This document shows, one piece after another, positions 1 through 64,000 of a stretch of DNA of 64,000 bases (position 1 is its first letter; the number at the start of each line of letters is the position of its first letter). The notes beneath the pieces are model-generated. The model was not told where the DNA came from, made no database searches, and saw only the letters and a list, made by a program, of their open reading frames with translations. The stretch lies in NCBI GenBank assembly GCA_947384775.1, contig CANDIF010000001.1, positions 121,976-185,975 on the forward strand. Direction: 5' to 3'. This stretch comes from an uncultured Clostridium sp. (GTDB lineage Bacteria > Bacillota > Clostridia > TANB77 > CAG-508). A program made the position numbers and the translations under genes.

Positions 1-108
1 AAACATATCTTCTATCCATATATGTGTAATATATTTGATAACCATCATTTAGTTCCTTCCATAATCTTTCAAAAGTATAATCTTCCATTTATTTTTATCC
101 TTCCGATA

Positions 109-2100
<1,992 letters not shown>

Positions 2101-2751
2101 TTATTCAAATAATTCTTTACAACCTTTTAAGTAGTTTACTCCAGAAAATACTGCAGCTATTGTTGATATTACCATAAATGAAGATGCCAATATGTTAATT
2201 ACTAATTCATATCCTGTTAATCCTTCTGAAACAAATGCAAAGAATGCATGTAAATCAATAAATGTTAAGATTATTGCAATCATTTGTGTAACAGTTTTAA
2301 TTTTCCCCCAAATATTTGCTGCAATTACTTTTCCACCTTTTTCTACAGCAATCAATCTATATCCAGATACTACGAATTCTCTTGTTAATACTATGATTGG
2401 AATCCATGCGGGTATTTTGCTCATTTCTACTAACATAAGCATTGCAGATAACACTAAAATTTTATCTGCAAGAGGGTCTGCAAATTTTCCAAATGTAGTA
2501 ACTAAATTATGCTTTCTTGCTATTTTACCATCTAAATGGTCTGTATATGACGCCACTGCGAATATTGCAATTATGATTAAGTTTTGAATTGGAATATTCC
2601 ACAATGTTCCTTGTATTCCTAAAAAAGGTATTATAACCATTATCGGTACTAAGATTATTCTAAATATTGTAAGTTTATTTGGTAAGTTCATAATAAACAC
2701 TCCTATCAAATTATTTTTTACTATTATATATAATTTATTGAAATAAAACAA
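2101..2751 (-). CDS. pgsA: CDP-diacylglycerol--glycerol-3-phosphate 3-phosphatidyltransferase (CDP-alcohol phosphatidyltransferase family)
   Basis: 216 aa multi-TM protein with the D-x2-DG-x2-AR ... D-x3-D motif (DHLDGKIARK...DPLADK). Confidence 0.8.
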   Translation of the reverse strand: MFYFNKLYIIVKNNLIGVFIMNLPNKLTIFRIILVPIMVIIPFLGIQGTLWNIPIQNLIIIAIFAVASYTDHLDGKIARKHNLVTTFGKFADPLADKILVLSAMLMLVEMSKIPAWIPIIVLTREFVVSGYRLIAVEKGGKVIAANIWGKIKTVTQMIAIILTFIDLHAFFAFVSEGLTGYELVINILASSFMVISTIAAVFSGVNYLKGCKELFE

Positions 2752-2809
2752 TGGGTATTTAGAAAATTTTTGAAAAGGAAATGATTCCTTATTAGTAATA
2801 CAACAAATA

Positions 2810-2842
2810 GAAAGTATTGTAGAATAACTACAATACTTTCTA
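2810..2842. terminator. Perfect 14-bp-stem hairpin flanked by T/A runs; candidate bidirectional terminator
   Basis: agaaagtattgtag-aataa-ctacaatactttct lies just 3' of the minus-strand surface-hydrolase gene. Confidence 0.5.
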
Positions 2843-2910
2843 TAAATTTTTCTTAGTTCACTTTTAAATTAACTGTCTATTCTAGATAGTTTTTATATTA
2901 TGATATTTGT

Positions 2911-5724
2911 TTAAGGTTTTACGCTAAGGTTAGGTTGTAATGTATACCTTCCGTTGCTGCGATTTGCTGATGAAATACTATTTAATGTAGCATTATCATT
3001 GAAGTGCCACCATTCTGATTGTAGTCCTATTAATCCTGCACTAGTACAATATCTTTCTAACTTCTTTGCGTTATCATTCATAGTTGCTGCATATCTGTAT
3101 GAAGTTGCTGTTGTATATCTTGCTGCTGCAACACTTAATTCATGCATTGCTGTTGGCATCTGTACTTCTGAACTACTTGTAACTACTGTATATTTATAAT
3201 CTCCTGTTACCTTTGTTTGTGTTTCATTAACTTTTACTAGTGTAACATCTATTGCTATACCTTGTTGATGGTTTGATGTTCCTGTACTTATGAACCATCC
3301 TAGTTTCCATCCATTTACTTTAATTCCATTAGCTACTGCTGTATTATTTGCCATTAGATTAGTTAACGAACTTGCTATTGCTGTTTGTGTATCATATGGT
3401 CTAAAAGATTCATAAATTTTTAGAGAATATCCTTCTGCTAATGCTGCCTTTTGTGCCTTTGCTATTTTAACTGCCATTCCGAATAATACTGGCATATCAT
3501 ATTGGTAACAACCAAGTCTTGTATTATTGTTATACACATTATATAATTTATTTCCAGTAATATTAGGTAGATCTACACCTGATGATTTGAAAATACTTGA
3601 TGCACTGTTACTATCATAATAAACTATACTTGGAATTACATCTGGTAAATTCAATAAGACATATGGTGCATATACATATCCTGTACTTCCATCTCTGAAC
3701 ATTACTTTTAGCCAATTACTATTTTGTTCTATTATTGTAAAACTTGTTCCTGGATTTACTGTACCAAGTAATCTACTACTTGATGTGGCATTTTCACGAA
3801 TATTTAATTTTATTGAAGCCCATCCTGTTGCTCCTTTTAAAGGAAGCTCATATATTCCATTGTAAAAATCCACTGATGAGCTTGTATTATTTTTTGTTGT
3901 AAATCTTACTGGATTTGTATTATATTCTCCTGCCACTCCTCCATTAAGTGCTTTAACATTTACACAATATGCACTTCCAGGTATCAATCCTGTTATTTCT
4001 ACATATGTTCCTGTTACTACTTTTGAATATCCTTGTGTTTGATTTTCTAATCTATAATATACTTGATATTGTGTTGCACCTGATACTCTATTCCAACTTA
4101 TTTTTGCTGATTTATCTTTTATCTCTGTTACATTTAATCCTGTTACTTTAGCTATTGATGGTGTTGTTGGGTTACTTGGAGACGTTGTTGAATTTGTTTT
4201 GAAGCTTTTTTCGTCTGAATATGCTCCTGTTGTCGTTCCTATACATGCTCTTACTTTTATTCTATATGTTGTTCCAGCTTGTAATCCTGTTAATGTTGCT
4301 CTATTTCCTGTAATTTTTCCTATTGGGTTACCGTTTATAGCAATCTCATATTGTGTCGCTCCTGATACTGTATTCCAACTTATATTTGCACTATTTATTG
4401 ATGGTGTTACATTTAATCCTGTTACTTTAGCTACTGTTGGTGTTGTTGGGTTACTTGGAACTGTTGTTGCATTTGTTTTGAAACTTTTTTCATCTGAATA
4501 TGCTCCTTGTGTTGTTCCTTTATATGCTCTTACTTTTACTTTATATGTTGTTCCTGCATTTAATCCTGATATATATTTTGACGTTGTTCTAACTTTTGGT
4601 TGTGGTACATATCCTATTCCTGGTATATATATTGATACCTCATATTCTGTAGCATTTGATACTGCATTCCAACTTACTGTTACTGTATTTGATGTTGCTA
4701 CTGTTTTTACATTCATTACTTTTCCTGGTGTTACTCCTGATGAACTTGAGCCAGTTGTTGTAAATCTTATTTCTGATGAATAATCTCCAACTCCTCTGCT
4801 ATTACATGCTGCTATTTTTAAATAATATGTTACTCCTGGTTGTAAATTGTTAATTTGTAAATTTGTTGATTTAATTCTTCCTATAACTTTATAGCTTGTG
4901 TTTGCTGTTCTTAATGCTATTTCATATTCTGTTGCTCCTGATACCGCATTATATCTGAAAGTTGCTGTATTTGAATTTACTGTTACTGTTCTTAAATTTG
5001 TTACTTTTGTTGGTCTTGAACTACTTGATGAACCTCCTCCACTTGAAGAGCTTCTTGGTGTTCTAAAATTTACTTCTGCAGATTCTGCTGCATCTCCTCT
5101 ACTATTAAATGCTATTATTTTTGCTCTATAATTTAATCCATTTTCATTTCCTGTTACTGATGTAAATCCTGTTACTGTTGCTGTTGTTCCTGTTACATTT
5201 TGTACATATGTATATCCCATTCCTGGTATATATACATATACTTTATATCCTGTTGCTCCACTTGATCTATTCCATGTAAGTGTTACTGCATCGTTCGTTA
5301 CTCTTGTTGTACGTAATCCTGTTACTCTTGCTGGTTTTGAACTACTTGATGAGCTTCCACCACTTGAAGAGCTATTTGATGTTCTAAATGATACTTCTGT
5401 TGAATATTGTCCGCTACTTGAACCACTTATTGCTCTTACTTTTACTTTATATGTTTCTCCTTTATCTAATCCTGATATATATTTAGATGTTGTCTTAACT
5501 CTTGGTTGTGGTACATACCCTATTCCTGGAATATATATTGACACTTCATATTCTTTTGCATTAGTAACTTTATTCCATGTTACTGTTACTGCATTTGCCG
5601 TTGGTTTTGCTTTTACATTTGTTACTCTATTTAGTGTTACTGCTAAAACTTGTGTTCCTGCTAGCAATAAAATTATGATAACTAATATCGAAAGTCTTGA
5701 ATATATCTTTCTATTTTTCATCAT
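2911..5724 (-). CDS. Secreted multidomain cell-wall hydrolase: signal peptide, six fibronectin type III-like repeats with Ser/Gly linkers, SH3b domain, C-terminal M15 (VanY/L-Ala-D-Glu peptidase-like) Zn-peptidase
   Basis: N-terminal hydrophobic signal. Repeated ~90-aa units (YEVSIYIPGIGYVPQP...YKVKVRA). SH3b-like GWASIKL...GYVYAPYV. M15 signatures SNHQQGIAIDV (H-x6-D) and EWWHF (E-x2-H). Confidence 0.7.
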   Translation of the reverse strand: MMKNRKIYSRLSILVIIILLLAGTQVLAVTLNRVTNVKAKPTANAVTVTWNKVTNAKEYEVSIYIPGIGYVPQPRVKTTSKYISGLDKGETYKVKVRAISGSSSGQYSTEVSFRTSNSSSSGGSSSSSSKPARVTGLRTTRVTNDAVTLTWNRSSGATGYKVYVYIPGMGYTYVQNVTGTTATVTGFTSVTGNENGLNYRAKIIAFNSRGDAAESAEVNFRTPRSSSSGGGSSSSSRPTKVTNLRTVTVNSNTATFRYNAVSGATEYEIALRTANTSYKVIGRIKSTNLQINNLQPGVTYYLKIAACNSRGVGDYSSEIRFTTTGSSSSGVTPGKVMNVKTVATSNTVTVSWNAVSNATEYEVSIYIPGIGYVPQPKVRTTSKYISGLNAGTTYKVKVRAYKGTTQGAYSDEKSFKTNATTVPSNPTTPTVAKVTGLNVTPSINSANISWNTVSGATQYEIAINGNPIGKITGNRATLTGLQAGTTYRIKVRACIGTTTGAYSDEKSFKTNSTTSPSNPTTPSIAKVTGLNVTEIKDKSAKISWNRVSGATQYQVYYRLENQTQGYSKVVTGTYVEITGLIPGSAYCVNVKALNGGVAGEYNTNPVRFTTKNNTSSSVDFYNGIYELPLKGATGWASIKLNIRENATSSSRLLGTVNPGTSFTIIEQNSNWLKVMFRDGSTGYVYAPYVLLNLPDVIPSIVYYDSNSASSIFKSSGVDLPNITGNKLYNVYNNNTRLGCYQYDMPVLFGMAVKIAKAQKAALAEGYSLKIYESFRPYDTQTAIASSLTNLMANNTAVANGIKVNGWKLGWFISTGTSNHQQGIAIDVTLVKVNETQTKVTGDYKYTVVTSSSEVQMPTAMHELSVAAARYTTATSYRYAATMNDNAKKLERYCTSAGLIGLQSEWWHFNDNATLNSISSANRSNGRYTLQPNLSVKP

Positions 5725-6078
5725 AAAATCACCTCTTCTTTTCTACTTTTGTAAAATATTAATAGCGAAAAACAAAAACATATTTTTTTGTTTTTTATAT
5801 TGACATTTTTATTTTATTAGTGTAAAATATATAGTTTTACATAAATTAATTATATCATCTATGAATTTTCTTGTCAATTTTTTACAGCTTGTTTGGAAGT
5901 ATCGTAAATTTAATCTTTTTTTGCTTTACCTAAATTATTTTATTAACTTTTATTTCTTTCAAAGCTATTTCAAGTATAATTATTGTAATTGTTATTCTTC
6001 ATGTTTCAAAACTTATTTCTAGATATTGCAAAATCTTTCAAAATATAGTAAAATACTAAGTTAAAGGAGTGGATAGAT

Positions 6079-7365
6079 ATGATAGATATCAAATTAATTA
6101 GAGAAAATCCTGATTTAGTAAAAGAAAATATTAAAAAGAAATTTCAGGATCACAAACTAGAATTAGTGGATAAGGTTTTAGAATTAGATAAGAAAAACCG
6201 TGAAGTTAAATTAAAAGGAGACGAATTACGTTCTAGTAGAAACTCCTTAAGTTCTCAAATTGGTAATTTAATGAAATCTGGTAACCGTGAAGAAGCGGAA
6301 AAGATAAAAGCTGAAGTAAATGAAATAAATGCACAATTAGTAGATAATGAAAAATCTGAGGAAGAATTAGCAAATGAAATTAAAAACATTATGATGAAAA
6401 TTCCAAATATTATTGACGACTCTGTTCCTCTTGGAAAAGATGATAGTGAAAATGTTGAAGTAAAAAAATATGGAGAACCTGTTGTTCCAGATTATGAAAT
6501 TCCATACCATACAGATATAATGGAAAAACTTGCTGGCATAGATTTAGATTCTGCTCGTAGAGTTGCAGGAAATGGTTTTTATTATTTGGTTGGAGATGTT
6601 GCACGTTTACACTCTGCTGTTATTAGTTATGCAAGAGATTTTATGATAAATAAAGGATTTACTTATTGTATTCCTCCATTCATGATAAGAAGCGACGTTG
6701 TAACAGGTGTTATGAGCTTTGAAGAAATGGATGCAATGATGTATAAAATTGAAGGCGAAGATTTATATTTAATTGGGACAAGTGAACACTCTATGATTGG
6801 TAAATTTAAAGACCAAATATTAAAAAAAGCTGATTTACCATACACTATGACTTCTTATTCTCCATGCTTTAGAAAAGAAAAAGGTGCTCATGGTGTTGAA
6901 GAACGTGGAGTTTATAGAATACATCAATTTGAAAAACAAGAAATGATAGTAGTATGTGAACCTGAAGAAAGTTACGAATGGTATGATAAAATGTGGAGCT
7001 ATACAGTTGAACTATTTAGAAGTTTAGATATACCTGTTCGTACTCTTGAATGTTGTTCTGGAGACTTAGCAGATTTAAAAGCAAAATCTTGCGATGTTGA
7101 AGCATGGTCTCCTCGTCAAAAGAAATACTTTGAAGTTGGTAGTTGCTCTAATTTAACAGATGCTCAAAGTAGACGTTTAGGAATACGTGTTAAAGGTGAA
7201 AAAGGAAATTATTTTGCACATACATTAAATAATACAGTTGTTGCTCCTCCTCGTATGTTGATAGCATTCTTAGAGAATAATTATAATCCAGATGGAAGTA
7301 TTAATATTCCTGAAGTGTTACAACCTTATATGGGTGGAATAAGTGTGCTTCGCGCTAGTGAATAG
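6079..7365 (+). CDS. serS: Seryl-tRNA synthetase
   Basis: 428 aa; N-terminal coiled-coil arm plus class II aaRS core. Confidence 0.95.
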   Translation: MIDIKLIRENPDLVKENIKKKFQDHKLELVDKVLELDKKNREVKLKGDELRSSRNSLSSQIGNLMKSGNREEAEKIKAEVNEINAQLVDNEKSEEELANEIKNIMMKIPNIIDDSVPLGKDDSENVEVKKYGEPVVPDYEIPYHTDIMEKLAGIDLDSARRVAGNGFYYLVGDVARLHSAVISYARDFMINKGFTYCIPPFMIRSDVVTGVMSFEEMDAMMYKIEGEDLYLIGTSEHSMIGKFKDQILKKADLPYTMTSYSPCFRKEKGAHGVEERGVYRIHQFEKQEMIVVCEPEESYEWYDKMWSYTVELFRSLDIPVRTLECCSGDLADLKAKSCDVEAWSPRQKKYFEVGSCSNLTDAQSRRLGIRVKGEKGNYFAHTLNNTVVAPPRMLIAFLENNYNPDGSINIPEVLQPYMGGISVLRASE

Positions 7366-7402
7366 TTAATAGTGAATGGTGAATAATGAATAATTAAACA
7401 AG

Positions 7403-7432
7403 TAGGGGTCGCGTCCTCGGCGACCCTATTTT
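7403..7432 (+). terminator. Rho-independent terminator after serS
   Basis: GC-rich stem gggtcgcg-tcct-cggcgaccc followed by TATTTT. Confidence 0.6.
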
Positions 7433-7457
7433 ATGTGATAGAGAAAGGGAATTTATT

Positions 7458-8042
7458 ATGATTATTAAAAATCCAAGAATTGAAGTATCTGCTGTAAGTG
7501 AGAAACAATATCCAAAAACAGATGTGCCTGAAATAGTATTGGTTGGAAAATCTAATGTAGGTAAATCTTCTTTTATAAATACTATGATAAATAGAAAGAA
7601 CCTAGCTAGAACTAGTAGTGAACCAGGAAAAACTAGACAAATTAACTTTTATAATATGGATAACAACTTTTACTTTGTAGATTTACCTGGATATGGTTAT
7701 AGTAAAATGTCTAAAGAAGAACAAGTTAAAGTTGGAGAGTTTATAGAACATTATTTACAAACAAGAAAGCAAATTGCTTTAATAATCTTTTTAATAGATA
7801 TACGTCACTCCCCTACTTCTAATGATATTATGATGTATGATTATATTATAAATACAGGATTTCCTTGCTTAATCTTAGCAAATAAAGCAGACAAACTAGC
7901 ACCAACAAAGGTTGAAAAAGCAGTAATCGATTTACAAAATGAATTAAACCCATTGAAAGATTTAAAGTTTCTTCCATTCTCTGCTGAAAAAAAGATTTAT
8001 ACAGAAGCGGTTTGGAAAGAAATTGAAGAAAAATTGAAATAA
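7458..8042 (+). CDS. engB: Ribosome biogenesis GTP-binding protein EngB/YsxC
   Basis: 194 aa; G1 GKSNVGKSS, G3 DLPGYG, NKADK G4 motif. Confidence 0.88.
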   Translation: MIIKNPRIEVSAVSEKQYPKTDVPEIVLVGKSNVGKSSFINTMINRKNLARTSSEPGKTRQINFYNMDNNFYFVDLPGYGYSKMSKEEQVKVGEFIEHYLQTRKQIALIIFLIDIRHSPTSNDIMMYDYIINTGFPCLILANKADKLAPTKVEKAVIDLQNELNPLKDLKFLPFSAEKKIYTEAVWKEIEEKLK

Positions 8043-8077
8043 TAAGCAATTATCGCATAAAAACATAGATAAACGAC

Positions 8078-8112
8078 ACATCGCTCTGTCAAGCAGATGT
8101 GTCGTTTTATTA
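8078..8112. terminator. Bidirectional hairpin terminator between engB and the convergent lipoprotein gene
   Basis: acgacacatcgctctgtcaagcagatgtgtcgtttt. Confidence 0.55.
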
Positions 8113-8123
8113 TTTTCTTTAAA

Positions 8124-8633
8124 TTATTCTTTGCATTTATAAGTTACATTTTCTCTATCTTCTATAATTTCATTTTCTGATACAACTGTAAATGTTCTTG
8201 GTGAATCAGGGAAAACCACTCTTTTATCTCCATATAGTTGTTCTTCATATTGTATTACTAATTTAGAATCTTTAAATGAATATGTCCCATAAAGTTCTTG
8301 CCCGACATTACCATTAGGTGATATTGAAGTACGAGTTATCGTATTATCGCTATGAAAAACTATATAAGCAGATAGTGCAGAAGATATCTCGTCTAATTCG
8401 TATACATATTTAGTATCCATTTTTAAGTTATTTTTAGAATCTGAAACTGCTGGTTCATTTGTTACATTTGATTTGTTTTCCGTATCATTAGAGGTATTTT
8501 TTTCTTCTTTCTTATTCCCACAACCTGTTAATATTATTAGTGATACAATTAAAATTGAAATAAATCCTATTACCAAAACTTTCTTTTTCATTTTTAAATC
8601 CTCCTTATTCTTTCTATTGTTAGATAATATCAT
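8124..8633 (-). CDS. Putative lipoprotein, unknown function
   Basis: 169 aa; signal peptide ending in lipobox LTGC. Confidence 0.55.
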   Translation of the reverse strand: MILSNNRKNKEDLKMKKKVLVIGFISILIVSLIILTGCGNKKEEKNTSNDTENKSNVTNEPAVSDSKNNLKMDTKYVYELDEISSALSAYIVFHSDNTITRTSISPNGNVGQELYGTYSFKDSKLVIQYEEQLYGDKRVVFPDSPRTFTVVSENEIIEDRENVTYKCKE

Positions 8634-8676
8634 ATAGTAAAAAATTTTTCAAGAATAAGTAAATTGCAGTACAAAG

Positions 8677-8700
8677 GAACGACGCGGAGGTCGTTCCCTA
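8677..8700 (-). terminator. Hairpin terminator downstream of clpB
   Basis: ggaacgacg-cgga-ggtcgttcc. Confidence 0.45.
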
Positions 8701-8748
8701 CAACATTTGCAACAAATTTGTTTACAATTTAATCACACAAATATCAAT

Positions 8749-11343
8749 TTATTTTACAATCAATCCCTCATTTTCCAAATCTATTGTAACGTTTTGTTTT
8801 GGAATAATTGCTTGTTCTATAATTTTACGAGCAATTAATGTTTCTAATTCTTTTTGAACAAATCTTTTTAATGGTCTTGCTCCATATATTGCATCATAAC
8901 CATTCTCAATTAAATATTCTTTTGCCTTATCTGTTAATGTAATTAATATTTCTTGCTCCTCTAATCTCCTATTTAAATCAGCTATTAACAATTCTAAAAT
9001 GCTTCCTATTTCATTTTGCGTTAATGGTTTATAGAATATTATTTCGTCTAATCTGTTTAAAAATTCTGGTCTAAAACTTTGTTTTAAAAGTTTGTTTACT
9101 TTATCTTTTGCTTCATCTGATATTTCTCCATTTTTATTAATTCCATCTAAAATATATTCTGATCCTAAATTTGATGTTAAGATTATTATTGTATTTTTAA
9201 AATCTACTGTTCTTCCTTGTGAATCTGTTATTCTTCCGTCATCTAATACTTGTAATAATACATTGAATACATCTGGATGAGCTTTTTCTATTTCGTCAAA
9301 TAATATTACTGAATATGGTTTTCTTCTAACAGCTTCTGTTAATTGTCCTCCTTCTTCATATCCAACATATCCTGGAGGCGCACCAATTAATCTTGATACA
9401 GAGAATTTCTCCATATATTCAGACATATCTATTCTTACTATATTATGTTCATCATCAAATAAGCTTTCTGCTAATGCTTTTGCAAGTTCCGTTTTACCAA
9501 CACCTGTTGGGCCTAAGAACATAAATGAACCAATAGGTCTACGACTATCATGTATTCCTGCCCTTGAACGAATTATTGCATCTGTTACTTTTCCTACAGC
9601 TTCATTTTGACCAATTACTCTTTGGTGTAAAACACTTCCTAAGTTTAATATCTTCTCTCTTTCGCTTTCCATTAATTTTGTTACTGGAATACCTGTCCAT
9701 TTTGCAATAATTTTAGTTATTTCTTCATCTGTTACTTTAGTTCTAAGTAAGCTAGATTCTTTAGATTTTTGAGCTATTTCTTCTTCTACTTTTAGTTGTT
9801 TTTGCAACTCTGGAAGCTTACCATATTTTAGTTCTGCTGCTTTGTTTAATTCATAATTTCTTTCAGCACTTTCTATTTGGCTATTTACTCTTTCTATATC
9901 TTCACGTAGTTTTTGAACTTTAGATATAGCATCTTTTTCATTATCCCATTTAGCTTTCATTTCATTAAACGTACTTTGCATTTCTGCAATTTCTTTTTGA
10001 ATTTCTTCTAATCTTTTTTTAGATTGGTCATCCTTTTCTTTTTTCAATGCTGTTTCTTCTATTTGGTGTTGCATTATTTTACGTGAAATTTCATCTAATT
10101 CTATTGGCATAGATTCCATTTCTGTTTTTATCATACTGCAAGCTTCATCAATAAGGTCTATTGCTTTATCTGGCAAAAATCTATCTGAAATATATCTATG
10201 AGATAAAGTTGCAGCTGTAATAATTGCATTATCACTTATTTCAACTCCGTGATATACCTCATATCTTTCTTTCAATCCTCTTAAAATAGAAATTGTATCT
10301 TCAACTGTTGGTTCATCTACTAAAACATGTTGAAAACGTCTTTCTAATGCTGGGTCTTTTTCTATATATTGTCTATATTCATTTAAAGTTGTAGCACCAA
10401 TACAATGAAGTTCTCCTCGAGCAAGCATTGGTTTTAAAAGATTACCTGCATCCATTGCACCATCAGTTTTTCCAGCACCAACTATTGTGTGAAGTTCGTC
10501 TATAAATAGAATTATTTTTCCTTCACTTTTTTTAATTTCTTGAAGAACTGCTTTCAATCTTTCTTCAAATTCACCTCTATATTTAGCGCCAGCAACCAAT
10601 GCTCCCATATCAAGAGAGAAAATAGTACATTCTTTTAAACCTGCAGGAACATCTCCTCTTACAATTCTTAAAGCTAAACCTTCAGCAATAGCAGTTTTAC
10701 CAACACCTGGTTCACCTATTAAGCATGGATTATTTTTAGTTTTTCTTGAAAGTATTCTAATTACATTTCTTATTTCATTATCTCTTCCTATAACTGGATC
10801 TAATTTTTGTTTTCTAGCCATTTCTACTAAGTCTGTACCATATTTTGCTAAAACATCGTAAGTATCTTCTGGATTATCTGTATTCACTTGTCTATTCCCC
10901 CTTACTTCTGATAATACTTTTAAAAATTTATTTTTTGTAATATCAAATGTTTTAAATAAGTCTTTTAATTTTGAATTTGCTTTATCTATTAATCCTAACA
11001 TTATATGTTCTACTGAAATATATTTATCTTTCATATCTTTTGCAATATTTTCAGCAGTAACTAAAGCCTCATCTGTATCTTTTGAAATATATACATTATC
11101 TATAGGTCTAGAATTATTTGAATGCATTCTTGGTTTATTATCAATTTCTTTTTTTAAAGTATGTTCAAACTCCTCATTTACATTCATTTTCTTTAATAAA
11201 GATTTTATTAAACTATTATCCTGAATAATTAATGAATAAAGTAAATGTTCTTGTTCTATCTGACTATTTTCATTTGATATAGCTAAACTTTGAGCTCCTT
11301 GTATAGCTTCTATTGATTTTTGAGTAAACTTTTGACTATTCAT
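8749..11343 (-). CDS. clpB: ATP-dependent chaperone ClpB
   Basis: 864 aa; Clp N domain, two AAA+ modules (GEPGVGKT, GPTGVGKT) and a long middle coiled coil. Confidence 0.95.
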   Translation of the reverse strand: MNSQKFTQKSIEAIQGAQSLAISNENSQIEQEHLLYSLIIQDNSLIKSLLKKMNVNEEFEHTLKKEIDNKPRMHSNNSRPIDNVYISKDTDEALVTAENIAKDMKDKYISVEHIMLGLIDKANSKLKDLFKTFDITKNKFLKVLSEVRGNRQVNTDNPEDTYDVLAKYGTDLVEMARKQKLDPVIGRDNEIRNVIRILSRKTKNNPCLIGEPGVGKTAIAEGLALRIVRGDVPAGLKECTIFSLDMGALVAGAKYRGEFEERLKAVLQEIKKSEGKIILFIDELHTIVGAGKTDGAMDAGNLLKPMLARGELHCIGATTLNEYRQYIEKDPALERRFQHVLVDEPTVEDTISILRGLKERYEVYHGVEISDNAIITAATLSHRYISDRFLPDKAIDLIDEACSMIKTEMESMPIELDEISRKIMQHQIEETALKKEKDDQSKKRLEEIQKEIAEMQSTFNEMKAKWDNEKDAISKVQKLREDIERVNSQIESAERNYELNKAAELKYGKLPELQKQLKVEEEIAQKSKESSLLRTKVTDEEITKIIAKWTGIPVTKLMESEREKILNLGSVLHQRVIGQNEAVGKVTDAIIRSRAGIHDSRRPIGSFMFLGPTGVGKTELAKALAESLFDDEHNIVRIDMSEYMEKFSVSRLIGAPPGYVGYEEGGQLTEAVRRKPYSVILFDEIEKAHPDVFNVLLQVLDDGRITDSQGRTVDFKNTIIILTSNLGSEYILDGINKNGEISDEAKDKVNKLLKQSFRPEFLNRLDEIIFYKPLTQNEIGSILELLIADLNRRLEEQEILITLTDKAKEYLIENGYDAIYGARPLKRFVQKELETLIARKIIEQAIIPKQNVTIDLENEGLIVK

Positions 11344-11412
11344 ATATATTCCTCCTTTAAAATATCTTATAGTGTTAGATATTTATTTTTTAAAAATGCA
11401 GTTTATCTGCAT

Positions 11413-11832
11413 TTATATATTAAGGCTCTTTTTAATTAGTCTAATTAGTTCTTTGGCATCTTCTTCTCCTAAATTTGATAGTATATCTTCTGCTAATGTA
11501 ATTCCACTTTGGTAGTTTTCTAATATATATTCTTTACCAGATTCTGTTATATATACAATAACTTTTCGCTTATCTATATCATGATTTCTTCTTTGAATAT
11601 ATCTCTTTTTTTCTAAACTATTTAATGCACTTGCTACTCTGCCAGTTGTTACTTGCATATAGTTACATATATCTCCTGCTGTTGCTCCATCTTGTATTTT
11701 ATCTAGATAATACAAAATTGACATTTCTCCTGTAGCGAAGTTTCTAGAATGTTCTTGGAATGGATTTTTAGAAAATTGTGATAGTATATAGAATAATTCA
11801 TCTGCTAAAGAATCATATAACATGATATTCAC
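11413..11832 (-). CDS. MarR family transcriptional regulator
   Basis: 139 aa winged-HTH. Confidence 0.75.
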   Translation of the reverse strand: MNIMLYDSLADELFYILSQFSKNPFQEHSRNFATGEMSILYYLDKIQDGATAGDICNYMQVTTGRVASALNSLEKKRYIQRRNHDIDKRKVIVYITESGKEYILENYQSGITLAEDILSNLGEEDAKELIRLIKKSLNI

Positions 11833-11952
11833 CTCTTTTTATCTTACACTATAAGATATTATATCACCTTTTATTTTTTTGTCAATGTATTTTTATGAAA
11901 TTTTTAATAAAGAAATCACTAAGTAAGTTTTTTACTTAGTGATTTTCATTAT

Positions 11953-14283
11953 TTATTCTTCTTTTATAATTCTAGTTGAACATATAGTTATTGTTAAAGA
12001 TATTGCGAACATTACAACTATAAATATTCCAATACTACCAAATGGAATTAATAATTTATTTAAAACTAATACTTGTTCCATTCCTTTTATAATTTTATAT
12101 ATTATTGGTATTGATAATACTGTTGATATAATTAGTGCTTTTACAAACATATATATACATTCATATATCAAAATCTTTTTAATATTTACTTTTGTTGCTC
12201 CCATACGATATAAAATATTAAAATCTTCTTTTCTCTCAATTAGACTAGCATTTATTATATTTATAGTGCTTACTATTCCTATTGTTATTATTGCTATCAT
12301 CATTATTTTTAAAATTAGCTCTACTATATTTATGTACAGGATTTTTTCTTGGTTATCTAGTGTATAGTACTCCCTAGATACACCCAAATTTTTTTCTTCG
12401 ATAGTTTTTTCCATATAATTTTTAAATTCAACAATATCATCACACTTTATTTTTACTTTTAAATTATCTCTCGTATCCCAAAAAGCTCTTGTATTGCCAT
12501 CATTCATATAACTGTGTAATTTTCCATATGTATTTTCTATATAATTATCCATTTTATTATATGTATCCAAATTCATAAATAATGTTGGATAACAGTAAAA
12601 ATCTGTTTTCTCTAGCTCTTTATAACCTTCTATAACTTCATCTGTTAGTATTATTTTTCTATCTAAAATTTGAGATTCGATAATTTCGTATTCCCATATA
12701 TTATTTTGGTATGTTCTATCTATAAGATTCAATTTTAAATTACTATCTTTTTTAAATATAGGTGTGTATGAGTAGGTTGGTTGCGAACTATTTACCTCAA
12801 AGTTGTGTATTATTGTATTATTATAGACTATAAAGTCTCCGTAATTTCCTTTTACTTTGTTTATATATTTATTGTAATTCATATCATTTAAAGCTATAAC
12901 TCTCATTTGAATACTTTTATTTTTGTTTTCGAATTCAAAGCTAAAGCTGTCATCTACAAAGGCATCAGTTGGAATTACTAGGAAGTTATTTTGCCAAACA
13001 TCTCTATATTCAAAATATTCTAATTTTTTATTGTGTTTTTTTTCATATTCTTTTAATATACTAACATAGTCAAAACATCCATTTAATTTTGCTACTTCAT
13101 AAGTATCTTCTGAATAAATAGTTAATTCTGCATCAACGTCGTATTCTGTTACTAAACTAGCAGTTTCTTTTTCATATTCAATGTATGTACTAATTGAAAC
13201 AAACGAAGTTATAGTTACTACCAACAAAAATATTATAAGTCTATACTTGCTTTTATTTCTTCTTATGTTTTTTATTGCTACTTTTCCTTCGGTTGGAAAT
13301 ATTTTTTCTAGTATTGTTTTTCTCTTTTTATTTTTAATTTCTTTATTGTTTCTTATTCCTTGTATAACAGATGTTGAACTTGCTTTTAAACTTGGTATCA
13401 ACACTGAGAAATATATATTTATAACTATAATTATTAACGCTAAAATTATATATTTTATATCAAATACTAAATTAAAGTAATAACCTGCTCTATTTAAAAT
13501 ATTGTTAATATTGCTTAAAGCCATATTTGAAAGTAATACAGAAAGCAATCCTCCCACAATTATTCCTATAATTCCCATTATAATTGCTTCTTTAAATATC
13601 ATTTTTAGAATTTGTCCTTCTGTTCCGCCAACACTATTTAATATTGCATATTCTTTCTTCCTCTCATTAATTGTTATTAAAAAGGCATTGTGCAAAATTA
13701 TAATAAATAAAGCTGAAAAGACAAGCAGTAATATAATTATCATAAGTGTTATTATTGGTGAATAATTTACTCTCATTAGGCATGTTGGAATGCCATTTTT
13801 TTCTGTTATAGATAAATCAATATAACCATGAACTGTAAGAAATGTTTTATTAAATTTGCAAGTAGTATTAATGTTCTTAAATTCTAATTCACTTAAATTT
13901 AATTCTCCAAGTATATTATTTGTATATTCACACACCCTCTTTGTGTCTTTATACTTTAAATATACTGTAGTATTATCAATAGCTTCATAAGAGCTATCGA
14001 CTTTTTCTAAATTTTCGTTTTTGCTTTTTTGTATATAAATTTTATCAATATATGTTTTGTTTCTTATTCTATTAAAACGTTCTTTTGATAAGTCTTTTAA
14101 AATAATGTGATAATCATTATACTCAGTATCAAAATTTTCAGATACTCCATTCCTTATACTTGATATTAGTAATATTGTAGTTAATATAAGTGTTGTACAT
14201 AATATTAATGATATTGTAGTATATAGAGTTCTTTTTTTATTTTTCCTCATGTTATTTAAAGCTAATTTGGTTTCTATTTTCAT
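11953..14283 (-). CDS. ABC transporter permease, FtsX/MacB-like with two FtsX domains
   Basis: 776 aa; N-terminal TM, large extracytoplasmic domains and two 4-TM FtsX modules. No ATPase gene adjacent. Confidence 0.75.
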   Translation of the reverse strand: MKIETKLALNNMRKNKKRTLYTTISLILCTTLILTTILLISSIRNGVSENFDTEYNDYHIILKDLSKERFNRIRNKTYIDKIYIQKSKNENLEKVDSSYEAIDNTTVYLKYKDTKRVCEYTNNILGELNLSELEFKNINTTCKFNKTFLTVHGYIDLSITEKNGIPTCLMRVNYSPIITLMIIILLLVFSALFIIILHNAFLITINERKKEYAILNSVGGTEGQILKMIFKEAIIMGIIGIIVGGLLSVLLSNMALSNINNILNRAGYYFNLVFDIKYIILALIIIVINIYFSVLIPSLKASSTSVIQGIRNNKEIKNKKRKTILEKIFPTEGKVAIKNIRRNKSKYRLIIFLLVVTITSFVSISTYIEYEKETASLVTEYDVDAELTIYSEDTYEVAKLNGCFDYVSILKEYEKKHNKKLEYFEYRDVWQNNFLVIPTDAFVDDSFSFEFENKNKSIQMRVIALNDMNYNKYINKVKGNYGDFIVYNNTIIHNFEVNSSQPTYSYTPIFKKDSNLKLNLIDRTYQNNIWEYEIIESQILDRKIILTDEVIEGYKELEKTDFYCYPTLFMNLDTYNKMDNYIENTYGKLHSYMNDGNTRAFWDTRDNLKVKIKCDDIVEFKNYMEKTIEEKNLGVSREYYTLDNQEKILYINIVELILKIMMIAIITIGIVSTINIINASLIERKEDFNILYRMGATKVNIKKILIYECIYMFVKALIISTVLSIPIIYKIIKGMEQVLVLNKLLIPFGSIGIFIVVMFAISLTITICSTRIIKEE

Positions 14284-14356
14284 ATTAACTTTTCTCCTTA
14301 TTTTATTATAAGTTGTATTTTAACATATAGTTAAATAATTATCAAATTGTAAATTT

Positions 14357-14390
14357 ATAAAACGGAGAGCCCGCTGTCGCGAAGCTCTCC
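14357..14390 (-). terminator. GC-rich hairpin terminator downstream of the 166-aa secreted-protein gene
   Basis: ggagagcccgctgtcgcgaagctctcc followed on the minus strand by GTTTTATAAATTT. Confidence 0.5.
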
Positions 14391-14476
14391 TAAATAAGAT
14401 ACGAGTGTGCAGAAAAGTTATTACTTACTTATTACAATTTTAAGTGTACCAATTATACAGAGAATCCAATAAAAGT

Positions 14477-14977
14477 TTAGCTTAAATCTGTATAGATGGC
14501 CTCCATTTCCACCGAATATTTCCCAGATTTTGCCGTATAAATTACCCACACCTCATAGTTTCCTGGAGTAAAATCGCTATAATACCAATCACCATGCCAT
14601 TGTCCATCTGCTATCGCTGTAAAACTCCTCTTGATTCCAGTTGTAGTGTTGTACAGCTCAAAAACTACCGCTTTGTCTTTTGTTCCAGACAGCAAATTAC
14701 CAGTAAGTTTGTGCCTAATGGCATTCTTTTGCCCAGAAATATTAATTCCACCTATGAGCATGTGGGGTGAATCTGTAAAGCTCCTACTAGTCGAAAAGTA
14801 GTTTTCCCTACTTTTTAACACCCCTTCATTCATAGAAATCGGAGTAGTAATTTCAACTACTTCAGTTGTCTGGTTTGCTGCAGGAACTTGCTCTGCCGCC
14901 ATAGCGGAAGTGCTGATACTCATCAGCATTACAACCGCCATAATGGCAGCTGCAATCGATTTAAGATGTTTACGCAT
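14477..14977 (-). CDS. Secreted protein of unknown function; higher-GC islet gene
   Basis: 166 aa with a cleavable-looking signal peptide (AMAAEQ), good RBS ggagga, ~40% GC versus ~28% background. Confidence 0.55.
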   Translation of the reverse strand: MRKHLKSIAAAIMAVVMLMSISTSAMAAEQVPAANQTTEVVEITTPISMNEGVLKSRENYFSTSRSFTDSPHMLIGGINISGQKNAIRHKLTGNLLSGTKDKAVVFELYNTTTGIKRSFTAIADGQWHGDWYYSDFTPGNYEVWVIYTAKSGKYSVEMEAIYTDLS

Positions 14978-15197
14978 TGTGTTGTCCTCCTAAATAAATA
15001 GATTGCACACTCGTACTTATTTTCAATAATATTGCACCCGCATTACATATATATATTACTACAAAGTTTTATCAAAAAAATGAAAATTTGTATCTAATTT
15101 TTTAAGAAAAAACTGAAAAAAAGTGAAAAAAAGTGAAAAAAATCATGAGAAATATAATTGTTTTTTTCTCATGATTTTTAATCAGTTCCATTTTTTA

Positions 15198-15983
15198 TTA
15201 ATATTCTACTATCTCTATAGATTGTACTTCTAATTCATTTAAAGGTTTATTTATATCCTTATATTGTACACCTACGGTTATTCCATTTTCTAATTGTCCT
15301 AATATTTTAACATCTTCTGTTAAGTTAACCTTTATTGCAAATGGAAAGTCATAATCATTATCTGAAATATTGTATTTCAAATAAAACTCATTAGAATTAT
15401 CATAGTATTCTTCAACTGTTATTATAGCTTCCCTCTCTTTATTTAATGCTTCCCTTTTCATATTCTCATAATCTTTTGCTTTTAAAACAATAAATGTGTT
15501 GACATTTATATCAGAACTATTTTCATTTTTTAGAGCATTTTTTGAAAGAATCAAAATATCTCCTTCTTCAATATAATCTGCATTATATTCAACATGTGTA
15601 ATATAATCTATGCATTTTTGTTTAGTATTTGCTATATGTGCTTCTGTATATTCTTCCATTTCGAATCCAAATTCTCCAAAGTGCTGTCCATTAAACATAA
15701 ATATTCTACCATCATGATTAAATTCTACTATACCTTGTATACGTTCTGACTTTGGTATTTGTGGTAACTCACCTTTTTTATCTTCAAAAGATACAACATT
15801 TCCATCTTTATCAAACATGTTATTTTCATATATTGGGTGTTTGATAGAATTATTGTTTATTTGATTTTCCTGTTTTTCTTCCTCTTTTTCATCTTTTTTG
15901 TTACTTTTATTTGCTAAAAATAGTATGCCAGCTACTATAAGCACTAACAAAAGGCAAAAACATATTATTTTAATCTTATTCAT
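15198..15983 (-). CDS. Membrane-anchored hypothetical protein
   Basis: 261 aa; single N-terminal TM, charged linker. Confidence 0.5.
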   Translation of the reverse strand: MNKIKIICFCLLLVLIVAGILFLANKSNKKDEKEEEKQENQINNNSIKHPIYENNMFDKDGNVVSFEDKKGELPQIPKSERIQGIVEFNHDGRIFMFNGQHFGEFGFEMEEYTEAHIANTKQKCIDYITHVEYNADYIEEGDILILSKNALKNENSSDINVNTFIVLKAKDYENMKREALNKEREAIITVEEYYDNSNEFYLKYNISDNDYDFPFAIKVNLTEDVKILGQLENGITVGVQYKDINKPLNELEVQSIEIVEY

Positions 15984-15984
15984 T

Positions 15985-16731
15985 TTAATTCCTACTTTCT
16001 TCTTTCATTTTATTTGAAATTATTTCTTTTAAGCTTTCTATTTGTTCTCTTCTTGAAGCTTCAGTATTTGGATATACTGGCTCTAATATTTTTAATGTAA
16101 TAAATGGTTTTTCCTTTATGAATTTACGCCATCCTGTTACTTCTCTAAATTTAAATACTATAGGTATCACTGGTACATTATTTCTTGTTGCTACTTCAAA
16201 TGCACCATTTTTAAATTTTCTAATCTTTTCATGATATGGCCACATTGAAGCTTCTGGATAAAAATGTACTTTTTCTTTCTTTGCCAGTAAGTCATTTATT
16301 GCTAATAGTAATCTTTTCTTACTATTTATATTATCTGATATTGGTAACGCATTTAGCAATTTTACAAGATGTCTTATAACTGGCATTTTGAATGAACCAT
16401 CAGAAGCTGTATAATAAATTCTTTTTGGAAACATTGCTAATCCTATCATTGCACAATCTAAAAAATGTACATGATTAGAAACTGTTATAGCAGCTCCATT
16501 TACTTTTTTTAAATTCTCTCTTCCTTCTATTTTAAGTCCAAACATCACTTTTGATATTATATATATAACTGGTACTGCAATAAAATAATATACAATATCA
16601 GAGATTAAATTATATAAATCATTGTCACTTACGAATTTATAGTTTTCATTTGAATCGAAATCTAATGGAGTCCACATATCAATAATATCAGAGTTTTCAT
16701 CTACATCTTCTAGATTATTTATCTTTTCCAT
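15985..16731 (-). CDS. 1-acyl-sn-glycerol-3-phosphate acyltransferase family protein (PlsC-like)
   Basis: 248 aa; acyltransferase H-x4-D motif NHVHFLD. Confidence 0.75.
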   Translation of the reverse strand: MEKINNLEDVDENSDIIDMWTPLDFDSNENYKFVSDNDLYNLISDIVYYFIAVPVIYIISKVMFGLKIEGRENLKKVNGAAITVSNHVHFLDCAMIGLAMFPKRIYYTASDGSFKMPVIRHLVKLLNALPISDNINSKKRLLLAINDLLAKKEKVHFYPEASMWPYHEKIRKFKNGAFEVATRNNVPVIPIVFKFREVTGWRKFIKEKPFITLKILEPVYPNTEASRREQIESLKEIISNKMKEESRN

Positions 16732-16772
16732 TTATTACACCTCCTCTTGTCAGTTTTATAAAATTTATATGA

Positions 16773-17882
16773 TTAGATTTTTTTATTACATTCTTCAATA
16801 ATCAAATTACATATTTTTTCACAAGTATGTTTGTCAATATATTTTTTCTGATTTTCAATCATTTGATTTCTTATACTTTCATTGTTAATTATTTTTTGTG
16901 TTTCTTCACAAATTTCTTCAATTGTATCACATTTCTTTGACATTCCTCTTTTTTCAAAGAAATCTGCATTACAGTTTTCACATCCAGGTATTGGCATTGT
17001 GTGAATTATTGGAATATTTATTGTTCCTGCTTCAGTTGTTGTAAGTCCTCCAGGTTTTGTTAACAATACCTCACTAATTTTCATATATTTACATATCTTA
17101 TCTGTAAATCCTATTGGTATTACTTTGTCTAAAGTATATCTATTTTTTAATTGTTCTTGTAATTTTTTATTATTTCCGCAAATTACTATATTAGTAGTGT
17201 TTACTTTTTTAGACAATTCTTCCACAATTTGTACAGTATTTCCAAAACCCATACTTCCTGTCATTATCAAGGTGTATTTTTTTGTTTTATCTAAGTTTAA
17301 TTCATTATAACATTCTTCTTTTTTTAAGTCCATGGAAAATTCTTTATAAACGGGTATTCCTAAAGGAATAATTTTATCTTTATTTACCCCTTTTTTCTCA
17401 AAATCATGAATTAAATCTTTATGAGGAACTACTATGTAATCTGGATTAGTTTCTCTCCAAAATGGTATATATGTATAATCTGTGCATATCTCAATAAAGT
17501 GTATGTCGTTATGTTCTTTTTTTATGCGAGTTAGTGCTTGTGCTGCAAATAAATGTGTTGTTGCAACATAATCATAGTTGTTAGCTTTTATATAATCATA
17601 AAGTTTCTTTTTTGCAAGACTATTTAATGCATATACTGGTGATTTTAATTTCGTATTATCGTAGAAAGTTCCTATCTTATATACTCTTTTAAAAATCCTT
17701 CCTTTTCCAGTTGTACTTTTAATATAAAGATTATTTACTAAGTTTCTAACTCTAGGATTTATAATATCTAAATATTCTTTAAAGTCAGCTATTACATTAT
17801 TATTATTTAATTCATTTACTATTGCTTTTGCTGCCGAATTATGTCCTCCTCCTGTACCACAGGATAAAACTAATACTTTCAT
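16773..17882 (-). CDS. Diacylglycerol glycosyltransferase (MGDG synthase/UgtP-like, GT28 family)
   Basis: 369 aa; N-terminal GTGGGH motif. Confidence 0.75.
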   Translation of the reverse strand: MKVLVLSCGTGGGHNSAAKAIVNELNNNNVIADFKEYLDIINPRVRNLVNNLYIKSTTGKGRIFKRVYKIGTFYDNTKLKSPVYALNSLAKKKLYDYIKANNYDYVATTHLFAAQALTRIKKEHNDIHFIEICTDYTYIPFWRETNPDYIVVPHKDLIHDFEKKGVNKDKIIPLGIPVYKEFSMDLKKEECYNELNLDKTKKYTLIMTGSMGFGNTVQIVEELSKKVNTTNIVICGNNKKLQEQLKNRYTLDKVIPIGFTDKICKYMKISEVLLTKPGGLTTTEAGTINIPIIHTMPIPGCENCNADFFEKRGMSKKCDTIEEICEETQKIINNESIRNQMIENQKKYIDKHTCEKICNLIIEECNKKI

Positions 17883-17896
17883 TATTACTCCTTTTT

Positions 17897-18631
17897 TTAA
17901 TAATATACTTCTACTAAATATAGTCCGTGTGCTGGTAATGTTTTTCCTGCTCGAGTTCTGTCTTTTGATTCTATTATTTCAGCTATTTCGTTTGGACTTA
18001 TTTTCCCAAAGCCAACATCTACAATTGTTCCTGCAATTATTCTTACCATATTGTACATAAATCCATTTCCAGTTAGTTCTATCAATATTCTTTCATTATC
18101 TATCTTTATTTCAGCTTTATATATTTCTCTTATTGAGTCTTTAGAACTAGTACCACTTGCTCTAAAGCCTTTAAAATCGTGTTTTCCTTCAAAGTATTTT
18201 ATAGCTTGTTTCATTTTAATTATATCTAATTTTTGAGGAATATGGTATTCTAAATCTCTATATATGGCAGTTCCTTGATATGAATTATTAATTACATATC
18301 TATATTTCTTTCCTTTACATTTATATCTTGCATGAAAATCTTCTTCTACTTCTTCTGCTGATTTTATAACAATGCTTTTCTTTAATTTTGAATTTATTGC
18401 TATTGCAAACTTTTCTATTTCTATCTTACTGTTTGTCCTAAAGTTTGCAACTTGTCCTAGACTATGAACTCCTGCATCAGTTCTACCAGATGCTATTAAA
18501 TCAACATTTTCTCCAGTTATTTCTTTTATTGCTTGTTCTATTTCGCCTTGAATGTTTAATTTGGTGGGCTGTTTTTGCCATCCACCAAATTTTTTACCAT
18601 CATATTCTATTATTAATTTTATATTTCGCAT
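17897..18631 (-). CDS. truA: tRNA pseudouridine(38-40) synthase
   Basis: 244 aa; RTDAGVH catalytic-Asp motif. Confidence 0.9.
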   Translation of the reverse strand: MRNIKLIIEYDGKKFGGWQKQPTKLNIQGEIEQAIKEITGENVDLIASGRTDAGVHSLGQVANFRTNSKIEIEKFAIAINSKLKKSIVIKSAEEVEEDFHARYKCKGKKYRYVINNSYQGTAIYRDLEYHIPQKLDIIKMKQAIKYFEGKHDFKGFRASGTSSKDSIREIYKAEIKIDNERILIELTGNGFMYNMVRIIAGTIVDVGFGKISPNEIAEIIESKDRTRAGKTLPAHGLYLVEVYY

Positions 18632-19509
18632 TATTTCCTCTTCATTTTTTTCTTTTTATTATCTTCTATTTTTGGTACCAAATTCTTTATTAATATTTGT
18701 TTTAAAGCATCTTCTTTTACATCTGCAATCAATGTACCATTTTTTGCAACTGATATTTTCCCAGTTTCTTCTGATACAACAACTACTATTGCATCTGTTT
18801 CTTTTGAAATACCTAATGCTGATCTATGCCTTGTTCCTAAAGTTTTTGGAATATTCTTATCATTTGCAAGTGGTAACATACAAGCTGCTGCCATTATTTT
18901 GCTTTCACTTATTATTACTGCACCATCATGCAAAGGAGTTTTGGGTTCAAATATATTTACTAGTAATTGTGGTGATATTTCGGAATTAATGACAATTCCT
19001 GAATCTATTATATCCTTTAATTTTATACTTTTTTCTATAACTATAAGTGCACCTGTTTTTGATTGAGATAACTCTGATGTTGCTATAGTTAATTTGAATA
19101 TATTTTCCTTTACCTTGTTAGCAATTTCCTCATCTATTCCAAAAAATCTATTTACTTTATTTGATCCTAGTTGTTCTAACCCTCTTCTTATCTCTGGTTG
19201 AAACATAATAATAAGTAATATTACTCCATATGTCATAAATGAAGTTAAAATCATATTAAGTATTCTTAAACTAAATATTGAACTTAATATTGTAGCAATT
19301 ATCAAAAAGAAAATTCCTTTTAATAATTGCAAAGCTCTTGTCCCTTTTACGAGTTGAAAAAATTTAACTGCCAATAATATAACTATTGTAATATCTATTA
19401 TAAATGTGATTAATTGTGTTGGACTATTACGTAATGCATCAACGTAATTTATTATATTATCTACTAAGCTTCCTTCTTCAATTGAAGGAATTTCAACAGT
19501 TTTTAGCAT
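18631..19509 (-). CDS. cdaA: Diadenylate cyclase (c-di-AMP synthase), CdaA-type
   Basis: 292 aa; three N-terminal TM helices then DAC domain (DGA, RHR, TRHRSALG motifs). Confidence 0.85.
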   Translation of the reverse strand: MLKTVEIPSIEEGSLVDNIINYVDALRNSPTQLITFIIDITIVILLAVKFFQLVKGTRALQLLKGIFFLIIATILSSIFSLRILNMILTSFMTYGVILLIIMFQPEIRRGLEQLGSNKVNRFFGIDEEIANKVKENIFKLTIATSELSQSKTGALIVIEKSIKLKDIIDSGIVINSEISPQLLVNIFEPKTPLHDGAVIISESKIMAAACMLPLANDKNIPKTLGTRHRSALGISKETDAIVVVVSEETGKISVAKNGTLIADVKEDALKQILIKNLVPKIEDNKKKKMKRK

Positions 19510-19629
19510 TCGTTTTCCTCCTATTATCTACCTATTAGCATATATATTAATGATACAGCAACACTTAATACCATCATTAATGCTAAAACTAAAGCAAATA
19601 TTTTTACAAATATTTTTTGTTTTTTGTTA

Positions 19630-20217
19630 TTACTCATTCGTATCCCTCTTTTCTCTTTTAATCTTATATTCATTTTCAATTATTGTCATAATGATTTGAA
19701 CAGTTTTTTCTAAATCATCATTTTTTAATACATAATCATAAATTCCAATTTTAGATTCTTCATAATCAAATCTATTTAATCTTAATTCTATTTCTTTAAT
19801 ACTAGCTTTTTCTACTCTATGTTCTAATCTTCTTCTTAGTTCTTCTTTAGGAACTCTTAAAAATATAGTAATAATATCTAATTGTTCTTTTAAAAGTTTT
19901 AATAAGTTTTCAGTTCCATTTACTTCAATATCTTTTACAATAATTTTTCCTGAGCTAATTTTATCATTTAAAACTTTCTTAGAAGTTCCATAATAATGTT
20001 CATGATGAACTGAATACTCATAGAATTCACCACTTTTAATTTTATTTTCAAACTCTTCAGTTGATATGAAATTATAAATTTTGCCATTTTCTTCACCAGG
20101 TCTTGGACTTCTATCAGTATATGAAGGCATTGAAGTTACATTATCCATTCTCTTTATTAATTCTTTTTTTATAGTATCTTTTCCTGCTCCTGAAACGCCT
20201 GATAATAAAACTAACAT
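19630..20217 (-). CDS. gmk: Guanylate kinase
   Basis: 195 aa; P-loop GVSGAGK, RPPRPGE-like motif, YYGT. Confidence 0.8.
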   Translation of the reverse strand: MLVLLSGVSGAGKDTIKKELIKRMDNVTSMPSYTDRSPRPGEENGKIYNFISTEEFENKIKSGEFYEYSVHHEHYYGTSKKVLNDKISSGKIIVKDIEVNGTENLLKLLKEQLDIITIFLRVPKEELRRRLEHRVEKASIKEIELRLNRFDYEESKIGIYDYVLKNDDLEKTVQIIMTIIENEYKIKREKRDTNE

Positions 20218-20399
20218 TCTTTCACCTTACCTTCTGCTATTTCATTTGCAGCTATTGTAACTGCAGATTTTTCCTTAATATTTGTTAAAGGTATTTGTCC
20301 TTCTGAAATTTGTCTTGCACGTCTTGAAACTAGTATAACTAATGCAAATCTGTTATCAATTTTTTCTAGTAAGTCTGTAACAGTTGGTTTAATAATCAT
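20211..20399 (-). CDS. rpoZ: DNA-directed RNA polymerase subunit omega
   Basis: 62 aa; LLEKIDNRFALVILVSRRARQ matches RpoZ core. Confidence 0.8.
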   Translation of the reverse strand: MIIKPTVTDLLEKIDNRFALVILVSRRARQISEGQIPLTNIKEKSAVTIAANEIAEGKVKEC

Positions 20400-20423
20400 T
20401 TTAATTCTCCCCCTTTTTATTTA

Positions 20424-21302
20424 TTATTCAACATTTTGAATCTGCTCACGGATGTTTTCTAATTCTGTTTTTATTTCTATTACATAATTTGTAATCTGTA
20501 AATTATTTGCTTTTGAACCTATTGTATTTGTTTCCCTATTCATTTCTTGAATTAGGAAATCTATCTTTTTACCATTTGCTGTATTGCTATTCAATAAATC
20601 TCTAAATTGAACTATATGACTTTTTAGTCTTGTTAGTTCTTCTTCTATCGAGCATTTATCTGAGTATATAACAACCTCTTGTGCAAGTCTATTTTCATCA
20701 ACTACATTGTTTTTTAGAATTTCATTAATTCTTTTTTCTAATTTTACTATATATTCTTGCACAAGTCCAGAAGAAATATTATCAATTTCATTTACATTTT
20801 GTTCAATTATATAAATACGTTCTTCTAGGTCTTCTTGAATTTTTAATCCTTCTTTTTTTCTCATATTTATAAAATTATTTATGGCTTCAGATAATGCTAT
20901 TTCTAGTTCATTCCATATTAGATTTTCTGCTTCTTCATCTAGTTGAATGTTTAGCACATCTGGTAGTTTTAGTATTTCCTGTATATTTATTAATTGAGAA
21001 TTATTTGTTTCATCTGATAAATTTTTAATTTCATTTATATACAATTTTGCAAGTTCTGAGTTTATTCTAATATTTTTTCCCTTATCACTATAATTATTAA
21101 AAGTTATAAAAACTTCTACTTTACCTCTAGAAATTGCTGTTGTTATTTTCTGTTTTACTTTTTCTTCTAAAAAGCTTATACTTCTTGGCATTTTAATAGA
21201 TATATCGCTATATCTATTATTTACAGATTTAATATCAACTATATATTCTCTAGAATTGGTTTCATATTTAGCTCTACCAAAGCCTGTCATACTTTTTAAC
21301 AT
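20424..21302 (-). CDS. YicC/YloC family stress-induced protein
   Basis: 292 aa; N-terminal MTGFGR motif. Confidence 0.85.
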   Translation of the reverse strand: MLKSMTGFGRAKYETNSREYIVDIKSVNNRYSDISIKMPRSISFLEEKVKQKITTAISRGKVEVFITFNNYSDKGKNIRINSELAKLYINEIKNLSDETNNSQLINIQEILKLPDVLNIQLDEEAENLIWNELEIALSEAINNFINMRKKEGLKIQEDLEERIYIIEQNVNEIDNISSGLVQEYIVKLEKRINEILKNNVVDENRLAQEVVIYSDKCSIEEELTRLKSHIVQFRDLLNSNTANGKKIDFLIQEMNRETNTIGSKANNLQITNYVIEIKTELENIREQIQNVE

Positions 21303-21304
21303 TT

Positions 21305-22324
21305 TTATTTATTCTCCTTTTTAGTTGTTCTTTTGTTTGTTGTTCCTGATTTTTTTGTTGTAGATTTTGATGTGGTATTTGTTCTTTTAGTTGCAGGTTT
21401 AGCTGGTACTTTCTTTGCAGTTGTTGTAGTAGAAGATTTTTTTGTTGTTGATGTTTTAGTAGTATTTGTTTTTTTAGTTGTTGGTTTTTGTTTACTTTCA
21501 GATTTTGTATCTTCTATACTTGTTTTTTCTACCTTTTTAGAAGTAGCCTTCTTAGCAGGTGTGTTTTTAGTTTTATTACTTGTTGAAGAAGGTTTCTTTT
21601 TTACAGTATCTGTTTCTTTTTTTGTTGTAGCTTTAGTTGATGGTTTTGCTGGGTTTGCTGCTAAATCTTCTTTTGCCTTACTTGCTAAGTTTTGTTTTTT
21701 TGTTGCACTTTTTGTTTTAGTTTTTGCTATTTCTTTTCCTTCTTTTTTAGTTGCTGTAACCTTTCTTTTAGCTCTAGCTGCCACTGCTTTTTCAGTTCTA
21801 CTCTTAGAAGCTTTTTTTGCCATATTGTCTTGACTTTCTTTTTTTATTATTGTGTCTATATCATCATTTATTTTTAATGCTAAATTCTTTTCTTTATTAT
21901 AAATAACTATTATTTTTATTATATAGTATACTGTCATTAATAATATGCAAGAAATAATTGTTATTTTATTAAACACATAATATATATATGGTGCAAATAA
22001 CGAAATTAATGCAAATATAAGTATTTCTAAACCTATTAGTGCATATTTTCCATCGTCTTTTTTATATCCTATTTCAAAAATAGCTATAGTAACTATTAAT
22101 AAAATAGATGCTGAAATATGGTATATTACTTCTGCAATATTTTTAGAAATATAAAATGTTGCCAAATAGTAAGATAGCATTAAAATTATAAAAGAAACTC
22201 CAATAGCAAAATTTGAAATCAATCTTCCAAATATTGCTTTTTGATTTTCTTTTGATAAAGTTCTCTTTTCTCGTATTTTTTCAAAATTTGTTATTGTGTT
22301 CTTTTTCAATTTTTTGTCCCCCAT
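21305..22324 (-). CDS. Membrane protein with ~170-aa Lys/Thr/Ala/Ser-rich, histone H1-like, low-complexity C-terminal tail
   Basis: 339 aa; 4-5 TM helices in the N-terminal half, then KKATSKK/TTKK repeats. Confidence 0.55.
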   Translation of the reverse strand: MGDKKLKKNTITNFEKIREKRTLSKENQKAIFGRLISNFAIGVSFIILMLSYYLATFYISKNIAEVIYHISASILLIVTIAIFEIGYKKDDGKYALIGLEILIFALISLFAPYIYYVFNKITIISCILLMTVYYIIKIIVIYNKEKNLALKINDDIDTIIKKESQDNMAKKASKSRTEKAVAARAKRKVTATKKEGKEIAKTKTKSATKKQNLASKAKEDLAANPAKPSTKATTKKETDTVKKKPSSTSNKTKNTPAKKATSKKVEKTSIEDTKSESKQKPTTKKTNTTKTSTTKKSSTTTTAKKVPAKPATKRTNTTSKSTTKKSGTTNKRTTKKENK

Positions 22325-22330
22325 TATTTT

Positions 22331-23068
22331 TTAATCTAACTCATATATTAATATACTGCTTAAATATATAGATGCAGTTTCTGTTCTCAAAATTCGTTTT
22401 CCCAAAGTTATTATCTTTGCTCCTGTTTGTTTCAATTTATTTACTTCTTCTTCTTCAATTCCACCTTCTGGTCCAATTACTAATCCTATTTTTAAATTAT
22501 TTTTATTCAACTTGCTAATTTCATTTTTTAATGTGTTTTCTATTTCTTTCTCATATGCTACTAATACTATATCATATTTTTCGACTAATTGACAGAGTTT
22601 TTGAAAATTTATTACATTTTCCACTTTAGGAATTGCACTTCTGCCACTTTGCTTAGCGGCAGATTCTGCAATTTTTTGCCATCTATCAATTTTTTTATTT
22701 TCATTCTTGTTGTCTATTTTGACAATGCATCTATTCATTATTACTGGAACAAATTCACTTGCTCCTATCTCTGTACATTTTTGTATTATAAATTCCATTT
22801 TTTCAGCTTTGGGCAATCCTTGGAAAATTGTAATTTGTATATTAGGTTCTGTATTGTAACTTTCTTTACTTAAAATTTTACATTTAATAGATTCATTTTC
22901 AAAAAGACTTATTATGCATTTATAATTTTCACAAGTATCAATATTACATATTAAAATTTCTTCATTTTCCTTCATTCTCAAAACATTTTTTATATGTTTT
23001 ACATCTTCTCCTATTAAAATTATATTGTCGTCTTGAATTTGATTGTTGTTTATAAAAAATTTTGGCAT
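22331..23068 (-). CDS. rsmE: 16S rRNA (uracil1498-N3)-methyltransferase
   Basis: 245 aa; PUA-like N-terminus and SPOUT C-terminus (GPEGG). Confidence 0.85.
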   Translation of the reverse strand: MPKFFINNNQIQDDNIILIGEDVKHIKNVLRMKENEEILICNIDTCENYKCIISLFENESIKCKILSKESYNTEPNIQITIFQGLPKAEKMEFIIQKCTEIGASEFVPVIMNRCIVKIDNKNENKKIDRWQKIAESAAKQSGRSAIPKVENVINFQKLCQLVEKYDIVLVAYEKEIENTLKNEISKLNKNNLKIGLVIGPEGGIEEEEVNKLKQTGAKIITLGKRILRTETASIYLSSILIYELD

Positions 23069-23089
23069 ATATTCTCCTTTTGAAAAATA

Positions 23090-25216
23090 TTATCTTCCTT
23101 CTGTATCTCCTTGAGTAGTTCCAGATAAATTAGTTTTATTATCTTCATGTTGTTCCATATCTTTTGCCAATTGTGCAACTACATGATTTTGTCCAGCTTC
23201 TTCTGGTGGTATTCTAGTAGATGTTTTTTCTAGGTCTTCTTTACTTAATACACCTGTCCTTATTGCCAATTCAGTAAACGCAGTATCAGACATTCCACTA
23301 ATATAATCTGTTGCAACTTGCATAGCCATATGTCTTTCCATAAAGTTTCTCTCATTATCTATTAGCATTTTTGTAACTTCATCACGTTGTTCTGCTGTAA
23401 TATCTAAAGAACCATATTTAAGTTTTATTCTATCTCTAACAGCTTCTACTCGACTTATATATCTACCAACATATAAACTCTTTTCATCATGTTCTTCTGG
23501 ATATTTAGGATCTAATGCCTTTTCTACTTTATCTTTTACTCTTTGTTCTATCGCTTGATATGTAAGAGTATATTGTCTTGCAAAACTTTCTCCCTGGTTT
23601 TGAAGATGTTCATAAATACTTGCAAATAATTCATATCTAGATTGAATTTTACTAACTGCTTGGTCTCCAGTAAATTTTTTATTTGAACTTCTAAAATTTC
23701 TTATGCCATACATTTTTCTCATTCTTAAATATCTTTCTTGAGCCTGCTCAACAGTTTCATTCGCCCTAGCTCCAACCTTCATACTTTCAGCAATCTCTTT
23801 ATCTCTGATAAATTCTCTAACAGTTGGGTCAAAGAATTTATTTCTAACAGCTCCTGTTGATATCAAACTTCCTGCAGACATTGCTGCTAGTCTTAAAGCT
23901 GCATTAGGTAGGGCTTCTTTTTGATATTGCCATTTAACATAAGGTGTATATGTTGCATAATTTATTTTTTTTGCTTTGAAAAAAATTCTTTCAGCAGTAG
24001 CAGAGAAGTGCGGAACTCCTGTTGCTACAGATTCTTTTAAAAGATCATTTATAAAATATTCTTGCATTCTTGTGGTTACTTCTGCAACAACACCAGAACG
24101 TAAACGTGATTTTTTACCTACAAATTCTCTTACTTTTTCCATTTCAGAATACATATATTGTAATTTTTCGTCAGTCAAGTTCGTCCCATACAAATGCTTC
24201 ATTCCTTGTAAATGTCTTTCAACAACTTCCATTGCAGCATCTTCATTATCCTCAAAATCAAGATCTTTTTCTCTTAATTCTGCAATAATTTCATTTGCTA
24301 TTCTTATTGCTCTTTGGTTTCCTGGAAGTCTTGCATCATCAAATAACTCCCTTAATCTTTTTTCTTTTATTTGATCAATAATAGTTCTTGCATTTGCAAT
24401 TTTTTCCTCGCTTGTACGAGCAAAAGATGTTGAGAACATTTCTCCAAATACTTCTAAATAATCATCAGGGAAATCCTTGTATATACCAAGTCTAAATCCA
24501 TCTTGTATGTCAGTTGCCAAATAGGCTATAACATCCGCATATTTAGCAAGTTTTCCTTCTGGAGTTTGTGCTACAAACTTATACTTATTAGTAGCATTTG
24601 CTGAAAGTAGTTTTTGTTCAACAGCTGTCCTTATATCAGGATACTCATCAGCTTCTCTATACATCTCAGCTGGAGATGCCTCTCCATCATGTGATATAAC
24701 AATATCCAAAAAGTAGTAAAATTCTTCTCTTAATTTATCTCTAAGATTAGGGTTTAATTCAATATTTGGAATTTTAGAAATAGCTTTTTCACATATGTCC
24801 TCACTCAATATTATTTCTACACCCTTAGCATTATGATGGAAAAATTGAGTATTGCTTAATCCTCCAATATCAGAAAATATAACTTCTCCTTCATGTCCAC
24901 TAAATGGATGCCCTGCATCATGCATTAACATTCCTGCATAAGCAAACTTAGAATTTAGTCCTAGTCCCTTTGCTAGTCTTCTTATAATATTAGCTGCATT
25001 TCTTACATGTGTAGCTCTTGATGTAACATGGCTTTCCAAAGAGCCTTTCGGCGTTGCCATTGGTTTTGTTTCTGCACGTTTCATAAAATTACTTTCATCA
25101 ATAGCTTCAATTAAGTATTGCATATATGGATCCCAAGTTAATTTCGTTCTTTGAACATTATTAGTTGGTGTTTCTTTAATATTATCTATTTCCATAAAAA
25201 ACCTCCATTTGAGCAA
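23090..25216 (-). CDS. dGTPase-like HD-domain triphosphohydrolase with long C-terminal extension
   Basis: 708 aa; HD motif ...HVRNAANI...MLMHDAGHPFSGHEGE typical of the Dgt family. About 200 extra C-terminal residues. Confidence 0.75.
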   Translation of the reverse strand: MLKWRFFMEIDNIKETPTNNVQRTKLTWDPYMQYLIEAIDESNFMKRAETKPMATPKGSLESHVTSRATHVRNAANIIRRLAKGLGLNSKFAYAGMLMHDAGHPFSGHEGEVIFSDIGGLSNTQFFHHNAKGVEIILSEDICEKAISKIPNIELNPNLRDKLREEFYYFLDIVISHDGEASPAEMYREADEYPDIRTAVEQKLLSANATNKYKFVAQTPEGKLAKYADVIAYLATDIQDGFRLGIYKDFPDDYLEVFGEMFSTSFARTSEEKIANARTIIDQIKEKRLRELFDDARLPGNQRAIRIANEIIAELREKDLDFEDNEDAAMEVVERHLQGMKHLYGTNLTDEKLQYMYSEMEKVREFVGKKSRLRSGVVAEVTTRMQEYFINDLLKESVATGVPHFSATAERIFFKAKKINYATYTPYVKWQYQKEALPNAALRLAAMSAGSLISTGAVRNKFFDPTVREFIRDKEIAESMKVGARANETVEQAQERYLRMRKMYGIRNFRSSNKKFTGDQAVSKIQSRYELFASIYEHLQNQGESFARQYTLTYQAIEQRVKDKVEKALDPKYPEEHDEKSLYVGRYISRVEAVRDRIKLKYGSLDITAEQRDEVTKMLIDNERNFMERHMAMQVATDYISGMSDTAFTELAIRTGVLSKEDLEKTSTRIPPEEAGQNHVVAQLAKDMEQHEDNKTNLSGTTQGDTEGR

Positions 25217-25431
25217 AATTGCTCTAATAAATATTTCTCATAAAGTACTCAGTAAAATGAATTTAATTAGTATTAAAAACCTATTAATACTATTTTATAT
25301 TTTATCATAAAATGGTGAAATTTGCAAAGTTTTCTGGTAATTTTATGTAAATAATTTCATTTTTCATTTTTAAAAGAATTAGCACTAACTCACTTTAGTA
25401 AATTAGTACATAAATATCTTCATATTATTAC

Positions 25432-25480
25432 TCACCAGCGGGCTGTAGGATAACCTACAGCCCGCTGGTTTTGTACAAAA
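25432..25480 (+). terminator. Perfect 14-bp GC-rich hairpin plus T-run at the edge of a higher-GC islet
   Basis: cagcgggctgtagg-ataa-cctacagcccgctgg-ttttg. Confidence 0.5.
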
Positions 25481-25507
25481 TTATTCGCACACAGTCTTGA
25501 CTCTTCT

Positions 25508-25939
25508 CTATTTAAGTTTATCAAATAGATTGTGGCACACCGTAAATGCTGCCACAAGAGAAAGAAGTGCATTTGCCACCCAAAATTGCCAAATTTGTAA
25601 TGCTGTGGGTAGCACAAACAGCATTAGTGAAAAAATGATAGTGAACGGAACGATAAAGCTGCACGCTTTTTCTGTGATTTTTTTCCACTTTTTCTGCCAG
25701 GTCACGCCAAAGAGCCCAAAATATATCCAGGCAGTCAGTGGCGCAATTGCCAGTTGAATGGTCCACATAGGAACAAACGCGTTGAAGTCGAATGGTAGTT
25801 CATGGCTTTCCAGCCAGACAAAGGTCACCAGTGTCAGCTGGAACAGGTATGCTGTTGCAATACCCGCTAAGATTGCCCATAGTTCATTGCCTTTCCGTTT
25901 CATGTGCTTTTCATCCTTTCTTGTAGCCAAGATTAACAT
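25508..25939 (-). CDS. Small 4-TM membrane protein, higher-GC islet gene. Likely real start is Met13 (25903), which has an RBS
   Basis: 143 aa (131 from the second Met), ~45% GC. Confidence 0.5.
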   Translation of the reverse strand: MLILATRKDEKHMKRKGNELWAILAGIATAYLFQLTLVTFVWLESHELPFDFNAFVPMWTIQLAIAPLTAWIYFGLFGVTWQKKWKKITEKACSFIVPFTIIFSLMLFVLPTALQIWQFWVANALLSLVAAFTVCHNLFDKLK

Positions 25940-26051
25940 AGGGCGAATTCCCTAATGACTGTGATTGTATCATATTTATGTTGATTTGTAAATTAGTATT
26001 TTTTAGATGTCTCTTTGAATGGAATTATTCGACACTAGTTTTATTTTTTTA

Positions 26052-26116
26052 CTGACATTCTGCCCCGTCCCTTCTGACACCTTCTGATGTCACTTGGGAC
26101 GGGGTCATTTGACATT
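26052..26116. repeat. REP-like repeat cluster A (right-end copy abutting the RAYT stop codon)
   Basis: tgacattctgccccgtccc + 2 x ccttctga iteron + inverted unit tgtcacttgggacggggtcatttgacatt. GC-rich 9-bp palindrome arms CCCCGTCCC/GGGACGGGG. Confidence 0.75.
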
Positions 26117-26789
26117 AATTATTATACAGCTTTCTTATTTTTTCTCTATTCATTTGTAATAATTGAGAAATTTTCCTTAGTGATAATCCATTATCTCTTT
26201 TTAATATCAACAGTAATTCTTTTAATTTTACTTTACTCTTTTTTAATTCGTTTATTTCTAAATTATTTTCTATCAAAAACCTTGCTATTAACTCTTGACA
26301 AATATTTTCATTGTCAACATCTAAAAATATATAACCGTCTTCTAGAACTTTATTTTCATCTTTGCAATCTGAATACGGATATTCTTTTGCTTGATTGCAT
26401 ATTCCTGCTTTTACAGGATTATTATGAATATAATTAATGCAATTGCATAATTATTCTTCACTATATATGCCTTCTGATTTATACCTATCTCTAAATACAT
26501 ATCCTACTCTTTTATGCTTATTATTATAGTATTGAGCATATTGAGTGTTAATTTTGTGCATATATTTACTAAGATTTTCTATGTTATCAGTTTGTAACAA
26601 CATGTGTGTGTGATTATTCATAATACAGTATGCTAATATATCTACATTTTCTTTCTTCGCTACTCTTTTCATCAATTCTATGTAATATTCTATATCTTCT
26701 TTTTTATCAAATATGTAACTCTTATTTATTCCTTGAGTTATAATATGAAAATATGATGTCTGTATATAACTTCTTGGAAATCTTGGCAT
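26115..26789 (-). pseudogene. REP-associated tyrosine transposase (IS200/IS605 Y1 family, RAYT-like) with C-terminal DnaA-domain-IV-like HTH; interrupted by an in-frame TAA at 26451-26453
   Basis: N-terminal 112 aa: PRFPRSYIQTSYFHI, HuH motif NHTHML, catalytic Tyr in VFRDRYKSE. In the same frame after the TAA the translation continues ...INYIHNNPVKAGICNQAKEYPYSDC... (conserved IS200 TnpA C-terminus) plus an HTH (LSLRKISQLLQMNREKIRK), ending at 26115. Confidence 0.7.
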
Positions 26790-26886
26790 TTCAGACTCAA
26801 CTCCTCTATCATCAAATTTTTTGTATTTATTCTACATTATTTTTCACAATAAATTTGTCGAAATTTGTCTTTAATCCGTTTATTTT

Positions 26887-27012
26887 TTTATGTCATTCTG
26901 CCCCGTCCCTTCTGACACCTTCTGACATTTTTTTATGTCATTCTGCCCCGTCCCTTCTGACACCTTCTGATGCCTTCTGACCCCCTTTTGACCTTTTGAC
27001 ACTTTTGACATC
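26887..27012. repeat. REP-like repeat cluster B (two tandem direct units upstream of the RAYT gene)
   Basis: 2 x tttatgtcattctgccccgtcccttctgacaccttctga, then decaying iterons ccttctga/ccccttttga/ccttttgac/acttttgaca. Confidence 0.75.
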
Positions 27013-27520
27013 ATTTAATCAAGTCTTCATTAATACACTCTAATATCCTTTCATATATACTATCAAAATCAATATTCATTAGTCTTTCATTTAACTTTAG
27101 ATACAATTGATTTTTTTCTTTTATGTGCATATTCTTTCTGTTATATACTCCTTGTAATTGTTCTATAACATAATTTAAATTGCGATTACCAATTATGTCA
27201 TTATATTTTTTTACTATATTTATGTTTTTAATTATATTTTCTTCAAGATTTTTAAATAGTTTTATATATATTTCTTCTTTTTCTTTAATGGAATAATTAT
27301 AATATTGCCTTATCAAAATATCTTCAATATTATTATTTTTATAAAATTTCACATGTATATAAATATTATAAAAACTATATATCAGATTTTCCCATTTTCT
27401 AAGTAAATTTACTCCACTTACATGTTCTTTGCTTGTTACCGTATTAACAATTTCATCTTTTATGCTTATTAATTTTCCCCAACTGTCATATGTATATGAT
27501 GTCACTTGGGACGGGGTCAT
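27011..27520 (-). CDS. Orphan RHS-derived fragment: N-terminus homologous to the RHS core region (SYTYDSWGKLISIKDE), remainder unrelated with no DPxGL
   Basis: 169 aa. Codons 1-7 (MTPSQVT) are encoded by the REP inverted unit. Residues 8-23 are ~90% nt-identical to 28861-28896 in the main RHS gene. Confidence 0.45.
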   Translation of the reverse strand: MTPSQVTSYTYDSWGKLISIKDEIVNTVTSKEHVSGVNLLRKWENLIYSFYNIYIHVKFYKNNNIEDILIRQYYNYSIKEKEEIYIKLFKNLEENIIKNINIVKKYNDIIGNRNLNYVIEQLQGVYNRKNMHIKEKNQLYLKLNERLMNIDFDSIYERILECINEDLIK

Positions 27521-27647
27521 TTGACATTAAATTCATTTTTCTCTATGTCATTCTGCCCCGTCCCTACTGACAAATTCATTTTTCTCTATGTCATTATGCC
27601 CCGTCCCTTCTGACACCTTCTGACACCTTCTGACACCTTTTGACATC
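27497..27647. repeat. REP-like repeat cluster C (one inverted unit + two direct units + four 10-bp iterons)
   Basis: tgtcacttgggacggggtcatttgacatta; 2 x aattcatttttctctatgtcatt[c/a]tgccccgtccc; ccttctgaca x3 + ccttttgacatc. Confidence 0.75.
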
Positions 27648-28038
27648 AATAGATAATATATTTGATTTTTTCACATATAATATATGTTATTTCATTATCT
27701 ATATTAGTTTCATTCCATTCCATGCTGTCTGCCCAAAAAATTAAATTATTATTCATATACATTTTTGCCCCATCTATATTATTAAAATATTTACTTTTAT
27801 CGTATATATGTATATTCATTTGTTTTATTCTTTCAAAATGTATTTCAATGGTACCTCCTAATTGACTTTTTAAAATCATCTTAATTTCACTTTCTTCGTC
27901 TTGTCTCATATATTTTCTTTCATCAACATACATACCTGTTTTACAAAAGAATTCTATTACGCAACTATCATGAAAATTATAAAATTTCTTCATTATTTCA
28001 TCAATATCATTTTGCGAAGTTACATTTTTCCAATCCAT
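27646..28038 (-). CDS. Putative cognate immunity protein for the RHS C-terminal toxin
   Basis: 130 aa, soluble, immediately 3' (68-nt gap) of the toxin-encoding end of the RHS gene, no recognisable family. Call is positional. Confidence 0.45.
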   Translation of the reverse strand: MDWKNVTSQNDIDEIMKKFYNFHDSCVIEFFCKTGMYVDERKYMRQDEESEIKMILKSQLGGTIEIHFERIKQMNIHIYDKSKYFNNIDGAKMYMNNNLIFWADSMEWNETNIDNEITYIICEKIKYIIY

Positions 28039-28106
28039 ATTTCTAAATTTTATATAATGAAATTATATTTCACTATATTCTCCTTTCTTTTATATACTTT
28101 TTTTAT

Positions 28107-31100
28107 TTATGGTGTTGCAGCATTAGCTGGAATAGTCCACCATAAAGCTGGAAATAGTGACGGTATCATTCTTATTCCTCTATATAAAACATATCCACCC
28201 ACACCTATTCCAATTCCTTTTCCTAAATTTCTAAAATTATATGCAGGTCCTCTTTTGCACTTGTCTCCATCCCATTCCCAATCATGGTTATGTGGAAATT
28301 TATGAGTTCCATCATCAGTATGGTTATAATCAGTATCTCGTGTTGCTTTTCCATCAGGTCCATAATATCTTCTCTTTTTTATCGTTCCATCTGGATTTAA
28401 TAAATCTTCTGTGGAATTAGGTTTTCCCTTTGTTGATAAGTCCTCAGCGAATCTAATGTTTTTTCTTGTATATGCACTATTATTAGAAATTGCAGATATT
28501 TTTATAGCATTTTTTGCCATATTTGTTGCAATTATAGGTGCTGATAATTTTTGGATTTCTTTACTTATTAAATTTTTAATATTTTTTATAATTGATAAAA
28601 TCGAAACACTTCCTAATGGATCATAATAATTTATAGGATTATTTGAACAGTATGCAAACAAGTTATGTCCTATTATTTCATTCCCACCATTAAACGTCCC
28701 ATCCGCATTCAAGAATCTTCCCCATTCTGGGTTATAGTATCTTGAATTTAGGTAATATAGTCCTGTTTCTGTATCGTATCTATAACTCCTATATCTGTAT
28801 GGGTTTGCTATTCCCACATGATTTGGGTCTGTTATCTCTTTTCCTTCTTCATCTTTTATGCTTACCATTTTTCCCCAGCTGTCATATGTATATGATACTA
28901 TGTGATTTTTATTATTGTCAAGTATTCCTATTATATCTCCTTGTAAATTTTTTAAATATAAATAAATAGCTCCATTATACCTTAGTCCCATAATGTCTCC
29001 ATTGTTGTCGTAGAAATAGTATATTACACTATTACTGTTATCTTTTTTCTCATATATTACTTTTGTTCCTTCTAAAAAGTATTCTGTTGTTACTCCATTT
29101 ACTGTTTTTTCTGTCCTTATTCCTTCATCATTATACTTATAACTTATGTTTAATCCTGTATTTTCATTTGTTATACTTTTTAATTCTCTTCCATTCTGCC
29201 AAGTGTATGTATTTCCATTATATGATAATGGATTTCCAATTGTATCATATGTTATTGTTTGTCCATTGTAACTTGTTAATTGATCTTTCCAATTTGTATT
29301 TCCATATGTATAATTTATCGTTTTTGTTGCTGTTCCTAATTCTCCTGTTGTATATGGATATTCTGTTTTATTTGTAATATTTCCTCCTAAATCATATTCA
29401 TATGTGATAGTTTTACTTAAAGTTTCATTATTTTCTCTTTTTAATTGGTTTAAGCTGTCATAATAATATGTTGCACTTTGTCTACCTCTTACATTCTTTA
29501 TATTACCTAATTCATCATAATTATATCCTATGAAAAATGAATCTCCCTCAATACTTGATACTCTTGATGTTGTTCTATTACTATCTACATTTTCATAGTC
29601 ATACCTTATAATATAAGATTTATTGGCTCCACTAATAAATTTTCTACTTAATCTCGATAAATTGTCATAATCAAATTCCATTGAAATACTATTCCCTGAA
29701 TTTGAGTCTCCAGAATATGTTGAAACAGATGTAATTCTGTTTTGATTATCATATCCATAATTTTCTCTACTTATATTGCCATTGAATACATATTCTGAAT
29801 AATTTAAATTGTTGTTTTTATCATATTTGTAAGCTCTCTTAAATCCATATAAAGCATTATAAACGTTTGTTATTCTTCCTGATAAATCATATGTATAGTA
29901 TTCCTTTATTCCTTCTGGTGTTTCTATGTATGCTAAATTTGATTGTGCATCGTACTTATATTTATATGTTCCTTGCTCTTTTGTTTGTGTTGTCATTATA
30001 TTAAATCTATCATATGTATATGATATCGTATCATCATTTCCATATATCACACTATTTAAATTTCCATAGTTTTCATCATAATTATTTGTTATCAATGTTT
30101 GATTAGCTATTTTTACTTGTTTTCTATTTCCATATTCATCATATGTAAAATAATAGTTAAATCTATTATGAGCTATTGTATTTATTCTATCATTTTCATA
30201 TGTATACCTATTTTGATATGTTTTGTTTCCTACTGTTTTGCTTACTATGCTTATTCTTCCTAATTCATCATATGTGTAATTTGTTTCTGTTCCTTTGGCA
30301 TCTGTTACTTTATCTAAATTTCCATTTGTTTGGTTGTATTCATATGTTGTTTCTTTTCCTGTTTCGTCTTTTATTTTTGTTAGATAATTTCCATTTTCTG
30401 TATATTCTGCATTTGTTTCTATATATTTACTATTTGTATTGTTTGTTATCTTTGAAGTTGTTGCTTGTCCGTATTGGTTATATGTAAAGTTATAATTTAC
30501 TTCGGTGCTACTTATCGCTTTGGTTAGTCTATGTTTATATGTTGTATCATATTGATATTCAAATGTTCCACCCCTTGGATTTGTGTATTTTATTAAATTA
30601 TCATTTCCATCGTACTGAAATGTATTGTTCTGCTTTGCCAAATCTTGTGTTTTTATAATATTTCCATTACTATCATATTGATAGCTTTGCCCAAAGTGGT
30701 CTTTATATAATGCTACATTTGTTATATATGCTACATTTAGATTTTCGTAAAAACAGAAATATACTTGTATCTTTCTATAGTCATGTTCAGCTATAAATTC
30801 ATTTTGTACAAACTGCCATTGATCACTTGGATTTACTCTTACTGTTCTCCATTGTTGTTCACCGTTGTTTCCTATTATGCATACTGTAAAATCTGTAACG
30901 GTAGTATTATTTTTATTTCTTACTCCTCCTGCATATATCCATGCAGATATGCTAAATACATCTCCTTGTTTTCCTCCTGTTATTACATCTTGACGTATAT
31001 ATTTTTTTACAGTAGCTTCTCCTTCTAATTTGTAAAAATTACTTCCAGTTCCTACTGGTAGTGCTACCCAGTCTATATTTGGATTTGTATTATATGTTAT

Positions 31101-34100
31101 CCAACTCTTTGGATTACTTCCAGTATAATCAAATGCTGAGTTTTCTACCATATTATATTGGTTTTCAATAAATCCTTCTTCTACTTGTATATCGTCATAA
31201 TATATTGTGCCTGTATTTCCGAAAAATCCAATTACAACAGTCAAACTACTTGTTGCATCTTCTGGATAATATAAACTTAATGAGTATTTGTTCCATTCTG
31301 AATTTTTTTCAATAATATCTTGCTCTTCCATAACTCTATTTCCTGAAGCATCTAGATAATACAATTGTATATATCCCTCTCCAAGACTAGTCTTTTCAAG
31401 TTTTAATTTAAGAGATAAAGTATATGTTTTTCCCTTTTCTGCATTACAGTAATGATACGCTGCTGGTTGAACACTTTCTGTAAAGATACTTGATATTTTC
31501 ATACTTCTACTTCCAGTATAGCTATCTTCTGTACTGTATTCTATTGAACCAGGATTATTCCCCCAATTTCTAAATTCCCATTCTCCATCATATTCAAAAC
31601 TTCCATTAAATACTAAATTATTTACTGATTTTGTTAATGATCCATCCAATGTTAATCTATTTTTAGCTCCGCCACTTTCTCCATAATTGTACACTTTTCC
31701 ATATGCTTGACTAAGGTCAATTCCATCTTTTCCGAAATCTGCTACACTTATTGCTTGTCCCCAATCATTAAATGTTACATTATTACTAAAACCTTTATTA
31801 TCTGTAAATGTTGTTAAGTTGTCGTTATATGCTATGGTTAATCTATTTCCTAATTCTAAATTACTTGCACGTTCTTCTATTGTTTTTACTCTGTTAGTTT
31901 TTTCTGGATAATATTCAAAATTCAAATGTTTCCCATCTATATTTAATAGCATAACTAATAAATTATTTTGGTATACTAGCATTGATTCTCTGTTATCTAA
32001 ATATTTAATTTCTCCTAATGTACCATCATTGTAGCATACAAATTGCATTGATTTTCCATCTGGACCTGTTAATTTGTTCAAATAGTTTCCCGCATATTCA
32101 AAGGTTATTTCTTGTCCTGCTCCATCTGTTACTTTAGATATAACAAAGTCATTTGCCTCTGTTTCTGAAAATGTTATTATTATTTTATTTCCATTGTTAT
32201 CTTCTATTTCTTTTAAGTGCCATAAATATCTTCCTGCAACCGTTCTTCTTTCGAACCTTATTACATTATCTCCTTTATCTTTCATGCTAAACACTGCTGT
32301 TGCTGCATCTAATGTTAATTCTAAATTTAATCCATCTTCGTCTTTATATATATTTCCTTCTTTGGTAAAATAATGTCTTGTTCCATCTTCATCTATATAT
32401 TCTGCATATTCTGTACCACCTATTGTTACCAATTCTATTGTTTGTGATAAATTAAGTCTCATTCCATTTCCATATCTGGAACCTATATCTTTATCGTTTG
32501 TATTATATACATGTGTTATTGTTACTGGAAACCTTTCTCCTGGTGTTGATATATCGTTATGTATCCATACTAAATTTCCATTATAGTCATTTGTATATAC
32601 TGTTCCTGCTCTTCCCAAATCTTGAGTATGGTAACTTAAATAATCTTCTAATCCTGTTTGATTTCTATATATAATTTGTACTACTGGTCTTCCTTCATAC
32701 CAAGTTACATTTGTATCTGATGAAATAAAATATGCATCATTTCCTGAAACATTATTTGCTTCTGAATGTTCTTTTATCATTACACCATAGTTATTTCCTG
32801 TTGTGTACCACTCTTTAGCTGCTGTTGTTATATTAAATGTATATTGTTTACATTGGTTGTTATAATCGAATTGATATAGAATAAAATCTTCTGCTCTTGA
32901 ATTGTAATTTGCATTTGTATTACTCCATGTTGCTGTATTTTCATTCCAATCTGCAGTTATTTTATGTGCATCTAATTGTATTTGTCTAGTATTAGGTGTC
33001 CATTCACTTGTTTTTGGATATGTAAATATATTTAAATATGCTCCTATTACTTGATCTCCAGCTTTGAGTTCTGGAAGATTAAATTTTACTAAACTTCTTG
33101 TTGGGACTCCACTATTGTTTCCTGCTCTTATTATGTGTGCATTTCCTTTTGGGTCACTTCCTTGGCTTGAATATATAAATGTATCCTTAATATCATCATA
33201 ATATCTTGATGTAATTATGCTTGGATCTATTGTTATTGGATATATTCTTTCTGCTGCTTCTAGCCATTTTTTATCTGGTATTAATGTTATTATGTATTTA
33301 TCTGCTTGCTTTTCTAATTTTATATCAATATCTGAACTAAACTCTAATTTGTTGTCATACATAAATGGTGCTTCTATTGTAAATTTTACATTTTCTTCTG
33401 TCTTATCGTATACTATTATGTCTTTTGTTTCTAATAGTTTCATTTCAAGTGTTCCAACATCATATACAAATTTCAATTCATTATTTATTGATTCTTTATT
33501 TTGTAATATAATGTTTTCTTTTACATGTTCTGGTTCTGCTGAATATTCTATGCTTATATTACTTAATATTTCATTATATTCTATAGATGTTGTTGGTATT
33601 TGTGTTTTTACTTCTTTTGCTCGTAAACCTTTAACTTCTCTTTTCTCTAAGTTTTTATTATTTACATTTACTTTTGAAGATTGCGAATTTACTAATCCCC
33701 ATTTTATTGTATATCCTTCACTTTCCATACTTCCTAATCTGTATCCATTTGTTTTATTAGTAAAATATATTTGTGCATTTCCTGTTTTATTTTTGTAAAT
33801 TTTTGTTTCCTTTTTCTGTTCTTCTATTATTGCTTTATTTAATTTTTCTTCTATTTGATTGTTTTGCATCATTTCTATTTTAGTATTTTCTTCTGTTATT
33901 TTTAGTTTTTCTTCTGTATCAATTACTTCCTCTAATGTATTGTCTACATCTAGGAATTTTCCATCTTTCTCATAATGTACATTACTTGGAAATACTGATG
34001 CCACTACACTTCCATCTGACCTTAGGAAATGTTTTTCTGTATATGTTCTTTCTTCTTCCAGTTCTCCGATTATAACTGGTTCTGCTTTTTCCTGTTCTTT

Positions 34101-34292
34101 TGCTTGCTTTTCTAAATGTTCATCTAAACTTTTATGCATGTCTACTTTTGCTTCCATTTTATTGATTACAGCGTTTATATTTACTGCAATTGCAATATTT
34201 GGCACAAATTGAAAGACCATCACAAACACAAGTATTGTTGCAATGATCTTTTTTAATTTCTTTGGGCTTAAATGTTTTTGCATATTCATCAC
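28107..34292 (-). CDS. RHS/YD-repeat polymorphic toxin (WapA-like wall-associated protein) with Sec signal peptide and variable C-terminal toxin domain
   Basis: 2061 aa. N-terminal signal/TM (IIATILVFVMVFQFV). Dozens of YD repeats (YxYDxxGRL/ YTYD...G.). RHS repeat-associated core ending in the hallmark ...NPINYYDPLG (DPxGL). Then a 167-aa CT. Confidence 0.85.
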   Translation of the reverse strand: MMNMQKHLSPKKLKKIIATILVFVMVFQFVPNIAIAVNINAVINKMEAKVDMHKSLDEHLEKQAKEQEKAEPVIIGELEEERTYTEKHFLRSDGSVVASVFPSNVHYEKDGKFLDVDNTLEEVIDTEEKLKITEENTKIEMMQNNQIEEKLNKAIIEEQKKETKIYKNKTGNAQIYFTNKTNGYRLGSMESEGYTIKWGLVNSQSSKVNVNNKNLEKREVKGLRAKEVKTQIPTTSIEYNEILSNISIEYSAEPEHVKENIILQNKESINNELKFVYDVGTLEMKLLETKDIIVYDKTEENVKFTIEAPFMYDNKLEFSSDIDIKLEKQADKYIITLIPDKKWLEAAERIYPITIDPSIITSRYYDDIKDTFIYSSQGSDPKGNAHIIRAGNNSGVPTRSLVKFNLPELKAGDQVIGAYLNIFTYPKTSEWTPNTRQIQLDAHKITADWNENTATWSNTNANYNSRAEDFILYQFDYNNQCKQYTFNITTAAKEWYTTGNNYGVMIKEHSEANNVSGNDAYFISSDTNVTWYEGRPVVQIIYRNQTGLEDYLSYHTQDLGRAGTVYTNDYNGNLVWIHNDISTPGERFPVTITHVYNTNDKDIGSRYGNGMRLNLSQTIELVTIGGTEYAEYIDEDGTRHYFTKEGNIYKDEDGLNLELTLDAATAVFSMKDKGDNVIRFERRTVAGRYLWHLKEIEDNNGNKIIITFSETEANDFVISKVTDGAGQEITFEYAGNYLNKLTGPDGKSMQFVCYNDGTLGEIKYLDNRESMLVYQNNLLVMLLNIDGKHLNFEYYPEKTNRVKTIEERASNLELGNRLTIAYNDNLTTFTDNKGFSNNVTFNDWGQAISVADFGKDGIDLSQAYGKVYNYGESGGAKNRLTLDGSLTKSVNNLVFNGSFEYDGEWEFRNWGNNPGSIEYSTEDSYTGSRSMKISSIFTESVQPAAYHYCNAEKGKTYTLSLKLKLEKTSLGEGYIQLYYLDASGNRVMEEQDIIEKNSEWNKYSLSLYYPEDATSSLTVVIGFFGNTGTIYYDDIQVEEGFIENQYNMVENSAFDYTGSNPKSWITYNTNPNIDWVALPVGTGSNFYKLEGEATVKKYIRQDVITGGKQGDVFSISAWIYAGGVRNKNNTTVTDFTVCIIGNNGEQQWRTVRVNPSDQWQFVQNEFIAEHDYRKIQVYFCFYENLNVAYITNVALYKDHFGQSYQYDSNGNIIKTQDLAKQNNTFQYDGNDNLIKYTNPRGGTFEYQYDTTYKHRLTKAISSTEVNYNFTYNQYGQATTSKITNNTNSKYIETNAEYTENGNYLTKIKDETGKETTYEYNQTNGNLDKVTDAKGTETNYTYDELGRISIVSKTVGNKTYQNRYTYENDRINTIAHNRFNYYFTYDEYGNRKQVKIANQTLITNNYDENYGNLNSVIYGNDDTISYTYDRFNIMTTQTKEQGTYKYKYDAQSNLAYIETPEGIKEYYTYDLSGRITNVYNALYGFKRAYKYDKNNNLNYSEYVFNGNISRENYGYDNQNRITSVSTYSGDSNSGNSISMEFDYDNLSRLSRKFISGANKSYIIRYDYENVDSNRTTSRVSSIEGDSFFIGYNYDELGNIKNVRGRQSATYYYDSLNQLKRENNETLSKTITYEYDLGGNITNKTEYPYTTGELGTATKTINYTYGNTNWKDQLTSYNGQTITYDTIGNPLSYNGNTYTWQNGRELKSITNENTGLNISYKYNDEGIRTEKTVNGVTTEYFLEGTKVIYEKKDNSNSVIYYFYDNNGDIMGLRYNGAIYLYLKNLQGDIIGILDNNKNHIVSYTYDSWGKMVSIKDEEGKEITDPNHVGIANPYRYRSYRYDTETGLYYLNSRYYNPEWGRFLNADGTFNGGNEIIGHNLFAYCSNNPINYYDPLGSVSILSIIKNIKNLISKEIQKLSAPIIATNMAKNAIKISAISNNSAYTRKNIRFAEDLSTKGKPNSTEDLLNPDGTIKKRRYYGPDGKATRDTDYNHTDDGTHKFPHNHDWEWDGDKCKRGPAYNFRNLGKGIGIGVGGYVLYRGIRMIPSLFPALWWTIPANAATP
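28110..28610 (-). other. C-terminal toxin (CT) domain of the RHS protein, after the DPLG motif; family unassigned
   Basis: 167 aa after YYDPLG. His/Asp-rich motif DYNHTDDGTHKFPHNHDWEWDGD and a C-terminal glycine-zipper LGKGIGIGVGGYVLYRG. GC ~36%, higher than the repeat body. Confidence 0.5.
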
Positions 34293-34361
34293 CCCTTTTC
34301 GAGATGATTATATATTATACTTTTTTATCTGTCAAATTTTTTTAAGCTTTTTTTAAGGTTT

Positions 34362-35249
34362 CTAAACTTCATAGTTCCATTTTGGTACATAGATTTCTTC
34401 ATTTTCTTCTGAATAGTCTTGCATATATCCATTTTCTATGTTTAATTCATATATATAATTTTCTATTTCTTCATATTCCTTTCTTGTGATTTTCCTATTA
34501 ATTTCAGGATATTCTTTCGCCTTATATGTTGGGAAGTATTGTGTCATTACACTAATATATACATCTTTATCTATATTGTCTTTTAGCCATTTTAATATTT
34601 GTTTTGAATTTTCTAAATTATTTGGTAATACTAAATGTCTTATTATTAATCCCTTTTTTATCATTCCATTTTTGTCTAATTGTGGTGCACCTACTTGCCT
34701 GTACATTTCTAATATTGCTTGTGTTGCTATGTTGAAATAGTTATTAATTTTTGAGTATTTTAATGCAATATCATTTTCATAGTATTTTAAGTCTGGCAAA
34801 TACACATCTATTAATCCTTCTAGTCTTTTTAACGTTTCAACGTTTTCGTAGCCGTTACTGTTATATATTATAGGGATTTTTAATCCATTGTTTTTTGCTA
34901 GTTTTATTGCTTCTATTATTTGATGTGTATAAATTGTCGGTGTAACTAAATTTATATTTTCTGCTCCGTTTTCTTGTTGTTTTAAAAATATATTACTAAG
35001 TTCTTCTATCTCTATTTTCTTGCCATTACCTAAATTGCTAATTTCATAGTTCTGGCAAAACACACAATTCAAATTGCATTTTGAAAAAAATACTGTCCCA
35101 GAGCCATTTTCTCCACTAATACATGGTTCTTCAAATTTATGAAGACTATAGCCTCCAATCTCGATTTTATTTCCTGCTCTACATCTTCCAATATTTGTTT
35201 CTCTATTTATTCCACATTTATGCGGACATATTGTACATATATTATCCAT
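34362..35249 (-). CDS. Radical SAM protein (pyruvate formate-lyase activase-like/PflX-type)
   Basis: 295 aa; CNLNCVFCQN Cx3Cx2C motif plus an N-terminal CxxCxxxC cluster. Confidence 0.65.
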   Translation of the reverse strand: MDNICTICPHKCGINRETNIGRCRAGNKIEIGGYSLHKFEEPCISGENGSGTVFFSKCNLNCVFCQNYEISNLGNGKKIEIEELSNIFLKQQENGAENINLVTPTIYTHQIIEAIKLAKNNGLKIPIIYNSNGYENVETLKRLEGLIDVYLPDLKYYENDIALKYSKINNYFNIATQAILEMYRQVGAPQLDKNGMIKKGLIIRHLVLPNNLENSKQILKWLKDNIDKDVYISVMTQYFPTYKAKEYPEINRKITRKEYEEIENYIYELNIENGYMQDYSEENEEIYVPKWNYEV

Positions 35250-35345
35250 AACTCTCCTTTTATCAGTTTTACATTTTTTTGATTATAATTATATCATACT
35301 ATATACAAAAGAGATATATACAAATTGTATATATCTCTAATAATA

Positions 35346-36515
35346 TTAGCCAAATATTCCCTTTTTCTTTACTGGTGGTTGTTCACTCATTGTTTTAGCA
35401 AGTTTTGTTAATAGTTCTCTTTGTTCTGATGTTAGCTTTTTCGGGATTTGAACTTCAACTGTGAATATATAATCACCTTTCCAATTATTGTTTACTGCTT
35501 TAAATCCTTTATTTTTTATAACAAATTTTGTTCCTGGCTGTGTACCTTCTGGAATTTTATAATTTTCTTTTGATCCGTCAACCATTGGAATTTCTAAATT
35601 TGCTCCTAATGTTGCTTGTGTAAATGTTATTGGTATATTGCAAAGAACATTATCTCCTTGTCTTTTATATATCTTATGATTTCTTACTGAAACTACAATA
35701 TATAAATCTCCATTTGGTCCGCCTTTATTTCCATGTTCTCCTTCGCCTTTTAATACTACAGTCTGACCATGTGAAATTCCAGCTGGTATGTTAACTTCTA
35801 TTTTAACATTTTTACTTACAAATCCTTTTCCTTTACAATCAGGACATTTTTCTTCAACTATTGTTCCTTCTCCATTACAAACTGAACAAGTTTTAGTTGT
35901 TTGCATTTGTCCTAATATTGTACTAACTGTTTGTGTTACAGTTCCTTTTCCTCCACAGCTTTTACATGTTACAACATTTGTCCCTGGTTTTGCTTTTGTT
36001 CCATGACATGTCTTACATTCTTCATTTCTATTTATTGAAATTTCTTTTTTTACTCCAAGGAATGATTCTTCAAATGTTATATCCATATTGTATTGCAAAT
36101 CTCTTCCTTTTCTAGGACCATTTGATTTTTGTCTTGAACTTGTTCTTCCACCAAATCCAGCTCCGCCACCGAAAATGCTTGAGAAAATATCTCCTAAATC
36201 TCCAAAATCGTCAAATCCATTGAAACCTGAAGAAGTATATGAATAATAGCCTCCTCCTGGACCTCCTGCTGCTTGTGGTCCATCATGTCCAAATTGATCA
36301 TACATTCTTCTTTTTTGTGAATCTGATAATACTTCATATGCTTCTGATACTTCTTTGAATTTTTCTTCTGCTTCTTCCCTATTATCTGGATTTGCATCAG
36401 GATGATATTTTTTTGCTAGTTTTCTATATGCCTTTTTTAATTCATCATCTGTTACGTTTTTATTAACTCCTAAAACTTCATAATAATCACGTTTATTTGC
36501 CATGTTTCCCTCCAT
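35346..36515 (-). CDS. dnaJ: Chaperone DnaJ. True start probably MANKRDYY, about 4 codons inside the ORF
   Basis: J domain with HPD, G/F-rich region, four CxxCxGxG zinc-finger repeats. Confidence 0.95.
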
Positions 36516-36627
36516 TTAAACAATATGTTTAATTGTAATTCTTTTTCTATTGTAAATTATATCTACAATATTTATAAATATTACACATATAATTTACAAT
36601 TTTTTAGTTATAACAAAATAGTTAATA

Positions 36628-36737
36628 ACCTCCTTTATTAAGGGAGGTGGCAATCCGAAGGATTGACGGAGGGTTCTTATCTGTTTTTGAAGAACCCCCA
36701 GTCACCTATCGGTGACAGCCCCCTTGTTAAAGGGGCT
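36628..36737 (-). other. GC-rich array of five consecutive hairpins between dnaK and dnaJ (structured RNA element or complex attenuator/terminator)
   Basis: acctcctttattaagggaggt; caatccgaaggattg; gggttctt...aagaaccc; gtcacctatcggtgac; agcccccttgttaaaggggct. Much higher GC than surroundings. Confidence 0.4.
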
Positions 36738-36759
36738 TTAGCGGTTAATGCAATATTGA

Positions 36760-38631
<1,872 letters not shown>

Positions 38632-38666
38632 TTAAATTTTGAATTTATATTATTTAAAATTAAAAT

Positions 38667-39182
38667 CTAATTAGCAACCACTACCATAGCATGGCGTATA
38701 ATCTTGCTTCCTATCTTATATCCTTTTCTAAATTCTTCTTTAACAATTTTCTCTCCTAAAGATTCATCTTGCACACTACTTACAGCTTCATGTACTTCTG
38801 GATCAAAAGGCTTTCCTACTGTTTCTATTGTTTCTACTCCAAAACGTGTAAAAATATCATTTATCTGTTTTACAACTAATTCAATTCCTTGTTTCATATT
38901 TTCATCTGCAGTATCTGCCATGCACGCCTTTTCTAAATTATCAACTACAGGTAAAAATGCTGCAATTATATCTGCCAATACATTACTGTACAGCATCTCA
39001 CGCTCTTTTGAATTTCTTTTTTTATAGTTTTCGAATTCTGCCATCACTCTTTTTAATCTGTCTACTGTTTCTTCTAGCTCTTTTTCTGTATTATCTAATT
39101 CACTATTTTTTTGAACTTCTTGTTCTTCTTTTTTTTCTTCTAATTTTTCCTCTGACATGTACTTTCCTCCTATTTTTATCAA
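38667..39182 (-). CDS. grpE: Nucleotide exchange factor GrpE
   Basis: 171 aa; acidic N-terminus, coiled coil, GrpE C-terminal beta domain. Operon position hrcA-grpE-dnaK-dnaJ. Confidence 0.9.
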   Translation of the reverse strand: MIKIGGKYMSEEKLEEKKEEQEVQKNSELDNTEKELEETVDRLKRVMAEFENYKKRNSKEREMLYSNVLADIIAAFLPVVDNLEKACMADTADENMKQGIELVVKQINDIFTRFGVETIETVGKPFDPEVHEAVSSVQDESLGEKIVKEEFRKGYKIGSKIIRHAMVVVAN

Positions 39183-40216
39183 TTTTCAGTATCGTTATCA
39201 TTTAGTTCTTCATTTAACTTTTTATTTATATATTTCATAACAGAAATTACTTTAGAATAATCCATTCTTTTAGGTCCTATAATTCCTATTGTTCCGAAAT
39301 TTTTATTTCCTATCATATGCTTAAATGTTATTATGCTTAAGTCTCTAAGTTCTTCTCTATCATTTTCACTGCCTATATGAATATTAATATCATCTGCAAA
39401 TCCAGAATTTAATATTTCCATCACTTGTTCTTTTGTATCTAAAATACTTAAGAAATTTCTTGCTGCGTCTATCTTTTTAAATTCTGGAAAATCAAAAACA
39501 TTACTTGTTCCTTCTAAGTAAAATTCTTCTGTTTCTCCTAATGATTTATTTAATTGCTCAATTATAGGCTTTATTACATCTACTTGATCTGACATTGATG
39601 ATATTATATATTCTTCCATTGGTTTATCAATTTTAGTCAATCTTTTGCCTTTTAATTTATTGTTGAATAGATAATTTAAACTTTCTAATTGATTTTCTGT
39701 TATATCTTCATCATACTTTATAATAGTTTCTTTAATTGCTCCACTTTCTGTAAGTATAACTGCCATTAAAATTCTATTTCCCAATAACACTAATTTTACA
39801 TCTGAAATGATATCATCTGTATTATCTGGTCCTATTGCTACTGTAGTATAATGTGTTATTTCAGATAATGTATTTGTTGTTATTTTTGTTAAATCTTGAA
39901 TTTCATTTACTTTGAATTCTAATCGTTCTTTTATATACTGAATTTCATCTAAGCTGATTTTTTCATCATTTAAAAGTTCATCAACATAAAATCTATATCC
40001 TTTAGCTGAAGGAACTCTTCCAGATGATGTATGTGGTTTTTCAATATATCCTAAATGCTCTAATTCTGCCATCTCATTTCTTATTGTTGCACTGCTACAA
40101 TTTAAGTCATAATTTTCTACAATTACTCCAGAGCTTACTGGTTCTGCTGTATTTATATATTCTTCTATTATTGCTTGTAGAATTTTCTTTTTTCTTTCGT
40201 CTAGCAATTTTATCAC
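39179..40216 (-). CDS. hrcA: Heat-inducible transcription repressor HrcA (apparent GTG start)
   Basis: 345 aa; N-terminal winged HTH, first gene of the dnaK operon, CIRCE operators upstream. Confidence 0.9.
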   Translation of the reverse strand: MIKLLDERKKKILQAIIEEYINTAEPVSSGVIVENYDLNCSSATIRNEMAELEHLGYIEKPHTSSGRVPSAKGYRFYVDELLNDEKISLDEIQYIKERLEFKVNEIQDLTKITTNTLSEITHYTTVAIGPDNTDDIISDVKLVLLGNRILMAVILTESGAIKETIIKYDEDITENQLESLNYLFNNKLKGKRLTKIDKPMEEYIISSMSDQVDVIKPIIEQLNKSLGETEEFYLEGTSNVFDFPEFKKIDAARNFLSILDTKEQVMEILNSGFADDINIHIGSENDREELRDLSIITFKHMIGNKNFGTIGIIGPKRMDYSKVISVMKYINKKLNEELNDNDTEN

Positions 40217-40225
40217 CTCAAAAAA

Positions 40226-40252
40226 TTAGCAGTCTTTTTTTAAGACTGCTAA
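40226..40252. promoter_or_regulatory. CIRCE operator (HrcA binding site), perfect 9-N9-9 inverted repeat
   Basis: TTAGCAGTC-TTTTTTTAA-GACTGCTAA; consensus TTAGCACTC-N9-GAGTGCTAA. Confidence 0.75.
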
Positions 40253-40268
40253 TATAATACATCAATTG

Positions 40269-40295
40269 TTAGCACTTGTCAATAGCAATTGCTAA
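40269..40295. promoter_or_regulatory. Second, degenerate CIRCE-like element
   Basis: TTAGCACTT-GTCAATAGC-AATTGCTAA; left arm consensus, right arm 6/9. Confidence 0.45.
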
Positions 40296-40316
40296 TTTTT
40301 TTTATTTTTTTGTAGA

Positions 40317-42233
40317 TTAGCGTCCACCGCAACCGTCCACCTCCGGCCACCGGCCTCCGCCTCCACCAGAGAATCCGCCTCCACCACCGGTTCCTGATGA
40401 ATAACTACTATACATATTTGATGTTGATGAATTAATACTACTAATGAAATTTGTATTGAAATTTCCCCCACTATAAAGTGTTCCTAGTATTATCATATTG
40501 TTTGTTGTATCTGGATTGCTTAATTCTGGATATTTTATTTTTAATTGCTTTATTACTTTTTCTGCTATACCAAAAGCTGTAGCAAATACTAAAAATCTTT
40601 CCCATAAAATTAAATGTGGTACTTCTTTTTCGTTTAATAATGAAAAATCTAACATGTACTTTTTAAACGCTCTCCACTCTTCTTTTTCATCTATTCCCTT
40701 TTGTGTAAATCCATTATATCTACTAGATAGCTTTCCTGTTAAAATAGCATTTATTCCCATACTAATAACACAAATTGCTCCTGCTATTATTACTGCTATA
40801 AATAGTGTTTCATTTAATATTAAACTGGTTGAAACAAGTATTATTGGAACAGCTCCAATTCCTATAATCATAAATGCAAAGAAAGCATAAAGAAATGTTA
40901 TAACACTGAAATTTGTACCTTTTTTTTCTATTTCTTTTTTGAACTTATCTTTCTCTTCTGCATATTTTTTAGCAGAGTTTTGAAATTCTTTTTCTATTTT
41001 AGTAACTGCTGTTGGATGTTTTTCTACATATTTTTCTAGCTGTTTCATTGTAAAAGTGTTATTTGCTTCCTTTTCTTTAACTTTAAATAGTAAGTTCATA
41101 ACTTCTTTTTCGTCTTCTTTTAAAGCACTTATATTTTCATTCTGTATCGTTACATAAATATTTTTTTCTTCTTGTTTAAATTCAATATATTTTTTTAATG
41201 CTAAATTTAAAAGGGTTGCAGAAAGTGCTTTTGATGTATCTACATGCTTTGAAAGTATAAACATTGCTTCTGCTGGATTTGCATTTTCATCTGGTAAATC
41301 TCTGTAATATTCTAAATTTTTCGTTGGCAATATTTTTTTACTGTTTTTTAGTTTTTTAGAATATTTAGGAATTTTTGTAATACATACTAATGAAATTAAT
41401 CCTAAAACTACAAGTTCTGCTCCTAACACTATATTTGAGATTAGTTCTCTTTTCTTTCTTTGTTTATTTGCTTCTTCAGCCCATTTAATTTCTTCATCTT
41501 CTATATCTTCTAATTTGTCATCATAACTTGTATAATTTAAATCTTCGAAAACATATGTTGGCGTTACTATTCTTACTTCAATAAAATGTTTAGCTCTGTA
41601 CTTAGATAACTCAAATTTTACAGTATTACCATCAGTTGCATATATTTCTCCATTTAGGTCTTCAGTGTGCCCCCATACTTTTATATCTTCTTTCTCTGCC
41701 ATAGAATATGGAAGTTTTATTGTTCCAGTAATTTTGTCTGCTGGTATTTCAGCATCATCTCCAAGGAATTGCCAATATAATTCGCTACAGTCTCCATATT
41801 TATGTATTACATCTAGTACAGTATATCTAATCTCATATTTTCTAGTAGCACTGCTGTTATCTAATCCTACTCCCCATGAAACTTCATATTGACCGTCATT
41901 GTTTATTCCACCAAAGTAAAAATCTTTTGGTAAGTGATATGCCCAATTATGTTTTTCTTTAAAATAATTGTTTCTACCTGAAGTAATTTCTTTTACTGAA
42001 AAGTTTGTTATTGAGTCATATTTACTTTTATCTATCTTCATAGTTTTATATAAAGTATTTGTCTCTGATATGTATATGTCCCATGTTTCAATAACATCCA
42101 TACTTCCATCAGAATTTAGTTGTACATTGAAATCTAAATTGTTAAATTTTAAAGTTGCCTCTACATTTGTATTCCCTAATAATATTATTAATATAGTTCC
42201 AATTAATAATAATATCATTTTTTTTAATTTCAT
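40317..42233 (-). CDS. DUF2207-like membrane protein (secreted N-domain, TM helices, Gly-rich C-terminus)
   Basis: 638 aa; signal peptide, internal TM cluster, C-terminal SGTGGGGGFSGGGGG. Confidence 0.55.
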   Translation of the reverse strand: MKLKKMILLLIGTILIILLGNTNVEATLKFNNLDFNVQLNSDGSMDVIETWDIYISETNTLYKTMKIDKSKYDSITNFSVKEITSGRNNYFKEKHNWAYHLPKDFYFGGINNDGQYEVSWGVGLDNSSATRKYEIRYTVLDVIHKYGDCSELYWQFLGDDAEIPADKITGTIKLPYSMAEKEDIKVWGHTEDLNGEIYATDGNTVKFELSKYRAKHFIEVRIVTPTYVFEDLNYTSYDDKLEDIEDEEIKWAEEANKQRKKRELISNIVLGAELVVLGLISLVCITKIPKYSKKLKNSKKILPTKNLEYYRDLPDENANPAEAMFILSKHVDTSKALSATLLNLALKKYIEFKQEEKNIYVTIQNENISALKEDEKEVMNLLFKVKEKEANNTFTMKQLEKYVEKHPTAVTKIEKEFQNSAKKYAEEKDKFKKEIEKKGTNFSVITFLYAFFAFMIIGIGAVPIILVSTSLILNETLFIAVIIAGAICVISMGINAILTGKLSSRYNGFTQKGIDEKEEWRAFKKYMLDFSLLNEKEVPHLILWERFLVFATAFGIAEKVIKQLKIKYPELSNPDTTNNMIILGTLYSGGNFNTNFISSINSSTSNMYSSYSSGTGGGGGFSGGGGGRWPEVDGCGGR

Positions 42234-42269
42234 AATATCACCCTTAATTAAATTCTTTTGTACTGAATT

Positions 42270-43487
42270 TTATATTTCTATTTTTCTGAAATTTTTCTTT
42301 CCTCTTGCCAATACTATTCCTTTTTTTAATTCTTCTTCAGTAATTTGTTTGTTCATTTCAGTTACTTTTTCTCCATCTATTGCTACTCCACCTTGTTCTA
42401 TTGCACGTCTTGCTTCTGATTTTGATGGTACAAGTTCAGCTTTTACTAGTAAATCTAGTATGCTTATTTTGTTGTCTGTTAACTCACTTGTTTCCAATTT
42501 TACAGTAGGCATATCTGCTGAATATCCTTTACTGAATATTTCTCTTGAAGCTTTTTGTGCTTTTTCTGCCTCTTCTTCACTGTGTACTAATTTTGTTAAT
42601 TCATATGCTAATATTTCTTTTGCTTCGTTTAATTTACTTCCTTCCCATTTATCCATTTCATCTATCTGCTCTAATGGTAAAAAAGTAAGCATTCTTATAC
42701 ATTTTAGTACATCTGCGTCTGCAATATTCCTCCAATATTGATAAAATTCAAATGGTGATGTTTTGTTTGGATCTAACCATACTGCTCCACTTTGTGTTTT
42801 TCCCATTTTCTTTCCTTCTGAGTTTAATAACAGATTAATTGTCATTGCTGAGGCATCTTTTCCTAATTTTCTTCTAATTAATTCTGTTCCTCCTAGCATA
42901 TTACTCCATTGGTCATCTCCACCAAATTGTAGATTACAATTATATTTTTCAAATAATTGTAAAAAGTCATAACTTTGCATTATCATGTAATTAAATTCTA
43001 AAAAGCTTAATCCTTTTTCCATTCTTTGTTTGTAGCATTCAGCTGTAAGCATTCTATTTACTGAAAAATGTGGTCCTATGTCTCTTAATACTTCTATATA
43101 TTTTAGATTATTTAACCAGTCTGCATTATTTACAAGTATTGCTTTATCATCTGAAAAATCTATAAATTTACTAATTTGCTTTTTAAAGCATTCTATATTA
43201 TGAGCTATTGTTTCTTCTGTCATCATTTGTCTCATATCTGTCCTACCTGATGGATCTCCTATCATTCCTGTTCCTCCACCAAGTAAAGCAATTGGTTTAT
43301 TTCCTGCCATCTGTAGTCTTTTCATTAAACATAATGCCATAAAATGTCCCACATGTAAACTATCTGCAGTAGGATCAAATCCAATATAAAAAATTGCTTT
43401 CCCTTCATTTATTAAATCTCTTACGACGTCTTCGTCTGTTACTTGTGCTATTAATCCTCTTGCTTTTAGTTCTTCATATATTTTCAT
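42270..43487 (-). CDS. tyrS: Tyrosyl-tRNA synthetase
   Basis: 405 aa; HVGH and KMGKT class I motifs, C-terminal S4 domain. Confidence 0.95.
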
Positions 43488-43640
43488 TTACTCTCACCTC
43501 TCCTAATATTTTACCGAATTATATCATTTTAGGAACATTATTGCAACATAAAACATATATTATTTTTACATAATATATTGAATTTTTTTTATTTACAGTA
43601 TATAATTTATGTGACTTTAAAGAAAGGTTAGAGTGATGTT

Positions 43641-45026
43641 ATGAATGTAAGTAATATAGAAAATCTAAAACAATATAAACATATACATCTAATTGGTATT
43701 GGTGGAATAAGCATGAGTGCTATCGCTGAAGTTTTACATAACTTAGGTATCTTTGTTACTGGTTCAGATTGTAATAGAAGTAAAATTACAGATAAACTTG
43801 CAAGCCATGGAATATATGTTTCTATAGGTCATAACACCAATTTAGTTGAAAAATCTGATTTTGTAATCTATTCTGCTGCAATAAAACAAGATGACCCTGA
43901 AATTATTTGTGCAAAAACAAACAATATTCCTATTGTTGAAAGAGCTGATTTTGTAGGTTTTTTAACTAGAATATATGATAATACAATTGGAATTGCTGGA
44001 ACTCATGGTAAAACTACCACTACATCTATGATTGCTTTGTGCTTTATAGAAGCTAAATTAGACCCTAATGTACAAGTAGGTGCAATTTTAAAAGAACTTG
44101 ATAGTAATTATAGAGTTGGAAATAGTGATTATTTCATTCTTGAAGCTTGTGAATATGTTGAAAGCTTTTTGAAGTTTTCTCCTCAAAGCACAATTGTTAC
44201 AAATATAGATAATGACCATTTAGATTATTTTAAAACATATGATAATATAAAAAATGCATTTAATAAATATGTAAATTTACTCCCTAAAGATGGCTTTCTA
44301 GTAACAAATGGTGATGATATTGATTGTTTAGAATTACGAAAAAGTACTGTAGCTAAAATGATAACTTTTGGTATCCAAAATGATAAATGCAATTTTATTG
44401 CAAGAAATATTAGATACAATGAAGATGGATTTCCTATATTTGATGTGTACCATAATAATACATATTTTGGGGAATTTAAATTATCTGTTCCTGGTGTACA
44501 TAATGTTTACAATGCATTGGCATGTATTGGACTATGCATTTCTTATGGAATTGAAAAACATATTATCAAAGCAGCATTAGCAAAGTTTACTGGTGCTAGT
44601 CGTAGATTTGAACTTGTTGGTTCTTATTCTGACATAAATGTTTATGATGATTATGCTCATCACCCTAGTGAAGTATTAGCAACTGCAAAAGCAATGAAAA
44701 ATAAAAATTATCGTCAGTCTTGGGTAATTTTTCAACCACATACATACAGTAGAACTAAAGAGCTTTTAGATGATTTTGCAGAATCATTATTAAATTTTGA
44801 TAATGTGATAATTACTGATATCTATGCTGCTAGAGAAACTAATACTTACGGAGTTTCTTCTAAAGATTTAGTAGCCAAAATTAATGAATTAGGAAAAAGT
44901 GCTATTTATATTTCAGACTTTAATGATATTGCAAAATATATTAAATCACATGCTTGCCCTCATGATATTGTTTTAACTCTAGGAGCTGGAACAGTAACTA
45001 ATGTAGGTGCAAAAATTTTAACTTAG
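43641..45026 (+). CDS. murC: UDP-N-acetylmuramate--L-alanine ligase
   Basis: 461 aa; GIGGISMS N-terminus, GTHGKTTT P-loop. Confidence 0.95.
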   Translation: MNVSNIENLKQYKHIHLIGIGGISMSAIAEVLHNLGIFVTGSDCNRSKITDKLASHGIYVSIGHNTNLVEKSDFVIYSAAIKQDDPEIICAKTNNIPIVERADFVGFLTRIYDNTIGIAGTHGKTTTTSMIALCFIEAKLDPNVQVGAILKELDSNYRVGNSDYFILEACEYVESFLKFSPQSTIVTNIDNDHLDYFKTYDNIKNAFNKYVNLLPKDGFLVTNGDDIDCLELRKSTVAKMITFGIQNDKCNFIARNIRYNEDGFPIFDVYHNNTYFGEFKLSVPGVHNVYNALACIGLCISYGIEKHIIKAALAKFTGASRRFELVGSYSDINVYDDYAHHPSEVLATAKAMKNKNYRQSWVIFQPHTYSRTKELLDDFAESLLNFDNVIITDIYAARETNTYGVSSKDLVAKINELGKSAIYISDFNDIAKYIKSHACPHDIVLTLGAGTVTNVGAKILT

Positions 45027-45055
45027 AAATTTAATTCAAATGGAAAATTATTCTG

Positions 45056-45077
45056 CGGGCGATTACTAATCGCCCCT
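45056..45077 (+). terminator. Hairpin terminator after murC
   Basis: gggcgatt-acta-atcgccc + ctactttt. Confidence 0.5.
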
Positions 45078-45099
45078 ACTTTTAATAAAATAAAAATAA

Positions 45100-45135
45100 G
45101 CTTGAAATGTTTAATGTTTCAAGCTTATTTTTATT
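45100..45135. terminator. Bidirectional hairpin terminator (murC / histidine kinase convergent)
   Basis: aagcttgaaa-tgtttaatg-tttcaagctt flanked by T-runs. Confidence 0.55.
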
Positions 45136-45214
45136 TTATTATTCCTATAATTTTATTGTAAATTTTGTTCCCTTAGGTTCATTATTATTTACTTTTATAC
45201 TTCCTCCATGAAGT

Positions 45215-46387
45215 TTAACTATAGTTTGTGCAATCGCTAGTCCGAAGTCCTGTTCCTCCTGTTTCTCTACTACGTGCTTTATCGGCTCTATAAAATCTTT
45301 CAAATATATGCTTTTTCTGTTCTTCTCCTATTCCAATTCCTGTATCTGAAACTATTATATTGCATTTGCCGTCTTTTCCTGTATATGTTGAAATTTTTAC
45401 TTCTTCACCTTCTGCTGTATACTTTATTGCATTATCTAATAATATTACTATTAATTGTGAAATTTTACTCGCATCTAAATTTACTATTTTATTACTATTT
45501 AATTCCATTGTTAAGGTTTTCTTTTGTAAATTTGCATATTCTACATATGGCACTGTAACTTCTTTTATTAATTTATCTATATTTACTGGTTCTTTGCTTA
45601 GTTTCAAATCATTAGAATCTGCTGTCGCTAATAACATTAGCTCTTTTACTAATCTTCCTAATCTTCTAGTTTCATTTATTGTTAAATTAATATCTTCTGA
45701 TTTTTCAATAATTTTGCTCTCAGGCTCTTGGAGTAAAAGCTGCTGTTTTGCTTGTATTATTGTCAAAGGTGTCCTTAATTCATGTGCAGCATTTTGTACA
45801 AATTCAGTTTGTTTTTTATAATTTATTATCACTGATTTTAAAGTTTTTCTAGCTAAAAAATACCCTATCAAAATAGAACTTGTCATAATAATTAAACTTG
45901 TACCAAATAATCTTGTCTTTAAATTCTGAAGTGTTAATATTTCGCCATCTACATTTGTTAATACTTGCAAATATACTTTTTCATTTGTTTTTACATTATA
46001 TCCTAATGTTGTTAGTCCTCTATAATTATATTGATTATTTACTTTTAATGTATAAATTGTGTTCAAGTTTTTTGAATCAAATTCAACTAAGTCAAAATAG
46101 TCATCATATAAACGACCTAAGCTATTTTGATTTAAAATATGTCCTTCCATATCTCTTATTACATATATAGTTCTTGGGTTTATTTCAAAAGAGTTTTCTT
46201 CATCAGTAATGCTTTTAAGTTCTTCATCAATGTCCTCATATAACATTGTTTCAACTCTTTTATATATTACGACATTAAATATTAAAACAAGTATAGTGAA
46301 TGATAAAAAAGTAGAAAATGTATTTTTTAATAATTCTCCTCTTAATATTTTCTTTTCTTCCATTTGCGTTGATAAATCCTTTCTCAA
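45215..46387 (-). CDS. Sensor histidine kinase; 3' end disrupted by an apparent +1 frameshift. Intact frame would extend to 45145
   Basis: 390 aa; 2 TM, HisKA (AHELRTPLT), HATPase_c. ORF ends GGTGLRTSDCTNYS*. The -1 frame from ~45243 reads GLGLAIAQTIVKLHGGSIKVNNNEPKGTKFTIKL*, the expected G2-box/C-terminus. Confidence 0.8.
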   Translation of the reverse strand: MRKDLSTQMEEKKILRGELLKNTFSTFLSFTILVLIFNVVIYKRVETMLYEDIDEELKSITDEENSFEINPRTIYVIRDMEGHILNQNSLGRLYDDYFDLVEFDSKNLNTIYTLKVNNQYNYRGLTTLGYNVKTNEKVYLQVLTNVDGEILTLQNLKTRLFGTSLIIMTSSILIGYFLARKTLKSVIINYKKQTEFVQNAAHELRTPLTIIQAKQQLLLQEPESKIIEKSEDINLTINETRRLGRLVKELMLLATADSNDLKLSKEPVNIDKLIKEVTVPYVEYANLQKKTLTMELNSNKIVNLDASKISQLIVILLDNAIKYTAEGEEVKISTYTGKDGKCNIIVSDTGIGIGEEQKKHIFERFYRADKARSRETGGTGLRTSDCTNYS

Positions 46388-46394
46388 ATATCAT

Positions 46395-47063
46395 TTATTC
46401 ATTAATAATATACCCTACTCCTCTAATTGTTTTTATATATTTATCATATCCATATTTTTTTAACGTCTTTCTTAATCCACTTGCGTATACTTCTACAACA
46501 TTTGTAGTAGTATATGAGTCAAATCCCCATATTTTATCAAAAATTTGCTCTTTTGTTACAATTGTGTTTTTTGAAGATATTAAGTATTCTAAAATGTCAA
46601 ATTGTTTTCCTTGCAAAGTTAGTTCTTTCCCTTTTATCAATACTTGTCTGTTTTGTAAATTTATTTGCATATCTTTAAATTCTAATATTTGAGTATTATA
46701 ATTGCCACTACTTCTTCTTATAATTGCTTCTAATCTTGCTATTAATTCTTCTGTTTCAAATGGTTTAACTAAATAATCATCTGCTCCATATCTAAAGCCT
46801 TTTACCTTATCTGAAACAGAATCTTTTGCTGTTAATATTAGTACTGGTGTAAAAACATTATTCGCTCTTAGTTTTAGTAATACATCATACCCAGACATTT
46901 CTGGTAACATTAAATCTAATATGATTGCATCATAAATACCTTCTTTTGCATATGTATATCCCTCATATCCATCAAAAGCTTGCTCTGTCTGAAATTTCTT
47001 ACATATGCATTGTTTTATTGTATCTGACAAAATTTTTTCATCTTCAATTATTAAGATTTTCAT
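46395..47063 (-). CDS. OmpR-family DNA-binding response regulator
   Basis: 222 aa; receiver with phospho-Asp (ILDLMLP) and winged-helix output. Confidence 0.9.
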   Translation of the reverse strand: MKILIIEDEKILSDTIKQCICKKFQTEQAFDGYEGYTYAKEGIYDAIILDLMLPEMSGYDVLLKLRANNVFTPVLILTAKDSVSDKVKGFRYGADDYLVKPFETEELIARLEAIIRRSSGNYNTQILEFKDMQINLQNRQVLIKGKELTLQGKQFDILEYLISSKNTIVTKEQIFDKIWGFDSYTTTNVVEVYASGLRKTLKKYGYDKYIKTIRGVGYIINE

Positions 47064-47117
47064 ATTATCAATTCCTTTCTTTAGGTATAAATAATATCAC
47101 TAAAAAATTAAAAGATA

Positions 47118-47142
47118 ATTAAAAATTCCCTTTTGGGAATTT
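47118..47142. terminator. Bidirectional hairpin terminator at the 3' end of rnpB
   Basis: aaaaattccc-tttt-gggaatttttt. Confidence 0.6.
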
Positions 47143-47478
47143 TTTAGAAGTATATCTATAAGCCGGGTTCTGTCTAGAGCAGTCATTTATCTAGTATATA
47201 TATTACTATATATCTCAAGCCACCAATTTAGAAGATGACGGGCAATCTTATCCTTCTTTTTAGGTGTTGCTCCGGATGGGGTTTACATTGACCTAACATG
47301 TCTCCATATTAGCGGTAAGCTCTTACCTCACCTTTTCACCATTGCTATAAAATAGCTGTTATTTTCTGTTGCACTTTCCTTAAGGTTTCCCTCACTGGAC
47401 GTTATCCAGCATCCTTGCCTTGTGGAGCCCGGACTTTCCTCATATAGACCCTTGCGAGTTTTATACGCGACTGCTTAA
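47139..47478 (-). ncRNA. rnpB: RNase P RNA (M1 RNA)
   Basis: Minus-strand read contains universal P4 strands GAGGAAAGTCCGGGCTCC (near 5') and ACAGAACCCGGCTTA (near 3'), also GGTGAGGTAAGAGCTTACC and GGGAAACCTTAAGGAAAGTGCAACAGAAAA. 5'/3' ends can pair as P1. Confidence 0.8.
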
Positions 47479-47508
47479 TATACTCCATTTATTATTGTAA
47501 ACATTATT

Positions 47509-49461
47509 TTACGAAATGTCAAGATTTCTTAGCCATAAATTGTAACTTGCATCGCTTGGCATTCTTAAATCTCCTCTTGGTGATAGACTTACTGTGCCTA
47601 CTTTTGGTCCATCTGGTACACAATTTCTTTTAAATTGCTGTGTGAAAAATCTTTTTATAAATAGGCTTAGTTTCTCTTTTATTTCATTTTCGCTATATTG
47701 ATTTTTAAATGTTTCTTTTGCTATAAATACTAGCTTTTCTGGTGTTGTTCCATATCTAAAAAAGTGATATAAAAAGAAATCATTCAAAAGATATGGTCCT
47801 ACTTCCTTTTCTGTTAATTGTGATATCTTATTATCCTTATCAGTTGGTAATAATTCTGGCGATATTGGAGTTTCTAATATATTATATAATGTATTCTTTA
47901 TGTTTTCATTAGAATTTGTATCTGCAATATATTTTATTAAATATTTTATTAAGGTTTTAGGTATGCCACTATTTATTCCATACATGCTCATATGATCTCC
48001 ATTATATGTACACCATCCCAAGGCTAATTCCGATAGATCTCCTGTTCCGAGAACTATTCCACCTTCTTTATTTGCTATATCCATTAAAATCTGTGTTCTC
48101 TCTCTTGCCTGAGCATTTTCATATGTTATATCATATTTTTCTTTTGGTTGTTCTATATCTTCAAAATGAATTTCACATGCATGTTTTATATCTATTTCTT
48201 TAAATGTTGTTTCATATTGTTGTATTAAATCTTTAGCATTTTTTAATGTAGTGTTAGTTGTCCCAAAACCAGGCATAGTTATTGCAATGATATCTTTTTT
48301 ATCTAATCCGAGTATTTCATAAGCTTTTATTGCAACTAAAAATGCTAAACAAGAGTCTAATCCTCCTGATATTCCAACTATTATTTTCTTTGTTGAAATA
48401 TCTTTTATCCTTTTTGCCAAAGCATAACTTTGTATGTTCAGAATCTCATTACATATTGTTATTTTTTTTTTATCATCTGTTGGTACAAATGGAGTTTTTG
48501 AATATTCTCTTGATAAGTTTTCTATATTATCAGCTATTTTAATTTCTATATTTCTATATATTTTGTTTTCATCTTTTGAGTGCATATAACTAATATTTCT
48601 TTGTCTATCATTCATCAATGTTTTTATATCTATTTCTGTAAATATCATATTACTTTTAAAATTAAACTCTTCATTTTCTTTTAATAAATTTCCGTTTTCA
48701 TATATCATGGATTGTCCTGAAAATACCATGTCTGTAGTAGATTCATTTACTCCTGCTGAAGAATAAATATATGCTGATATTGTTTTTGCTGATTGCATTT
48801 TTACTAGATTTCTTCTATACTCACTTTTTCCCAATGTGCTATTGCTTGCTGATAAATTGAAAATTATATTTGCACCATTTAATGCATAATTATTACTTGG
48901 AGGATTTACTACCCATAAATCTTCACAAATTTCTATTGCAAAACACATTTCCTTATCTTCTATATCTTTAAATAACAAATCTGTACCAAACGGAACTTCA
49001 TAATCTAATAATTTGATATTTTTCTGAACAAAGTTTTTCCCTGATGTAAACCATCTATCTTCGTAAAACTCTTCATAATTTGGAATGTATGTTTTAGGTA
49101 TTACTCCTAAAATTTTTCCATTTTGTATTACTACTGCAACATTAAATAATTGATTTTCTATTCCAAGTGGCATTCCAATTATTACAATTGTATTTAATTT
49201 TTGTGTTGATTCTACAATATCTTTTAAAGCCTTTATAGAATTTTCTATTAATATATCTTGATAAAATAAATCCGCACAACTATATCCTGTTATAGAAAGT
49301 TCTGGAAAGCATAGAATTTGAATTCTATTACTTTCTGCTATTTCTATTTGCTTTATAATTTCTTTACTATTAAATTCTGTATCTGCAACTTTAAGTTCTG
49401 GAGTTACTGCTCCAACTCTTACAAATCCATATTTTTTAAGCATATTTCTCTCCTTTTTCAC
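47509..49461 (-). CDS. nadE: Glutamine-dependent NAD+ synthetase
   Basis: 650 aa; N-terminal carbon-nitrogen hydrolase domain plus C-terminal NAD synthetase domain (SGGLDS). Confidence 0.9.
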   Translation of the reverse strand: MKKERNMLKKYGFVRVGAVTPELKVADTEFNSKEIIKQIEIAESNRIQILCFPELSITGYSCADLFYQDILIENSIKALKDIVESTQKLNTIVIIGMPLGIENQLFNVAVVIQNGKILGVIPKTYIPNYEEFYEDRWFTSGKNFVQKNIKLLDYEVPFGTDLLFKDIEDKEMCFAIEICEDLWVVNPPSNNYALNGANIIFNLSASNSTLGKSEYRRNLVKMQSAKTISAYIYSSAGVNESTTDMVFSGQSMIYENGNLLKENEEFNFKSNMIFTEIDIKTLMNDRQRNISYMHSKDENKIYRNIEIKIADNIENLSREYSKTPFVPTDDKKKITICNEILNIQSYALAKRIKDISTKKIIVGISGGLDSCLAFLVAIKAYEILGLDKKDIIAITMPGFGTTNTTLKNAKDLIQQYETTFKEIDIKHACEIHFEDIEQPKEKYDITYENAQARERTQILMDIANKEGGIVLGTGDLSELALGWCTYNGDHMSMYGINSGIPKTLIKYLIKYIADTNSNENIKNTLYNILETPISPELLPTDKDNKISQLTEKEVGPYLLNDFFLYHFFRYGTTPEKLVFIAKETFKNQYSENEIKEKLSLFIKRFFTQQFKRNCVPDGPKVGTVSLSPRGDLRMPSDASYNLWLRNLDIS

Positions 49462-49580
49462 TTTTGTATTATATCAAATTAACTAAAAAAAGTCTACTAT
49501 TAAAATTTATATATACAAATGTCAAATCTTGTAGTAAAATGTATTTGTATTTATTATTTAAGAAAGGAATGTGATTAAAG

Positions 49581-50150
49581 ATGAGAAAATTAGAAGAAAA
49601 AATACTTGCAGAGGGCATGGCATTAAGTAACTCTATTTTAAAAGTAGATAGCTTTCTAAATCATCAAGTAGATGTAAATTTAATGAAAGAAATTGGAGAA
49701 GAATTTGGGAAATATTTTAAATGTAAAAATATTTCTAAAGTTGTTACAATTGAAAGTTCTGGAATATCTCCTGCTACTATGACAGCTTTATATTTAAATG
49801 TTCCTTTAGTTTTTTTAAAAAAGCAAAAGCCAAATACTTTAAATGATGATATTTTGCAAACTACAGTAAAATCTTTTACTAAAAACGAATCTTATGAACT
49901 TACTGTTTCAAAAAAGTTTATAACTAAAGATGAAAATATTTTAATTATTGATGATTTCTTAGCCAATGGCGAAGCTGCTAATGGTGCTATTAGACTAATA
50001 GAAGAACTTGGAGCTAAAGTTGCTGGAATTGGAATAGTTATAGAAAAATCTTTTCAACCTGGAAGAAAGTCTTTAGATGAAAAAGGTTATGATGTTTATT
50101 CTTTGGCTAGAATTAAAGAATTATCTGATGGGAAAATATTCTTTGAATAG
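49581..50150 (+). CDS. xpt: Xanthine phosphoribosyltransferase
   Basis: 189 aa; PRTase motif [13 protein letters not shown]. Confidence 0.88.
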
Positions 50151-50155
50151 TAAAA

Positions 50156-50183
50156 AGGGCGATTATAATCGCCCTCACATTTT
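50156..50183 (+). terminator. Hairpin terminator after xpt
   Basis: agggcgatt-ataa-tcgccct + cacatttttt. Near-identical to the hairpin after murC. Confidence 0.55.
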
Positions 50184-50858
50184 TTATAGAAATTCTTTTA
50201 TTATATTAATATCTTCTGCTGTCGTTACTTTAATGTTTGTATAGTCTCCTTCTATAATCTTTACTTTGTAATTACCTTTTTCAAGTAACATGCAATCATC
50301 TGTTACTTCTTCACTTTTAAATTTTTCATGCATATCTAATAATGTTTTTCTATCAAAACATTGTGGAGTTTGTATAATCCATGTGTTACTTCTTTTTGTG
50401 GTACTTGTAATAATATTATTGTCATCTGCTATTTTTATTGTATCTTTTGACTTTACACCTACTGTTGCTCCTTCAAATTTTTCCATACTTTCTATACATT
50501 CTGATATGTATTTTTGTTTTATTGCTGGTCTTGCTCCATCATGAATTATTGCAATGTCAGCACTTGTATGACTTATGCTATTATATACTGATTCTTGTCT
50601 ACTATTTCCACCAATTACTATTTTTACTTCTTTTTTTAAATTTTCTTTTTCTATTATCTTTTTAATTTCCTGCATATCTTGTTCTTTTAGTGTTACTATT
50701 ATATTATCAATATATTTATTCTCATCAAATGCAGTTAAACTGTATGATAGAATTGATTTTCCTTTTACTAATTCTAAATTTTTATTTGTATTTTTCCCAA
50801 ATCTAGTACTATTTCCCGCAACTAATATTATGGCTGTAACGCTTTTTCCATTTATCAT
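50184..50858 (-). CDS. ispD: 2-C-methyl-D-erythritol 4-phosphate cytidylyltransferase
   Basis: 224 aa; AIILVAGNSTRFG nucleotidyltransferase motif. Confidence 0.85.
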   Translation of the reverse strand: MINGKSVTAIILVAGNSTRFGKNTNKNLELVKGKSILSYSLTAFDENKYIDNIIVTLKEQDMQEIKKIIEKENLKKEVKIVIGGNSRQESVYNSISHTSADIAIIHDGARPAIKQKYISECIESMEKFEGATVGVKSKDTIKIADDNNIITSTTKRSNTWIIQTPQCFDRKTLLDMHEKFKSEEVTDDCMLLEKGNYKVKIIEGDYTNIKVTTAEDINIIKEFL

Positions 50859-51727
50859 ATTTTTATCTCCCTTTTTGAATTATATGATGTACATATATAT
50901 GTTTGGTGTTTAAATTTTAATTTATTATATGCATATTTTGCTGTTTCTTTATTTTTAAATAAACCAAATACACATGAACCAGAACCTGTTAATAAACTAC
51001 TTATTGCTCCATACCTAATTAATTCATCTTTTATCTCTTCAATCATTTCTTTTTTATCCATGACTTCTTCAAATATATTATATAAATTTTCTGAAAGCAA
51101 TTCTATATTATTGTTTTCAAGTGATTTTATAATGTTCTCTGAATTTTCTTTCTGTAAAACTTCTCCCTTTTCGTCTATTTTTTTAAACATTTCTTTTGTA
51201 CTACATGATATCTGTGGCTTTATAATTACTATATAGTACTTGAAATTAGTATTTATTGGAGTAATTATTTCACCTATTCCTTCTGCAAGTAATGCTCTAT
51301 TATAAAAGCATGGTACTACATCTGCACCTAGGCTTTTTCCTATATTTTCTCTTTCTTCTTTGCTCATATTTAAGGAAAATAATTTATTTATACATAATAT
51401 AAAGCTAGCACAATCTGTACTTCCTCCTGCCATTCCTGCTTCCATAGGAATTCTCTTGTTTAAGTTAACTTTTACCCCTGTAATTTGAGGATATATTTCT
51501 TTTAGTTTTACATATGCTTTATAAATTATATTATCTTTACTATCTAAATTTCCTATGTTAGTTTGAATTTCACATTCATTACTTTCATCTTTTTCTACAT
51601 ATATTTCATCATATAAATTTATTTTTTGAAATACTGATTTCAAATTGTGATAATTATCTGGTCGTTTTCCAAGTATTTCTAAGTTCAAATTTATCTTTGC
51701 TCTTGCTTTCATATATATTTTATCCAT
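50855..51727 (-). CDS. ispE: 4-diphosphocytidyl-2-C-methyl-D-erythritol kinase
   Basis: 290 aa; GHMP kinase with KINLNLEI N-terminus and PMEAGMAGGSTD. Confidence 0.9.
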   Translation of the reverse strand: MDKIYMKARAKINLNLEILGKRPDNYHNLKSVFQKINLYDEIYVEKDESNECEIQTNIGNLDSKDNIIYKAYVKLKEIYPQITGVKVNLNKRIPMEAGMAGGSTDCASFILCINKLFSLNMSKEERENIGKSLGADVVPCFYNRALLAEGIGEIITPINTNFKYYIVIIKPQISCSTKEMFKKIDEKGEVLQKENSENIIKSLENNNIELLSENLYNIFEEVMDKKEMIEEIKDELIRYGAISSLLTGSGSCVFGLFKNKETAKYAYNKLKFKHQTYICTSYNSKREIKI

Positions 51728-51740
51728 ATAAAACTCCTTT

Positions 51741-52205
51741 TTATTCTACTGTAATGCAGGCAAATACGCTTATTCCATTTCCTTTTCCAAATTCAGTTAA
51801 ACCCTCTCCAGTTGTTGCAGTTATTCCTACATTATCTTCTTTTACATTTAGTATCCTTGCTATGTTATTTCTCATTTCTGAAATTTTTGGAGTTATTTTA
51901 GGTTTTAAGCATTCTATAGATATTGAAATATGTAGAATTTTCTCTTTCAAATATTTAAGAGCTTCTTTTAAATATTGCTCACTATCTGTTATTTCACTCT
52001 TGCACATATCGTCTGCAATTTTTCCAAGTATGTTTTTACAGGTAATCCCTGAAACTGCATTTGTTATTGCGTGTAGAACAACATCTGCATCACTGTTTCC
52101 TAGTAATGAATATGGTTCTTCAAATTCAATCCCACCAATCATTAGCGGTTTTTCTTTGTCTTCATAATCTATCCTATGACTATCTTGACCAATTGCTACT
52201 TTCAT
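51741..52205 (-). CDS. ispF: 2-C-methyl-D-erythritol 2,4-cyclodiphosphate synthase
   Basis: 154 aa; IGQDSHR, SDADVVLHA motifs. Confidence 0.9.
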   Translation of the reverse strand: MKVAIGQDSHRIDYEDKEKPLMIGGIEFEEPYSLLGNSDADVVLHAITNAVSGITCKNILGKIADDMCKSEITDSEQYLKEALKYLKEKILHISISIECLKPKITPKISEMRNNIARILNVKEDNVGITATTGEGLTEFGKGNGISVFACITVE

Positions 52206-52278
52206 AAAATTCTCCCATTCTTTTATTTTGCTTTATTCTATCATAATGATGAACATTTATCAAATTTCTAACCATAAA

Positions 52279-52308
52279 AAAACGTATAGAATTCATTGAC
52301 TCTATACG
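52279..52308. terminator. Hairpin terminator
   Basis: aacgtataga-attcattgac-tctatacgtt. Confidence 0.45.
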
Positions 52309-52325
52309 TTCTTTAAGTATTTCAA

Positions 52326-52889
52326 TTAGAATAAGCTTGTATAAATTACTTTTCCTTTATATACTATAAATGTTAGTGTTGATGAATCATCTAATTCATC
52401 ATCATCTTTATCTTTTGGTTTTGCTAATATAGAAATTTTAGCTTTTACTTTATATAAATCTTTTCCTAATTTTTCAGTATCTTTAATTTTTTCTACTTTC
52501 ATTTTATAAGATTTATAATTTTCTTTTATTTCTTCAAATTGATCTTTGAACTCGTCTTTTGCTTCTTTTTTCATGTCTTTTATGTCATCTTTATCAACAT
52601 CTTTATAGGCTTCTTTGAAATCATCATAGTCATCTTTATCAAAATCGTCCATATATTTATAGCTCCAAGCCTCTGAACCTGCAAAATCTATACAATCAAC
52701 TAATTTTGATGCATTTCCTTTGTCCATAGCTTTTACAAATTTCTTTACTGCTTTTTTAGGTCCTCCCCCAAATAATGCTACTAATAATACGATTACTAGG
52801 ATAACTGCTACTGCAATTCCTATAAATGGAAGATATTTTTTCCAATTAAAAGATTTTTTCTCTTTAAATTCTTCTTCCACGCTTATCAC
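52326..52889 (-). CDS. Membrane-anchored hypothetical protein, Asp/Lys-rich
   Basis: 187 aa; one N-terminal TM. Confidence 0.5.
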   Translation of the reverse strand: MISVEEEFKEKKSFNWKKYLPFIGIAVAVILVIVLLVALFGGGPKKAVKKFVKAMDKGNASKLVDCIDFAGSEAWSYKYMDDFDKDDYDDFKEAYKDVDKDDIKDMKKEAKDEFKDQFEEIKENYKSYKMKVEKIKDTEKLGKDLYKVKAKISILAKPKDKDDDELDDSSTLTFIVYKGKVIYTSLF

Positions 52890-53040
52890 CCCTTCTTTTA
52901 TTTTTTATTACTTCTATACTATATCACAAGTTTTTTGTTTTAGCAAACTTTTTTAGATATTTTATCAAAATTTGTCATTTTTTTTTACTTTTATAGTATA
53001 TAGTTACATTATATTATTCAAAAATTTATTATTTGTTTAC

Positions 53041-54070
53041 TCACTTTATATCATTAATCAGTTGTTCTACGTTTTCATTTTTAGTTGCCCAGCTAGTACA
53101 AATTCTAATTACACTATGGTCTTCATCAACTTTTTTCCAAAAGCATAATTCATATTTCTTCCTTAATTCATCAATTATATTATTGGGTAGTATAGGAAAT
53201 TGTTGATTTGTATATGAATCATACATGAACTTATATCCTTTACTGGTTAGTGCATCTTTTATTTTCATTGCCATGTCTATTGCATGTTTCGATATATTGA
53301 AATACAAATTATTACTAAAAAGCTCACAGAATTGTATTCCTAATATTCGTCCTTTTGCTAACATTCCACCTTTTTGTTTCATATTATATCTAAAATCCTG
53401 TTTAAATTTATTATTTGTAATTACAACTGCCTCTCCAAATAATGCTCCAATTTTAGTTCCTCCTATATAGAACACATCGCAGTTTTCTGCTATATCTGAC
53501 ATATACATATCATTTTGAGGAGACATCATTCCATATCCTAGTCTTGCTCCATCTATGTATAATGGAATATCATATTCTTTGCAAACGCCATACAGTTCTT
53601 CTAATTCTTCCTTTCTATATAACAGTCCATTTTCTGTAGGTTGCGATATATATACCATCCCTGGTTGTACTATATGTTCTTTTTTTTCGTCATTTATATA
53701 GTTATCACATGTTTCCTTTATCTGCTTTGCTGTTATCTTCCCATTAGGAGCATTAATTGCTAATACTTTATGTCCTGTATTTTCTATTGCACCTGTTTCA
53801 TGTACATTAATATGTCCGATCATCTGCAGATATAATACCTTGGTATGGTTTTAATATTGAGCTTATTACAATCGTATTAGTTTGTGTACCTCCTACTAAA
53901 AATTCAACAGATGCTTTGGGACATTCACAAATTTTTCTTATTTTTGCTCTTGCTTCATCGCAATATATATCTGTTCCATACCCTGGCGTTTGTTCCATAT
54001 TTGTTTCTTTTAGTACATTTATTATTTCTTCACATGCACCTTCTGTATAGTCACAATCAAATCTTATCAT
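53041..54070 (-). pseudogene. ltaE: Low-specificity L-threonine aldolase (beta-eliminating lyase family) split into two overlapping ORFs by a +1 frameshift near 53818
   Basis: 87-aa N-terminal ORF (…GGTQTNTIVISSILKPYQGIISADDRTY*) and 260-aa C-terminal ORF (MIGHINVHETGAIE…). Removing one base in gatgatCggacat gives the continuous …ISADDGHINVHE…. Confidence 0.75.
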
Positions 54071-54171
54071 TTTTTCTCCTTTGCTTATTTCAAATTTTTA
54101 AAAATTATATCACAAAAAATGTAAAATAGTACATATTTTTTTAAAACATATATTGCTAATAATTTATCTAT

Positions 54172-55626
54172 ATGTTAAAATCTATTTATAAATTTTTTAC
54201 AGGAGATAAAATTATGGGATTTTTTGATTTTTTAAGAAGAAAGAAGGTTCCTGCATTACCAGAAGGAACACAAGAACGCACTGGAGCAAGTGTACAACGT
54301 TCATCAACAATAGCAGATTTGAGGGTTGACCCTTCTGCTCTACAGCCAATAATTACAGAAGATAATTTATTTTTAGCCCCTAATGCCCCAACTCAAATAT
54401 TTACTTCTACAAGAGATGGTGTTTTAACTTATAGTTTTTGTAGAAATAATGTTTCTGGCGAAAGGATTGAACTTGCAACATTTAAAGGTGACGATTTAAA
54501 ACAAAAAGGTATTGATTATTTTAGAAATTTAGTTCAAGCGATGGATGCTGCTATCAATGCTCCATTCGACGCTGAACCTCAAAATTTGAATGGTTCAAAA
54601 ATATCTACAAAAGCAAGATTAGAAGCTTTAGCTAAAAATCATCCAGGTTTAATATTAAACCCTAGTATTTTTACTGTTGTCGATTATATAAAATCTGATT
54701 TAATGAAATTGAAAGATACTTTAGTAACTGAAAATGGTATTAATTATAAGCAACTAAATTATGCTATTCCAAAAACTATTGATATTAGTGGTTGTTCTGA
54801 AGTCGAACTTCGTTTTTTAGGTAGTATTCTGCAAAGTAGATTAGCAACATTAGATGGTGTTAAAGATGTTGATTCAGCATATGAAAAAAGAGAATCTATT
54901 GCTGAATTTATGAAATCTAGAGAAGATTCTGACCCTCTTGCTAAAGTTCTTTCATTGTTGGGAGATGATATTCAAGAAGCTGAACTTCCAGTAATATTAA
55001 AATATGCACGTGCATTGGAATCTCAACCAAATGAAGATGGTCTTCTTTACTCTGCATATTTAAAATTAGAAGAAACTAGAGTAATAGAGCAAATCCAGAA
55101 AGAAATTGAAAAACATCAAAAATCTTTTAATATTGGAGATGTAGATTACGCCTCTGCTCAAGAACAAATTAATTACTTAGAGTCTTTAAAAACTAAACCT
55201 TATCCAAATGAAAACAGTCAAACTTCTATTGACCATTTTGGAGTTATTGATTTTATGATAAGAACTATACAAGGAATTCACTTGGAAGATTACATTTCAA
55301 TTGGTATGAAACATGACGTAGCATTAAAATCATATTTAAAGCAATGCCCTATAGAACATCAAGAAGAAGCTTTACAATATACTGGAGCAAGACTTAGTTC
55401 TTTAGGACAAGTAACTAATATTCCTGATGAAAATAGGAAATCAATCTATCCAACGCTTAGAAAATTTATTGAAACTACAGATTGCAAAGTTCCTGAAGCT
55501 GAGCCTAGTAAAGAATTTCTGCTTGTTATGGCTCAAACTGAAAAAGATTATATTTTAAAAAATTATGCTTCAATTCTTGAAGCATACAAAAAAATTACTC
55601 AAAACTTATCACAGGCAAAAGATTAA
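54172..55626 (+). CDS. Hypothetical soluble protein, no recognisable domain; start possibly at Met15 (MGFFDFL)
   Basis: 484 aa, own terminator, mildly elevated GC at the 5' end, no TM. Confidence 0.5.
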   Translation: MLKSIYKFFTGDKIMGFFDFLRRKKVPALPEGTQERTGASVQRSSTIADLRVDPSALQPIITEDNLFLAPNAPTQIFTSTRDGVLTYSFCRNNVSGERIELATFKGDDLKQKGIDYFRNLVQAMDAAINAPFDAEPQNLNGSKISTKARLEALAKNHPGLILNPSIFTVVDYIKSDLMKLKDTLVTENGINYKQLNYAIPKTIDISGCSEVELRFLGSILQSRLATLDGVKDVDSAYEKRESIAEFMKSREDSDPLAKVLSLLGDDIQEAELPVILKYARALESQPNEDGLLYSAYLKLEETRVIEQIQKEIEKHQKSFNIGDVDYASAQEQINYLESLKTKPYPNENSQTSIDHFGVIDFMIRTIQGIHLEDYISIGMKHDVALKSYLKQCPIEHQEEALQYTGARLSSLGQVTNIPDENRKSIYPTLRKFIETTDCKVPEAEPSKEFLLVMAQTEKDYILKNYASILEAYKKITQNLSQAKD

Positions 55627-55633
55627 TTTTACA

Positions 55634-55668
55634 AAAGAGACACAACTTAAAATGTTGTGTCTCCTTTT
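55634..55668. terminator. Bidirectional hairpin terminator
   Basis: aaaagagacacaac-ttaaaat-gttgtgtctcctttt. Confidence 0.6.
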
Positions 55669-55678
55669 AATTTAATAT

Positions 55679-56047
55679 CTATTTTTTAGTTAATTCATAA
55701 CTTTGTTCAAGCAATTCTTTTACAATATTTTTATCAACGTTTTTGTCTATAATTATAGTATTCCAATGTTCTTTATTCATATGGTATGCTGGAATTATAT
55801 AACTATAAGTATTTCTTAGTATGTCTGAATAATCTGGATTTGTTTTAACATTAAGATACAATTCCCCTTTCACATTCATTAGTAATGCAAACCACTTATT
55901 ATTACTAGTATGCTTCATTACTGTTGAGAATGTGTCTTCTGGAAATGGATAATCTTCATATGTATTTGGTAATTCTAAACAATATTTTATAATTTCTTCT
56001 CTTTTCATATATTTTCTCCAGTATATATTTTTCTTATAATTTATCAT
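55679..56047 (-). CDS. MmcQ/YjbR family DNA-binding protein
   Basis: 122 aa; characteristic YjbR-like sequence pattern. Confidence 0.65.
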   Translation of the reverse strand: MINYKKNIYWRKYMKREEIIKYCLELPNTYEDYPFPEDTFSTVMKHTSNNKWFALLMNVKGELYLNVKTNPDYSDILRNTYSYIIPAYHMNKEHWNTIIIDKNVDKNIVKELLEQSYELTKK

Positions 56048-56073
56048 AAAATAATTTATTTTTCAATCTTATA

Positions 56074-57099
56074 CTATTTACAATTCTCCAAAATAAGCTT
56101 TTTATATTGTTCAACTAGTTCATATAAGCTATTAATAGATATATATTCATTTACCTCATGTGCAGTTACTGGACCTGCTCCTAATATTATACAGTTACTT
56201 TCTATAAAACTAGCTTCTGTAATAAAATTACAAGTTTTACTAGATATATTAGATTTATTAAAAAAAGCTGGAAGCTTATTTATTTGTGTAATATTTGCTA
56301 TATACCTTTTTTGTAAATATTCTATCTTTTCTTCTATTTTAATCTCTGCTTCTTTACCTATTGTCCTAAAATCTACTAAAACTTCGCAGAAATCTGGTAC
56401 TGAATTAATTTCTGTTCCTCCATTTATTTTCCCTACATTCATTGTTGTATATGGAATTTCAAAATTTAGATTTTGAATTTTCTGTATTTCATTCGTATAG
56501 AAATCATTTAGTTCATTTATAAATGATATTGCACTCATTATCGCATTTTTGCCTTTATCAGGTGTACTAGAATGAGTTTTTATTCCTGCAAATGAAATCT
56601 TATATTCTATTAGACCTTTGCTTCCTACAATAATTTCATTATTTGTCGGTTCTCCTATTATCATTCTTTTGGGGAATTTTTCTTCATATTCTATGATATC
56701 TTTAATTCCCGAAAATCCAATTTCTTCATCATAAGAAAAGTATAATTTTATTCCTTTATTTAAATTATCAAAATTGATCTGTGATATAGCTGCAATAATT
56801 GCTGCTATTCCTGCTTTCATATCACAGACACCTAATCCATATAGCTTATCTTCTACTTTAGTCAGTTTAAATTTTTCATATTTCCATTCAGATGTAGCTT
56901 CAACAGTATCTGTATGTCCTAAAAATCCTATTGATTGATTTTCTTTATTACTCATAATTAATATTTTGTCTTTTTGCTCTGTTTTAAATCCTATTGAATT
57001 TAATTCTTTTTCTATATAATCTAACATCTGTTTATTTTCCTTATCTTTTATTGTATTATATCTTACTAAATTTCCTAAAACTTCTTCAACATTTAACAT
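56074..57099 (-). CDS. M20 family metallopeptidase (ArgE/DapE-like deacylase)
   Basis: 341 aa; GHTDTV, metal-binding D, EE pair. Confidence 0.8.
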   Translation of the reverse strand: MLNVEEVLGNLVRYNTIKDKENKQMLDYIEKELNSIGFKTEQKDKILIMSNKENQSIGFLGHTDTVEATSEWKYEKFKLTKVEDKLYGLGVCDMKAGIAAIIAAISQINFDNLNKGIKLYFSYDEEIGFSGIKDIIEYEEKFPKRMIIGEPTNNEIIVGSKGLIEYKISFAGIKTHSSTPDKGKNAIMSAISFINELNDFYTNEIQKIQNLNFEIPYTTMNVGKINGGTEINSVPDFCEVLVDFRTIGKEAEIKIEEKIEYLQKRYIANITQINKLPAFFNKSNISSKTCNFITEASFIESNCIILGAGPVTAHEVNEYISINSLYELVEQYKKLILENCK

Positions 57100-57116
57100 T
57101 ATTTACCTCCACTAAT

Positions 57117-57692
57117 TTATCTTTCAATGCTTTTTTCTGGACTTACCAATTTTATTCCATTTTGTAAATCACTTCTATTTAAAGATTTTAAATCAATATC
57201 TAAAAATATATTTTGCATACTATCTACTCTACCATCCATTCTTTCCTTTTCTACAGATTGAAAAGAACCTGGTATTTGTTTAAATCCTACTTTTAAAGCA
57301 ATTCCATATGACATAGATCCATTTTCTAAAGTTCTCATATACATTCTTTCATATCCTAACGCTTTAGATTTCATAACTCCATACCACATAAGTTGATTAC
57401 CTACACCTTTTCTTCTATATTCGTCTAATACTGCAACATCTGCCAAATACATTACATTTTCATCTTGAAAGCTAACTGGTTGGTCAGCTTTTACACCTCT
57501 TTCTAGAGCAATTAAGCCAATACATTGGTCATTCCTGTATGCACCATAGATATATCCTTTTGCCTGATATTCCATAAAAATTTCTTCTAGTTCTTCTTCT
57601 GTATACTTTTCATTATATGGTGGTCCTGAAAATACTCCATATACTATTTTAAAATCTTCTAAACTTGTAAGTTCTTTAATTTCTTCTTTCAT
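57117..57692 (-). CDS. GNAT family N-acetyltransferase
   Basis: 191 aa; acetyl-CoA binding RRKGVGNQL. Confidence 0.75.
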   Translation of the reverse strand: MKEEIKELTSLEDFKIVYGVFSGPPYNEKYTEEELEEIFMEYQAKGYIYGAYRNDQCIGLIALERGVKADQPVSFQDENVMYLADVAVLDEYRRKGVGNQLMWYGVMKSKALGYERMYMRTLENGSMSYGIALKVGFKQIPGSFQSVEKERMDGRVDSMQNIFLDIDLKSLNRSDLQNGIKLVSPEKSIER

Positions 57693-57995
57693 ATTCTCCT
57701 CCTAATTATTAATTTTGAAAAATAAAATGCATATAAAAAAACTATATATAGAAATTTCCTACATATAGTTTCATATATTATCATATTTTTAAACTATTGT
57801 AGGCACAGTATTTTTAGCCTGTACCTACATACTTTTTTAAGTATTATAGTTACAAGCTCCTACAATGGTGATGTAATTCACTGTTTAAAAATATTCTTAA
57901 TTCCATTTTTTACCTCTCTTACTGTATGGTATTATAACAGATTAAATCTTATTTGTCAATTATGTGAACTTATCTTCTTAAAGTCTCTCTATTTT

Positions 57996-59141
57996 TTACA
58001 TTTTATTAGCTATTAACTCTCTTGTCTTTTCTCTAACTTCTTTATCAAAATTTAAAATCTCATCAACAGTCTCTAGTTTTCTTAATTCATACATTTTCAT
58101 TATTTTTTCTATTCCATTTGGTATCATTGTATATTTTATTTTTTTGTTCAAAAAGCTATCTACTAAAACTTCATTTGCTGCATTTAACACTACCTGATAT
58201 GAATGTCCCCATTTTATTGCTTCATATGCTAATTTTAAGCATTTGAATTTATTTAAATCTGGCTTTTCAAATTTTAAATCTACTACTTCAAATAAATCTA
58301 ACTTTTCAATGTTATTTTGTAAACGATTTGGATAGTTTAATGCATATGCTATAGGAATTTGCATTGACTTTGGTCCTATATTTGCCATTATTGTTCCATC
58401 TTTAAATTGAACCATTGAATGTACTAAACTTTTTCTGTGTACAACTACTTCAATTTGTTCTGGTTCTACATCAAATAGCCATTTAGCTTCTATTATTTCA
58501 AATCCCTTATTCATCATTGTTGAAGAATCTATTGTTACTTTTGGTCCCATACTCCATGTTGGATGATTTAATGCTTGTTCTACAGTAATATCATCTGTTA
58601 TTTCTTTATCAAAGAATGGTCCTCCTGAGGCAGTTAATAATATTTTATCGATTGGGTTATTTTCTTCTCCATTTAAACATTGCATAATTGCACTATGTTC
58701 ACTATCTACTGTAAGTAGCTTTGCACCATTTTCTTTAGCTGTTTTCATTATTAGTTCTCCACCTGCAACTAATACTTCTTTATTTGCTAATGCTACTGTT
58801 TTGCCATTCTTTATCATGTTATATGTTGGCTTAAGCCCAGCTATTCCAACCAATGCAGAAATTGAAATATCATAGTCGATTAATTTAGATATTTCTTCCA
58901 TTCCTTCTTCTCCATAAAATACATTTATATCTTTATACAATTCTTTTAATTTTTCACTGTTTTCTTTATCTATGATATAAACATTTTTTGGCTTGAACTC
59001 TTCTATTTGTTCTATTAGTTTCTTTATGTTTTTCCCTGCTACTAAGGTTACTACATTAAATAACTCCTTATTTTCTCTAATTACATTTAAAGTACTTTCT
59101 CCTATTGAACCTGTTGAGCCAAATATAGCTACATTTTTCAT
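57996..59141 (-). CDS. dxr: 1-deoxy-D-xylulose 5-phosphate reductoisomerase
   Basis: 381 aa; GSTGSIG NADPH motif and full Dxr core. Confidence 0.95.
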   Translation of the reverse strand: MKNVAIFGSTGSIGESTLNVIRENKELFNVVTLVAGKNIKKLIEQIEEFKPKNVYIIDKENSEKLKELYKDINVFYGEEGMEEISKLIDYDISISALVGIAGLKPTYNMIKNGKTVALANKEVLVAGGELIMKTAKENGAKLLTVDSEHSAIMQCLNGEENNPIDKILLTASGGPFFDKEITDDITVEQALNHPTWSMGPKVTIDSSTMMNKGFEIIEAKWLFDVEPEQIEVVVHRKSLVHSMVQFKDGTIMANIGPKSMQIPIAYALNYPNRLQNNIEKLDLFEVVDLKFEKPDLNKFKCLKLAYEAIKWGHSYQVVLNAANEVLVDSFLNKKIKYTMIPNGIEKIMKMYELRKLETVDEILNFDKEVREKTRELIANKM

Positions 59142-59227
59142 TTTATCACCCTTCCAACAATATGATTCATTCTATCATAAGATATATCAAAAATAAAGAG
59201 CTTATATTTCATTTTTCTAAAAAAGCA

Positions 59228-59252
59228 AAAGGGAGCGACACTTGTCGCTCCC
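59228..59252 (-). terminator. GC-rich hairpin terminator after zupT
   Basis: gggagcgac-actt-gtcgctccc followed on minus by TTTTGCTTTTTT. Confidence 0.55.
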
Positions 59253-59260
59253 CTTGCCTC

Positions 59261-59944
59261 TTATCCAAGAATACCGTTAAACACAGTGGTTATAATTGCT
59301 GTAATCAATACGATTTTTTTGTTTTTGCATTCTTTCAGCAATTCTATTGCAATCATAATAATTGCCGAAAGAGAAAATCCGATTAACAGTGGTTCAAATG
59401 CCTGAATGTTGCTTAATCTTCCAGCAGTAATGATTATCAAAATAGATGCAATAGGTTCCACTACGCCAGAAAATATGCCGAAAAGTGCTGCGTTCCTTTT
59501 TCCGTCTTTGCTAACCAGTGGCATTGATACCACTAATCCGTCTGGTATATTTTGCAGAGAAATGCTAAAAACTAACGAAAAGGTTGCCGGTAAAACATTT
59601 TTGTCTGCAAGAGAAATTCCGATTACCATCCCCTCTGGTACATTGTGAATGAGCATTGCCCAAAACAGTTTGTGCCGAACGCTAAGATTGTTTTTGTGTG
59701 CCAAAGAATTTAAACCGAGCATTAAAAAAAAGCCGATTGCTACGCCGATGAACAGTGTCCAGTGAATGCTTTCATATGCTTCAAAAAACAGATTTAACGC
59801 AATTGAACATAGTATCCCTGTGGCAGCAGCCACTAGCGTATCCTCTTGTTTCTCGAAGTTACTGCTCAAGTGGTCCACTGTTCCTAAGACCGCTCCAACA
59901 GTAGTTCCTACCAGTGGAATAAATGCTAAGATATATCTGAGCAT
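59261..59944 (-). CDS. zupT: ZIP family zinc transporter
   Basis: 227 aa; HNVPEGMVIGISLA and NIPDGL ZIP signature; ~40% GC. Confidence 0.85.
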   Translation of the reverse strand: MLRYILAFIPLVGTTVGAVLGTVDHLSSNFEKQEDTLVAAATGILCSIALNLFFEAYESIHWTLFIGVAIGFFLMLGLNSLAHKNNLSVRHKLFWAMLIHNVPEGMVIGISLADKNVLPATFSLVFSISLQNIPDGLVVSMPLVSKDGKRNAALFGIFSGVVEPIASILIIITAGRLSNIQAFEPLLIGFSLSAIIMIAIELLKECKNKKIVLITAIITTVFNGILG

Positions 59945-60048
59945 TGCTGTTGCCTCCTTATTTTCAATATTAAGATTGTTTTATATTATATCACTTACAT
60001 AAGCAAAATACAAGGAAATTACTTAAGTTATAGTAATTCCCTTAAAAT

Positions 60049-60891
60049 TTATTCTTCTATAAAATTTAATTTTTGTATTAGTTCTTCTCCTAATATTTCT
60101 CTTGCTAACTCTACAAGTTCTTCCCATAATAGTATTTGCCCTCTATGATGAGCATCTAATCCATATAAAACTTTTATGTTATATTGTGAAGCAATCTCCC
60201 AAAACTGCTTACAAGGATATTTTATTAGATTAAACCTTTGCTTCTTTTCTTCTGGAGATAAATGTTTTATTGTACCATTTATATAAAATAATCTTAAAAA
60301 TATTTTATTTAAATTTATTTCCAAAGGTATATTATATCTTTCTGCTGCTTTACAAATAATATGTGCTGTTGTACTTTCCGTTTCTCCAAAGCCTTCTCTA
60401 TCTAGCATATAAATATCTGGGTGTGCAATTATATCCGGTATTCCAAGTTTCATTGCTTCTTCAAGATATTTTCCATATCTTGTTATTTCTTCATCTGAAA
60501 AGCCTCTCTTTTCTCCAAATATTTTTAAGTTTTTATTATCATCATATATAAAATGTTGTCCTAATATAATTTTATCAGTTTCTTCTTTTAGCTCTTTTAA
60601 ATTTTCTTCCTCCCCTGGTAAGTATTCAACTTCATATCCCACTTTAATTTCAATTTTATCTTTATACTTTTCTGCTAATGTTCTTATTGTAGTCAAATAT
60701 TCTGTTCTTCCTTTATATGACATTCGCATATTTTGTCTTTTATCTATTTCATTTTTCTCAGGGCAATGATCTGTAAAAGCTATTTTTCTGAAACCCATTT
60801 TTATATAGTCTTTTATATATTCTTCATCTTGAAAGTCCAAATCTGCATGTTTACATCTATATGTATGTGAATGATAATTAAAGTCTTGCAT
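60049..60891 (-). CDS. PHP-domain histidinol-phosphatase family protein (HisJ-like)
   Basis: 280 aa; HSHTYRC ... FTDHCP PHP metal-binding motifs. Confidence 0.7.
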   Translation of the reverse strand: MQDFNYHSHTYRCKHADLDFQDEEYIKDYIKMGFRKIAFTDHCPEKNEIDKRQNMRMSYKGRTEYLTTIRTLAEKYKDKIEIKVGYEVEYLPGEEENLKELKEETDKIILGQHFIYDDNKNLKIFGEKRGFSDEEITRYGKYLEEAMKLGIPDIIAHPDIYMLDREGFGETESTTAHIICKAAERYNIPLEINLNKIFLRLFYINGTIKHLSPEEKKQRFNLIKYPCKQFWEIASQYNIKVLYGLDAHHRGQILLWEELVELAREILGEELIQKLNFIEE

Positions 60892-60893
60892 AT

Positions 60894-61436
60894 TTATTCT
60901 TCCTTCCTTAAGTCATATTTTCTTATATTATCTGCTGTTGCAAATCCATTATGTTCTTTTACTCTTTCTAAAAATACAATTCCATCTAAATGATCACATT
61001 CATGTTGTATATCTCTTGCTGTAAAATCTTTAGCTTCTCTAACTATTTTTTCTTCATGTTCATTATAATACGTTACTTCAATATGTGTATATCTTTCTAC
61101 TTTTCCTCTCAGGTCTGGCACACTTAGGCATCCTTCATATGTTATGTCAGTATTTTCTGATAATTTTCTCCATGTTGGATTTATCATTACTGTTGTTGGA
61201 ATATCCTCACAACCTTTATAACAACATTTTTCTTTATCAACTTGAATGATAACAATTCTTCTATTTATTCCTGCTTGTGGTGCTGCAATACCAAATCCTT
61301 CTGTAAAATTTAAGGTTTCTTTTAGATCTTCTATTTCTTCTAAGATTTCTGGAGTAATGTTATTTACATCTACTTCCTCACATTTAGTTCCCAATATTGG
61401 ATCTCCAACTGTTCTTATTTGTAATACTTTACTCAT
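60894..61436 (-). CDS. def: Peptide deformylase
   Basis: 180 aa; GIAAPQ, EGCLSVP, HECDHLDG motifs. Confidence 0.9.
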   Translation of the reverse strand: MSKVLQIRTVGDPILGTKCEEVDVNNITPEILEEIEDLKETLNFTEGFGIAAPQAGINRRIVIIQVDKEKCCYKGCEDIPTTVMINPTWRKLSENTDITYEGCLSVPDLRGKVERYTHIEVTYYNEHEEKIVREAKDFTARDIQHECDHLDGIVFLERVKEHNGFATADNIRKYDLRKEE

Positions 61437-61449
61437 ACAAAACCTCCTT

Positions 61450-62313
61450 TTATAACCACTCTAGTATTTCTTTCGAAATATTTATATCTCCTCTGCCAAT
61501 TCCAATTTCTATATCTGGTTTTAGTTTTCCGTGGTAATCACTACCACCGCTAATATATAAACTGTTTGTCCTTGCATATTCTAGCAACATTTCTCTTTGC
61601 TGTTTGTTCGCAGATGGATGGAAACACTCTATTCCATCAAGTTTGGCTACACTTTTTAATTCATCTATAAATCCTAGTATATTTTCAAATTCATATTCGA
61701 TTGGATGTGCTAAAAAAGCCTTGCCTCCTGCTTTGTGTATAATGTCTATTACTTCTTTATATTCCGGTCTTCCTACTGGTTTTATAAAAAATGGGCTTTC
61801 GATGTTAGTTATACATTTTCTGTAAAAGACATCATAGCTTTTTGTTCCTTCTCCTATTTTATCATAATTTTCAGGATGTCTCATTGCCTCTGCATATACA
61901 AACTTCTCAATAAACTCTGTTGCTTTTTTTGGTTTTTCTATGTTTTTTTCTTCATATACAATTCCTTGTTTATCAAAAATATCTAGTAGTTTTTCATATC
62001 CTATTTTTTGTTTTTCAATTAATTTTTCCTCTGAATAATATTTTTCTAGCCATTTGCTCATTATATTTGTATCAATATTATATGCCAATATCTCAAATTT
62101 TTTATTTCCAAATACAGCCTGTAATTCAGATCCTTTAATAATATTTCCTGTAAATATTGTATTATTTTTTATGGCTTCATCTTCATATTGTTTGCATGAA
62201 TCATGGTCTGTTATTGAAATATATTCTAATTTTTTATCTTCACAGAGTTTTAATATTTCTGCTACTGTTTTATCTCCATCAGAATAAACAGTATGCATAT
62301 GTAAATCAATCAT
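61450..62313 (-). CDS. PHP-family metal-dependent phosphoesterase
   Basis: 287 aa; IDLHMHTVYSDG...ITDHD. Confidence 0.7.
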   Translation of the reverse strand: MIDLHMHTVYSDGDKTVAEILKLCEDKKLEYISITDHDSCKQYEDEAIKNNTIFTGNIIKGSELQAVFGNKKFEILAYNIDTNIMSKWLEKYYSEEKLIEKQKIGYEKLLDIFDKQGIVYEEKNIEKPKKATEFIEKFVYAEAMRHPENYDKIGEGTKSYDVFYRKCITNIESPFFIKPVGRPEYKEVIDIIHKAGGKAFLAHPIEYEFENILGFIDELKSVAKLDGIECFHPSANKQQREMLLEYARTNSLYISGGSDYHGKLKPDIEIGIGRGDINISKEILEWL

Positions 62314-62336
62314 TTTGTTTTTATCTCCTTTATTTA

Positions 62337-62855
62337 CTACTTTATAATACTATAATGTACTTGCACTATTCCTTCTTTTTCTTTTACAACTTTCTCAAGT
62401 TTTAATTTATTTTCGAAATATTTGCCTTCAAATAAAGGAATTCCTTTGTTTAATATATATGGATTATAGTTTAATATAATATTATCAACAATTCCTTTTT
62501 CCATAAATGCATTGTTTATTGTTGCCCCACCAGATATAAATATTTTTTTATAGTTTAACTGTTTGCACAAATTTAAACATTCTTCAACTGAAGTACAATA
62601 AGTAACGTTAGGTAATTCACTTTCATTATTATTGCGGCTTAGAATAATTATATTTGTATCCTTTAAATCTTCTATATATTCATTTCCCCATAACAATATA
62701 TTATCCCAAGTCTTTCTACCCCATATAAGCACATCATAGTCTTTTAAAAATTCTATCATTATTTCCCAGCCTCTGTAAGATAAAAAATCTTCATTTCCAT
62801 CTTCTGCTGCAATTATTCCATTTATAGAACACGCCATTTCAATTGTTATATTCAT
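62337..62855 (-). CDS. Dihydrofolate reductase-like (RibD C-terminal domain) family protein
   Basis: 172 aa; DHFR-like fold pattern. Confidence 0.65.
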   Translation of the reverse strand: MNITIEMACSINGIIAAEDGNEDFLSYRGWEIMIEFLKDYDVLIWGRKTWDNILLWGNEYIEDLKDTNIIILSRNNNESELPNVTYCTSVEECLNLCKQLNYKKIFISGGATINNAFMEKGIVDNIILNYNPYILNKGIPLFEGKYFENKLKLEKVVKEKEGIVQVHYSIIK

Positions 62856-62877
62856 ATTTTCCCTTTCTAAATAACTT

Positions 62878-63486
62878 TTAGTTATTTACTGTTGATTTAA
62901 TCTTTTCTATCATTTCTTTTTTGTTATCATCTGTATAATAGCCTTCAATTTTTCCTAGTAAACTGCCTTTGTTAAAAATAAGAAGTGCTGGTAGTTCTTT
63001 TATTTCATATTTTTCTTCTATTTCTTTTTTACTTTCTACTTTATAAAAGACAGTAGTATCTGGTAAGTCTTTTACTAATTCTTTAATTGGTATTGATTTT
63101 AATAAACATTGTATAGAATCATCATTATATAATTCAATTAGAACTATTTTATCTGTATCTATTTTTTGTTCTATTTCTTCCGCTTCTAGCATAAAGAATT
63201 CTGATAATGGTGCTGCTCCATATCTATCAACAAATAAGTCTTTTGTTTTTCTTGGGTCATTATCAATTTCTTCTTTTATCTTTTTATATTCATTTTCATC
63301 TTTTGCTACTCTTATTGCGCCAATAGGACATTCATTTTCACATTGTCCACAAGAAATACATTTGTTATTATCTATAACTAATGTTTCTTTTTCTTCATCA
63401 AATGTTATTGCACCAGTTGGGCATACTGCAACTCCTCCACATTCTTTTGCATTATCACAAATTTTTAAATTAATTAATACAGGCAT
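62878..63486 (-). CDS. 4Fe-4S dicluster ferredoxin fused to a thioredoxin-like domain
   Basis: 202 aa; CxxCxxCxxxCP ferredoxin motif plus thioredoxin-like C-terminal half. Confidence 0.6.
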   Translation of the reverse strand: MPVLINLKICDNAKECGGVAVCPTGAITFDEEKETLVIDNNKCISCGQCENECPIGAIRVAKDENEYKKIKEEIDNDPRKTKDLFVDRYGAAPLSEFFMLEAEEIEQKIDTDKIVLIELYNDDSIQCLLKSIPIKELVKDLPDTTVFYKVESKKEIEEKYEIKELPALLIFNKGSLLGKIEGYYTDDNKKEMIEKIKSTVNN

Positions 63487-63490
63487 ATTC

Positions 63491-64000
63491 TTATCCTCTC
63501 TTTCTTATCTGACTCACTATATTTATAATTCTTTTCACAAATGTTTCGACTTCTTCTTCAGTATTGTTTTTACTCAAACTTATTCTTATTGGACTATAAT
63601 TTTTCATATCTGCTCTGCATGCTGTTAATACATGTGAAGGCTCTGCTATTTCTGAATTACATGCTGAACCTGTTGAAACATATATATTAAACGCTTCTAA
63701 CATTAAAAGCAGTTCTTCTGCTTTAACACCTTTGAAAGCTATACTTGAAGTATTTGGTAGCCTATTATCTATGTCTCCATAAATAATAACATCTTCTATA
63801 TTGTCTTTTATTTCTTTTTCTAATTTATTTCTTAGATTTTCTATTTTTTTGTTACTTTCGTAATTATCTTCTATTATCAATTTTGCAGCTTTTCCTAGTC
63901 CTACTATATATGGAACATTCTCAGTTCCACCTCTTCTATTTTTTTCTTGATGTCCAAAAATTAGTGGAGTATATGGAATTCCCTCTTTAACATATAAAGC
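63491..64000 (-). CDS. Cysteine desulfurase (NifS/IscS family), C-terminal part; gene continues past the window end
   Basis: Reading frame stays open to position 64000 (…RRGGTENVPYIVGLGKAA… conserved IscS motif). C-terminal SGSACNS region with catalytic Cys. Confidence 0.85.
   Translation of the reverse strand, partial: ALYVKEGIPYTPLIFGHQEKNRRGGTENVPYIVGLGKAAKLIIEDNYESNKKIENLRNKLEKEIKDNIEDVIIYGDIDNRLPNTSSIAFKGVKAEELLLMLEAFNIYVSTGSACNSEIAEPSHVLTACRADMKNYSPIRISLSKNNTEEEVETFVKRIINIVSQIRKRG

Follow-up and report, generated by a model that had tools for sequence, protein, structure and literature searches.

A set of short repeats surrounds a Y1 tyrosine transposase gene in a low-GC gut Clostridium, and we think it likely that the repeat clusters are the ends of a small element of REPtron/TIRtron type and copies of it with internal deletions, the Y1 gene lying between inverted units and the gene-less doublets being non-autonomous copies. 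Among REP/RAYT systems, the little-studied TIRtron/TIRYT branch fits best, and not the classical GTAG REPs. It is a known kind of system, previously undescribed in these gut Clostridia. All positions given below are those of the window, i.e. the whole 64-kb stretch of DNA that was analysed.

Repeat units

The unit is 27 nt long (TGTCA-N5-CCCCGTCCC-N3-TGACA) and encloses every copy of CCCCGTCCC in the window: an inner TGTCA box and an outer TGACA box are set 5 nt and 3 nt, respectively, from the asymmetric core CCCCGTCCC between them. The logo of the units likewise has two inverted boxes of 5–6 nt enclosing an asymmetric C-rich core, and GTAG is absent from it. CCCCGTCCC is found seven times in the window (0.02 copies are expected from shuffles), confined to 26053-26114 (cluster A), 26891-26962 (cluster B) and 27500-27615 (cluster C). 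A pattern search for the full unit with up to three mismatches returned the same seven sites and no others, i.e. zero copies in the remaining 62 kb of the window outside this 1.6-kb region. The features of the region and its surroundings are as follows (LE, left end; RE, right end):

26053..26079, + strand: LE-type unit TGACATTCTGCCCCGTCCCTTCTGACA (pattern match, one mismatch in the inner box)
26072..26087, + strand: outer iteron TTCTGACACC and a partial TTCTGA (TTCTGACACC search)
26088..26114, − strand: RE-type unit TGTCAAATGACCCCGTCCCAAGTGACA (exact match; homologous genes have a unit at the same place)
26115..26789, − strand: Y1 (HUH) tyrosine transposase gene of REP/TIRYT type, 224 codons (Pfam, NCBIfam, fold)
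Residues ~161-223 of its product: C-terminal helix-turn-helix-like domain (predicted structure)
26790..26890, − strand: leader from the left end to the start codon, holding the motif GACAAATTTCGACAAATTT at 26851-26869
26891..26962, + strand: two LE-type units (26936-26962 and 26891-26917) upstream of the gene, duplicated perfectly in tandem with a 45-nt period
26955..27010, + strand: outer iteron array of TTCTGACACC, TTCTGATGCC and TTCTGACCCC, then decayed TTTTGAC(A) (Tandem Repeats Finder, TTCTGACACC search)
27011..27520, − strand: fusion ORF, 169 aa, with its start codon inside an RE unit (MTPSQVT...)
27500..27526, − strand: RE-type unit of a gene-less doublet (exact match)
27546..27615, + strand: two LE-type units (27589-27615 and 27546-27572), a 43-nt tandem duplication
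27606..27647, + strand: outer iteron array of three TTCTGACACC, then TTTTGACATC, reaching the immunity gene's stop codon
27646-28038, − strand: immunity-like gene, 130 aa, partner of the Rhs toxin gene
28107-34292, − strand: Rhs/YD-repeat toxin gene with a C-terminal Tox-WTIP domain (local context)

The three clusters had been recognized in the initial annotation and are real, but the unit of ~45 bp given there is not the conserved one, which measures 27–29 nt; 43–45 nt is the period of the local tandem duplications (Tandem Repeats Finder: 45 nt in two copies at 26882-26970 with 100% matches, and 43 nt in two copies at 27529-27615). Its description of the units as direct, inverted and tandem agrees with our map, in which there are tandem direct pairs and inverted RE/LE pairs. 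Cluster C, however, is not the solo copy it was taken for: it consists of one RE-type and two LE-type units and is a gene-less doublet, in which the LE unit at 27546-27572 and the RE unit form a pair, with ~17 nt of loop between them. The 34 nt at 27497-27530 are identical to the surroundings of the copy at 26085-26118. In cluster A, the RE unit directly adjoins the transposase stop codon, and the LE unit at 26053..26079 has its outer end facing the outer end of that RE unit, which is the transposase element's right end; judging from its orientation and flanks, this LE unit is probably the remnant of a second, adjoining element.

Folded as single-stranded DNA, clusters A and C each give a three-segment hairpin with a 9-bp GC core (z = -5.5 to -6.8; 0 out of 200 shuffles equal them). 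The hairpin with a 9-bp GC clamp proposed earlier is therefore confirmed for these two clusters, but not for cluster B, whose two direct units show no fold as single-stranded DNA (a direct pair barely folds). A scan of 25800-27900 against Rfam with E up to 1 gave zero matches, so the repeats are not a known RNA family. The TTGACA-like boxes were also considered as outward -35 elements or terminators, which is unsupported here: a promoter/terminator consensus scan of the window found no signal at the units above that of shuffles.

Outer iterons

The outer TGACA box is often reiterated outward at a 10-nt phase (these are the iterons). Tandem Repeats Finder reports 10-nt arrays at 26908-26927, 26952-26993 and 27606-27645, and an array of 8–9 nt at 26984-27010 that is decayed, as the initial annotation had it. 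Eight sites match TTCTGACACC with at most one mismatch in the window (1.7 are expected), seven of them inside the clusters. We counted 1 to ~6 iterons per unit, instead of the 2–5 claimed for each unit, and their number in the array at 27606..27647 varies among strains. Two or more phased TGACA boxes are found on the outer side of 32 out of the 184 units listed, vs. three out of 184 on the inner side. Iterons had been remarked on as unusual for REPs; they are a family-wide trait of the outer side of the units, also present in Acetoanaerobium noterae (see below).

The transposase

The gene between clusters A and B matches the Pfam family Y1_Tnp (E = 1.8e-13). It passes the NCBIfam model of REP-associated tyrosine transposases (NF047646; 89.6 bits, cutoff 80) but fails the IS200 model (NF033573; 24.4 bits, cutoff 55). 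The gene was at first called an IS200-like Y1 transposase (RAYT): Y1 and REP-type it is, by this model and by its fold, but not IS200. That clusters flank it holds as well, the repeats being in inverted orientation. The gene is a pseudogene in the window, where codon 113 is an in-frame TAA (26451-26453) ahead of the catalytic Tyr120; with Q113 changed to a stop, the transposase is dead. The gene is intact in conspecific strains, and their protein (P0001) is 100% identical to the query with Q113 restored. The HxH motif is at residues 60-62, and Y120 aligns with the catalytic Y115 of TnpAREP (4ER8), for which a Y115F catalytic mutant has been described (PMC8266576); HxH and Y120 are invariant across 32 homologues. 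A catalytic tyrosine in RDRYKSE, upstream of the stop, was ruled out, as the alignment with 4ER8 points to Y120, downstream of it.

The predicted structure (pLDDT 83.7) has Escherichia coli TnpAREP as its closest solved fold (4ER8; E = 4e-7, TM 0.64, target-normalised), and the TnpA proteins of ISDra2 and IS608 come next. The C-terminal 70 aa (residues 155-224) are modelled as a confident five-helix bundle (pLDDT 87). The best structural neighbours of the bundle are all helix-turn-helix DNA-binding domains, none with a Foldseek E-value of 1e-3 or less; the TM score with the DnaA DNA-binding domain (3PVP) is 0.65 (query-normalised; not significant), and the match of this part to Pfam HTH_23 (E = 0.16) is below threshold. 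We describe it as a putative helix-turn-helix-like domain of DNA-binding type, a statistically weak assignment. In the leader, GACAAATTTCGACAAATTT (26851-26869) is conserved among the homologous transposase genes and is presumably the promoter or operator of the transposase.

The family in related genomes

Eight homologous gene copies (55–82% identity) at seven loci in metagenome-assembled genomes (MAGs) of related gut Clostridia share a common layout: outer TGACA repeats, unit, gene, inverted unit and outer repeats. At least 120 unit-bearing stretches were collected from at least 43 assemblies, 41 of which are low-GC Clostridia; those listed include at least 50 inverted doublets and at least 84 solos, dispersed in extragenic DNA. 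Among the matches listed, 17.6% of the units lie inside ORFs of at least 100 aa, vs. 80% ORF coverage of the loci, and the flanking genes are in tandem at 80 units, convergent at 24 and divergent at 19. A motif occurring only here had been proposed as grounds against a repeat family; units are found across related genomes, although in its own species only local copies are seen.

Spacers are more similar within a genome (identity 0.84) than between genomes (0.52), and the units flanking the gene carry the spacer types and the unit variant of their own genome in all loci examined. One gene per MAG was seen in these partially sampled MAGs, with the exception of one locus (L091) that has two adjoining copies. 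Copy numbers of the repeats are in the tens. For example, one MAG has at least 16 loci with near-identical doublets, which show compensatory changes in the outer stem; the outer stems in this MAG are copy-specific and bordered by A and T runs (insertion of the doublets into terminator loops, or maintenance of the palindrome, was considered). In another example, 34 repeat sites go with a single gene copy in the 2.63-Mb replicon of the cultured and distant A. noterae (39% identity); the gene has perfect 25-nt inverted repeats sharing a CCGTCCC core, and the outer iterons differ in sequence.

There were no matches in viral contigs, so the element is not phage-borne, and a plasmid search with the protein found no close homologue (at most 39.7% identity). 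In a metagenome collection that does not contain this species, a species-specific LE 19-mer matched one related low-GC contig and otherwise gave chance hits in high-GC contigs only.

The Rhs locus and variation among strains

The repeat clusters lie inside an array of orphan cassettes downstream of the Rhs toxin gene. In this species all visible copies (window and conspecific loci) are within ~5 kb in this array, and the conspecific loci, of 18–21 kb, have no copy outside the interval between Rhs and the transposase. Doublets separate the Rhs immunity cassettes in this species and in a sister species. In the latter, an array of seven to eight cassettes has a doublet or a degenerate unit in each gap, all in a single orientation, and terminates with the transposase gene; homologous cassettes are ordered differently in the two species.

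Conspecific strains diverge exactly at unit ends: they differ in iteron number, in adjacent deletions and in hybrid junctions (right end, spacer, right end), and one cassette replacement is bounded by the outer end of a right end and by a left-end iteron. Between loci L121 and L122, collinearity (99.3%) extends as far as the outer end of the right end in doublet D3, breaks off at non-homologous cassettes and resumes at the left-end iterons. Doublets in one strain are 92–98% identical. Hybrid junctions that end exactly at TGACA without flanking homology are seen in L124 (right end, spacer, right end), in L126 and at an adjacent 27-nt deletion. These differences at unit ends could equally be due to RecA-dependent recombination or replication slippage between repeats.

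In the fusion ORF, a fragment of an Rhs core (SYTYDSWGKLISIKDE) is fused with the C-terminal portion of a DUF4085 immunity-like gene; the junction, at 27452-27457, marks a 3.39-kb deletion specific to this strain. Mediation of this deletion by the doublets was ruled out, as the junction is in coding sequence, with an overlap of ~6 nt between the alignment blocks.

A proposed mechanism

The mechanism proposed here draws on homology and on the natural breakpoints, from which we infer where cleavage takes place, what the helix-turn-helix domain does and how the iterons arose. The element encodes a 224-aa protein in which an HUH/Y1 nuclease-ligase core for single-strand DNA is followed by a helix-turn-helix-like domain at the C-terminus. 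A left and a right unit would pair on single-stranded DNA into the three-segment stem; the Y1 domain would cut and rejoin at the foot of the stem, directly after the outer TGACA, with a 5'-phosphotyrosine at Tyr120; and the TGTCA/TGACA boxes would be the docking sites of the helix-turn-helix domain. Iterons, tandem units and hybrid junctions may be made and removed when phased boxes are joined out of register. Doublets (left end, ~17 nt, right end) would be products of gene loss, comparable to REPINs or MITEs; in this and the sister species they have built up in the gaps between immunity cassettes on the downstream side of the Rhs toxin gene. As the enzyme of the window is dead (Q113 stop), the arrays are relics, unless another copy acts in trans.

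Comparison with known systems

TIRtrons/TIRYTs were described by Di Nocera et al. (2013, PMC3733652), and Quentin et al. (2018, PMC6006769) equated them with TnpAY1 subclass 2.1. They have a RAYT-like gene with a C-terminal helix-turn-helix (Bac_DnaA_C, HTH_23 or HTH_28-like) and terminal inverted repeats on either side (PMC3733652, PMC6006769). Our family shares with them a RAYT-like Y1 protein that is longer than TnpAREP, with a predicted DnaA_C/HTH_23-like C-terminal domain; terminal inverted repeats around the gene instead of REP stem-loops (in the window, the eight homologous copies and A. noterae); and moderately abundant repeats elsewhere (dimers, clusters and singletons) with a gene in about single copy. 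We assign it to subclass 2.1 by these features, not by the authors' subclass models. There are differences: the repeat here is TGTCA-N5-CCCCGTCCC-N3-TGACA, vs. the published GGGGWSAS that many TIRYT inverted repeats have in common, which the core GGGACGGGG does not match (the best partial match, by inspection, is 7/8, GGGGTCAT or GGGGACGG); the phased 10-nt outer iterons are undescribed for TIRtrons; and doublets here bound Rhs immunity cassettes. No REP-like sequence was found near subclass 2.1 genes by Quentin et al. (PMC6006769), and low-GC gut Clostridia are not reported for REP or TIR families in either paper (PMC3733652, PMC6006769).

The initial annotation placed the locus with REP/BIME-plus-RAYT systems. 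A REP-type gene, inverted flanking repeats and a dispersed family are indeed present, but these are not classical REPs. Shared with the REP/BIME–RAYT and REPIN–RAYT systems of Proteobacteria are the match to the REP transposase model, TnpAREP as the closest fold, the inverted units flanking the gene, the extragenic location, the genome-specific variants and the compensatory changes that keep the hairpin; the inverted doublets with a short spacer are like REPINs. A REP unit is an imperfect palindrome (stem-loop) of 20–40 nt with GTAG or CGTC as a tag at one end. The tag, however, is absent here, and a single unit has terminal boxes of 5–6 bp and no GC-rich stem-loop; tens of copies are seen, not hundreds; an extra DNA-binding domain is predicted; and in this species the copies are local (64-kb window and conspecific loci). 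The CGTC within the core was compared with the CGTC-tagged REPs of Di Nocera et al. and rejected as a coincidence, since the 8–9-bp stem, the 4–5-nt loop and the terminal tag are absent.

The likeness to integron attC arrays is architectural only. In both, single-ORF cassettes in one orientation are separated by imperfect palindromes that fold as single-stranded DNA, a recombinase-type gene is at one end of the array, and the cassette content of strains differs exactly at the palindromes. But an IntI tyrosine recombinase, attI and a Pc promoter are absent here; the sole recombinase-type gene, which codes for an HUH nuclease, sits at the array's distal end; and the repeats are also dispersed in ordinary intergenic DNA of other species. 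By this analogy, doublets and Y1-HTH enzyme might make up a cassette system akin to an integron for the immunity genes of polymorphic toxins, with the doublet as an attC-like boundary and with the immunity or orphan-toxin cassettes behind the Rhs gene captured, excised or exchanged by HUH-mediated single-strand cleavage and joining at TGACA termini. The doublets filling the gaps, the shuffled cassette order and the unit-bounded replacement are consistent with such a system and insufficient to prove it, and we give it a low probability.

Alternative explanations

The clusters might instead be the ends of one ordinary autonomous IS200/IS605 insertion sequence and the debris of earlier insertions at a permissive spot, without any REP-like family. 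Elements such as IS608 and ISDra2 have the same HUH/Y1 fold, precise termini with varied flanks and, as expected here, single-strand cutting and rejoining beside DNA hairpins at a short specific sequence. The confinement of the copies to ~5 kb around the gene (window and conspecific 18–21-kb loci) and the junction variation between strains, as local activity, would fit. However, it was the REP transposase model that the gene passed, not the IS200 model; the ends are inverted repeats, unlike the two dissimilar subterminal hairpins of IS200/IS605; tnpB, which such elements often carry, is absent (no tnpB-like ORF in the ORF list of the window); and non-autonomous copies predominate, with gene-less doublets greatly outnumbering genes in related MAGs and with one gene vs. 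34 repeat sites in A. noterae. We consider this explanation quite unlikely. Also unlikely, in our view, is that the doublets are mainly passive RecA substrates, conserved sequences of 75–130 bp by which cassettes are swapped, deleted and added, with a transposase that is now idle. This would account for the break and resumption of L121/L122 collinearity at D3, the high identity of doublets within a strain, and the occupied gaps and altered cassette order of the sister species, but it leaves unexplained why doublets are present in every gap, the TGACA-exact hybrid junctions without flanking homology, and the dispersed family in other genomes. RecA recombination is compatible with the REPtron/TIRtron-kind element as a secondary consequence.

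That the units are host regulatory or structural sites (terminators, mRNA stabilisers or operator arrays), only incidentally linked to the transposase, is very improbable. The units are extragenic, often 10–70 nt past stop codons, and form strong hairpins; in other species TTTT follows the core, and some doublets are just upstream of dnaK. But Rfam is negative for 25800-27900, terminator- and promoter-like signals at the units of the window are at the level of shuffles, the unit variant of each genome flanks the transposase gene in all loci examined, and the orientations of flanking genes (80/24/19) have no strong bias. Units may nevertheless have been co-opted for host functions.

Implications

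Subclass 2.1 (TIRYT), the Y1 proteins whose helix-turn-helix tail is DnaA-like, is reported to rank second in size among the TnpAY1 subclasses, and the role of the tail has been posed as a question (PMC6006769). These proteins are not known to have a defined DNA substrate. The family described here offers a sharply defined unit, with its two boxes, asymmetric core and phased outer repeats, that is conserved in at least 41 genomes of Clostridia. It also offers the sequence of an intact enzyme (P0001) and natural strain variants that put the breakpoints at the outer TGACA, a direct basis for the design of binding and cleavage assays. It extends repeat biology of the REP/RAYT type to low-GC, small-genome gut Clostridia. 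The repeats mark the boundaries of Rhs immunity cassettes, and they may bear on the turnover of toxin-immunity arrays.

Repeat units and their arrangement in the window

The core CCCCGTCCC occurs seven times in the 64-kb window (0.02 occurrences expected), confined to three clusters (A, B and C) around the transposase gene. The full 27-nt unit, TGTCA-N5-CCCCGTCCC-N3-TGACA, searched with up to three mismatches, gives seven sites in the window, the same as the exact-core sites. Five units are type 1 (plus strand, TGTCATTCTGCCCCGTCCCTTCTGACA) and two are type 2 (minus strand, TGTCAAATGACCCCGTCCCAAGTGACA, both inside an identical 34-nt stretch). These two types are the left-end and right-end forms of an element, because the same layout is found at all eight homologous gene copies described below. 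The features discussed are as follows.

26053-26114: cluster A, a right end abutting the remnant of an inverted left end
26115-26789, minus strand: transposase ORF, 224 codons, Pfam Y1_Tnp match
26891-26962: cluster B, a left end, duplicated
27500-27615: cluster C, a left-left-right doublet (inverted end pair) without a gene
27646-28038: immunity-like gene, 130 aa, coming after the Rhs gene
28107-34292: Rhs/YD-repeat gene, 2061 aa, C-terminal Tox-WTIP domain

The sequence features that the initial annotation reported at 26045-27647 are present as described. Its decaying 10-nt iterons are borne out by Tandem Repeats Finder, which gives CCTTCTGACA arrays of 10-nt period with two to four copies, plus a decayed 8-9-nt array; the same analysis shows its '45-bp unit' to be sequence duplicated locally in tandem (45 nt x2 in one place, 43 nt x2 in another). 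The proposed hairpin with a 9-bp GC core holds for clusters A and C, which in single-stranded DNA folding form a three-segment hairpin on that core (z = -5.5 to -6.8), but not for cluster B, whose two direct units gave no hairpin.

The transposase

The transposase ORF has a single in-frame TAA at codon 113, a position occupied by Gln or His in homologues. A 224-aa protein in public assemblies (P0001) is 100% identical to the window protein with Gln restored at this position. The Gln-restored protein scores 89.6 bits against the NCBIfam model 'REP-associated tyrosine transposase' (cutoff 80) and 24.4 bits against the IS200 model, below the cutoff of 55. The structure nearest to its AlphaFold model (pLDDT 83.7) is 4ER8, E. 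coli TnpAREP with a REP hairpin (E = 4e-7), followed by the ISDra2 and IS608 transposases. When the two sequences are aligned, the catalytic tyrosine of 4ER8 corresponds to Y120 within INYIHNNPVK (the TnpAREP catalytic mutant is Y115F; PMC8266576). As read from its sequence, the window copy is dead, since the stop at codon 113 removes this nucleophile. Residues 161-223 are predicted as a confident five-helix domain, which in structure comes closest to DNA-binding domains of the helix-turn-helix kind (LsrR/DeoR, sigma region 4 and the DnaA DNA-binding domain), none of them a statistically significant match; the match of the C-terminal domain to Pfam HTH_23 is sub-threshold.

The unit family in related genomes

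A search for the unit's 19 specified bases, with each species represented by a single genome, gave at least 120 unit-bearing stretches from at least 43 assemblies. Among the matches listed, all assemblies are uncultured gut Clostridia MAGs save two high-GC chance matches, boxes and core are fixed across species while spacers vary, and there are 84 single units (some with a degenerate partner) beside 50 inverted doublets. Information content falls directly beyond gTGTCA...TGACAc. In the same matches, 17.6% of units lie inside ORFs of at least 100 aa, whereas ORFs of that size make up 80% of the loci.

One MAG, JAAVYV01, has at least 16 doublets that are nearly identical, their outer stems varying by compensatory changes (e.g. 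gggctg/cagccc, ggtctg/cagacc and ggactg/cagtcc for the outermost stems, with A and T runs alongside). These doublets (L004, L007, L013, L015, L035, L055, L089, L095, L107, L108 and others) form a 101-nt hairpin of -53 kcal/mol; either insertion into terminator hairpins or active maintenance of the palindrome may explain them. True solo units between co-oriented genes (L001-L120) have the C-rich core antisense in 12 cases and sense in three; the sample is small, but the bias hints at insertion or selection that depends on the strand. Two Hadza-gut MAGs have a doublet immediately upstream of the dnaK ribosome-binding site (L003 2866-2943 and L034 7368-7442), where its long hairpin could affect expression.

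Searched by tblastn with the window protein, seven of the 120 loci listed contain homologous genes, eight copies in all at 55-82% identity. All eight read, on the gene strand: outer TGTCA repeats, a unit with GGGACGGGG, a leader, the gene, a unit with CCCCGTCCC and outer TGACA repeats. The leader is ~100-130 bp long and holds a conserved AAATTTCGACAAAT motif; the downstream unit lies within ~20 nt of the stop codon (more distant in L078). A GACAAATTTCGACAAAT(TT) motif between left end and start codon (window 26851-26869, with matching positions in L049, L091, L092 and L062) is kept across species at just 55-82% transposase identity, and is presumably the transposase promoter or an autoregulatory operator. 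Gene-flanking units carry the spacer variants of their own MAG's dispersed units, spacer identity being 0.84 within genomes versus 0.52 between genomes. An exception to the single-copy pattern is L091, a locus with two transposase genes (2440-3108 and 5834-6454) separated by 3.3 kb in a single MAG, each with its own flanking units and one with a divergent, truncated C-terminus.

Variation among conspecific strains

The contigs encoding P0001 are from gut metagenomes (one record is named as mouse gut) and share the gene order of the window: Rhs toxin, immunity gene, orphan array, transposase, membrane ORF and HD-domain gene. These strains have three or four extra doublets within the Rhs orphan array, all oriented as the transposase element. 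Over 11.3 kb the window and one such contig, L121, are 99.99% identical; the window differs in having lost 3.39 kb of the orphan array (L121 5939-9333), a deletion that removed two doublets and formed a fusion ORF at 27011-27520 out of an Rhs core fragment and the C-terminal portion of a DUF4085 immunity-like gene. The junction (27452-27457, where the alignment blocks overlap by ~6 nt) is not at a doublet.

Strain differences fall exactly at unit ends: GGTGTCAGAA is present in three or four copies and CCAAGTGACA in one or two. Further variants are a hybrid of the form right-end/spacer/right-end, a right end duplicated in part, and the loss of 27 nt next to a right end. L121 and L122 are collinear to the final base of a right end (...AAGTGACA), and collinearity resumes at the left-end iterons; the cassettes between these points are non-homologous. 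In one sample (L126), the transposase right end is joined 110 nt deeper into an orphan toxin gene. The right-end unit also holds an ATG (AAATGACCCC) opening predicted frames into downstream sequence (window 27500-27520; L126 830-1294), with predicted MTPSQVT... fusions to orphan toxin fragments.

Association with Rhs cassette arrays

In a sister species (CANTAQ01), which shares 82% identity with the window species in the transposase and 73% in Rhs, a row of seven or eight immunity-like cassettes, each a single ORF, comes after the Rhs gene. Each gap in this row has a doublet or degenerate unit, in a single orientation throughout, and the array terminates in left end, transposase and right end. 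Homologous cassettes differ in order between the two species; the window's immunity gene has homologues in the sister species, where they form an orphan cassette in a distal position. The association of units with Rhs is lineage-specific, as no other unit-bearing locus among the matches listed has an adjoining Rhs gene.

Outer iterons and relation to known systems

At least two TGACA boxes, mostly in 10-nt phase, are found on the outer side of 32 out of 184 units but on the inner side of only three out of 184 (matches listed). A distant homologue (39% identity; 273-aa Y1+HTH product) occurs once in a 2.63-Mb replicon of the cultured Acetoanaerobium noterae (L137, NZ_CP154629.1 420384-423800), flanked by perfect 25-nt inverted repeats with a shared CCGTCCC core and by outer iterons (TAATGATTTG) unlike the window family in sequence; its right end has 34 matching sites in the same replicon. 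(This replicon is annotated as a plasmid, with almost featureless annotation.) From the outer-inner difference and the A. noterae case, outer iterons are a conserved architectural feature, not a peculiarity of the window. The TGACA boxes may serve as docking sites for the helix-turn-helix domain, and arrays could grow or shrink through wrong-register joining at repeated boxes. Homology and the natural breakpoints suggest that the hairpin would be recognised as a single strand and that Tyr120 would cleave after the outer TGACA.

Di Nocera et al. reported RAYT-like genes that have terminal inverted repeats, not REPs, on either side ('TIRtrons', encoding 'TIRYTs'), some forming moderately abundant repeat families (PMC3733652). 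Quentin et al. identify them with TnpAY1 subclass 2.1, whose defining feature is a DnaA_C/HTH-like domain at the C-terminus; they leave the role of this domain open, and found no REP-like sequences near subclass 2.1 genes (PMC6006769). REP or TIR families in Clostridia are reported in neither paper, and full-text literature searches found no published description of such a Clostridia family. The window system fits the TIRtron class in architecture. Its units do not match the published GGGGWSAS motif; unlike a classical REP, the unit has no GTAG and no stem-loop within a single unit. The REP/RAYT interpretation of the initial annotation was right in kind, given the match to the REP transposase model and the inverted flanking units, but is better narrowed to a TIRtron-type system with a transposase inactivated in this strain. 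Both the conserved outer iterons and the doublets bounding Rhs immunity cassettes merit follow-up.

Follow-up and report, generated by a model that had tools for sequence, protein, structure and literature searches.

The minus strand of the 64-kb stretch of DNA analyzed here (the window) carries an ORF of 112 codons, with an ATG at 26789 and a TAA at 26451-26453, whose sequence seems to go on behind the stop. The question is whether this TAA ends a gene or interrupts one, and, if it interrupts one, whether it is an error, a recoding signal or a mutation. When the frame was read through the TAA, 111 further sense codons followed before the TAA at 26115-26117, and no frameshift was needed. From the base composition of the minus strand, the probability of 111 stop-free codons by chance is 4.6e-6. 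The alignments to Pfam Y1_Tnp, NCBIfam REP_Tyr_transpos and 4ER8 all cross the TAA uninterrupted, and this settles that the two parts are one gene. Furthermore, the database protein P0001, also of 224 aa, differs from the joined product only in having Gln at position 113. An earlier note on this DNA had claimed that a single in-frame TAA, without frameshift, cuts a Y1 transposase gene of the RAYT/IS200 superfamily, and the coordinates, the translation and the homology across the stop agree on this. The two C-terminal stretches quoted in that note, NYIHNNPVKAGICNQAKEYPYSDC and LSLRKISQLLQMNREKIRK, are both present in the continued frame after the stop. It was also right that the same frame continues; however, the lengths given (about 225 aa, another 112 codons) counted the stop, and the true values are 224 aa and 111 sense codons. 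The features of the locus are summarized in the table.

Table. Features of the transposase locus and the adjoining Rhs region (window coordinates; LE, left end; RE, right end)
Feature	Position	Strand	Remarks
Extra left-end-type unit beyond RE	26053..26079	-	Hairpin-capable pair with RE
Right-end unit (RE)	26088..26114	+	Begins 1 nt past the natural stop; inverted relative to LE
Complete 224-aa RAYT/TIRYT-type Y1 (HUH) transposase gene, very probably a pseudogene here	26115..26789	-	Natural stop 26115-26117 included
Untranslated gene remainder	26118..26450	-	Alpha-D helix with predicted catalytic Tyr120 and Asn124, linker, five-helix C-terminal HTH (residues ~158-224)
Premature TAA, codon 113	26451-26453	-	From CAA (Gln); coding-strand C-to-T, plus-strand G-to-A at 26453
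ORF as now translated, 112 aa	26451..26789	-	HUH motif (H60, H62) kept; ends before the predicted catalytic tyrosine
Two tandem 45-nt left-end copies	26882..26970	-	LE cores 26891-26917 and 26936-26962; ~100-170 nt upstream of the ATG
TGTCAGAAGG decamers preceding the tandem LE copies	reach 26982	-	
169-aa ORF, start inside an RE unit	27011..27520	-	Deletion chimera: Rhs core-end fragment and 3' part of a DUF4085-family gene
Gene-less repeat cluster (decamers, LE, LE, RE)	27500..27645	-	Separates the Rhs immunity gene from the array module that follows
Presumed immunity gene of the Rhs toxin, 130 aa	27646-28038	-	
Main Rhs/YD-repeat toxin gene, 2,061 aa, Tox-WTIP tip	28107-34292	-	RHS_repeat 103.9 bits, Tox-WTIP 41 bits

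The plus-strand ORF at 26087-26437 had been regarded as an antisense artefact of the hidden C-terminus, and this view was borne out. The ORF exists, but at least 100 stop-free antisense codons were found in only two of 80 homologous loci, which are from other uncultured gut Clostridia; the median over the C-terminal half of the gene is 70. The ORF looks like a by-product of the sequence and is not conserved. No start codon (ATG, GTG or TTG) occurs in frame between the TAA and Tyr120. The next in-frame start after the TAA is the TTG at 26276, which would yield only a 53-aa HTH tail. Since this first start is already beyond Tyr120, rescue of the gene by reinitiation was rejected. No transposase paralogue was found within the 64-kb window, in which the gene is present as a single copy. 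For annotation, the two halves are best merged into a single pseudogene, with the antisense ORF removed.

The joined protein matched Pfam Y1_Tnp with E = 6e-13. With NCBIfam REP_Tyr_transpos (NF047646), it scored 89.6 bits against a cut-off of 80, and the alignment (residues 6-140) spans the stop. The score with the NCBIfam IS200 model NF033573 was 24.4 bits, below the cut-off of 55. In a PDB search with a profile of 35 homologues, E. coli TnpA_REP (4ER8) was the only meaningful sequence match. The AlphaFold (AF2) model of the joined protein had a pLDDT of 84.5. When this model was submitted to Foldseek, the top match was 4er8_A (E = 1.4e-7, TM 0.72 on the target), and ranks 2-30 were IS200, IS608 and ISDra2 TnpA structures, which have the Y1/HUH fold. 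H60, H62 and Y120 are invariant among the 35 homologues in the reconstructed frame, and they align with H59, H61 and Y115 of TnpA_REP; N124 aligns with N119. In TnpA_REP, Y115 is catalytic and N119 is a metal ligand (PMC3479197). Profile matches and modelled fold place the joined protein among the RAYT-type tyrosine transposases (Y1/HUH).

The likely consequence of the stop can be read from these alignments. If the cleavage mechanism of E. coli TnpA_REP applies, intact proteins of this superfamily would bind folded single-stranded repeat DNA, and would cut and rejoin it by means of a metal ion bound by the HUH histidines and a covalent link to the alpha-D tyrosine. One C-to-T transition has changed codon 113 from CAA (Gln) to TAA, so that the product ends at residue 112. 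In the allele of the window, Y120 falls after the stop. From the position of the stop and the alignments of Y120 and N124, the catalytic helix alpha-D is predicted to be removed. The 112-residue product would keep H60 and H62 and would lose Tyr120, Asn124 and the whole HTH domain. Because of these losses, it should be unable to perform the cleavage chemistry.

The lost C-terminus had been described as an HTH that resembles DnaA domain IV. The first part of this description holds. Residues ~158-224 were modelled as five helices (pLDDT 88), and among 21 C-termini of the family, Pfam matches were obtained to Sigma70_r4 (17/21), HTH_11 (16/21), HTH_23 (14/21) and HTH_28 (8/21). Thus, it is established that the C-terminus is a helix-turn-helix domain. 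The likeness to DnaA, however, is weak. The C-terminus of the window's own protein gave no Bac_DnaA_C match in Pfam at E <= 10, and Bac_DnaA_C was outside the 25 families most often matched by the 21 C-termini. A PDB profile search with the C-terminal domain gave no match, DnaA included. The best full-length superposition was with the DNA-binding domain of M. tuberculosis DnaA (3PVP, 3pvp_A; TMq 0.68, rmsd 2.3, 67 columns), with a non-significant E of 3.5, and most other structural matches covered the three-helix core only (LsrR, DeoR, sigma region 4). The resemblance to DnaA domain IV is therefore weakly supported, and is at best a distant resemblance of fold. According to Quentin et al. 2018 (PMC6006769), tails of TnpA_Y1 subclass 2.1 are either DnaA_C-like (long) or HTH_23/28-like (short), and the subclass is there taken to be the same as the TIRYT genes, which are flanked by TIRs (Di Nocera et al. 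2013, PMC3733652).

The origin of the TAA was analyzed by comparison with other assemblies. CAA is present at codon 113 in ten loci (L001-L010), and in nine of them this is the sole difference from the window over 678 nt. TAA is present in ten other loci (L011-L020), with no difference from the window over the same length. These ten loci are from independent assemblies: two NCBI MAGs, seven samples of the ENA ERZ128027xx-9xx run and ENA ERZ28621249. At least 22 contigs, from NCBI MAGs and the same ENA samples, are recorded with the identical 112-aa product (P0121), and there is a further TAA haplotype with an extra D101N change (P0124). Over 5,926 nt downstream, the CAA locus L002 shows no difference from the window (100% identity). 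Upstream, apart from a 3.4-kb deletion, the identity is 99.94%, and the sole mismatch is the codon-113 base. The TAA must be very recent, as the gene and 5.9 kb of flanking DNA show no other change. The nearest species (L021, 83% amino acid identity) has CAA, and the residue at this column is Q, H or Y across the family. The 80 family loci in other genomes were all free of in-frame stops up to the end of the match, which covers 197 or more of the 224 query residues in 79 of them (in L093, only residues 1-144).

These comparisons bear on the three options that the earlier note had left side by side, namely very recent inactivation, sequencing error and programmed readthrough. The one-base CAA/TAA difference among near-identical loci, together with the CAA of L021, favors the first. 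We conclude that, very probably, the TAA is no error but a derived nonsense mutation (C to T) of very recent date, which makes a fresh null allele (a pseudogene) and not a recoding signal. As judged from the public assemblies, the TAA allele is a genuine polymorphism that segregates in a mouse-gut Clostridia population. Among these assemblies, TAA is apparently at least as common as CAA. Such a frequency is somewhat unexpected for a deleterious loss and is expected if the gene is dispensable.

An error of sequencing or assembly, in which the true codon is a sense codon and the gene is intact, would fit the commonest kind of error, a single-base difference, and an intact allele that differs by this base alone does exist. 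However, the same TAA recurs in at least ten independent assemblies from different samples, assemblers and projects, other samples consistently have CAA, and the D101N haplotype is a separate carrier of the TAA; the probability of an error is therefore negligible. Readthrough or suppression of a programmed kind, by which the TAA would be decoded at a useful frequency to give full-length enzyme in regulated amounts, is highly improbable. It would account for the 111 intact, in-frame codons after the stop and for the fact that both alleles are common in the population. The intact downstream frame, however, is sufficiently explained by recency alone, as there are no other changes in 6.6 kb. Moreover, the stop is not conserved, being absent from the sister strains, L021 and the 80 family loci. 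TAA is the main stop codon here: it terminates 34 of the 42 long minus-strand ORFs in the window (81%), and in 11 of these ordinary genes it stands as TAAT, the same context as at codon 113. In bacteria, termination is strong at UAA when the next base is U, as it is at codon 113. No tRNA gene, and so no suppressor tRNA, was found in the 64-kb window. An alternative genetic code or a suppressor was rejected on the predominance of TAA as a stop and the lack of tRNA genes in the window. Some low-level readthrough of the TAA may occur.

It is also improbable, though somewhat less so than programmed readthrough, that the 112-aa fragment has a function of its own, for example as an inhibitor or regulator that binds repeat DNA without cutting it, and that the allele is under selection. 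The fragment retains the beta-sheet and the HUH half of the fold, the TAA allele is frequent, and the neighbouring repeat-bounded array still varies among TAA strains. However, the strands and helices after residue 112, alpha-D included, belong to the same compact domain in the model, and this makes a stable fold of the fragment doubtful. None of the other family members (80 loci) is naturally truncated at this point. Drift, or clonal spread in mouse colonies, could account for the frequency of the allele.

The gene with this probable null mutation is accompanied by inverted repeats. The 27-nt repeat unit has the form TGTCA-N3-GGGACGGGG-N5-TGACA. Seven units were found, all inside 26053-27615 (within 1.6 kb), and no further unit with up to 3 mismatches was found in the 64-kb window. 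The gene-less cluster of repeats (Table) is a miniature derivative of the transposase element. The copy number of LE varies, with one copy in L001, L011 and L016 and two in the window, L002, L009 and L012. As single-stranded DNA, the 65-nt stretch with RE and the extra LE-type unit folds with -15.9 kcal/mol (z = -5.3). The consensus of the 73-nt doublets at the module junctions of sister strains (LE, 18 nt, RE) forms a hairpin of -17.3 kcal/mol (z = -6.2); the RE-proximal doublet of the window (27500-27572) differs from this consensus at 2 positions. Single 27-nt arms (-1.1 and -1.8 kcal/mol, z ~ -1) do not fold alone and have no GTAG.

A similar arrangement is seen across the family. Of the 80 family loci, more than half have a unit equivalent to RE downstream of the gene, at a distance of a few to ~100 nt, typically ~10-20 nt. 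LE lies ~80-165 nt upstream, mostly at 120-165 nt. Perfect inverted matches of at least 13 nt between the upstream and downstream flanks were found in at least 46 of the 80 loci, and in many they reach at least 20 nt, the longest length scanned. The repeat core, GGGACGG(A/G)G, covaries with the protein across the family. In the relatives L053, L039 and L095, extra repeat pairs are dispersed in ordinary intergenic regions. The exact 21-nt RE core had no match in species-representative genomes, JGI metagenomes or viral contigs, collections that evidently do not contain this species. When metagenomes were scanned with the 20-nt LE, three matches were obtained, two of which were chance matches in DNA of 44-48% GC. 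The third is a solo LE-like unit in another low-GC organism. CGTC-tagged REPs were considered and set aside: CGTC does occur in the repeat core, but REPs with this tag form small hairpins (stems of 8-9 bp) and have another architecture. In Rfam, only a sub-threshold match to WsnRNA46 was obtained (22.8 bits against a gathering score of 65.3). A promoter and terminator scan gave nothing above background, and the doublets are unlike intrinsic terminators.

On the gene strand, the order is the Rhs toxin gene, the immunity gene, the repeat cluster, the 169-aa ORF and the transposase gene. The repeat-bounded array begins at the Rhs/immunity region (27646..34292) and ends in the transposase gene. 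The window corresponds to L002 without L002 positions 1940-5332. This 3.4-kb deletion accounts for the chimeric 169-aa ORF, whose parent gene (340 aa) is the one annotated with DUF4085. The endpoints of the deletion are outside the doublets. Sister strains have up to four more modules in the interval, including Tox-WTIP and Ntox44 fragments and the DUF4085 gene, and an LE-spacer-RE doublet is present at every junction between delimited modules of this orphan-toxin array. Between the Rhs/immunity region and the transposase gene, modules 3, 4 and 7 were found in L002 (CAA); modules 3, 4, 6 and 5 in L001, L003 and L004 (CAA); modules 3, 4, 7 and 5 in L011 (TAA); and a truncated module 7 in the window and L012 (TAA). 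Thus, the module content varies among strains with identical flanks. In L010, the transposase gene is in a different doublet, after module 3, and in L006 it comes before a longer version of module 6. The array of L021 has the same design, and its repeats have co-varied. Linkage to Rhs as a trait of the family was rejected; it is shared only by L021, and the other members are among housekeeping genes.

Most simply, the doublets would be derivatives of the REPIN kind that built up in a toxin array prone to recombination, and any role of theirs would go no further than to provide short homologous stretches for recombination or slippage. It is possible, but unlikely, that the transposase and the 73-nt doublets work together as a system that handles cassettes at the adjacent Rhs toxin locus. 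The doublets are at the junctions of orphan toxin and immunity modules both here and in L021, which has an 83%-identical enzyme; the transposase gene itself occupies one doublet, and another one in some strains; and module content differs between strains with 100% identical flanks. Against a cassette-handling system, the arrays differ among TAA (null) strains too, neither endpoint of the 3.4-kb deletion of the window is in a doublet, and more distant family members are unlinked to toxin genes. If the enzyme did excise or insert single-stranded segments from LE to RE, this would be an integron-like shuffler of toxin cassettes built on an HUH enzyme, and the TAA allele would freeze the array. 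No report that links RAYT/TIRYT repeats with Rhs orphan arrays was found in the literature searched.

By its shared features, the gene matches a known family, TIRYT or TnpA_Y1 subclass 2.1, of which it is very probably a broken member. Like the window protein, these proteins are RAYT-like but longer, with a C-terminal HTH tail, and like the window gene, TIRYT genes have long inverted repeats at fixed distances and no GTAG-tagged REP hairpins. Both have repeats with a G-rich core that are also found as dimers and in clusters, and in both the gene is usually single-copy and located among housekeeping genes. There are also differences. The TIRYT repeat consensus given in PMC3733652, GGGGWSAS, is matched at only 7 of 8 positions, by GGGGTCAT in the reverse complement of RE and by GGGGACGG in most relatives. 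The tail here is the short HTH version without a Pfam Bac_DnaA_C match, the repeat dimers in this lineage are concentrated in an Rhs toxin array, and the gene is broken. The hosts are uncultured low-GC gut Clostridia, a group not named in the accessible portions of PMC3733652 and PMC6006769.

Among classical RAYT/REPIN systems (Nunvar 2010; Bertels and Rainey 2011; Ton-Hoang 2012; Messing 2012, PMC3479197), E. coli TnpA_REP (YafM, 4ER8) is the best match to the window protein in both sequence profile and fold, with the HUH motif, the Tyr and the alpha-D Asn aligned. As in RAYTs, cognate repeat units flank the gene in inverted orientation, and the gene-less inverted doublets resemble REPINs in folding into a long single-stranded hairpin. 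In contrast, the model is only ~16% identical to 4ER8 in the Foldseek alignment and has the extra HTH domain, the single repeat arms do not fold like classical REPs and lack the GTAG tag, and all seven units are within 1.6 kb, with no dispersed repeat population in the 64-kb window. Furthermore, the gene is not intact and translatable as in RAYTs, given the TAA at codon 113. The IS200/IS605 TnpA proteins (IS200, IS608, ISDra2) have the same Y1/HUH fold and presumably the same single-strand chemistry, and the doublets resemble end-only miniature derivatives of these elements. However, the repeats here are true inverted terminal repeats and not same-strand subterminal hairpins, the protein is below the NCBIfam cut-off (24.4 against 55), and the gene occurs once in 64 kb, its position being fixed within the species. 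The window gene and its relatives P0032 and P0102 each keep the same chromosomal neighbourhood across strains. An autonomous IS was rejected, since the relatives stand at fixed positions among housekeeping genes and the flanking repeats follow the TIRYT/RAYT pattern.

Transposase-like genes are often lost to single nonsense mutations. The finding itself is therefore ordinary, and the family has already been described. Its main value lies in a natural pair of intact and null alleles together with an adjoining repeat-bounded Rhs array. No report on the activity of TIRYT-class enzymes was found in the accessible portions of the literature searched. The near-isogenic strains of one gut Clostridia species, with an intact or a null TIRYT-type enzyme, constitute a natural experiment. 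A comparison of CAA and TAA strains could test whether TIRYT enzymes mobilise their flanking repeats, and could also test whether the repeats drive the turnover of Rhs toxin/immunity modules.

The module junctions of the array of Rhs orphan toxin/immunity modules beside the transposase gene are marked by gene-less doublets of the transposase's own repeats (a left-end and a right-end unit, LE-18 nt-RE). These doublets were detected at the junctions both in the window's species and in the next species (locus L021). Strains whose flanks are identical differ in the module content of the array. Two short metagenome contigs from sister strains carry the intact transposase gene in other doublets of the array. 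In L010 (1004 nt), the gene is located directly after module 3; in L006 (1602 nt), it is located directly before a longer (by ~120 nt) version of module 6. Thus, the transposase gene, or else the RE junction, does not have a fixed position.

Positions of the repeats and associated features in the window and in related loci
Feature	Sequence	Positions (strand)
Doublet repeats at Rhs-array junction	window	27500-27645
Doublets at Rhs-array junctions	L001 (sister strain)	1666-1757, 3516-3564, 4334-4382, 5116-5163
Doublets at Rhs-array junctions	L021	2760-2808, 3399-3447
Decamer tandem repeats	window	26908-26982, 27606-27645
Tandem duplication of LE unit	window	26882-26970
Tandem duplication of LE unit	L003 (sister strain)	4333/4362
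ATG codons within RE unit	window	27498-27530
ATG codons within RE unit	L001	3553
169-aa ORF	window	27011-27520 (-)
3.4-kb segment absent from window	L002 (sister strain)	1940-5332
Repeat cluster with sub-threshold WsnRNA46 match	window	27481-27633 (-)
Solo LE-like unit	L109	3100-3200
GC-richest 2-kb bin	window	24001-26000
Membrane-like ORF	window	25508-25939
339-aa ORF	window	21305-22324 (-)

Immediately 5' of LE lie 1-5 tandem copies of a decamer, TGTCAGAAGG, that duplicates the initial bases of the LE unit; the decamer copy number varies by junction and by strain. In some strains, the LE unit itself is tandemly duplicated. The RE unit (ATGTCAAATGACCCC...) holds ATG codons in two frames, and therefore ORFs and gene calls of 5'-truncated toxin fragments begin within the repeat. 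Since these ATGs are not conserved in L021, they are probably incidental.

The "orphan" ORF of 169 aa arose as a chimera by deletion: a stretch of ~50 nt from the Rhs core end (SYTYDSWGK...) is joined to the 3'-terminal ~450 nt of a gene of the DUF4085 family. The window lacks 3.4 kb that is present in L002, and the endpoints of this deletion fall outside the repeats.

Elsewhere in the window, the GC-richest bin (0.339; other bins, 0.24-0.325) includes the 5' portion of the HD-domain gene, together with a membrane-like ORF of 143 aa whose length in sister strains is given as either 131 or 143 aa. The 339-aa ORF has a membrane region at the N-terminus and a long low-complexity tail rich in Lys/Thr/Ala/Ser; its orthologues have no recorded Pfam annotation.

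In Rfam, the window repeat cluster gave a sub-threshold match to the Wolbachia sRNA WsnRNA46 (22.8 bits, E = 0.23; gathering score, 65.3), which is probably coincidental. L109, a 6,955-nt metagenome contig from another low-GC organism, carries no transposase gene but has a solo LE-like unit (TGTCAATGGGGACGGGGCAGAATGACAT) in an ordinary intergenic region. This solo sequence suggests that LE-like units do disperse in related genomes.

Follow-up and report, generated by a model that had tools for sequence, protein, structure and literature searches.

Probable RHS polymorphic-toxin locus with a Tox-WTIP tail, a soluble immunity candidate and a REPIN-colonised orphan array in a Clostridia-like bacterium

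The locus described here, situated within a window of 64 kb (the whole stretch of DNA analysed), probably combines an RHS toxin and its cognate immunity gene with a chimeric scar and an array colonised by REPIN hairpins, the assignment of modules within the C-terminal domain (CT) of the toxin being less certain than this overall architecture. A chromosomal, Sec-dependent polymorphic-toxin gene would be expressed from its own promoter to give a precursor of 2058 aa, which—as may be expected from the family—would be exported via Sec, its YD-repeat cage folding round the last 167 residues and cutting between YYDPLG and the following S. A domain with a histidine motif would then act in the cytoplasm of the target, the WTIP hairpin inserting into the target membrane. 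Downstream, a microhomology deletion of 3.39 kb would have taken out most of an array of orphan cassettes, leaving the ORF found there as debris; hairpins of the REPIN type, which go with a REP-associated tyrosine transposase (RAYT), would have colonised the array, this element being the most likely agent of its decay, with the immunity genes probably retained by selection while it decayed. The locus itself is ordinary, loci that combine an RHS toxin, its immunity gene and an orphan array being already well known; the leads it offers are Tox-WTIP as an accessory tail and the REPIN-anchored decay of the array. The features are collected in Table 1.

Table 1 Features of the RHS locus and of the array downstream of it, in window coordinates
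Feature	Position	Strand	Basis or details
Promoter-like site TTGACA-17-TATAAT	34307..34335	-	12/12 consensus match, upstream of RHS gene
RHS/YD-repeat polymorphic toxin precursor (putative)	28107..34292	-	2061 codons from GTG 34292
Predicted Sec-type signal peptide	34185..34283	-	KKLKK n-region, hydrophobic core, AIA-V site; inspection and hydropathy
DNRLRE domain, aa 369-528	32709..33188	-	NCBIfam NF033679, 4.5e-20
YD/RHS repeat shell, about aa 1195-1802	28887..30710	-	RHS_repeat, YD_repeat_2x and RHS_core matches; PDB Rhs alignments
Rhs-associated core, aa 1803-1894	28611..28886	-	TIGR03696, 7e-19; RFLNAD and YYDPLG motifs
CT module (a), all-beta His/Asp-motif domain	28227..28469	-	PNS..NPDG..RRYYGPDG..DxDYNH..PHNHDW; no Pfam family
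CT module (b), glycine-zipper helix GKGIGIGVGG and RGIRMIPSLFPALWWTIPANAATP, Tox-WTIP tail	28110..28226	-	PF15654, 2.2e-10
130-aa acidic cytosolic protein, probable cognate immunity	27646..28038	-	Uncurated family
REPIN: (TGTCAGAAGG)n, two left arms GGGACGGGGCA(G/T)AATGACAT, loop, right arm ATGTCAAATGACCCCGTCCCAAGTGAC	27497..27650	-	
Chimeric 169-aa ORF (initially "orphan")	27011..27520	-	Synteny with sister strains
169-aa ORF, REPIN-derived part	27501-27520	-	
169-aa ORF, orphan-1 RHS junction remnant	27452-27500	-	
169-aa ORF, body	27011-27457	-	Last 146 codons of DUF4085 immunity gene
169-aa ORF, deletion joint GATGAA	27452-27457		6 nt common to both sides
Two tandem REP left arms with TGTCA(A/G)AAGG decamers	26883..27005	-	Upstream of RAYT gene
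RAYT pseudogene	26115..26789	-	Y1_Tnp, 1.8e-13
REP right arm overlapping RAYT reading-frame end, then degenerate left arm	26052..26115	-	

Concerning the large gene, its probable true start is the ATG at 34283, with the ribosome-binding site AAAGGGGTG just ahead of it. The N-terminus looks by inspection like a signal peptide, with a lysine-rich n-region, a hydrophobic core of 19 aa and a putative AIA-V cleavage site, and the traits described in the initial annotation, among them a Sec-type signal on an RHS/YD protein, a core ending in YYDPLG and a CT of 167 aa, are present. The shell is matched by RHS_repeat (4.2e-30) and YD_repeat_2x (8e-16) in Pfam/NCBIfam, and the PDB sequence matches (1e-27) are the Rhs effectors 8h8b, Tse5 (8cp6) and RhsA (7q97), with alignments spanning aa 1194-1891. 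The YYDPLG motif, which we take to be that of aspartyl autoproteolysis, the cleavage being presumed from the family, occupies aa 1889-1894, and the CT begins past G1894. No wall-binding domain was found in Pfam/NCBIfam at E <= 0.1, the one matched instead being DNRLRE. The locus lies between dnaJ/radical-SAM and an HD-domain gene/rsmE, with no T6SS or T7SS genes near it. The host is an uncultured, low-GC, Clostridia-like bacterium with an RNase P of class A; an exact 20-mer scan of genome contigs gave just two loci, both from other organisms.

The protein had been called WapA-like, which holds for the architecture of signal peptide, RHS shell and CT, but neither wall-binding repeats nor a tRNase domain were detected. 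With WapA/WapI of Bacillus subtilis the locus shares the predicted signal peptide in a neighbourhood devoid of T6SS/T7SS genes, the YD-repeat shell, the Rhs core, a short polymorphic CT and a gene directly 3' to the toxin for a small cytosolic protein, here the immunity candidate. It differs in having the DNRLRE domain in place of the wall-binding repeats, a His-motif domain with a Tox-WTIP tail in place of the tRNase, and a candidate immunity protein from a family that is uncurated and unrelated to WapI.

The CT, for which no nameable match had been given at first, ends with 33 aa belonging to the Pfam family Tox-WTIP (PF15654; 41.0 bits against a gathering cutoff of 25, the alignment covering only profile positions 47-79 of 79). 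Its RGIR and WWTIP, at the extreme C-terminus, correspond to the RxxR and Wx[ST]IP motifs by which the family was defined (PMC3482391). The family was described there from proteobacteria (T2SS/PVC), with immunity not listed, whereas here it occurs in a Clostridia-like RHS protein, behind a separable His-motif domain and with soluble immunities. The CT is modular, being composed of an amphipathic helix, an all-beta domain of about 80 aa with a conserved Asp/His cluster (DxDYxH...PHxHxW) and a predicted membrane hairpin formed by the glycine zipper and WTIP. In the AF2 model, the all-beta domain has a pLDDT of 82-95 and the tail one of 45-53; a second hydrophobic segment comes after the glycine zipper GKGIGIGVGG, and Kyte-Doolittle hydropathy, taken in windows of 19 residues, stays below 1.6 all along the CT. 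Homologues of the His-motif domain terminate both RHS and other proteins that have no such tail, and this domain is possibly a metal-dependent nuclease.

Metagenome loci with a WTIP toxin show how the tail is used elsewhere. In the 68 with a readable tail ORF it is near-invariant and occurs behind a wide variety of small, mutually unrelated domains, every one of which has a soluble protein of its own encoded downstream—a pattern that makes the question of a toxin versus a delivery or anchor module directly testable. The ORFs 3' of these toxins fall into at least 27 clusters, 62 of 64 being without TM segments, and their families track the domain upstream of the tail. Closely similar His-motif CTs pair either with the family of the 130-aa protein or with DUF2691, and a family of about 125 aa is found downstream of both the tailed P0004 and the tail-less P0012, one of four toxins (P0010-13) that end in the His-motif domain; hhalign found no relation among these three downstream families.

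The 130-aa protein proposed as the immunity candidate retains that place: it is encoded on the same strand, 68 nt downstream of the RHS ORF, and is free of any hydrophobic segment (pI 5.05, 0 TM segments). Profile searches gave a match for the CT and none for this protein, which, together with 63 relatives, has no counterpart in Pfam/NCBIfam. It has an immunity-like fold, shared with PIM7 of the PT7-PIM7 pair (PDB 8owu; bioRxiv 10.1101/2021.10.19.465003) at 18% identity, although no PDB sequence match was obtained with either the single sequence or the profile, and a structure model of the CT did not retrieve PT7. Members of the family were found 3' of six WTIP toxins in 80 metagenome loci, all of the His-motif type where readable, and the orphan cassette of contig L034 carries a CT 75% identical to that of the window along with a family member called as 133 aa. 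Its position, its co-variation with the toxin and its fold support the protein as the cognate immunity, and very probably it is one that binds the toxin. The His-motif toxin domain and the PIM7-like immunity family (148 representative clusters) are two families still uncurated. It should be noted that a conserved 4-TM protein of 131 aa is encoded at the end of the array; a part for it as a membrane immunity like ExiCD was considered but found no support, there being no homologue near any other WTIP locus.

With regard to the division of labour within the CT, we lean tentatively, at a little short of even chances, to the His-motif domain as the immunity-specified toxic module in the target cytoplasm and the WTIP hairpin as a shared membrane-inserting accessory. 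Somewhat less probable is that the hairpin itself kills by depolarising the membrane or forming pores, the His-motif domain being merely the surface gripped by the soluble immunity protein, and equally doubtful is the attendant idea that this protein guards the cytoplasm of producer and sibling cells as ExiAB does against EsxX. The glycine zipper with the hydrophobic segment behind it would suit a killing role, as would the extreme conservation of the tail, and the fact that many WTIP proteins have merely a Pro-rich linker ahead of it suggests that toxicity can reside in the tail alone. Tse5, found among the PDB matches to the shell, is an Rhs-encapsulated membrane toxin with a pore-forming CT. 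Zhang et al. (2012; PMC3482391) classed Tox-WTIP as a predicted pore-forming toxin, and the soluble cytoplasmic immunity known for the glycine-zipper toxin EsxX of S. aureus (PMC12744356) makes a soluble immunity protein compatible with a membrane toxin. The likeness to EsxX and Tse5 consists in a glycine-zipper segment at the C-terminus of a polymorphic toxin, with no sequence similarity of the tail seen, and the locus differs from EsxX with ExiAB/ExiCD in having a separate His-motif domain and in that no membrane immunity partner was found in it; nor is there a consistent polytopic partner elsewhere, such ORFs occurring in eight of 35 WTIP loci and none being homologous to the local 4-TM protein. 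An invariant toxin, moreover, predicts a conserved immunity, yet the downstream families are unrelated and follow the upstream domain; the tail-less His-motif toxins speak against the hairpin as the killer too, P0012 keeping a downstream gene of the cognate type, and a Sec-exported precursor should need no cytoplasmic protection before export. It is scarcely credible that the large protein should be non-toxic, with a place at the surface or in the wall, and have no relation to the small ORF. Its C-terminus is indeed the same in all sampled strains, and distant relatives of the 130-aa protein stand in loci where no toxin gene was called in the vicinity, but the large protein has a complete Rhs core and a Pfam toxin tail, the same type of CT recurs in L034 within a movable orphan cassette that brings a further copy of the small gene along, the junction is common to alternative CT/immunity cassettes, and the fold of the small protein is immunity-like.

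The same locus was recognised in at least 21 metagenome or MAG contigs, and the variation among the sampled strains is confined to the orphan array. The main CT and the 130-aa gene are always identical in type, so that the expected swapping of the main CT and its immunity was never seen among these strains, while the anticipated polymorphism does exist in their orphans. The true orphans of the sister strains, whose arrays are longer than that of the window, keep 200-280 nt of RHS core at 84-90% DNA identity in front of differing CTs—one with a weak GIY-YIG match, one Ntox44 and one 5'-truncated second Tox-WTIP—and the SYTYDSWGK junction heads their intact genes as well, in line with a lineage in which orphan cassettes with a common RHS junction are maintained. 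A short array like that of the window was found in four contigs (L005-L007 and L031). Arrays that differ between strains are shared with the enterobacterial Rhs loci that have orphan CT/immunity arrays (for example Salmonella, PMC3967940), as are downstream cassettes in which the rhs core survives at its 3' end as homology for recombination and which have an immunity gene of their own; the present locus differs in belonging to a Gram-positive-type organism with Sec export, in the reduction of the window's array to a chimeric scar, and in cassettes separated by REPINs with a RAYT gene at the end.

The 169-aa ORF downstream had been regarded as an orphan toxin tip, which its composition does not bear out. 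Only 16 of its codons derive from RHS, and they end before the Rhs core and the cleavage motif; the ATG and the first seven codons lie inside the REPIN repeat (family D3), and the last 146 codons are matched at 100% identity by the 3' portion of a DUF4085 gene that encodes 340 aa in sister strains. Up to 27452 the window runs colinear with L002/L003, after which comes a jump of 3,394 bp, and the ORF is, as read from the aligned sequences, the product of a 3.39-kb microhomology deletion that joined the RHS junction of orphan 1, with the frame kept, to the 3' portion of DUF4085. In L034, DUF4085 directly follows a complete toxin ending in ...PGHYPHYHINYRHGAPHIWF. The re-use of the junction itself was correctly noticed, the second range given for it being about 5 nt off: at an offset of 1396 nt, 28 of 31 nt are identical between 27470-27500 and 28866-28896, and the identity is 44/48 over 27453-27500 and 62/81 over 27420-27500. 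The repeat is not due to chance, since the match breaks down to either side of it (8/30 and 26/53) and the same junction heads the orphan genes of sister strains. The 5' limit of the homology results from insertion of the REPIN and is not a functional boundary. The case advises caution in annotation, a junction repeat with a downstream ORF not amounting to a spare toxin tip when sister strains reveal a deletion chimera.

That the 169-aa ORF is nevertheless a functional orphan tip, with SYTYDSWGK as a live point of tip swapping in this strain, is very improbable. The 44 of 48 matching nucleotides, the orphans of such a design in sister strains and the recombination between orphan and main genes documented for Salmonella Rhs (PMC3967940) might recommend it, but the ORF has neither the 3' end of the Rhs core with a DPxG motif nor a CT toxin, no immunity gene follows it, its start codon lies inside a REPIN, and synteny identifies its body as the C-terminal 146 aa of an immunity protein. 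Contrary to the initial annotation, the junction therefore cannot serve for swapping in this strain: a crossover in the 48 nt that still match, and those imperfectly, would cost the protein the Rhs core that closes its cage.

The REPIN in front of the deletion chimera forms a hairpin as ssDNA (z = -5.1); no Rfam family matches it. The RAYT gene stands at the end of the array with inverted REPs on both flanks; in the window a nonsense codon at 26451-26453 shortens the product to 112 aa (47.6 bits with the NCBIfam model REP_Tyr_transpos, cutoff 80), while the intact sister copies, seen in L001, L002 and L004, have 224 aa (90.3 bits), and the gene is also a pseudogene in L003, L005-L007 and L031. 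With known REP/REPIN-RAYT systems (NF047646) the element shares a Y1 HUH transposase which, in sister strains, exceeds the curated cutoff, a gene between inverted REPs, and non-autonomous REP doublets forming hairpins; it differs in its Clostridia-like host, in right ends that abut truncated toxin genes, and in copies that, within the 64-kb window and the sister contigs, all sit together in a single toxin array instead of being dispersed. In the window all of them lie within 26040-27650, and none was found in the rest of it or in the flanks of about 10 kb on each side in sister contigs. An exact 27-mer scan of the metagenome contigs gave no match, which is not evidence of absence since L004, a contig from a JGI sample, has five exact copies. 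The in-frame start codons supplied by REPINs were set aside as a functional feature, being expected by chance with ATG in two of three frames.

Each cassette of the sister arrays has a REPIN in front of it, in one and the same orientation throughout, and the fixed right end of this hairpin abuts nested 5'-truncations of toxin genes, which makes REPIN/RAYT the most likely agent of the decay of the array. It is unlikely that the pair is instead a functional device for cassette exchange, with the hairpins as sites of excision, insertion and shuffling rather than a selfish coloniser; its part as the engine of cassette turnover, an HUH-transposase analogue of the integron, is just as improbable. 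If this were so, REPINs would mark every cassette boundary, ssDNA cleavage and joining by RAYT at the right end would lead to both gain and loss of cassettes, and the same activity would produce the 5'-truncations that disarm toxins and spare immunity genes. The uniform placement of the hairpins, extending to the cassettes of L034, would agree with such a device, as would the RAYT gene between inverted REPs, the REP left arms that bound the presence or absence of the Ntox44 cassette, and the restriction of the element, within the window and the sister flanks scanned, to the array. Against it stand the orphan arrays of other taxa, which are without REPINs, the pseudogene state of RAYT in the window, L003 and the four short-array contigs, and the rearrangement of the window, which used microhomology and not a REPIN; no literature linking REPIN/RAYT with cassette exchange was found. 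A REPIN/RAYT element confined, in the stretches scanned, to a toxin array offers a tractable case of selfish hairpins remodelling defence/offence islands. The junctions themselves resemble nested deletions that run into toxin genes rather than exact cassette boundaries, and one Ntox44 remnant has the same REPIN end at two different breakpoints (L001 versus L004).

The minus-strand region 27011–34292 comprises three ORFs, the largest of which is the RHS gene (see table). The placement of the promoter-like site and its RBS makes the ATG at 34283 the likely start, with a predicted product of 2058 aa whose N-terminus—KKLKK, a 19-residue hydrophobic core and AIA|V—is signal-peptide-like. The protein matches RHS_repeat (4e-30) and YD_repeat_2x (Pfam, NCBIfam), and all its matches among PDB sequences are Rhs effectors (8h8b, Tse5 8cp6, RhsA 7q97). 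YYDPLG occupies residues 1889–1894, and 167 residues (the CT) remain after it. The features described in the initial annotation are borne out. The locus, an RHS polymorphic-toxin/immunity system of known type, is real but unremarkable; two of its parts deserve follow-up: the modularity of its Tox-WTIP tail and the array punctuated by REPINs (hairpin repeats made of REP arms). One metagenome assembly (sample ERZ12802914; L006 and L028 are one contig) shows the RHS gene split into ORFs of 976 and 1074 aa, which may reflect pseudogenisation or an assembly error.

Features of the RHS locus and of the longer sister-strain array
Feature	Position	Strand	Description
RHS ORF	28107–34292	−	largest ORF, 2061 codons from GTG
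Promoter-like site	34335–34307	−	12/12 match to consensus; RBS AAAGGGGTG downstream
DNRLRE domain	aa 369–528 of RHS protein		Pfam/NCBIfam match
Rhs-associated core	aa 1803–1894 of RHS protein		Pfam/NCBIfam match
CT module (a)			LPxKGxPNS..NPDG..RRYYGPDGKAxxDxDYNH..G.H.FPHxHxW (alignment of CT relatives)
CT module (b)			glycine-zipper helix + YRGIRMIPSLFPxLWWTIPANAxxP (alignment of CT relatives)
130-aa ORF	27646–28038	−	candidate immunity
169-aa ORF	27011–27520	−	codons by origin: 7 REPIN, 16 orphan 1, last 146 of DUF4085 gene
RAYT (Y1 transposase) gene	26115–26789	−	
REPIN			TGTCAGAAGG decamers, GGGACGGGGCAGAATGACAT, 17-nt loop, ATGTCAAATGACCCCGTCCCAAGTGAC
131-aa membrane protein	25508–25903	−	
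RNase P RNA	47143–47486	−	
Longer-array cassette			orphan 1: SYTYDSWGKLISIKDE, full Rhs core, CT with weak GIY-YIG match; + 285-aa gene
Longer-array cassette			second Tox-WTIP, 5'-truncated; + 119- or 123-aa gene
Longer-array cassette			toxin remnant; + 340-aa DUF4085 gene
Longer-array cassette			Ntox44 orphan with Rhs core; + 164-aa gene

The CT, used as a query against 5.8 billion proteins, has 19 relatives, the alignment of which reveals two separable modules. The C-terminal 33 residues align with positions 47–79 of the Pfam Tox-WTIP profile, scoring 41 bits (cutoff 25); Tox-WTIP is a predicted pore-forming toxin of proteobacteria given without an immunity protein (Zhang et al. 2012, PMC3482391). 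The view that the CT resembles nothing nameable thus fails for this tail; the His-motif module (a) has no Pfam match. Module (a) forms the C-terminal end, lacking any tail, in four proteins (P0010–P0013), some of them RHS, and module (b) is common to P0015–P0019, whose upstream parts differ strongly.

The adjacent 130-aa protein, acidic (pI 5.05) and devoid of a hydrophobic segment, has no match in Pfam, NCBIfam or PDB sequences; its family covers 148 representative clusters (exhaustive HMMER search), and a Pfam scan of 64 sequences, 63 of them relatives and one the protein itself, gave no match. Its proposed role as immunity protein gains from context, which supports cognate pairing with the CT: in an orphan cassette of contig L034 a CT 75% identical to that of the window precedes a family member annotated as 133 aa, in L011–L013 a member 50% identical lies 3' of a WTIP tail remnant, and the family follows the toxin in 6 of 80 metagenome WTIP-tail loci, each of which, as far as its sequence can be read, is of the His-motif type. 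Against this, distant members (25–39% identity) occur in loci with no toxin gene called nearby. The only Shine-Dalgarno-like sequence in the spacer 28039–28106, AAAGGAG, serves a 7-codon GTG mini-ORF, and since the immunity ATG has no obvious RBS, translational coupling or re-initiation is possible. In L011 (GCA_047017005.1, another Clostridia MAG), an array at 400–12300 contains six ORFs without a known family (277 aa in five cases, 278 aa in one), among which lie WTIP tail remnants and one homologue, of 131 aa, of the immunity protein.

Concerning the toxic part of the CT, the tail ORF was readable in 68 of the 80 loci, where it is nearly invariant, and 64 of these 68 have an identified ORF downstream. 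BLAST divides those ORFs into at least 27 clusters, and 62 of the 64 have no TM segment. Three downstream families—the 130-aa family, DUF2691 and a ~125-aa family, with no relation between them by hhalign—pair with His-motif toxins, the ~125-aa family lying 3' of both the tailed toxin P0004 and the tail-less P0012. Taken together, the constant tail, the varied neighbours and this sharing suggest that immunity follows the variable upstream domain rather than the tail. That the WTIP tail is itself the toxin appears less likely: a soluble cytoplasmic immunity to a glycine-zipper membrane toxin is possible, as in EsxX of Staphylococcus aureus (PMC12744356), and many WTIP proteins have a linker alone before the tail, but tail-less His-motif toxins exist, and P0012, the one looked up, is followed by an immunity-type gene. 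Module (a) is therefore favoured as the toxic, immunity-specified part, the WTIP hairpin perhaps being an accessory membrane-insertion module.

When the 130-aa protein was looked up by exact sequence, 21 contigs with the same locus were read and 10 returned, sharing the order dnaK-dnaJ-radical SAM-RHS-130 aa-...-Y1 transposase-131-aa membrane protein-HD. The short array of the window is present in three of the ten (L005 being 100% identical over 11.6 kb) and a longer one in four (L001–L004); the other three stop no more than ~240 nt past the 130-aa gene. Among all sampled strains only the array differs, the main CT and its immunity gene being the same. The SYTYDSWGK junction repeat is real (44/48 nt identical, 27453–27500 versus 28849–28896; 62/81 over a longer stretch, with identity collapsing on either side), although its second range had been placed a few bases off. 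Its interpretation as a swap point of toxin tips, and that of the 169-aa ORF as an orphan tip, were wrong in substance. By BLASTN, colinearity of the window with L002/L003 breaks off at 27452 (L 10597) and resumes from 27457 (L 13991), GATGAA being common to both sides of the joint; judged from this alignment, the 169-aa ORF, lacking an Rhs core, is a three-piece deletion chimera, its orphan-1 codons having been left by the loss of 3,394 bp. In L034, DUF4085 immediately follows a complete toxin ending PGHYPHYHINYRHGAPHIWF, and is thus a candidate immunity to that toxin.

The REPIN (hairpin fold z = −5.1) is limited to 26040–27650 within the window, whereas in the sister strains it stands ahead of every cassette in one constant orientation (array at ~10430–15550 in L001–L004). 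Inverted REP arms flank the adjacent Y1 transposase gene, whose intact 224-aa allele scores 90.3 against the NCBIfam RAYT (REP-associated tyrosine transposase) cutoff of 80, the window copy being a pseudogene with a nonsense codon at codon 113. The right end of the REPIN adjoins RHS-core or toxin sequence at no fewer than eight different positions and abuts nested truncations of toxin genes, one Ntox44 remnant having different breakpoints in L001 and L004; end-anchored adjacent deletions would give this pattern. No REPIN was found in arrays of other taxa, nor any literature linking RAYT to Rhs arrays. We read the element as a lineage-specific selfish coloniser driving array decay, and a functional role in cassette exchange seems quite improbable. 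A related REP occurs twice in L025 (uncultured Clostridium sp. MAG, 6880–7141), with the same GGGACGGGGCAGAATGACAT core after GTGGCAATG repeats; as this contig showed no similarity to the RHS locus of the window, other Clostridium genomes also carry the REP family.

In L001–L004 (~13047–13100), a ~50-nt fragment (LFPALWWTIPANAATP*) that corresponds to the main RHS gene at its 3' end lies between two REPINs, which implies that the main CT was once copied into the array. The array ends in all strains with the conserved 131-aa protein of ~4 TM segments, its stretch being richer in GC (0.35 vs ~0.25), for which neither a family match nor a homologue near other WTIP loci was found. The RNase P RNA of the window is of bacterial class A (283 bits), which fits a host of the Clostridia type rather than one of the Bacillus type.

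Follow-up and report, generated by a model that had tools for sequence, protein, structure and literature searches.

RAYTs are, to our knowledge, regarded as domesticated transposases whose reactions are known only in vitro, and we know of no account that establishes their activity in vivo or their benefit to the host. The orphan toxin/immunity arrays of Rhs systems are reportedly formed via C-terminal displacement. The closest known system to the one described here is the REPtron, in which BIMEs occur with TnpA-REP in E. coli and other Proteobacteria (Nunvar 2010; Ton-Hoang 2012, PMC3333891; Messing 2012, PMC3479197; Corneloup 2021, PMC8266576). TnpA-REP of E. coli cleaves single-stranded DNA between C and T beside the iREP, in linkers and at a distance, and it has been proposed that this lets BIMEs capture flanking gene fragments (PMC3333891). 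A second system is the REPIN-RAYT of Pseudomonas (Bertels & Rainey 2011, PMC3116915; Bertels 2017, PMC5581495), and Group 1 RAYTs have been reported in Clostridia (PMC5581495). In our literature search, no paper was found in which REP/RAYT is connected with polymorphic toxin arrays, those of rhs included.

Here we describe such a combination in a stretch of 64,000 nt from an uncultured Clostridium sp., to which we refer as the window. A short open reading frame (ORF) downstream of an RHS gene begins inside a REP unit, and this start is the point from which the analysis departs. We consider it probable that the first 21 nt of the ORF are the right unit of a REPIN, that the junction between this unit and RHS DNA is ancestral and was made by RAYT-type joining, that a later deletion independent of the REP produced the present frame, and that the ATG in the repeat is incidental.

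A REP/RAYT system beside an RHS toxin gene

The RHS gene, the repeats and the RAYT gene are arranged in the window as follows:

28107..34292, minus strand: main RHS gene of 2061 aa, ending C-terminally in a Tox-WTIP tip (PF15654, E 8.3e-10)
27646..28038, minus strand: 130-aa ORF, placed directly after the RHS tip by position, with no family match
27616..27645, minus strand: three tandem 10-nt copies of the REP left foot (one TGTCAAAAGG, two TGTCAGAAGG)
27589..27615, minus strand: REPd-1, direct unit
27546..27572, minus strand: REPd-2, direct unit, left half of the REPIN doublet
27500..27526, plus strand: REPi, inverted unit, right half of the REPIN, with the ATG (27520-27518) and an in-frame GTG (27505-27503) inside
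26883..27010, minus strand: REP cluster past the TGA of the chimeric ORF, with degenerate foot decamers and then tandem REPd units at 26936-26962 and 26891-26917
26115..26789, minus strand: RAYT gene (REP-associated tyrosine transposase), a pseudogene with CAA changed to TAA at 26451-26453 (Q113*)
26053..26118, minus strand: tail-to-tail doublet of REPi (26088-26114) and REPd (26053-26079), with the TAA stop of the RAYT gene at its edge

Codon 1800 of the main RHS gene (SYTYDSWGK, at 28895) is the site homologous to a scrap of RHS DNA further downstream. The position of the 130-aa ORF suggests that it is a putative cognate immunity gene, and it is kept beside the RHS gene in at least 21 contigs.

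Seven REP units occur in the window, against 0.01 expected from shuffles; all of them lie within 26053-27615, and the other 62 kb hold none. The unit has the design TGTCA-N3-GGGACGGGG-N5-TGACA and measures 27 nt, and the one at 27500-27526 is inverted with respect to its two neighbours at 27546-27572 and 27589-27615. Ahead of these, the left-foot decamers of 27616-27645 begin directly after the TGA of the 130-aa ORF and vary in number by strain, L129 having one extra. A segment of 34 nt (27497-27530) recurs with 100% identity at 26085-26118, where the RAYT gene has its 3' end; this gene lies 700 bp from the REP doublet. Taken singly, the units fold poorly (-1.3 and -1.8 kcal/mol, z -0.8 and -1.4, no better than shuffles), their stem being the 5-bp foot only, and a hairpin is found at the level of the REPIN alone. 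The REPIN doublet 27497-27575 reaches -19.4 kcal/mol as single-stranded DNA (z -6.8) and -53 kcal/mol as RNA (z -6.6), and the doublet 3' of the RAYT gene (26053-26118) reaches -15.9 kcal/mol (z -5.8). No Rfam family was matched at its gathering score, the best chance match having 22.8 bits vs 65.3.

The RAYT gene matches Y1_Tnp in Pfam (E 1.8e-13) and REP_Tyr_transpos in NCBIfam (NF047646, 89.6 bits vs a cut-off of 80). Both motifs are present in the protein, namely HTH (the HUH motif) in NNHTHML and the tyrosine in NYIHNNP; in the window, Q113* cuts off the part that bears the tyrosine and leaves the frame interrupted. The gene is dead in the window lineage and also in L140, and it is intact with 224 aa in the sister strains L129, L130 and L132. 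Two REPd units flank it upstream (26891-26962), and REPi (26088-26114) with one REPd flanks it downstream. Activity of this RAYT family is putative, and neither excised circles nor empty sites were seen. The protein has 1862 homologues at E<=1e-20. Around those examined in three other species there is always one direct and one inverted unit, and the core of the unit co-varies with the RAYT protein across species (GGGGACGGAG, GGGGACGTAG). The homologues are not generally found beside RHS arrays, since housekeeping contexts surround them in the three other species examined. Units of the same design occur as inverted doublets on many contigs of metagenome-assembled genomes (MAGs) of AT-rich Clostridia, in ordinary intergenic DNA. 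The scan for dispersal covered one genome per species, and the matches listed include many chance ones in G+C-rich genomes; among them, related units lie on at least seven contigs of JAAVYV01. In the species of the window, REPs were seen solely at this toxin-array locus, dispersal being known from its relatives. We conclude that the repeats are a REP/RAYT system and that its functional unit is the doublet, i.e., the REPIN.

The chimeric ORF and its start codon

The short ORF has three parts, with seven codons (21 nt) from the REP, 16 codons (49 nt) from RHS DNA and 146 codons from a DUF4085 gene:

27011..27520, minus strand: chimeric ORF, 169 aa, beginning MTPSQVTSYTYDSWGK
27452..27500, minus strand: RHS-core scrap of 49 nt (SYTYDSWGKLISIKDE), 45/49 identical to 28848-28896
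27452..27457, minus strand: GATGAA microhomology at the deletion joint, from the L130 alignment
27011..27451, minus strand: remnant of a DUF4085-family gene (its 3' part), which matches the last stretch of the 340-aa L130 gene at 100% identity

The initial annotation stated that the start MTPSQVT is encoded by an inverted REP unit and that RHS homology begins directly after it, and we can confirm both statements. Read on the minus strand, 27520-27500 is atgaccccgtcccaagtgaca, which encodes M T P S Q V T and falls inside the unit at 27500-27526. The right foot of this REPi (...GTGACA) ends at 27500, and in a local DNA alignment the homology to the main RHS gene starts at exactly the same position (ATCA..., equal to main-gene 28896, codon 1800, SYTYDSWGK). 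The TCA at the joint is common to the other REP copy, and the exact joint is therefore ambiguous by 3 nt; the foot joins the RHS core immediately 3' of ...ATAGTA or, given this ambiguity, of ...GTATCA. The repeat also holds an in-frame TAA (27529-27527) just outside the 27-nt unit, so that an ORF finder must open the frame at the ATG of the REP. Being bound to begin there, it lends the pattern of a REP supplying the start no statistical weight of its own.

Most of the ORF is of another origin. From DEIVNTVT on, it corresponds to the C-terminal half of proteins of the DUF4085 family, which are about 295-340 aa long. One of them (P0001) is 74% identical to this part; our literature search returned nothing relevant on DUF4085. 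The segment IVNTVTSKEHVSGVN had at first been read as a diverged RHS core (cf. GKEITDPNHVGIAN), a reading that was ruled out by its exact match to P0001 and to the DUF4085 gene of L130. In Pfam, the window ORF has no match to PF13315 (DUF4085), a domain that maps to residues 16-111 of the 340-aa sister protein and thus to the part deleted in the window; the 146 aa that are kept are the C-terminal half of the protein, which no Pfam family covers.

The flanks of this fusion align with sister strain L130 on both sides. Window positions 29000 to 27452 align to 4039-5597 of L130 (99.4%), and window positions 27457 to 26055 align to 8991-10393 (99.9%), with GATGAA at both ends. These flanks, each ending in the hexamer, show that the window is L130 without a segment of 3,399 bp, deleted from one GATGAA hexamer to another. 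The lost DNA includes the rest of an orphan tip of 269 aa (RHS core tail and GIY-YIG-like domain) and a 285-aa gene, an 80-aa Tox-WTIP fragment, a 123-aa gene and scraps flanked by REPs, and finally the first 194 codons of the 340-aa DUF4085 gene. The deletion is REP-independent and specific to the window lineage; an identical 169-aa ORF occurs in 14 metagenome contigs, and all 8 that were displayed carry the Q113* RAYT. The name 'orphan RHS fragment' that had been given to the ORF does not fit, because its RHS part is only 49 nt long and the whole is a chimera of REP, RHS and DUF4085 sequence made by this strain-specific microhomology deletion. Besides the 49 nt of core, the window ORF has no DPxG, no toxin and no immunity gene. 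The 269-aa ORF of the sister strains possesses a core tail, the sequence ...GIDYNGE, a GIY-YIG-like domain and the 285-aa gene after it. Judged by this comparison, the 169-aa frame is a deletion scar.

The junction between REP and RHS has a wider distribution than the deletion. The joint of REPi with TCATATACATATGA was found in 25 loci, several of which are the same contig, and these represent about six distinct array haplotypes (window type, L129/138, L130/139, L131/140, L132/141 and L009). Four of these haplotypes are sister arrays that were gathered via contigs encoding an identical 130-aa ORF beside the same RHS gene. In every sister strain the joint heads an intact orphan RHS tip of 269 or 274 aa, consisting of an RHS core tail and a GIY-YIG-like toxin, with the 285-aa gene next to it; in L009, a 6-kb contig from another MAG, it heads a 269-aa Ntox44 orphan. 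An orphan without an adjoining REP was not found in any sister haplotype or in L009. From this distribution, the REP/RHS junction is ancestral and older than the 3,399-bp deletion. None of 30 short fragments homologous to RHS tails has an N-terminal peptide encoded by a REP (TPSQVT, PVP); their starts are spread over many positions. One might suspect that repeats of 70-150 nt made the assemblers jump between REP copies and create false joints, all the more as the comparison sequences are mostly metagenome or MAG contigs. We regard such an artefact as extremely improbable, given that the same joints were assembled independently from many samples and by the ENA, NCBI and JGI pipelines in contigs of up to 172 kb, that a jump between repeats cannot yield scraps with REPs on both sides, and that the joint is present in the window itself.

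Another question regards the use of the start codon. It had been proposed that the REP provides translation initiation for the displaced fragment, and the sequence around the ATG speaks against this. The 20 nt upstream of it form an anti-SD duplex of +0.4 kcal/mol, and the GTG has a value of +0.7. By comparison, the 36 long ORFs of the window have a median of -8.9 kcal/mol and the RAYT gene has -9.7; the 130-aa ORF upstream is also without an SD at its annotated ATG. No promoter-like site was found on the minus strand between 27530 and 27660, and no internal SD-bearing start was found in the 169-aa ORF, where about 130 codons pass before another in-frame Met. Within the stem formed by REPd and REPi, the ATG is base-paired. 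Furthermore, its frame is shifted in most sister haplotypes: the foot decamer CCAAGTGACA is duplicated in L130, L131, L132, L135, L136 and L009, and because of these additional 10 nt (31 vs 21 nt to the TCA) the ATG is out of frame there. In the haplotypes concerned the orphan is still intact, and gene callers begin at the GTG.

It is nonetheless conceivable that the REP was co-opted as a start-codon donor and that its ATG or GTG serves to translate the displaced fragment. In the window type and in L129/L138 both codons are in frame, and every haplotype has the GTG in frame. The 169-aa reading frame runs uninterrupted through AT-rich DNA and has the same sequence in its 14 contigs, and L009 has the C-terminal DUF4085 half as a separate ORF of 189 aa. 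We give this reading very little credence. SD and promoter-like site are both absent, the start would be buried in a stem of about -19 kcal/mol, and the frame of the ATG varies between haplotypes. The open frame is accounted for by a very recent origin, the flanks being 99.9-100% identical to those of the sister strains. In addition, an Rhs core tail that lacks the shell and the secretion domain cannot be delivered, and going by Rhs biology the fragment would thus have no delivery route. The ATG of the REP is, in our judgement, incidental and very unlikely to be a selected start. The start codon that the REP contributes is a chance result of the deletion and of little consequence. An effect of the REPIN on RNA is more likely to be that of a stable hairpin on the 3' side of the RHS gene and the 130-aa ORF.

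REP feet and TA dinucleotides at the cassette boundaries

Our comparison of the arrays covered the segment between the stop codon of the 130-aa ORF and the start of the RAYT gene, which measures 4424 nt in L138, 4306 in L139, 5699 in L140, 4426 in L141 and 897 in the window. Every block boundary among the four sister arrays is a REP foot. L139 diverges from L138 at the right foot of a REPi and reconverges with it at the left foot of a REPd, L140 carries a cassette of Ntox44 and a 164-aa gene, bounded by the right foot of a REPd on one side and the left foot of the following REPd on the other, and L141 has one additional REPd unit. The Ntox44 orphan is complete in L140, whereas its first 683 nt are missing in L138 and its first 711 nt in L141, with all of these ends joined to the same REPi foot (...AAGTGACA). 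Between REPs we also found a scrap of 55 nt, which represents the last 17 codons of Tox-WTIP and is 98% identical to the main gene, and another of 29 nt (NPEWGRFLN). In L009 there are ten REP cores in 6 kb, with a cluster in each cassette spacer, and the REP clusters start 0-10 nt past stop codons. Apart from the window's own deletion, every structural difference between these aligned strains starts or ends at a REP foot.

The junctions themselves may tell how they were made. Nine junctions of a foot with a gene fragment have an intact reference in the main gene, in L140 or in L139, which we extrapolated without gaps. In eight of the nine, the reference ends in TA right before the retained part (contexts given are agTA, aaTA, gaTA, atTA, aaTA, aaTA and acTA), and the ninth ends in CA; this rule is thus based on 8-9 junctions from two related arrays, each with an ambiguity of 1-3 nt. 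With a TA background of 0.10-0.12, the probability of at least seven out of eight is about 1e-6 to 7e-6, and the five junctions with the cleanest reference alone give about 2e-5. The foot of the REP ends in CA and the targets end in TA or CA, so that all breaks follow a YA dinucleotide. Microhomology is no explanation for the TA rule, as the foot shares just 1 nt with the targets, nor is codon phase, as the junctions lie in mixed phases. Y1 HUH enzymes of the IS200/IS605 kind join DNA 3' of a short target without duplicating it, a geometry that fits the TA junctions. Taken together, the pattern of TA and foot points to targeted joining of the RAYT/REPIN type.

An alternative history would do without a transposase. 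In that case, REP clusters would have settled downstream of immunity genes, and tip displacement together with illegitimate and RecA-dependent recombination between REPINs would have made all junctions. REPs typically lie where these clusters do, 0-10 nt past stop codons. With identical REPINs, a crossover anywhere in them would seem to map to the edge of the repeat, and the window's own deletion is a plain microhomology event. A deletion by recombination between REP clusters is also reported in Neisseria (van der Ende 1999, cited in PMC10210955). Such a history, however, leaves unexplained why TA precedes the retained toxin DNA in eight of nine references when 0.10-0.12 is the null. It also offers the foot only 1 nt of homology with its targets, and the nested truncations of 0, 683 and 711 nt at one foot would require separate earlier insertions of REPINs 28 nt apart. 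We hence consider it unlikely that these processes alone shaped the array.

Returning to joining of the RAYT type, we propose that target-specific cleavage and joining of single strands 3' of YA, mostly TA, would have made the junctions between REPs and toxin fragments. Two routes could lead there. A REPIN might insert 3' of a TA, after which homologous recombination between REPINs would remove the upstream part; alternatively, a deletion anchored at the REP could take away the adjacent DNA directly. We favour the latter because of the nested 0/683/711 truncation series. Later, the REP-independent deletion between the GATGAA hexamers removed most of the orphan, three more cassettes and the 5' part of the DUF4085 gene. 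What was left is an in-frame fusion ORF, and by chance it is the REP that contains the ATG coming first behind the upstream stop. On the scale of the array, REPINs may serve both as portable homology and as breakpoints for the trimming, loss and exchange of cassettes.

The initial annotation had also offered rearrangement of the toxin tip array by REP/RAYT as an explanation. That REPs mark rearrangement is borne out by the block boundaries at REP feet in the strain comparison, while the RAYT step in it would be our reading of the junctions. We would go one step further only tentatively: the array possibly keeps footprints of a RAYT at work in vivo, which would cut at the REP foot (after CA) and after a nearby TA, rejoin the ends and thereby trim, excise and perhaps re-insert toxin/immunity cassettes, making REPIN and RAYT a device for cassette boundaries and cassette turnover in a polymorphic toxin array of a gut Clostridia bacterium. 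Counter to a RAYT model, homologous recombination between near-identical REPINs also puts apparent breakpoints at REP edges. Food for further work is the set of strains whose flanks are 99-100% identical, since they form a natural record from which the target rule and the reaction geometry of a RAYT can be read. The array-level pattern, as read from few junctions in one species and one related contig, seems to us worth following up.

Comparison with known systems

Like the REPtron, the locus has one gene of the Y1 HUH transposase-like kind with its own units on either side in opposite orientations, doublets with short linkers, clusters right after stop codons and a variable copy number of units. 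The proposed cleavage of single-stranded DNA at a specific dinucleotide, both beside the unit and at a distance, would be a further likeness. On the other hand, the host is one of the AT-rich Clostridia, and the unit has a 5-bp foot stem around a conserved GGGACGGGG loop, where the REPtron has GTAG followed by a G+C-rich stem. The target would be TA/YA and not the C/T step of the REPtron, the protein has an additional C-terminal part of about 85 aa, and the units of this species were seen in one toxin array only, whereas a REPtron has hundreds of them. With the REPIN-RAYT of Pseudomonas the locus shares the mobile inverted doublet, the long hairpin and the single-copy RAYT, as well as a REP core that co-varies with the RAYT between species; REPINs abutting truncated genes and polymorphic toxin arrays are not described in that work (PMC3116915, PMC5581495).

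The likeness to IS200/IS605 elements concerns the Y1 HUH enzyme, ends defined by hairpins and insertion 3' of a short target without target duplication. Among these elements, IS608 inserts 3' of TTAC and ISDra2 3' of TTGAT. The RAYT gene differs from them in that it scores below the cut-off of the IS200 model (NF033573, 24.4 vs 55 bits), has no tnpB, is present as a single copy and accompanies repeats that are non-autonomous. By way of analogy only, the loss of porA between REP-like clusters in Neisseria, Correia elements and the attC arrays of integrons are also cases in which short hairpin repeats bound cassettes, although no tyrosine recombinase of the integrase type is found here.

Finally, the locus resembles the Rhs orphan arrays in its main rhs gene, its immunity gene and a row of tips that have neither promoter nor start and are accompanied by immunity genes. 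Where a tip keeps homology to the core (about 200-280 nt at 84-90% here), recombination between it and the main gene could take place, as in those arrays. The present array is unlike them in that every cassette boundary is a REPIN and most orphans are truncated beyond the core, so that most of them cannot be re-activated. Turnover linked to REPs may be the reason that many of the orphans here are cut back too far to be rescued, and for polymorphic toxins in general it suggests a second route by which orphan arrays turn over, besides homologous recombination at the rhs core.

REP units at the edges of genes and cassettes

Stop codons of three genes in the window lie directly against the foot of a REP, with the joints TGA followed by TGTCAAAAG (twice) and TAA followed by TGTCAAATG (once):
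27646-27648, stop codon abutting a REP foot
27011-27013, stop codon abutting a REP foot
26115-26117, stop codon abutting a REP foot

The same arrangement, TAA followed by TGTCAAATGG, occurs in L009, a 6-kb contig from another MAG that carries an RHS orphan array. Tiny coding scraps are also found with REPs on both sides (7989-8175 in the sister-strain arrays L131/L132; 5920-5985 in L009): one, 55 nt long and 98% identical to window 28105-28159, is the very end of the Tox-WTIP tip; the other is 29 nt of RHS core encoding NPEWGRFLN. Most inverted units of L009 (1730-1760, 2105-2130 and 6015-6045 compared) are of the type ...CCCCGTCCCCATTGACA. At 4490-4530, where an inverted unit abuts the SYTYD orphan, an RHS-core-headed fragment, that unit matches the window-species type ...CCCCGTCCCAAGTGACA down to the 10-nt duplication; its direct partner is of the L009 type. 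Judged by these unit types, the doublet looks like a hybrid, as though the cassette came along with its REP half.

Reading frames and translation starts

In L131 (same haplotype as L140), the called start of a 312-aa ORF, an Ntox44 orphan (9437-10375), lies upstream of the REP cluster, and the ORF crosses the entire REPIN in frame. Here again, the 'translation' of REP DNA reflects nothing more than a frame that chances to remain open. The start of the 130-aa ORF that follows the main RHS gene involves these features:
28039-28090, minus strand, region upstream of the annotated ATG, which has no SD (+0.5 kcal/mol)
28079-28085, strong AAGGAGA, preceding a GTG and not this ATG

That GTG opens a seven-codon mini-ORF, VKYNFII*. 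Because the mini-ORF stops 11 nt ahead of the ATG, the 130-aa ORF could possibly be translated by coupling or re-initiation.

Strain variation around the RAYT

Tandem repeats of 10-nt foot sequences differ in copy number among near-identical strains (strain comparison; window 27616-27645 and 27497-27506, L129 5394-5440, L130 5530-5550): GTGTCAGAAG is present three versus four times and CCAAGTGACA once versus twice. L141 has one complete additional 29-nt direct unit, attached after ...GACATA.

Two lineages, that of the window and L140 (GCA_948946075.1), have a nonsense change, CAA to TAA (Q113*, window 26451-26453), in the RAYT gene itself (window 26115-26789, minus strand). L138, L139 and L141 keep an intact copy. 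The sole REP-independent rearrangement seen, a 3,399-bp deletion, was found in the RAYT-dead lineage of the window. Beside the gene (25430-25999) lie:
25508-25939, predicted membrane ORF of 143 aa, in a patch of 43-45% G+C versus 17-34% around it
25434-25469, perfect 16-bp inverted repeat after this ORF

At this position sister strains have an ORF of either 131 or 143 aa, and the RAYT-adjacent spot is therefore also variable.

REPs and RAYTs in other Clostridia

A related species (L025) has a REPIN immediately upstream of dnaK (L025 2874-2935); the window, 73-87% identical to it across the dnaK region (35346-40219), has no REPIN at that place. RAYT homologues in other Clostridia (L142, L144 and L146), 57-64% identical, are located among housekeeping genes, and each has one REP on its upstream side and one, inverted, on its downstream side:
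L142, 8880-8900 and 9675-9705
L144, 8880-8905 and 9685-9715
L146, 8845-8890 and 9685-9720

The REP core around these homologues varies by species (GGGGACGGAG, GGGGACGTAG).
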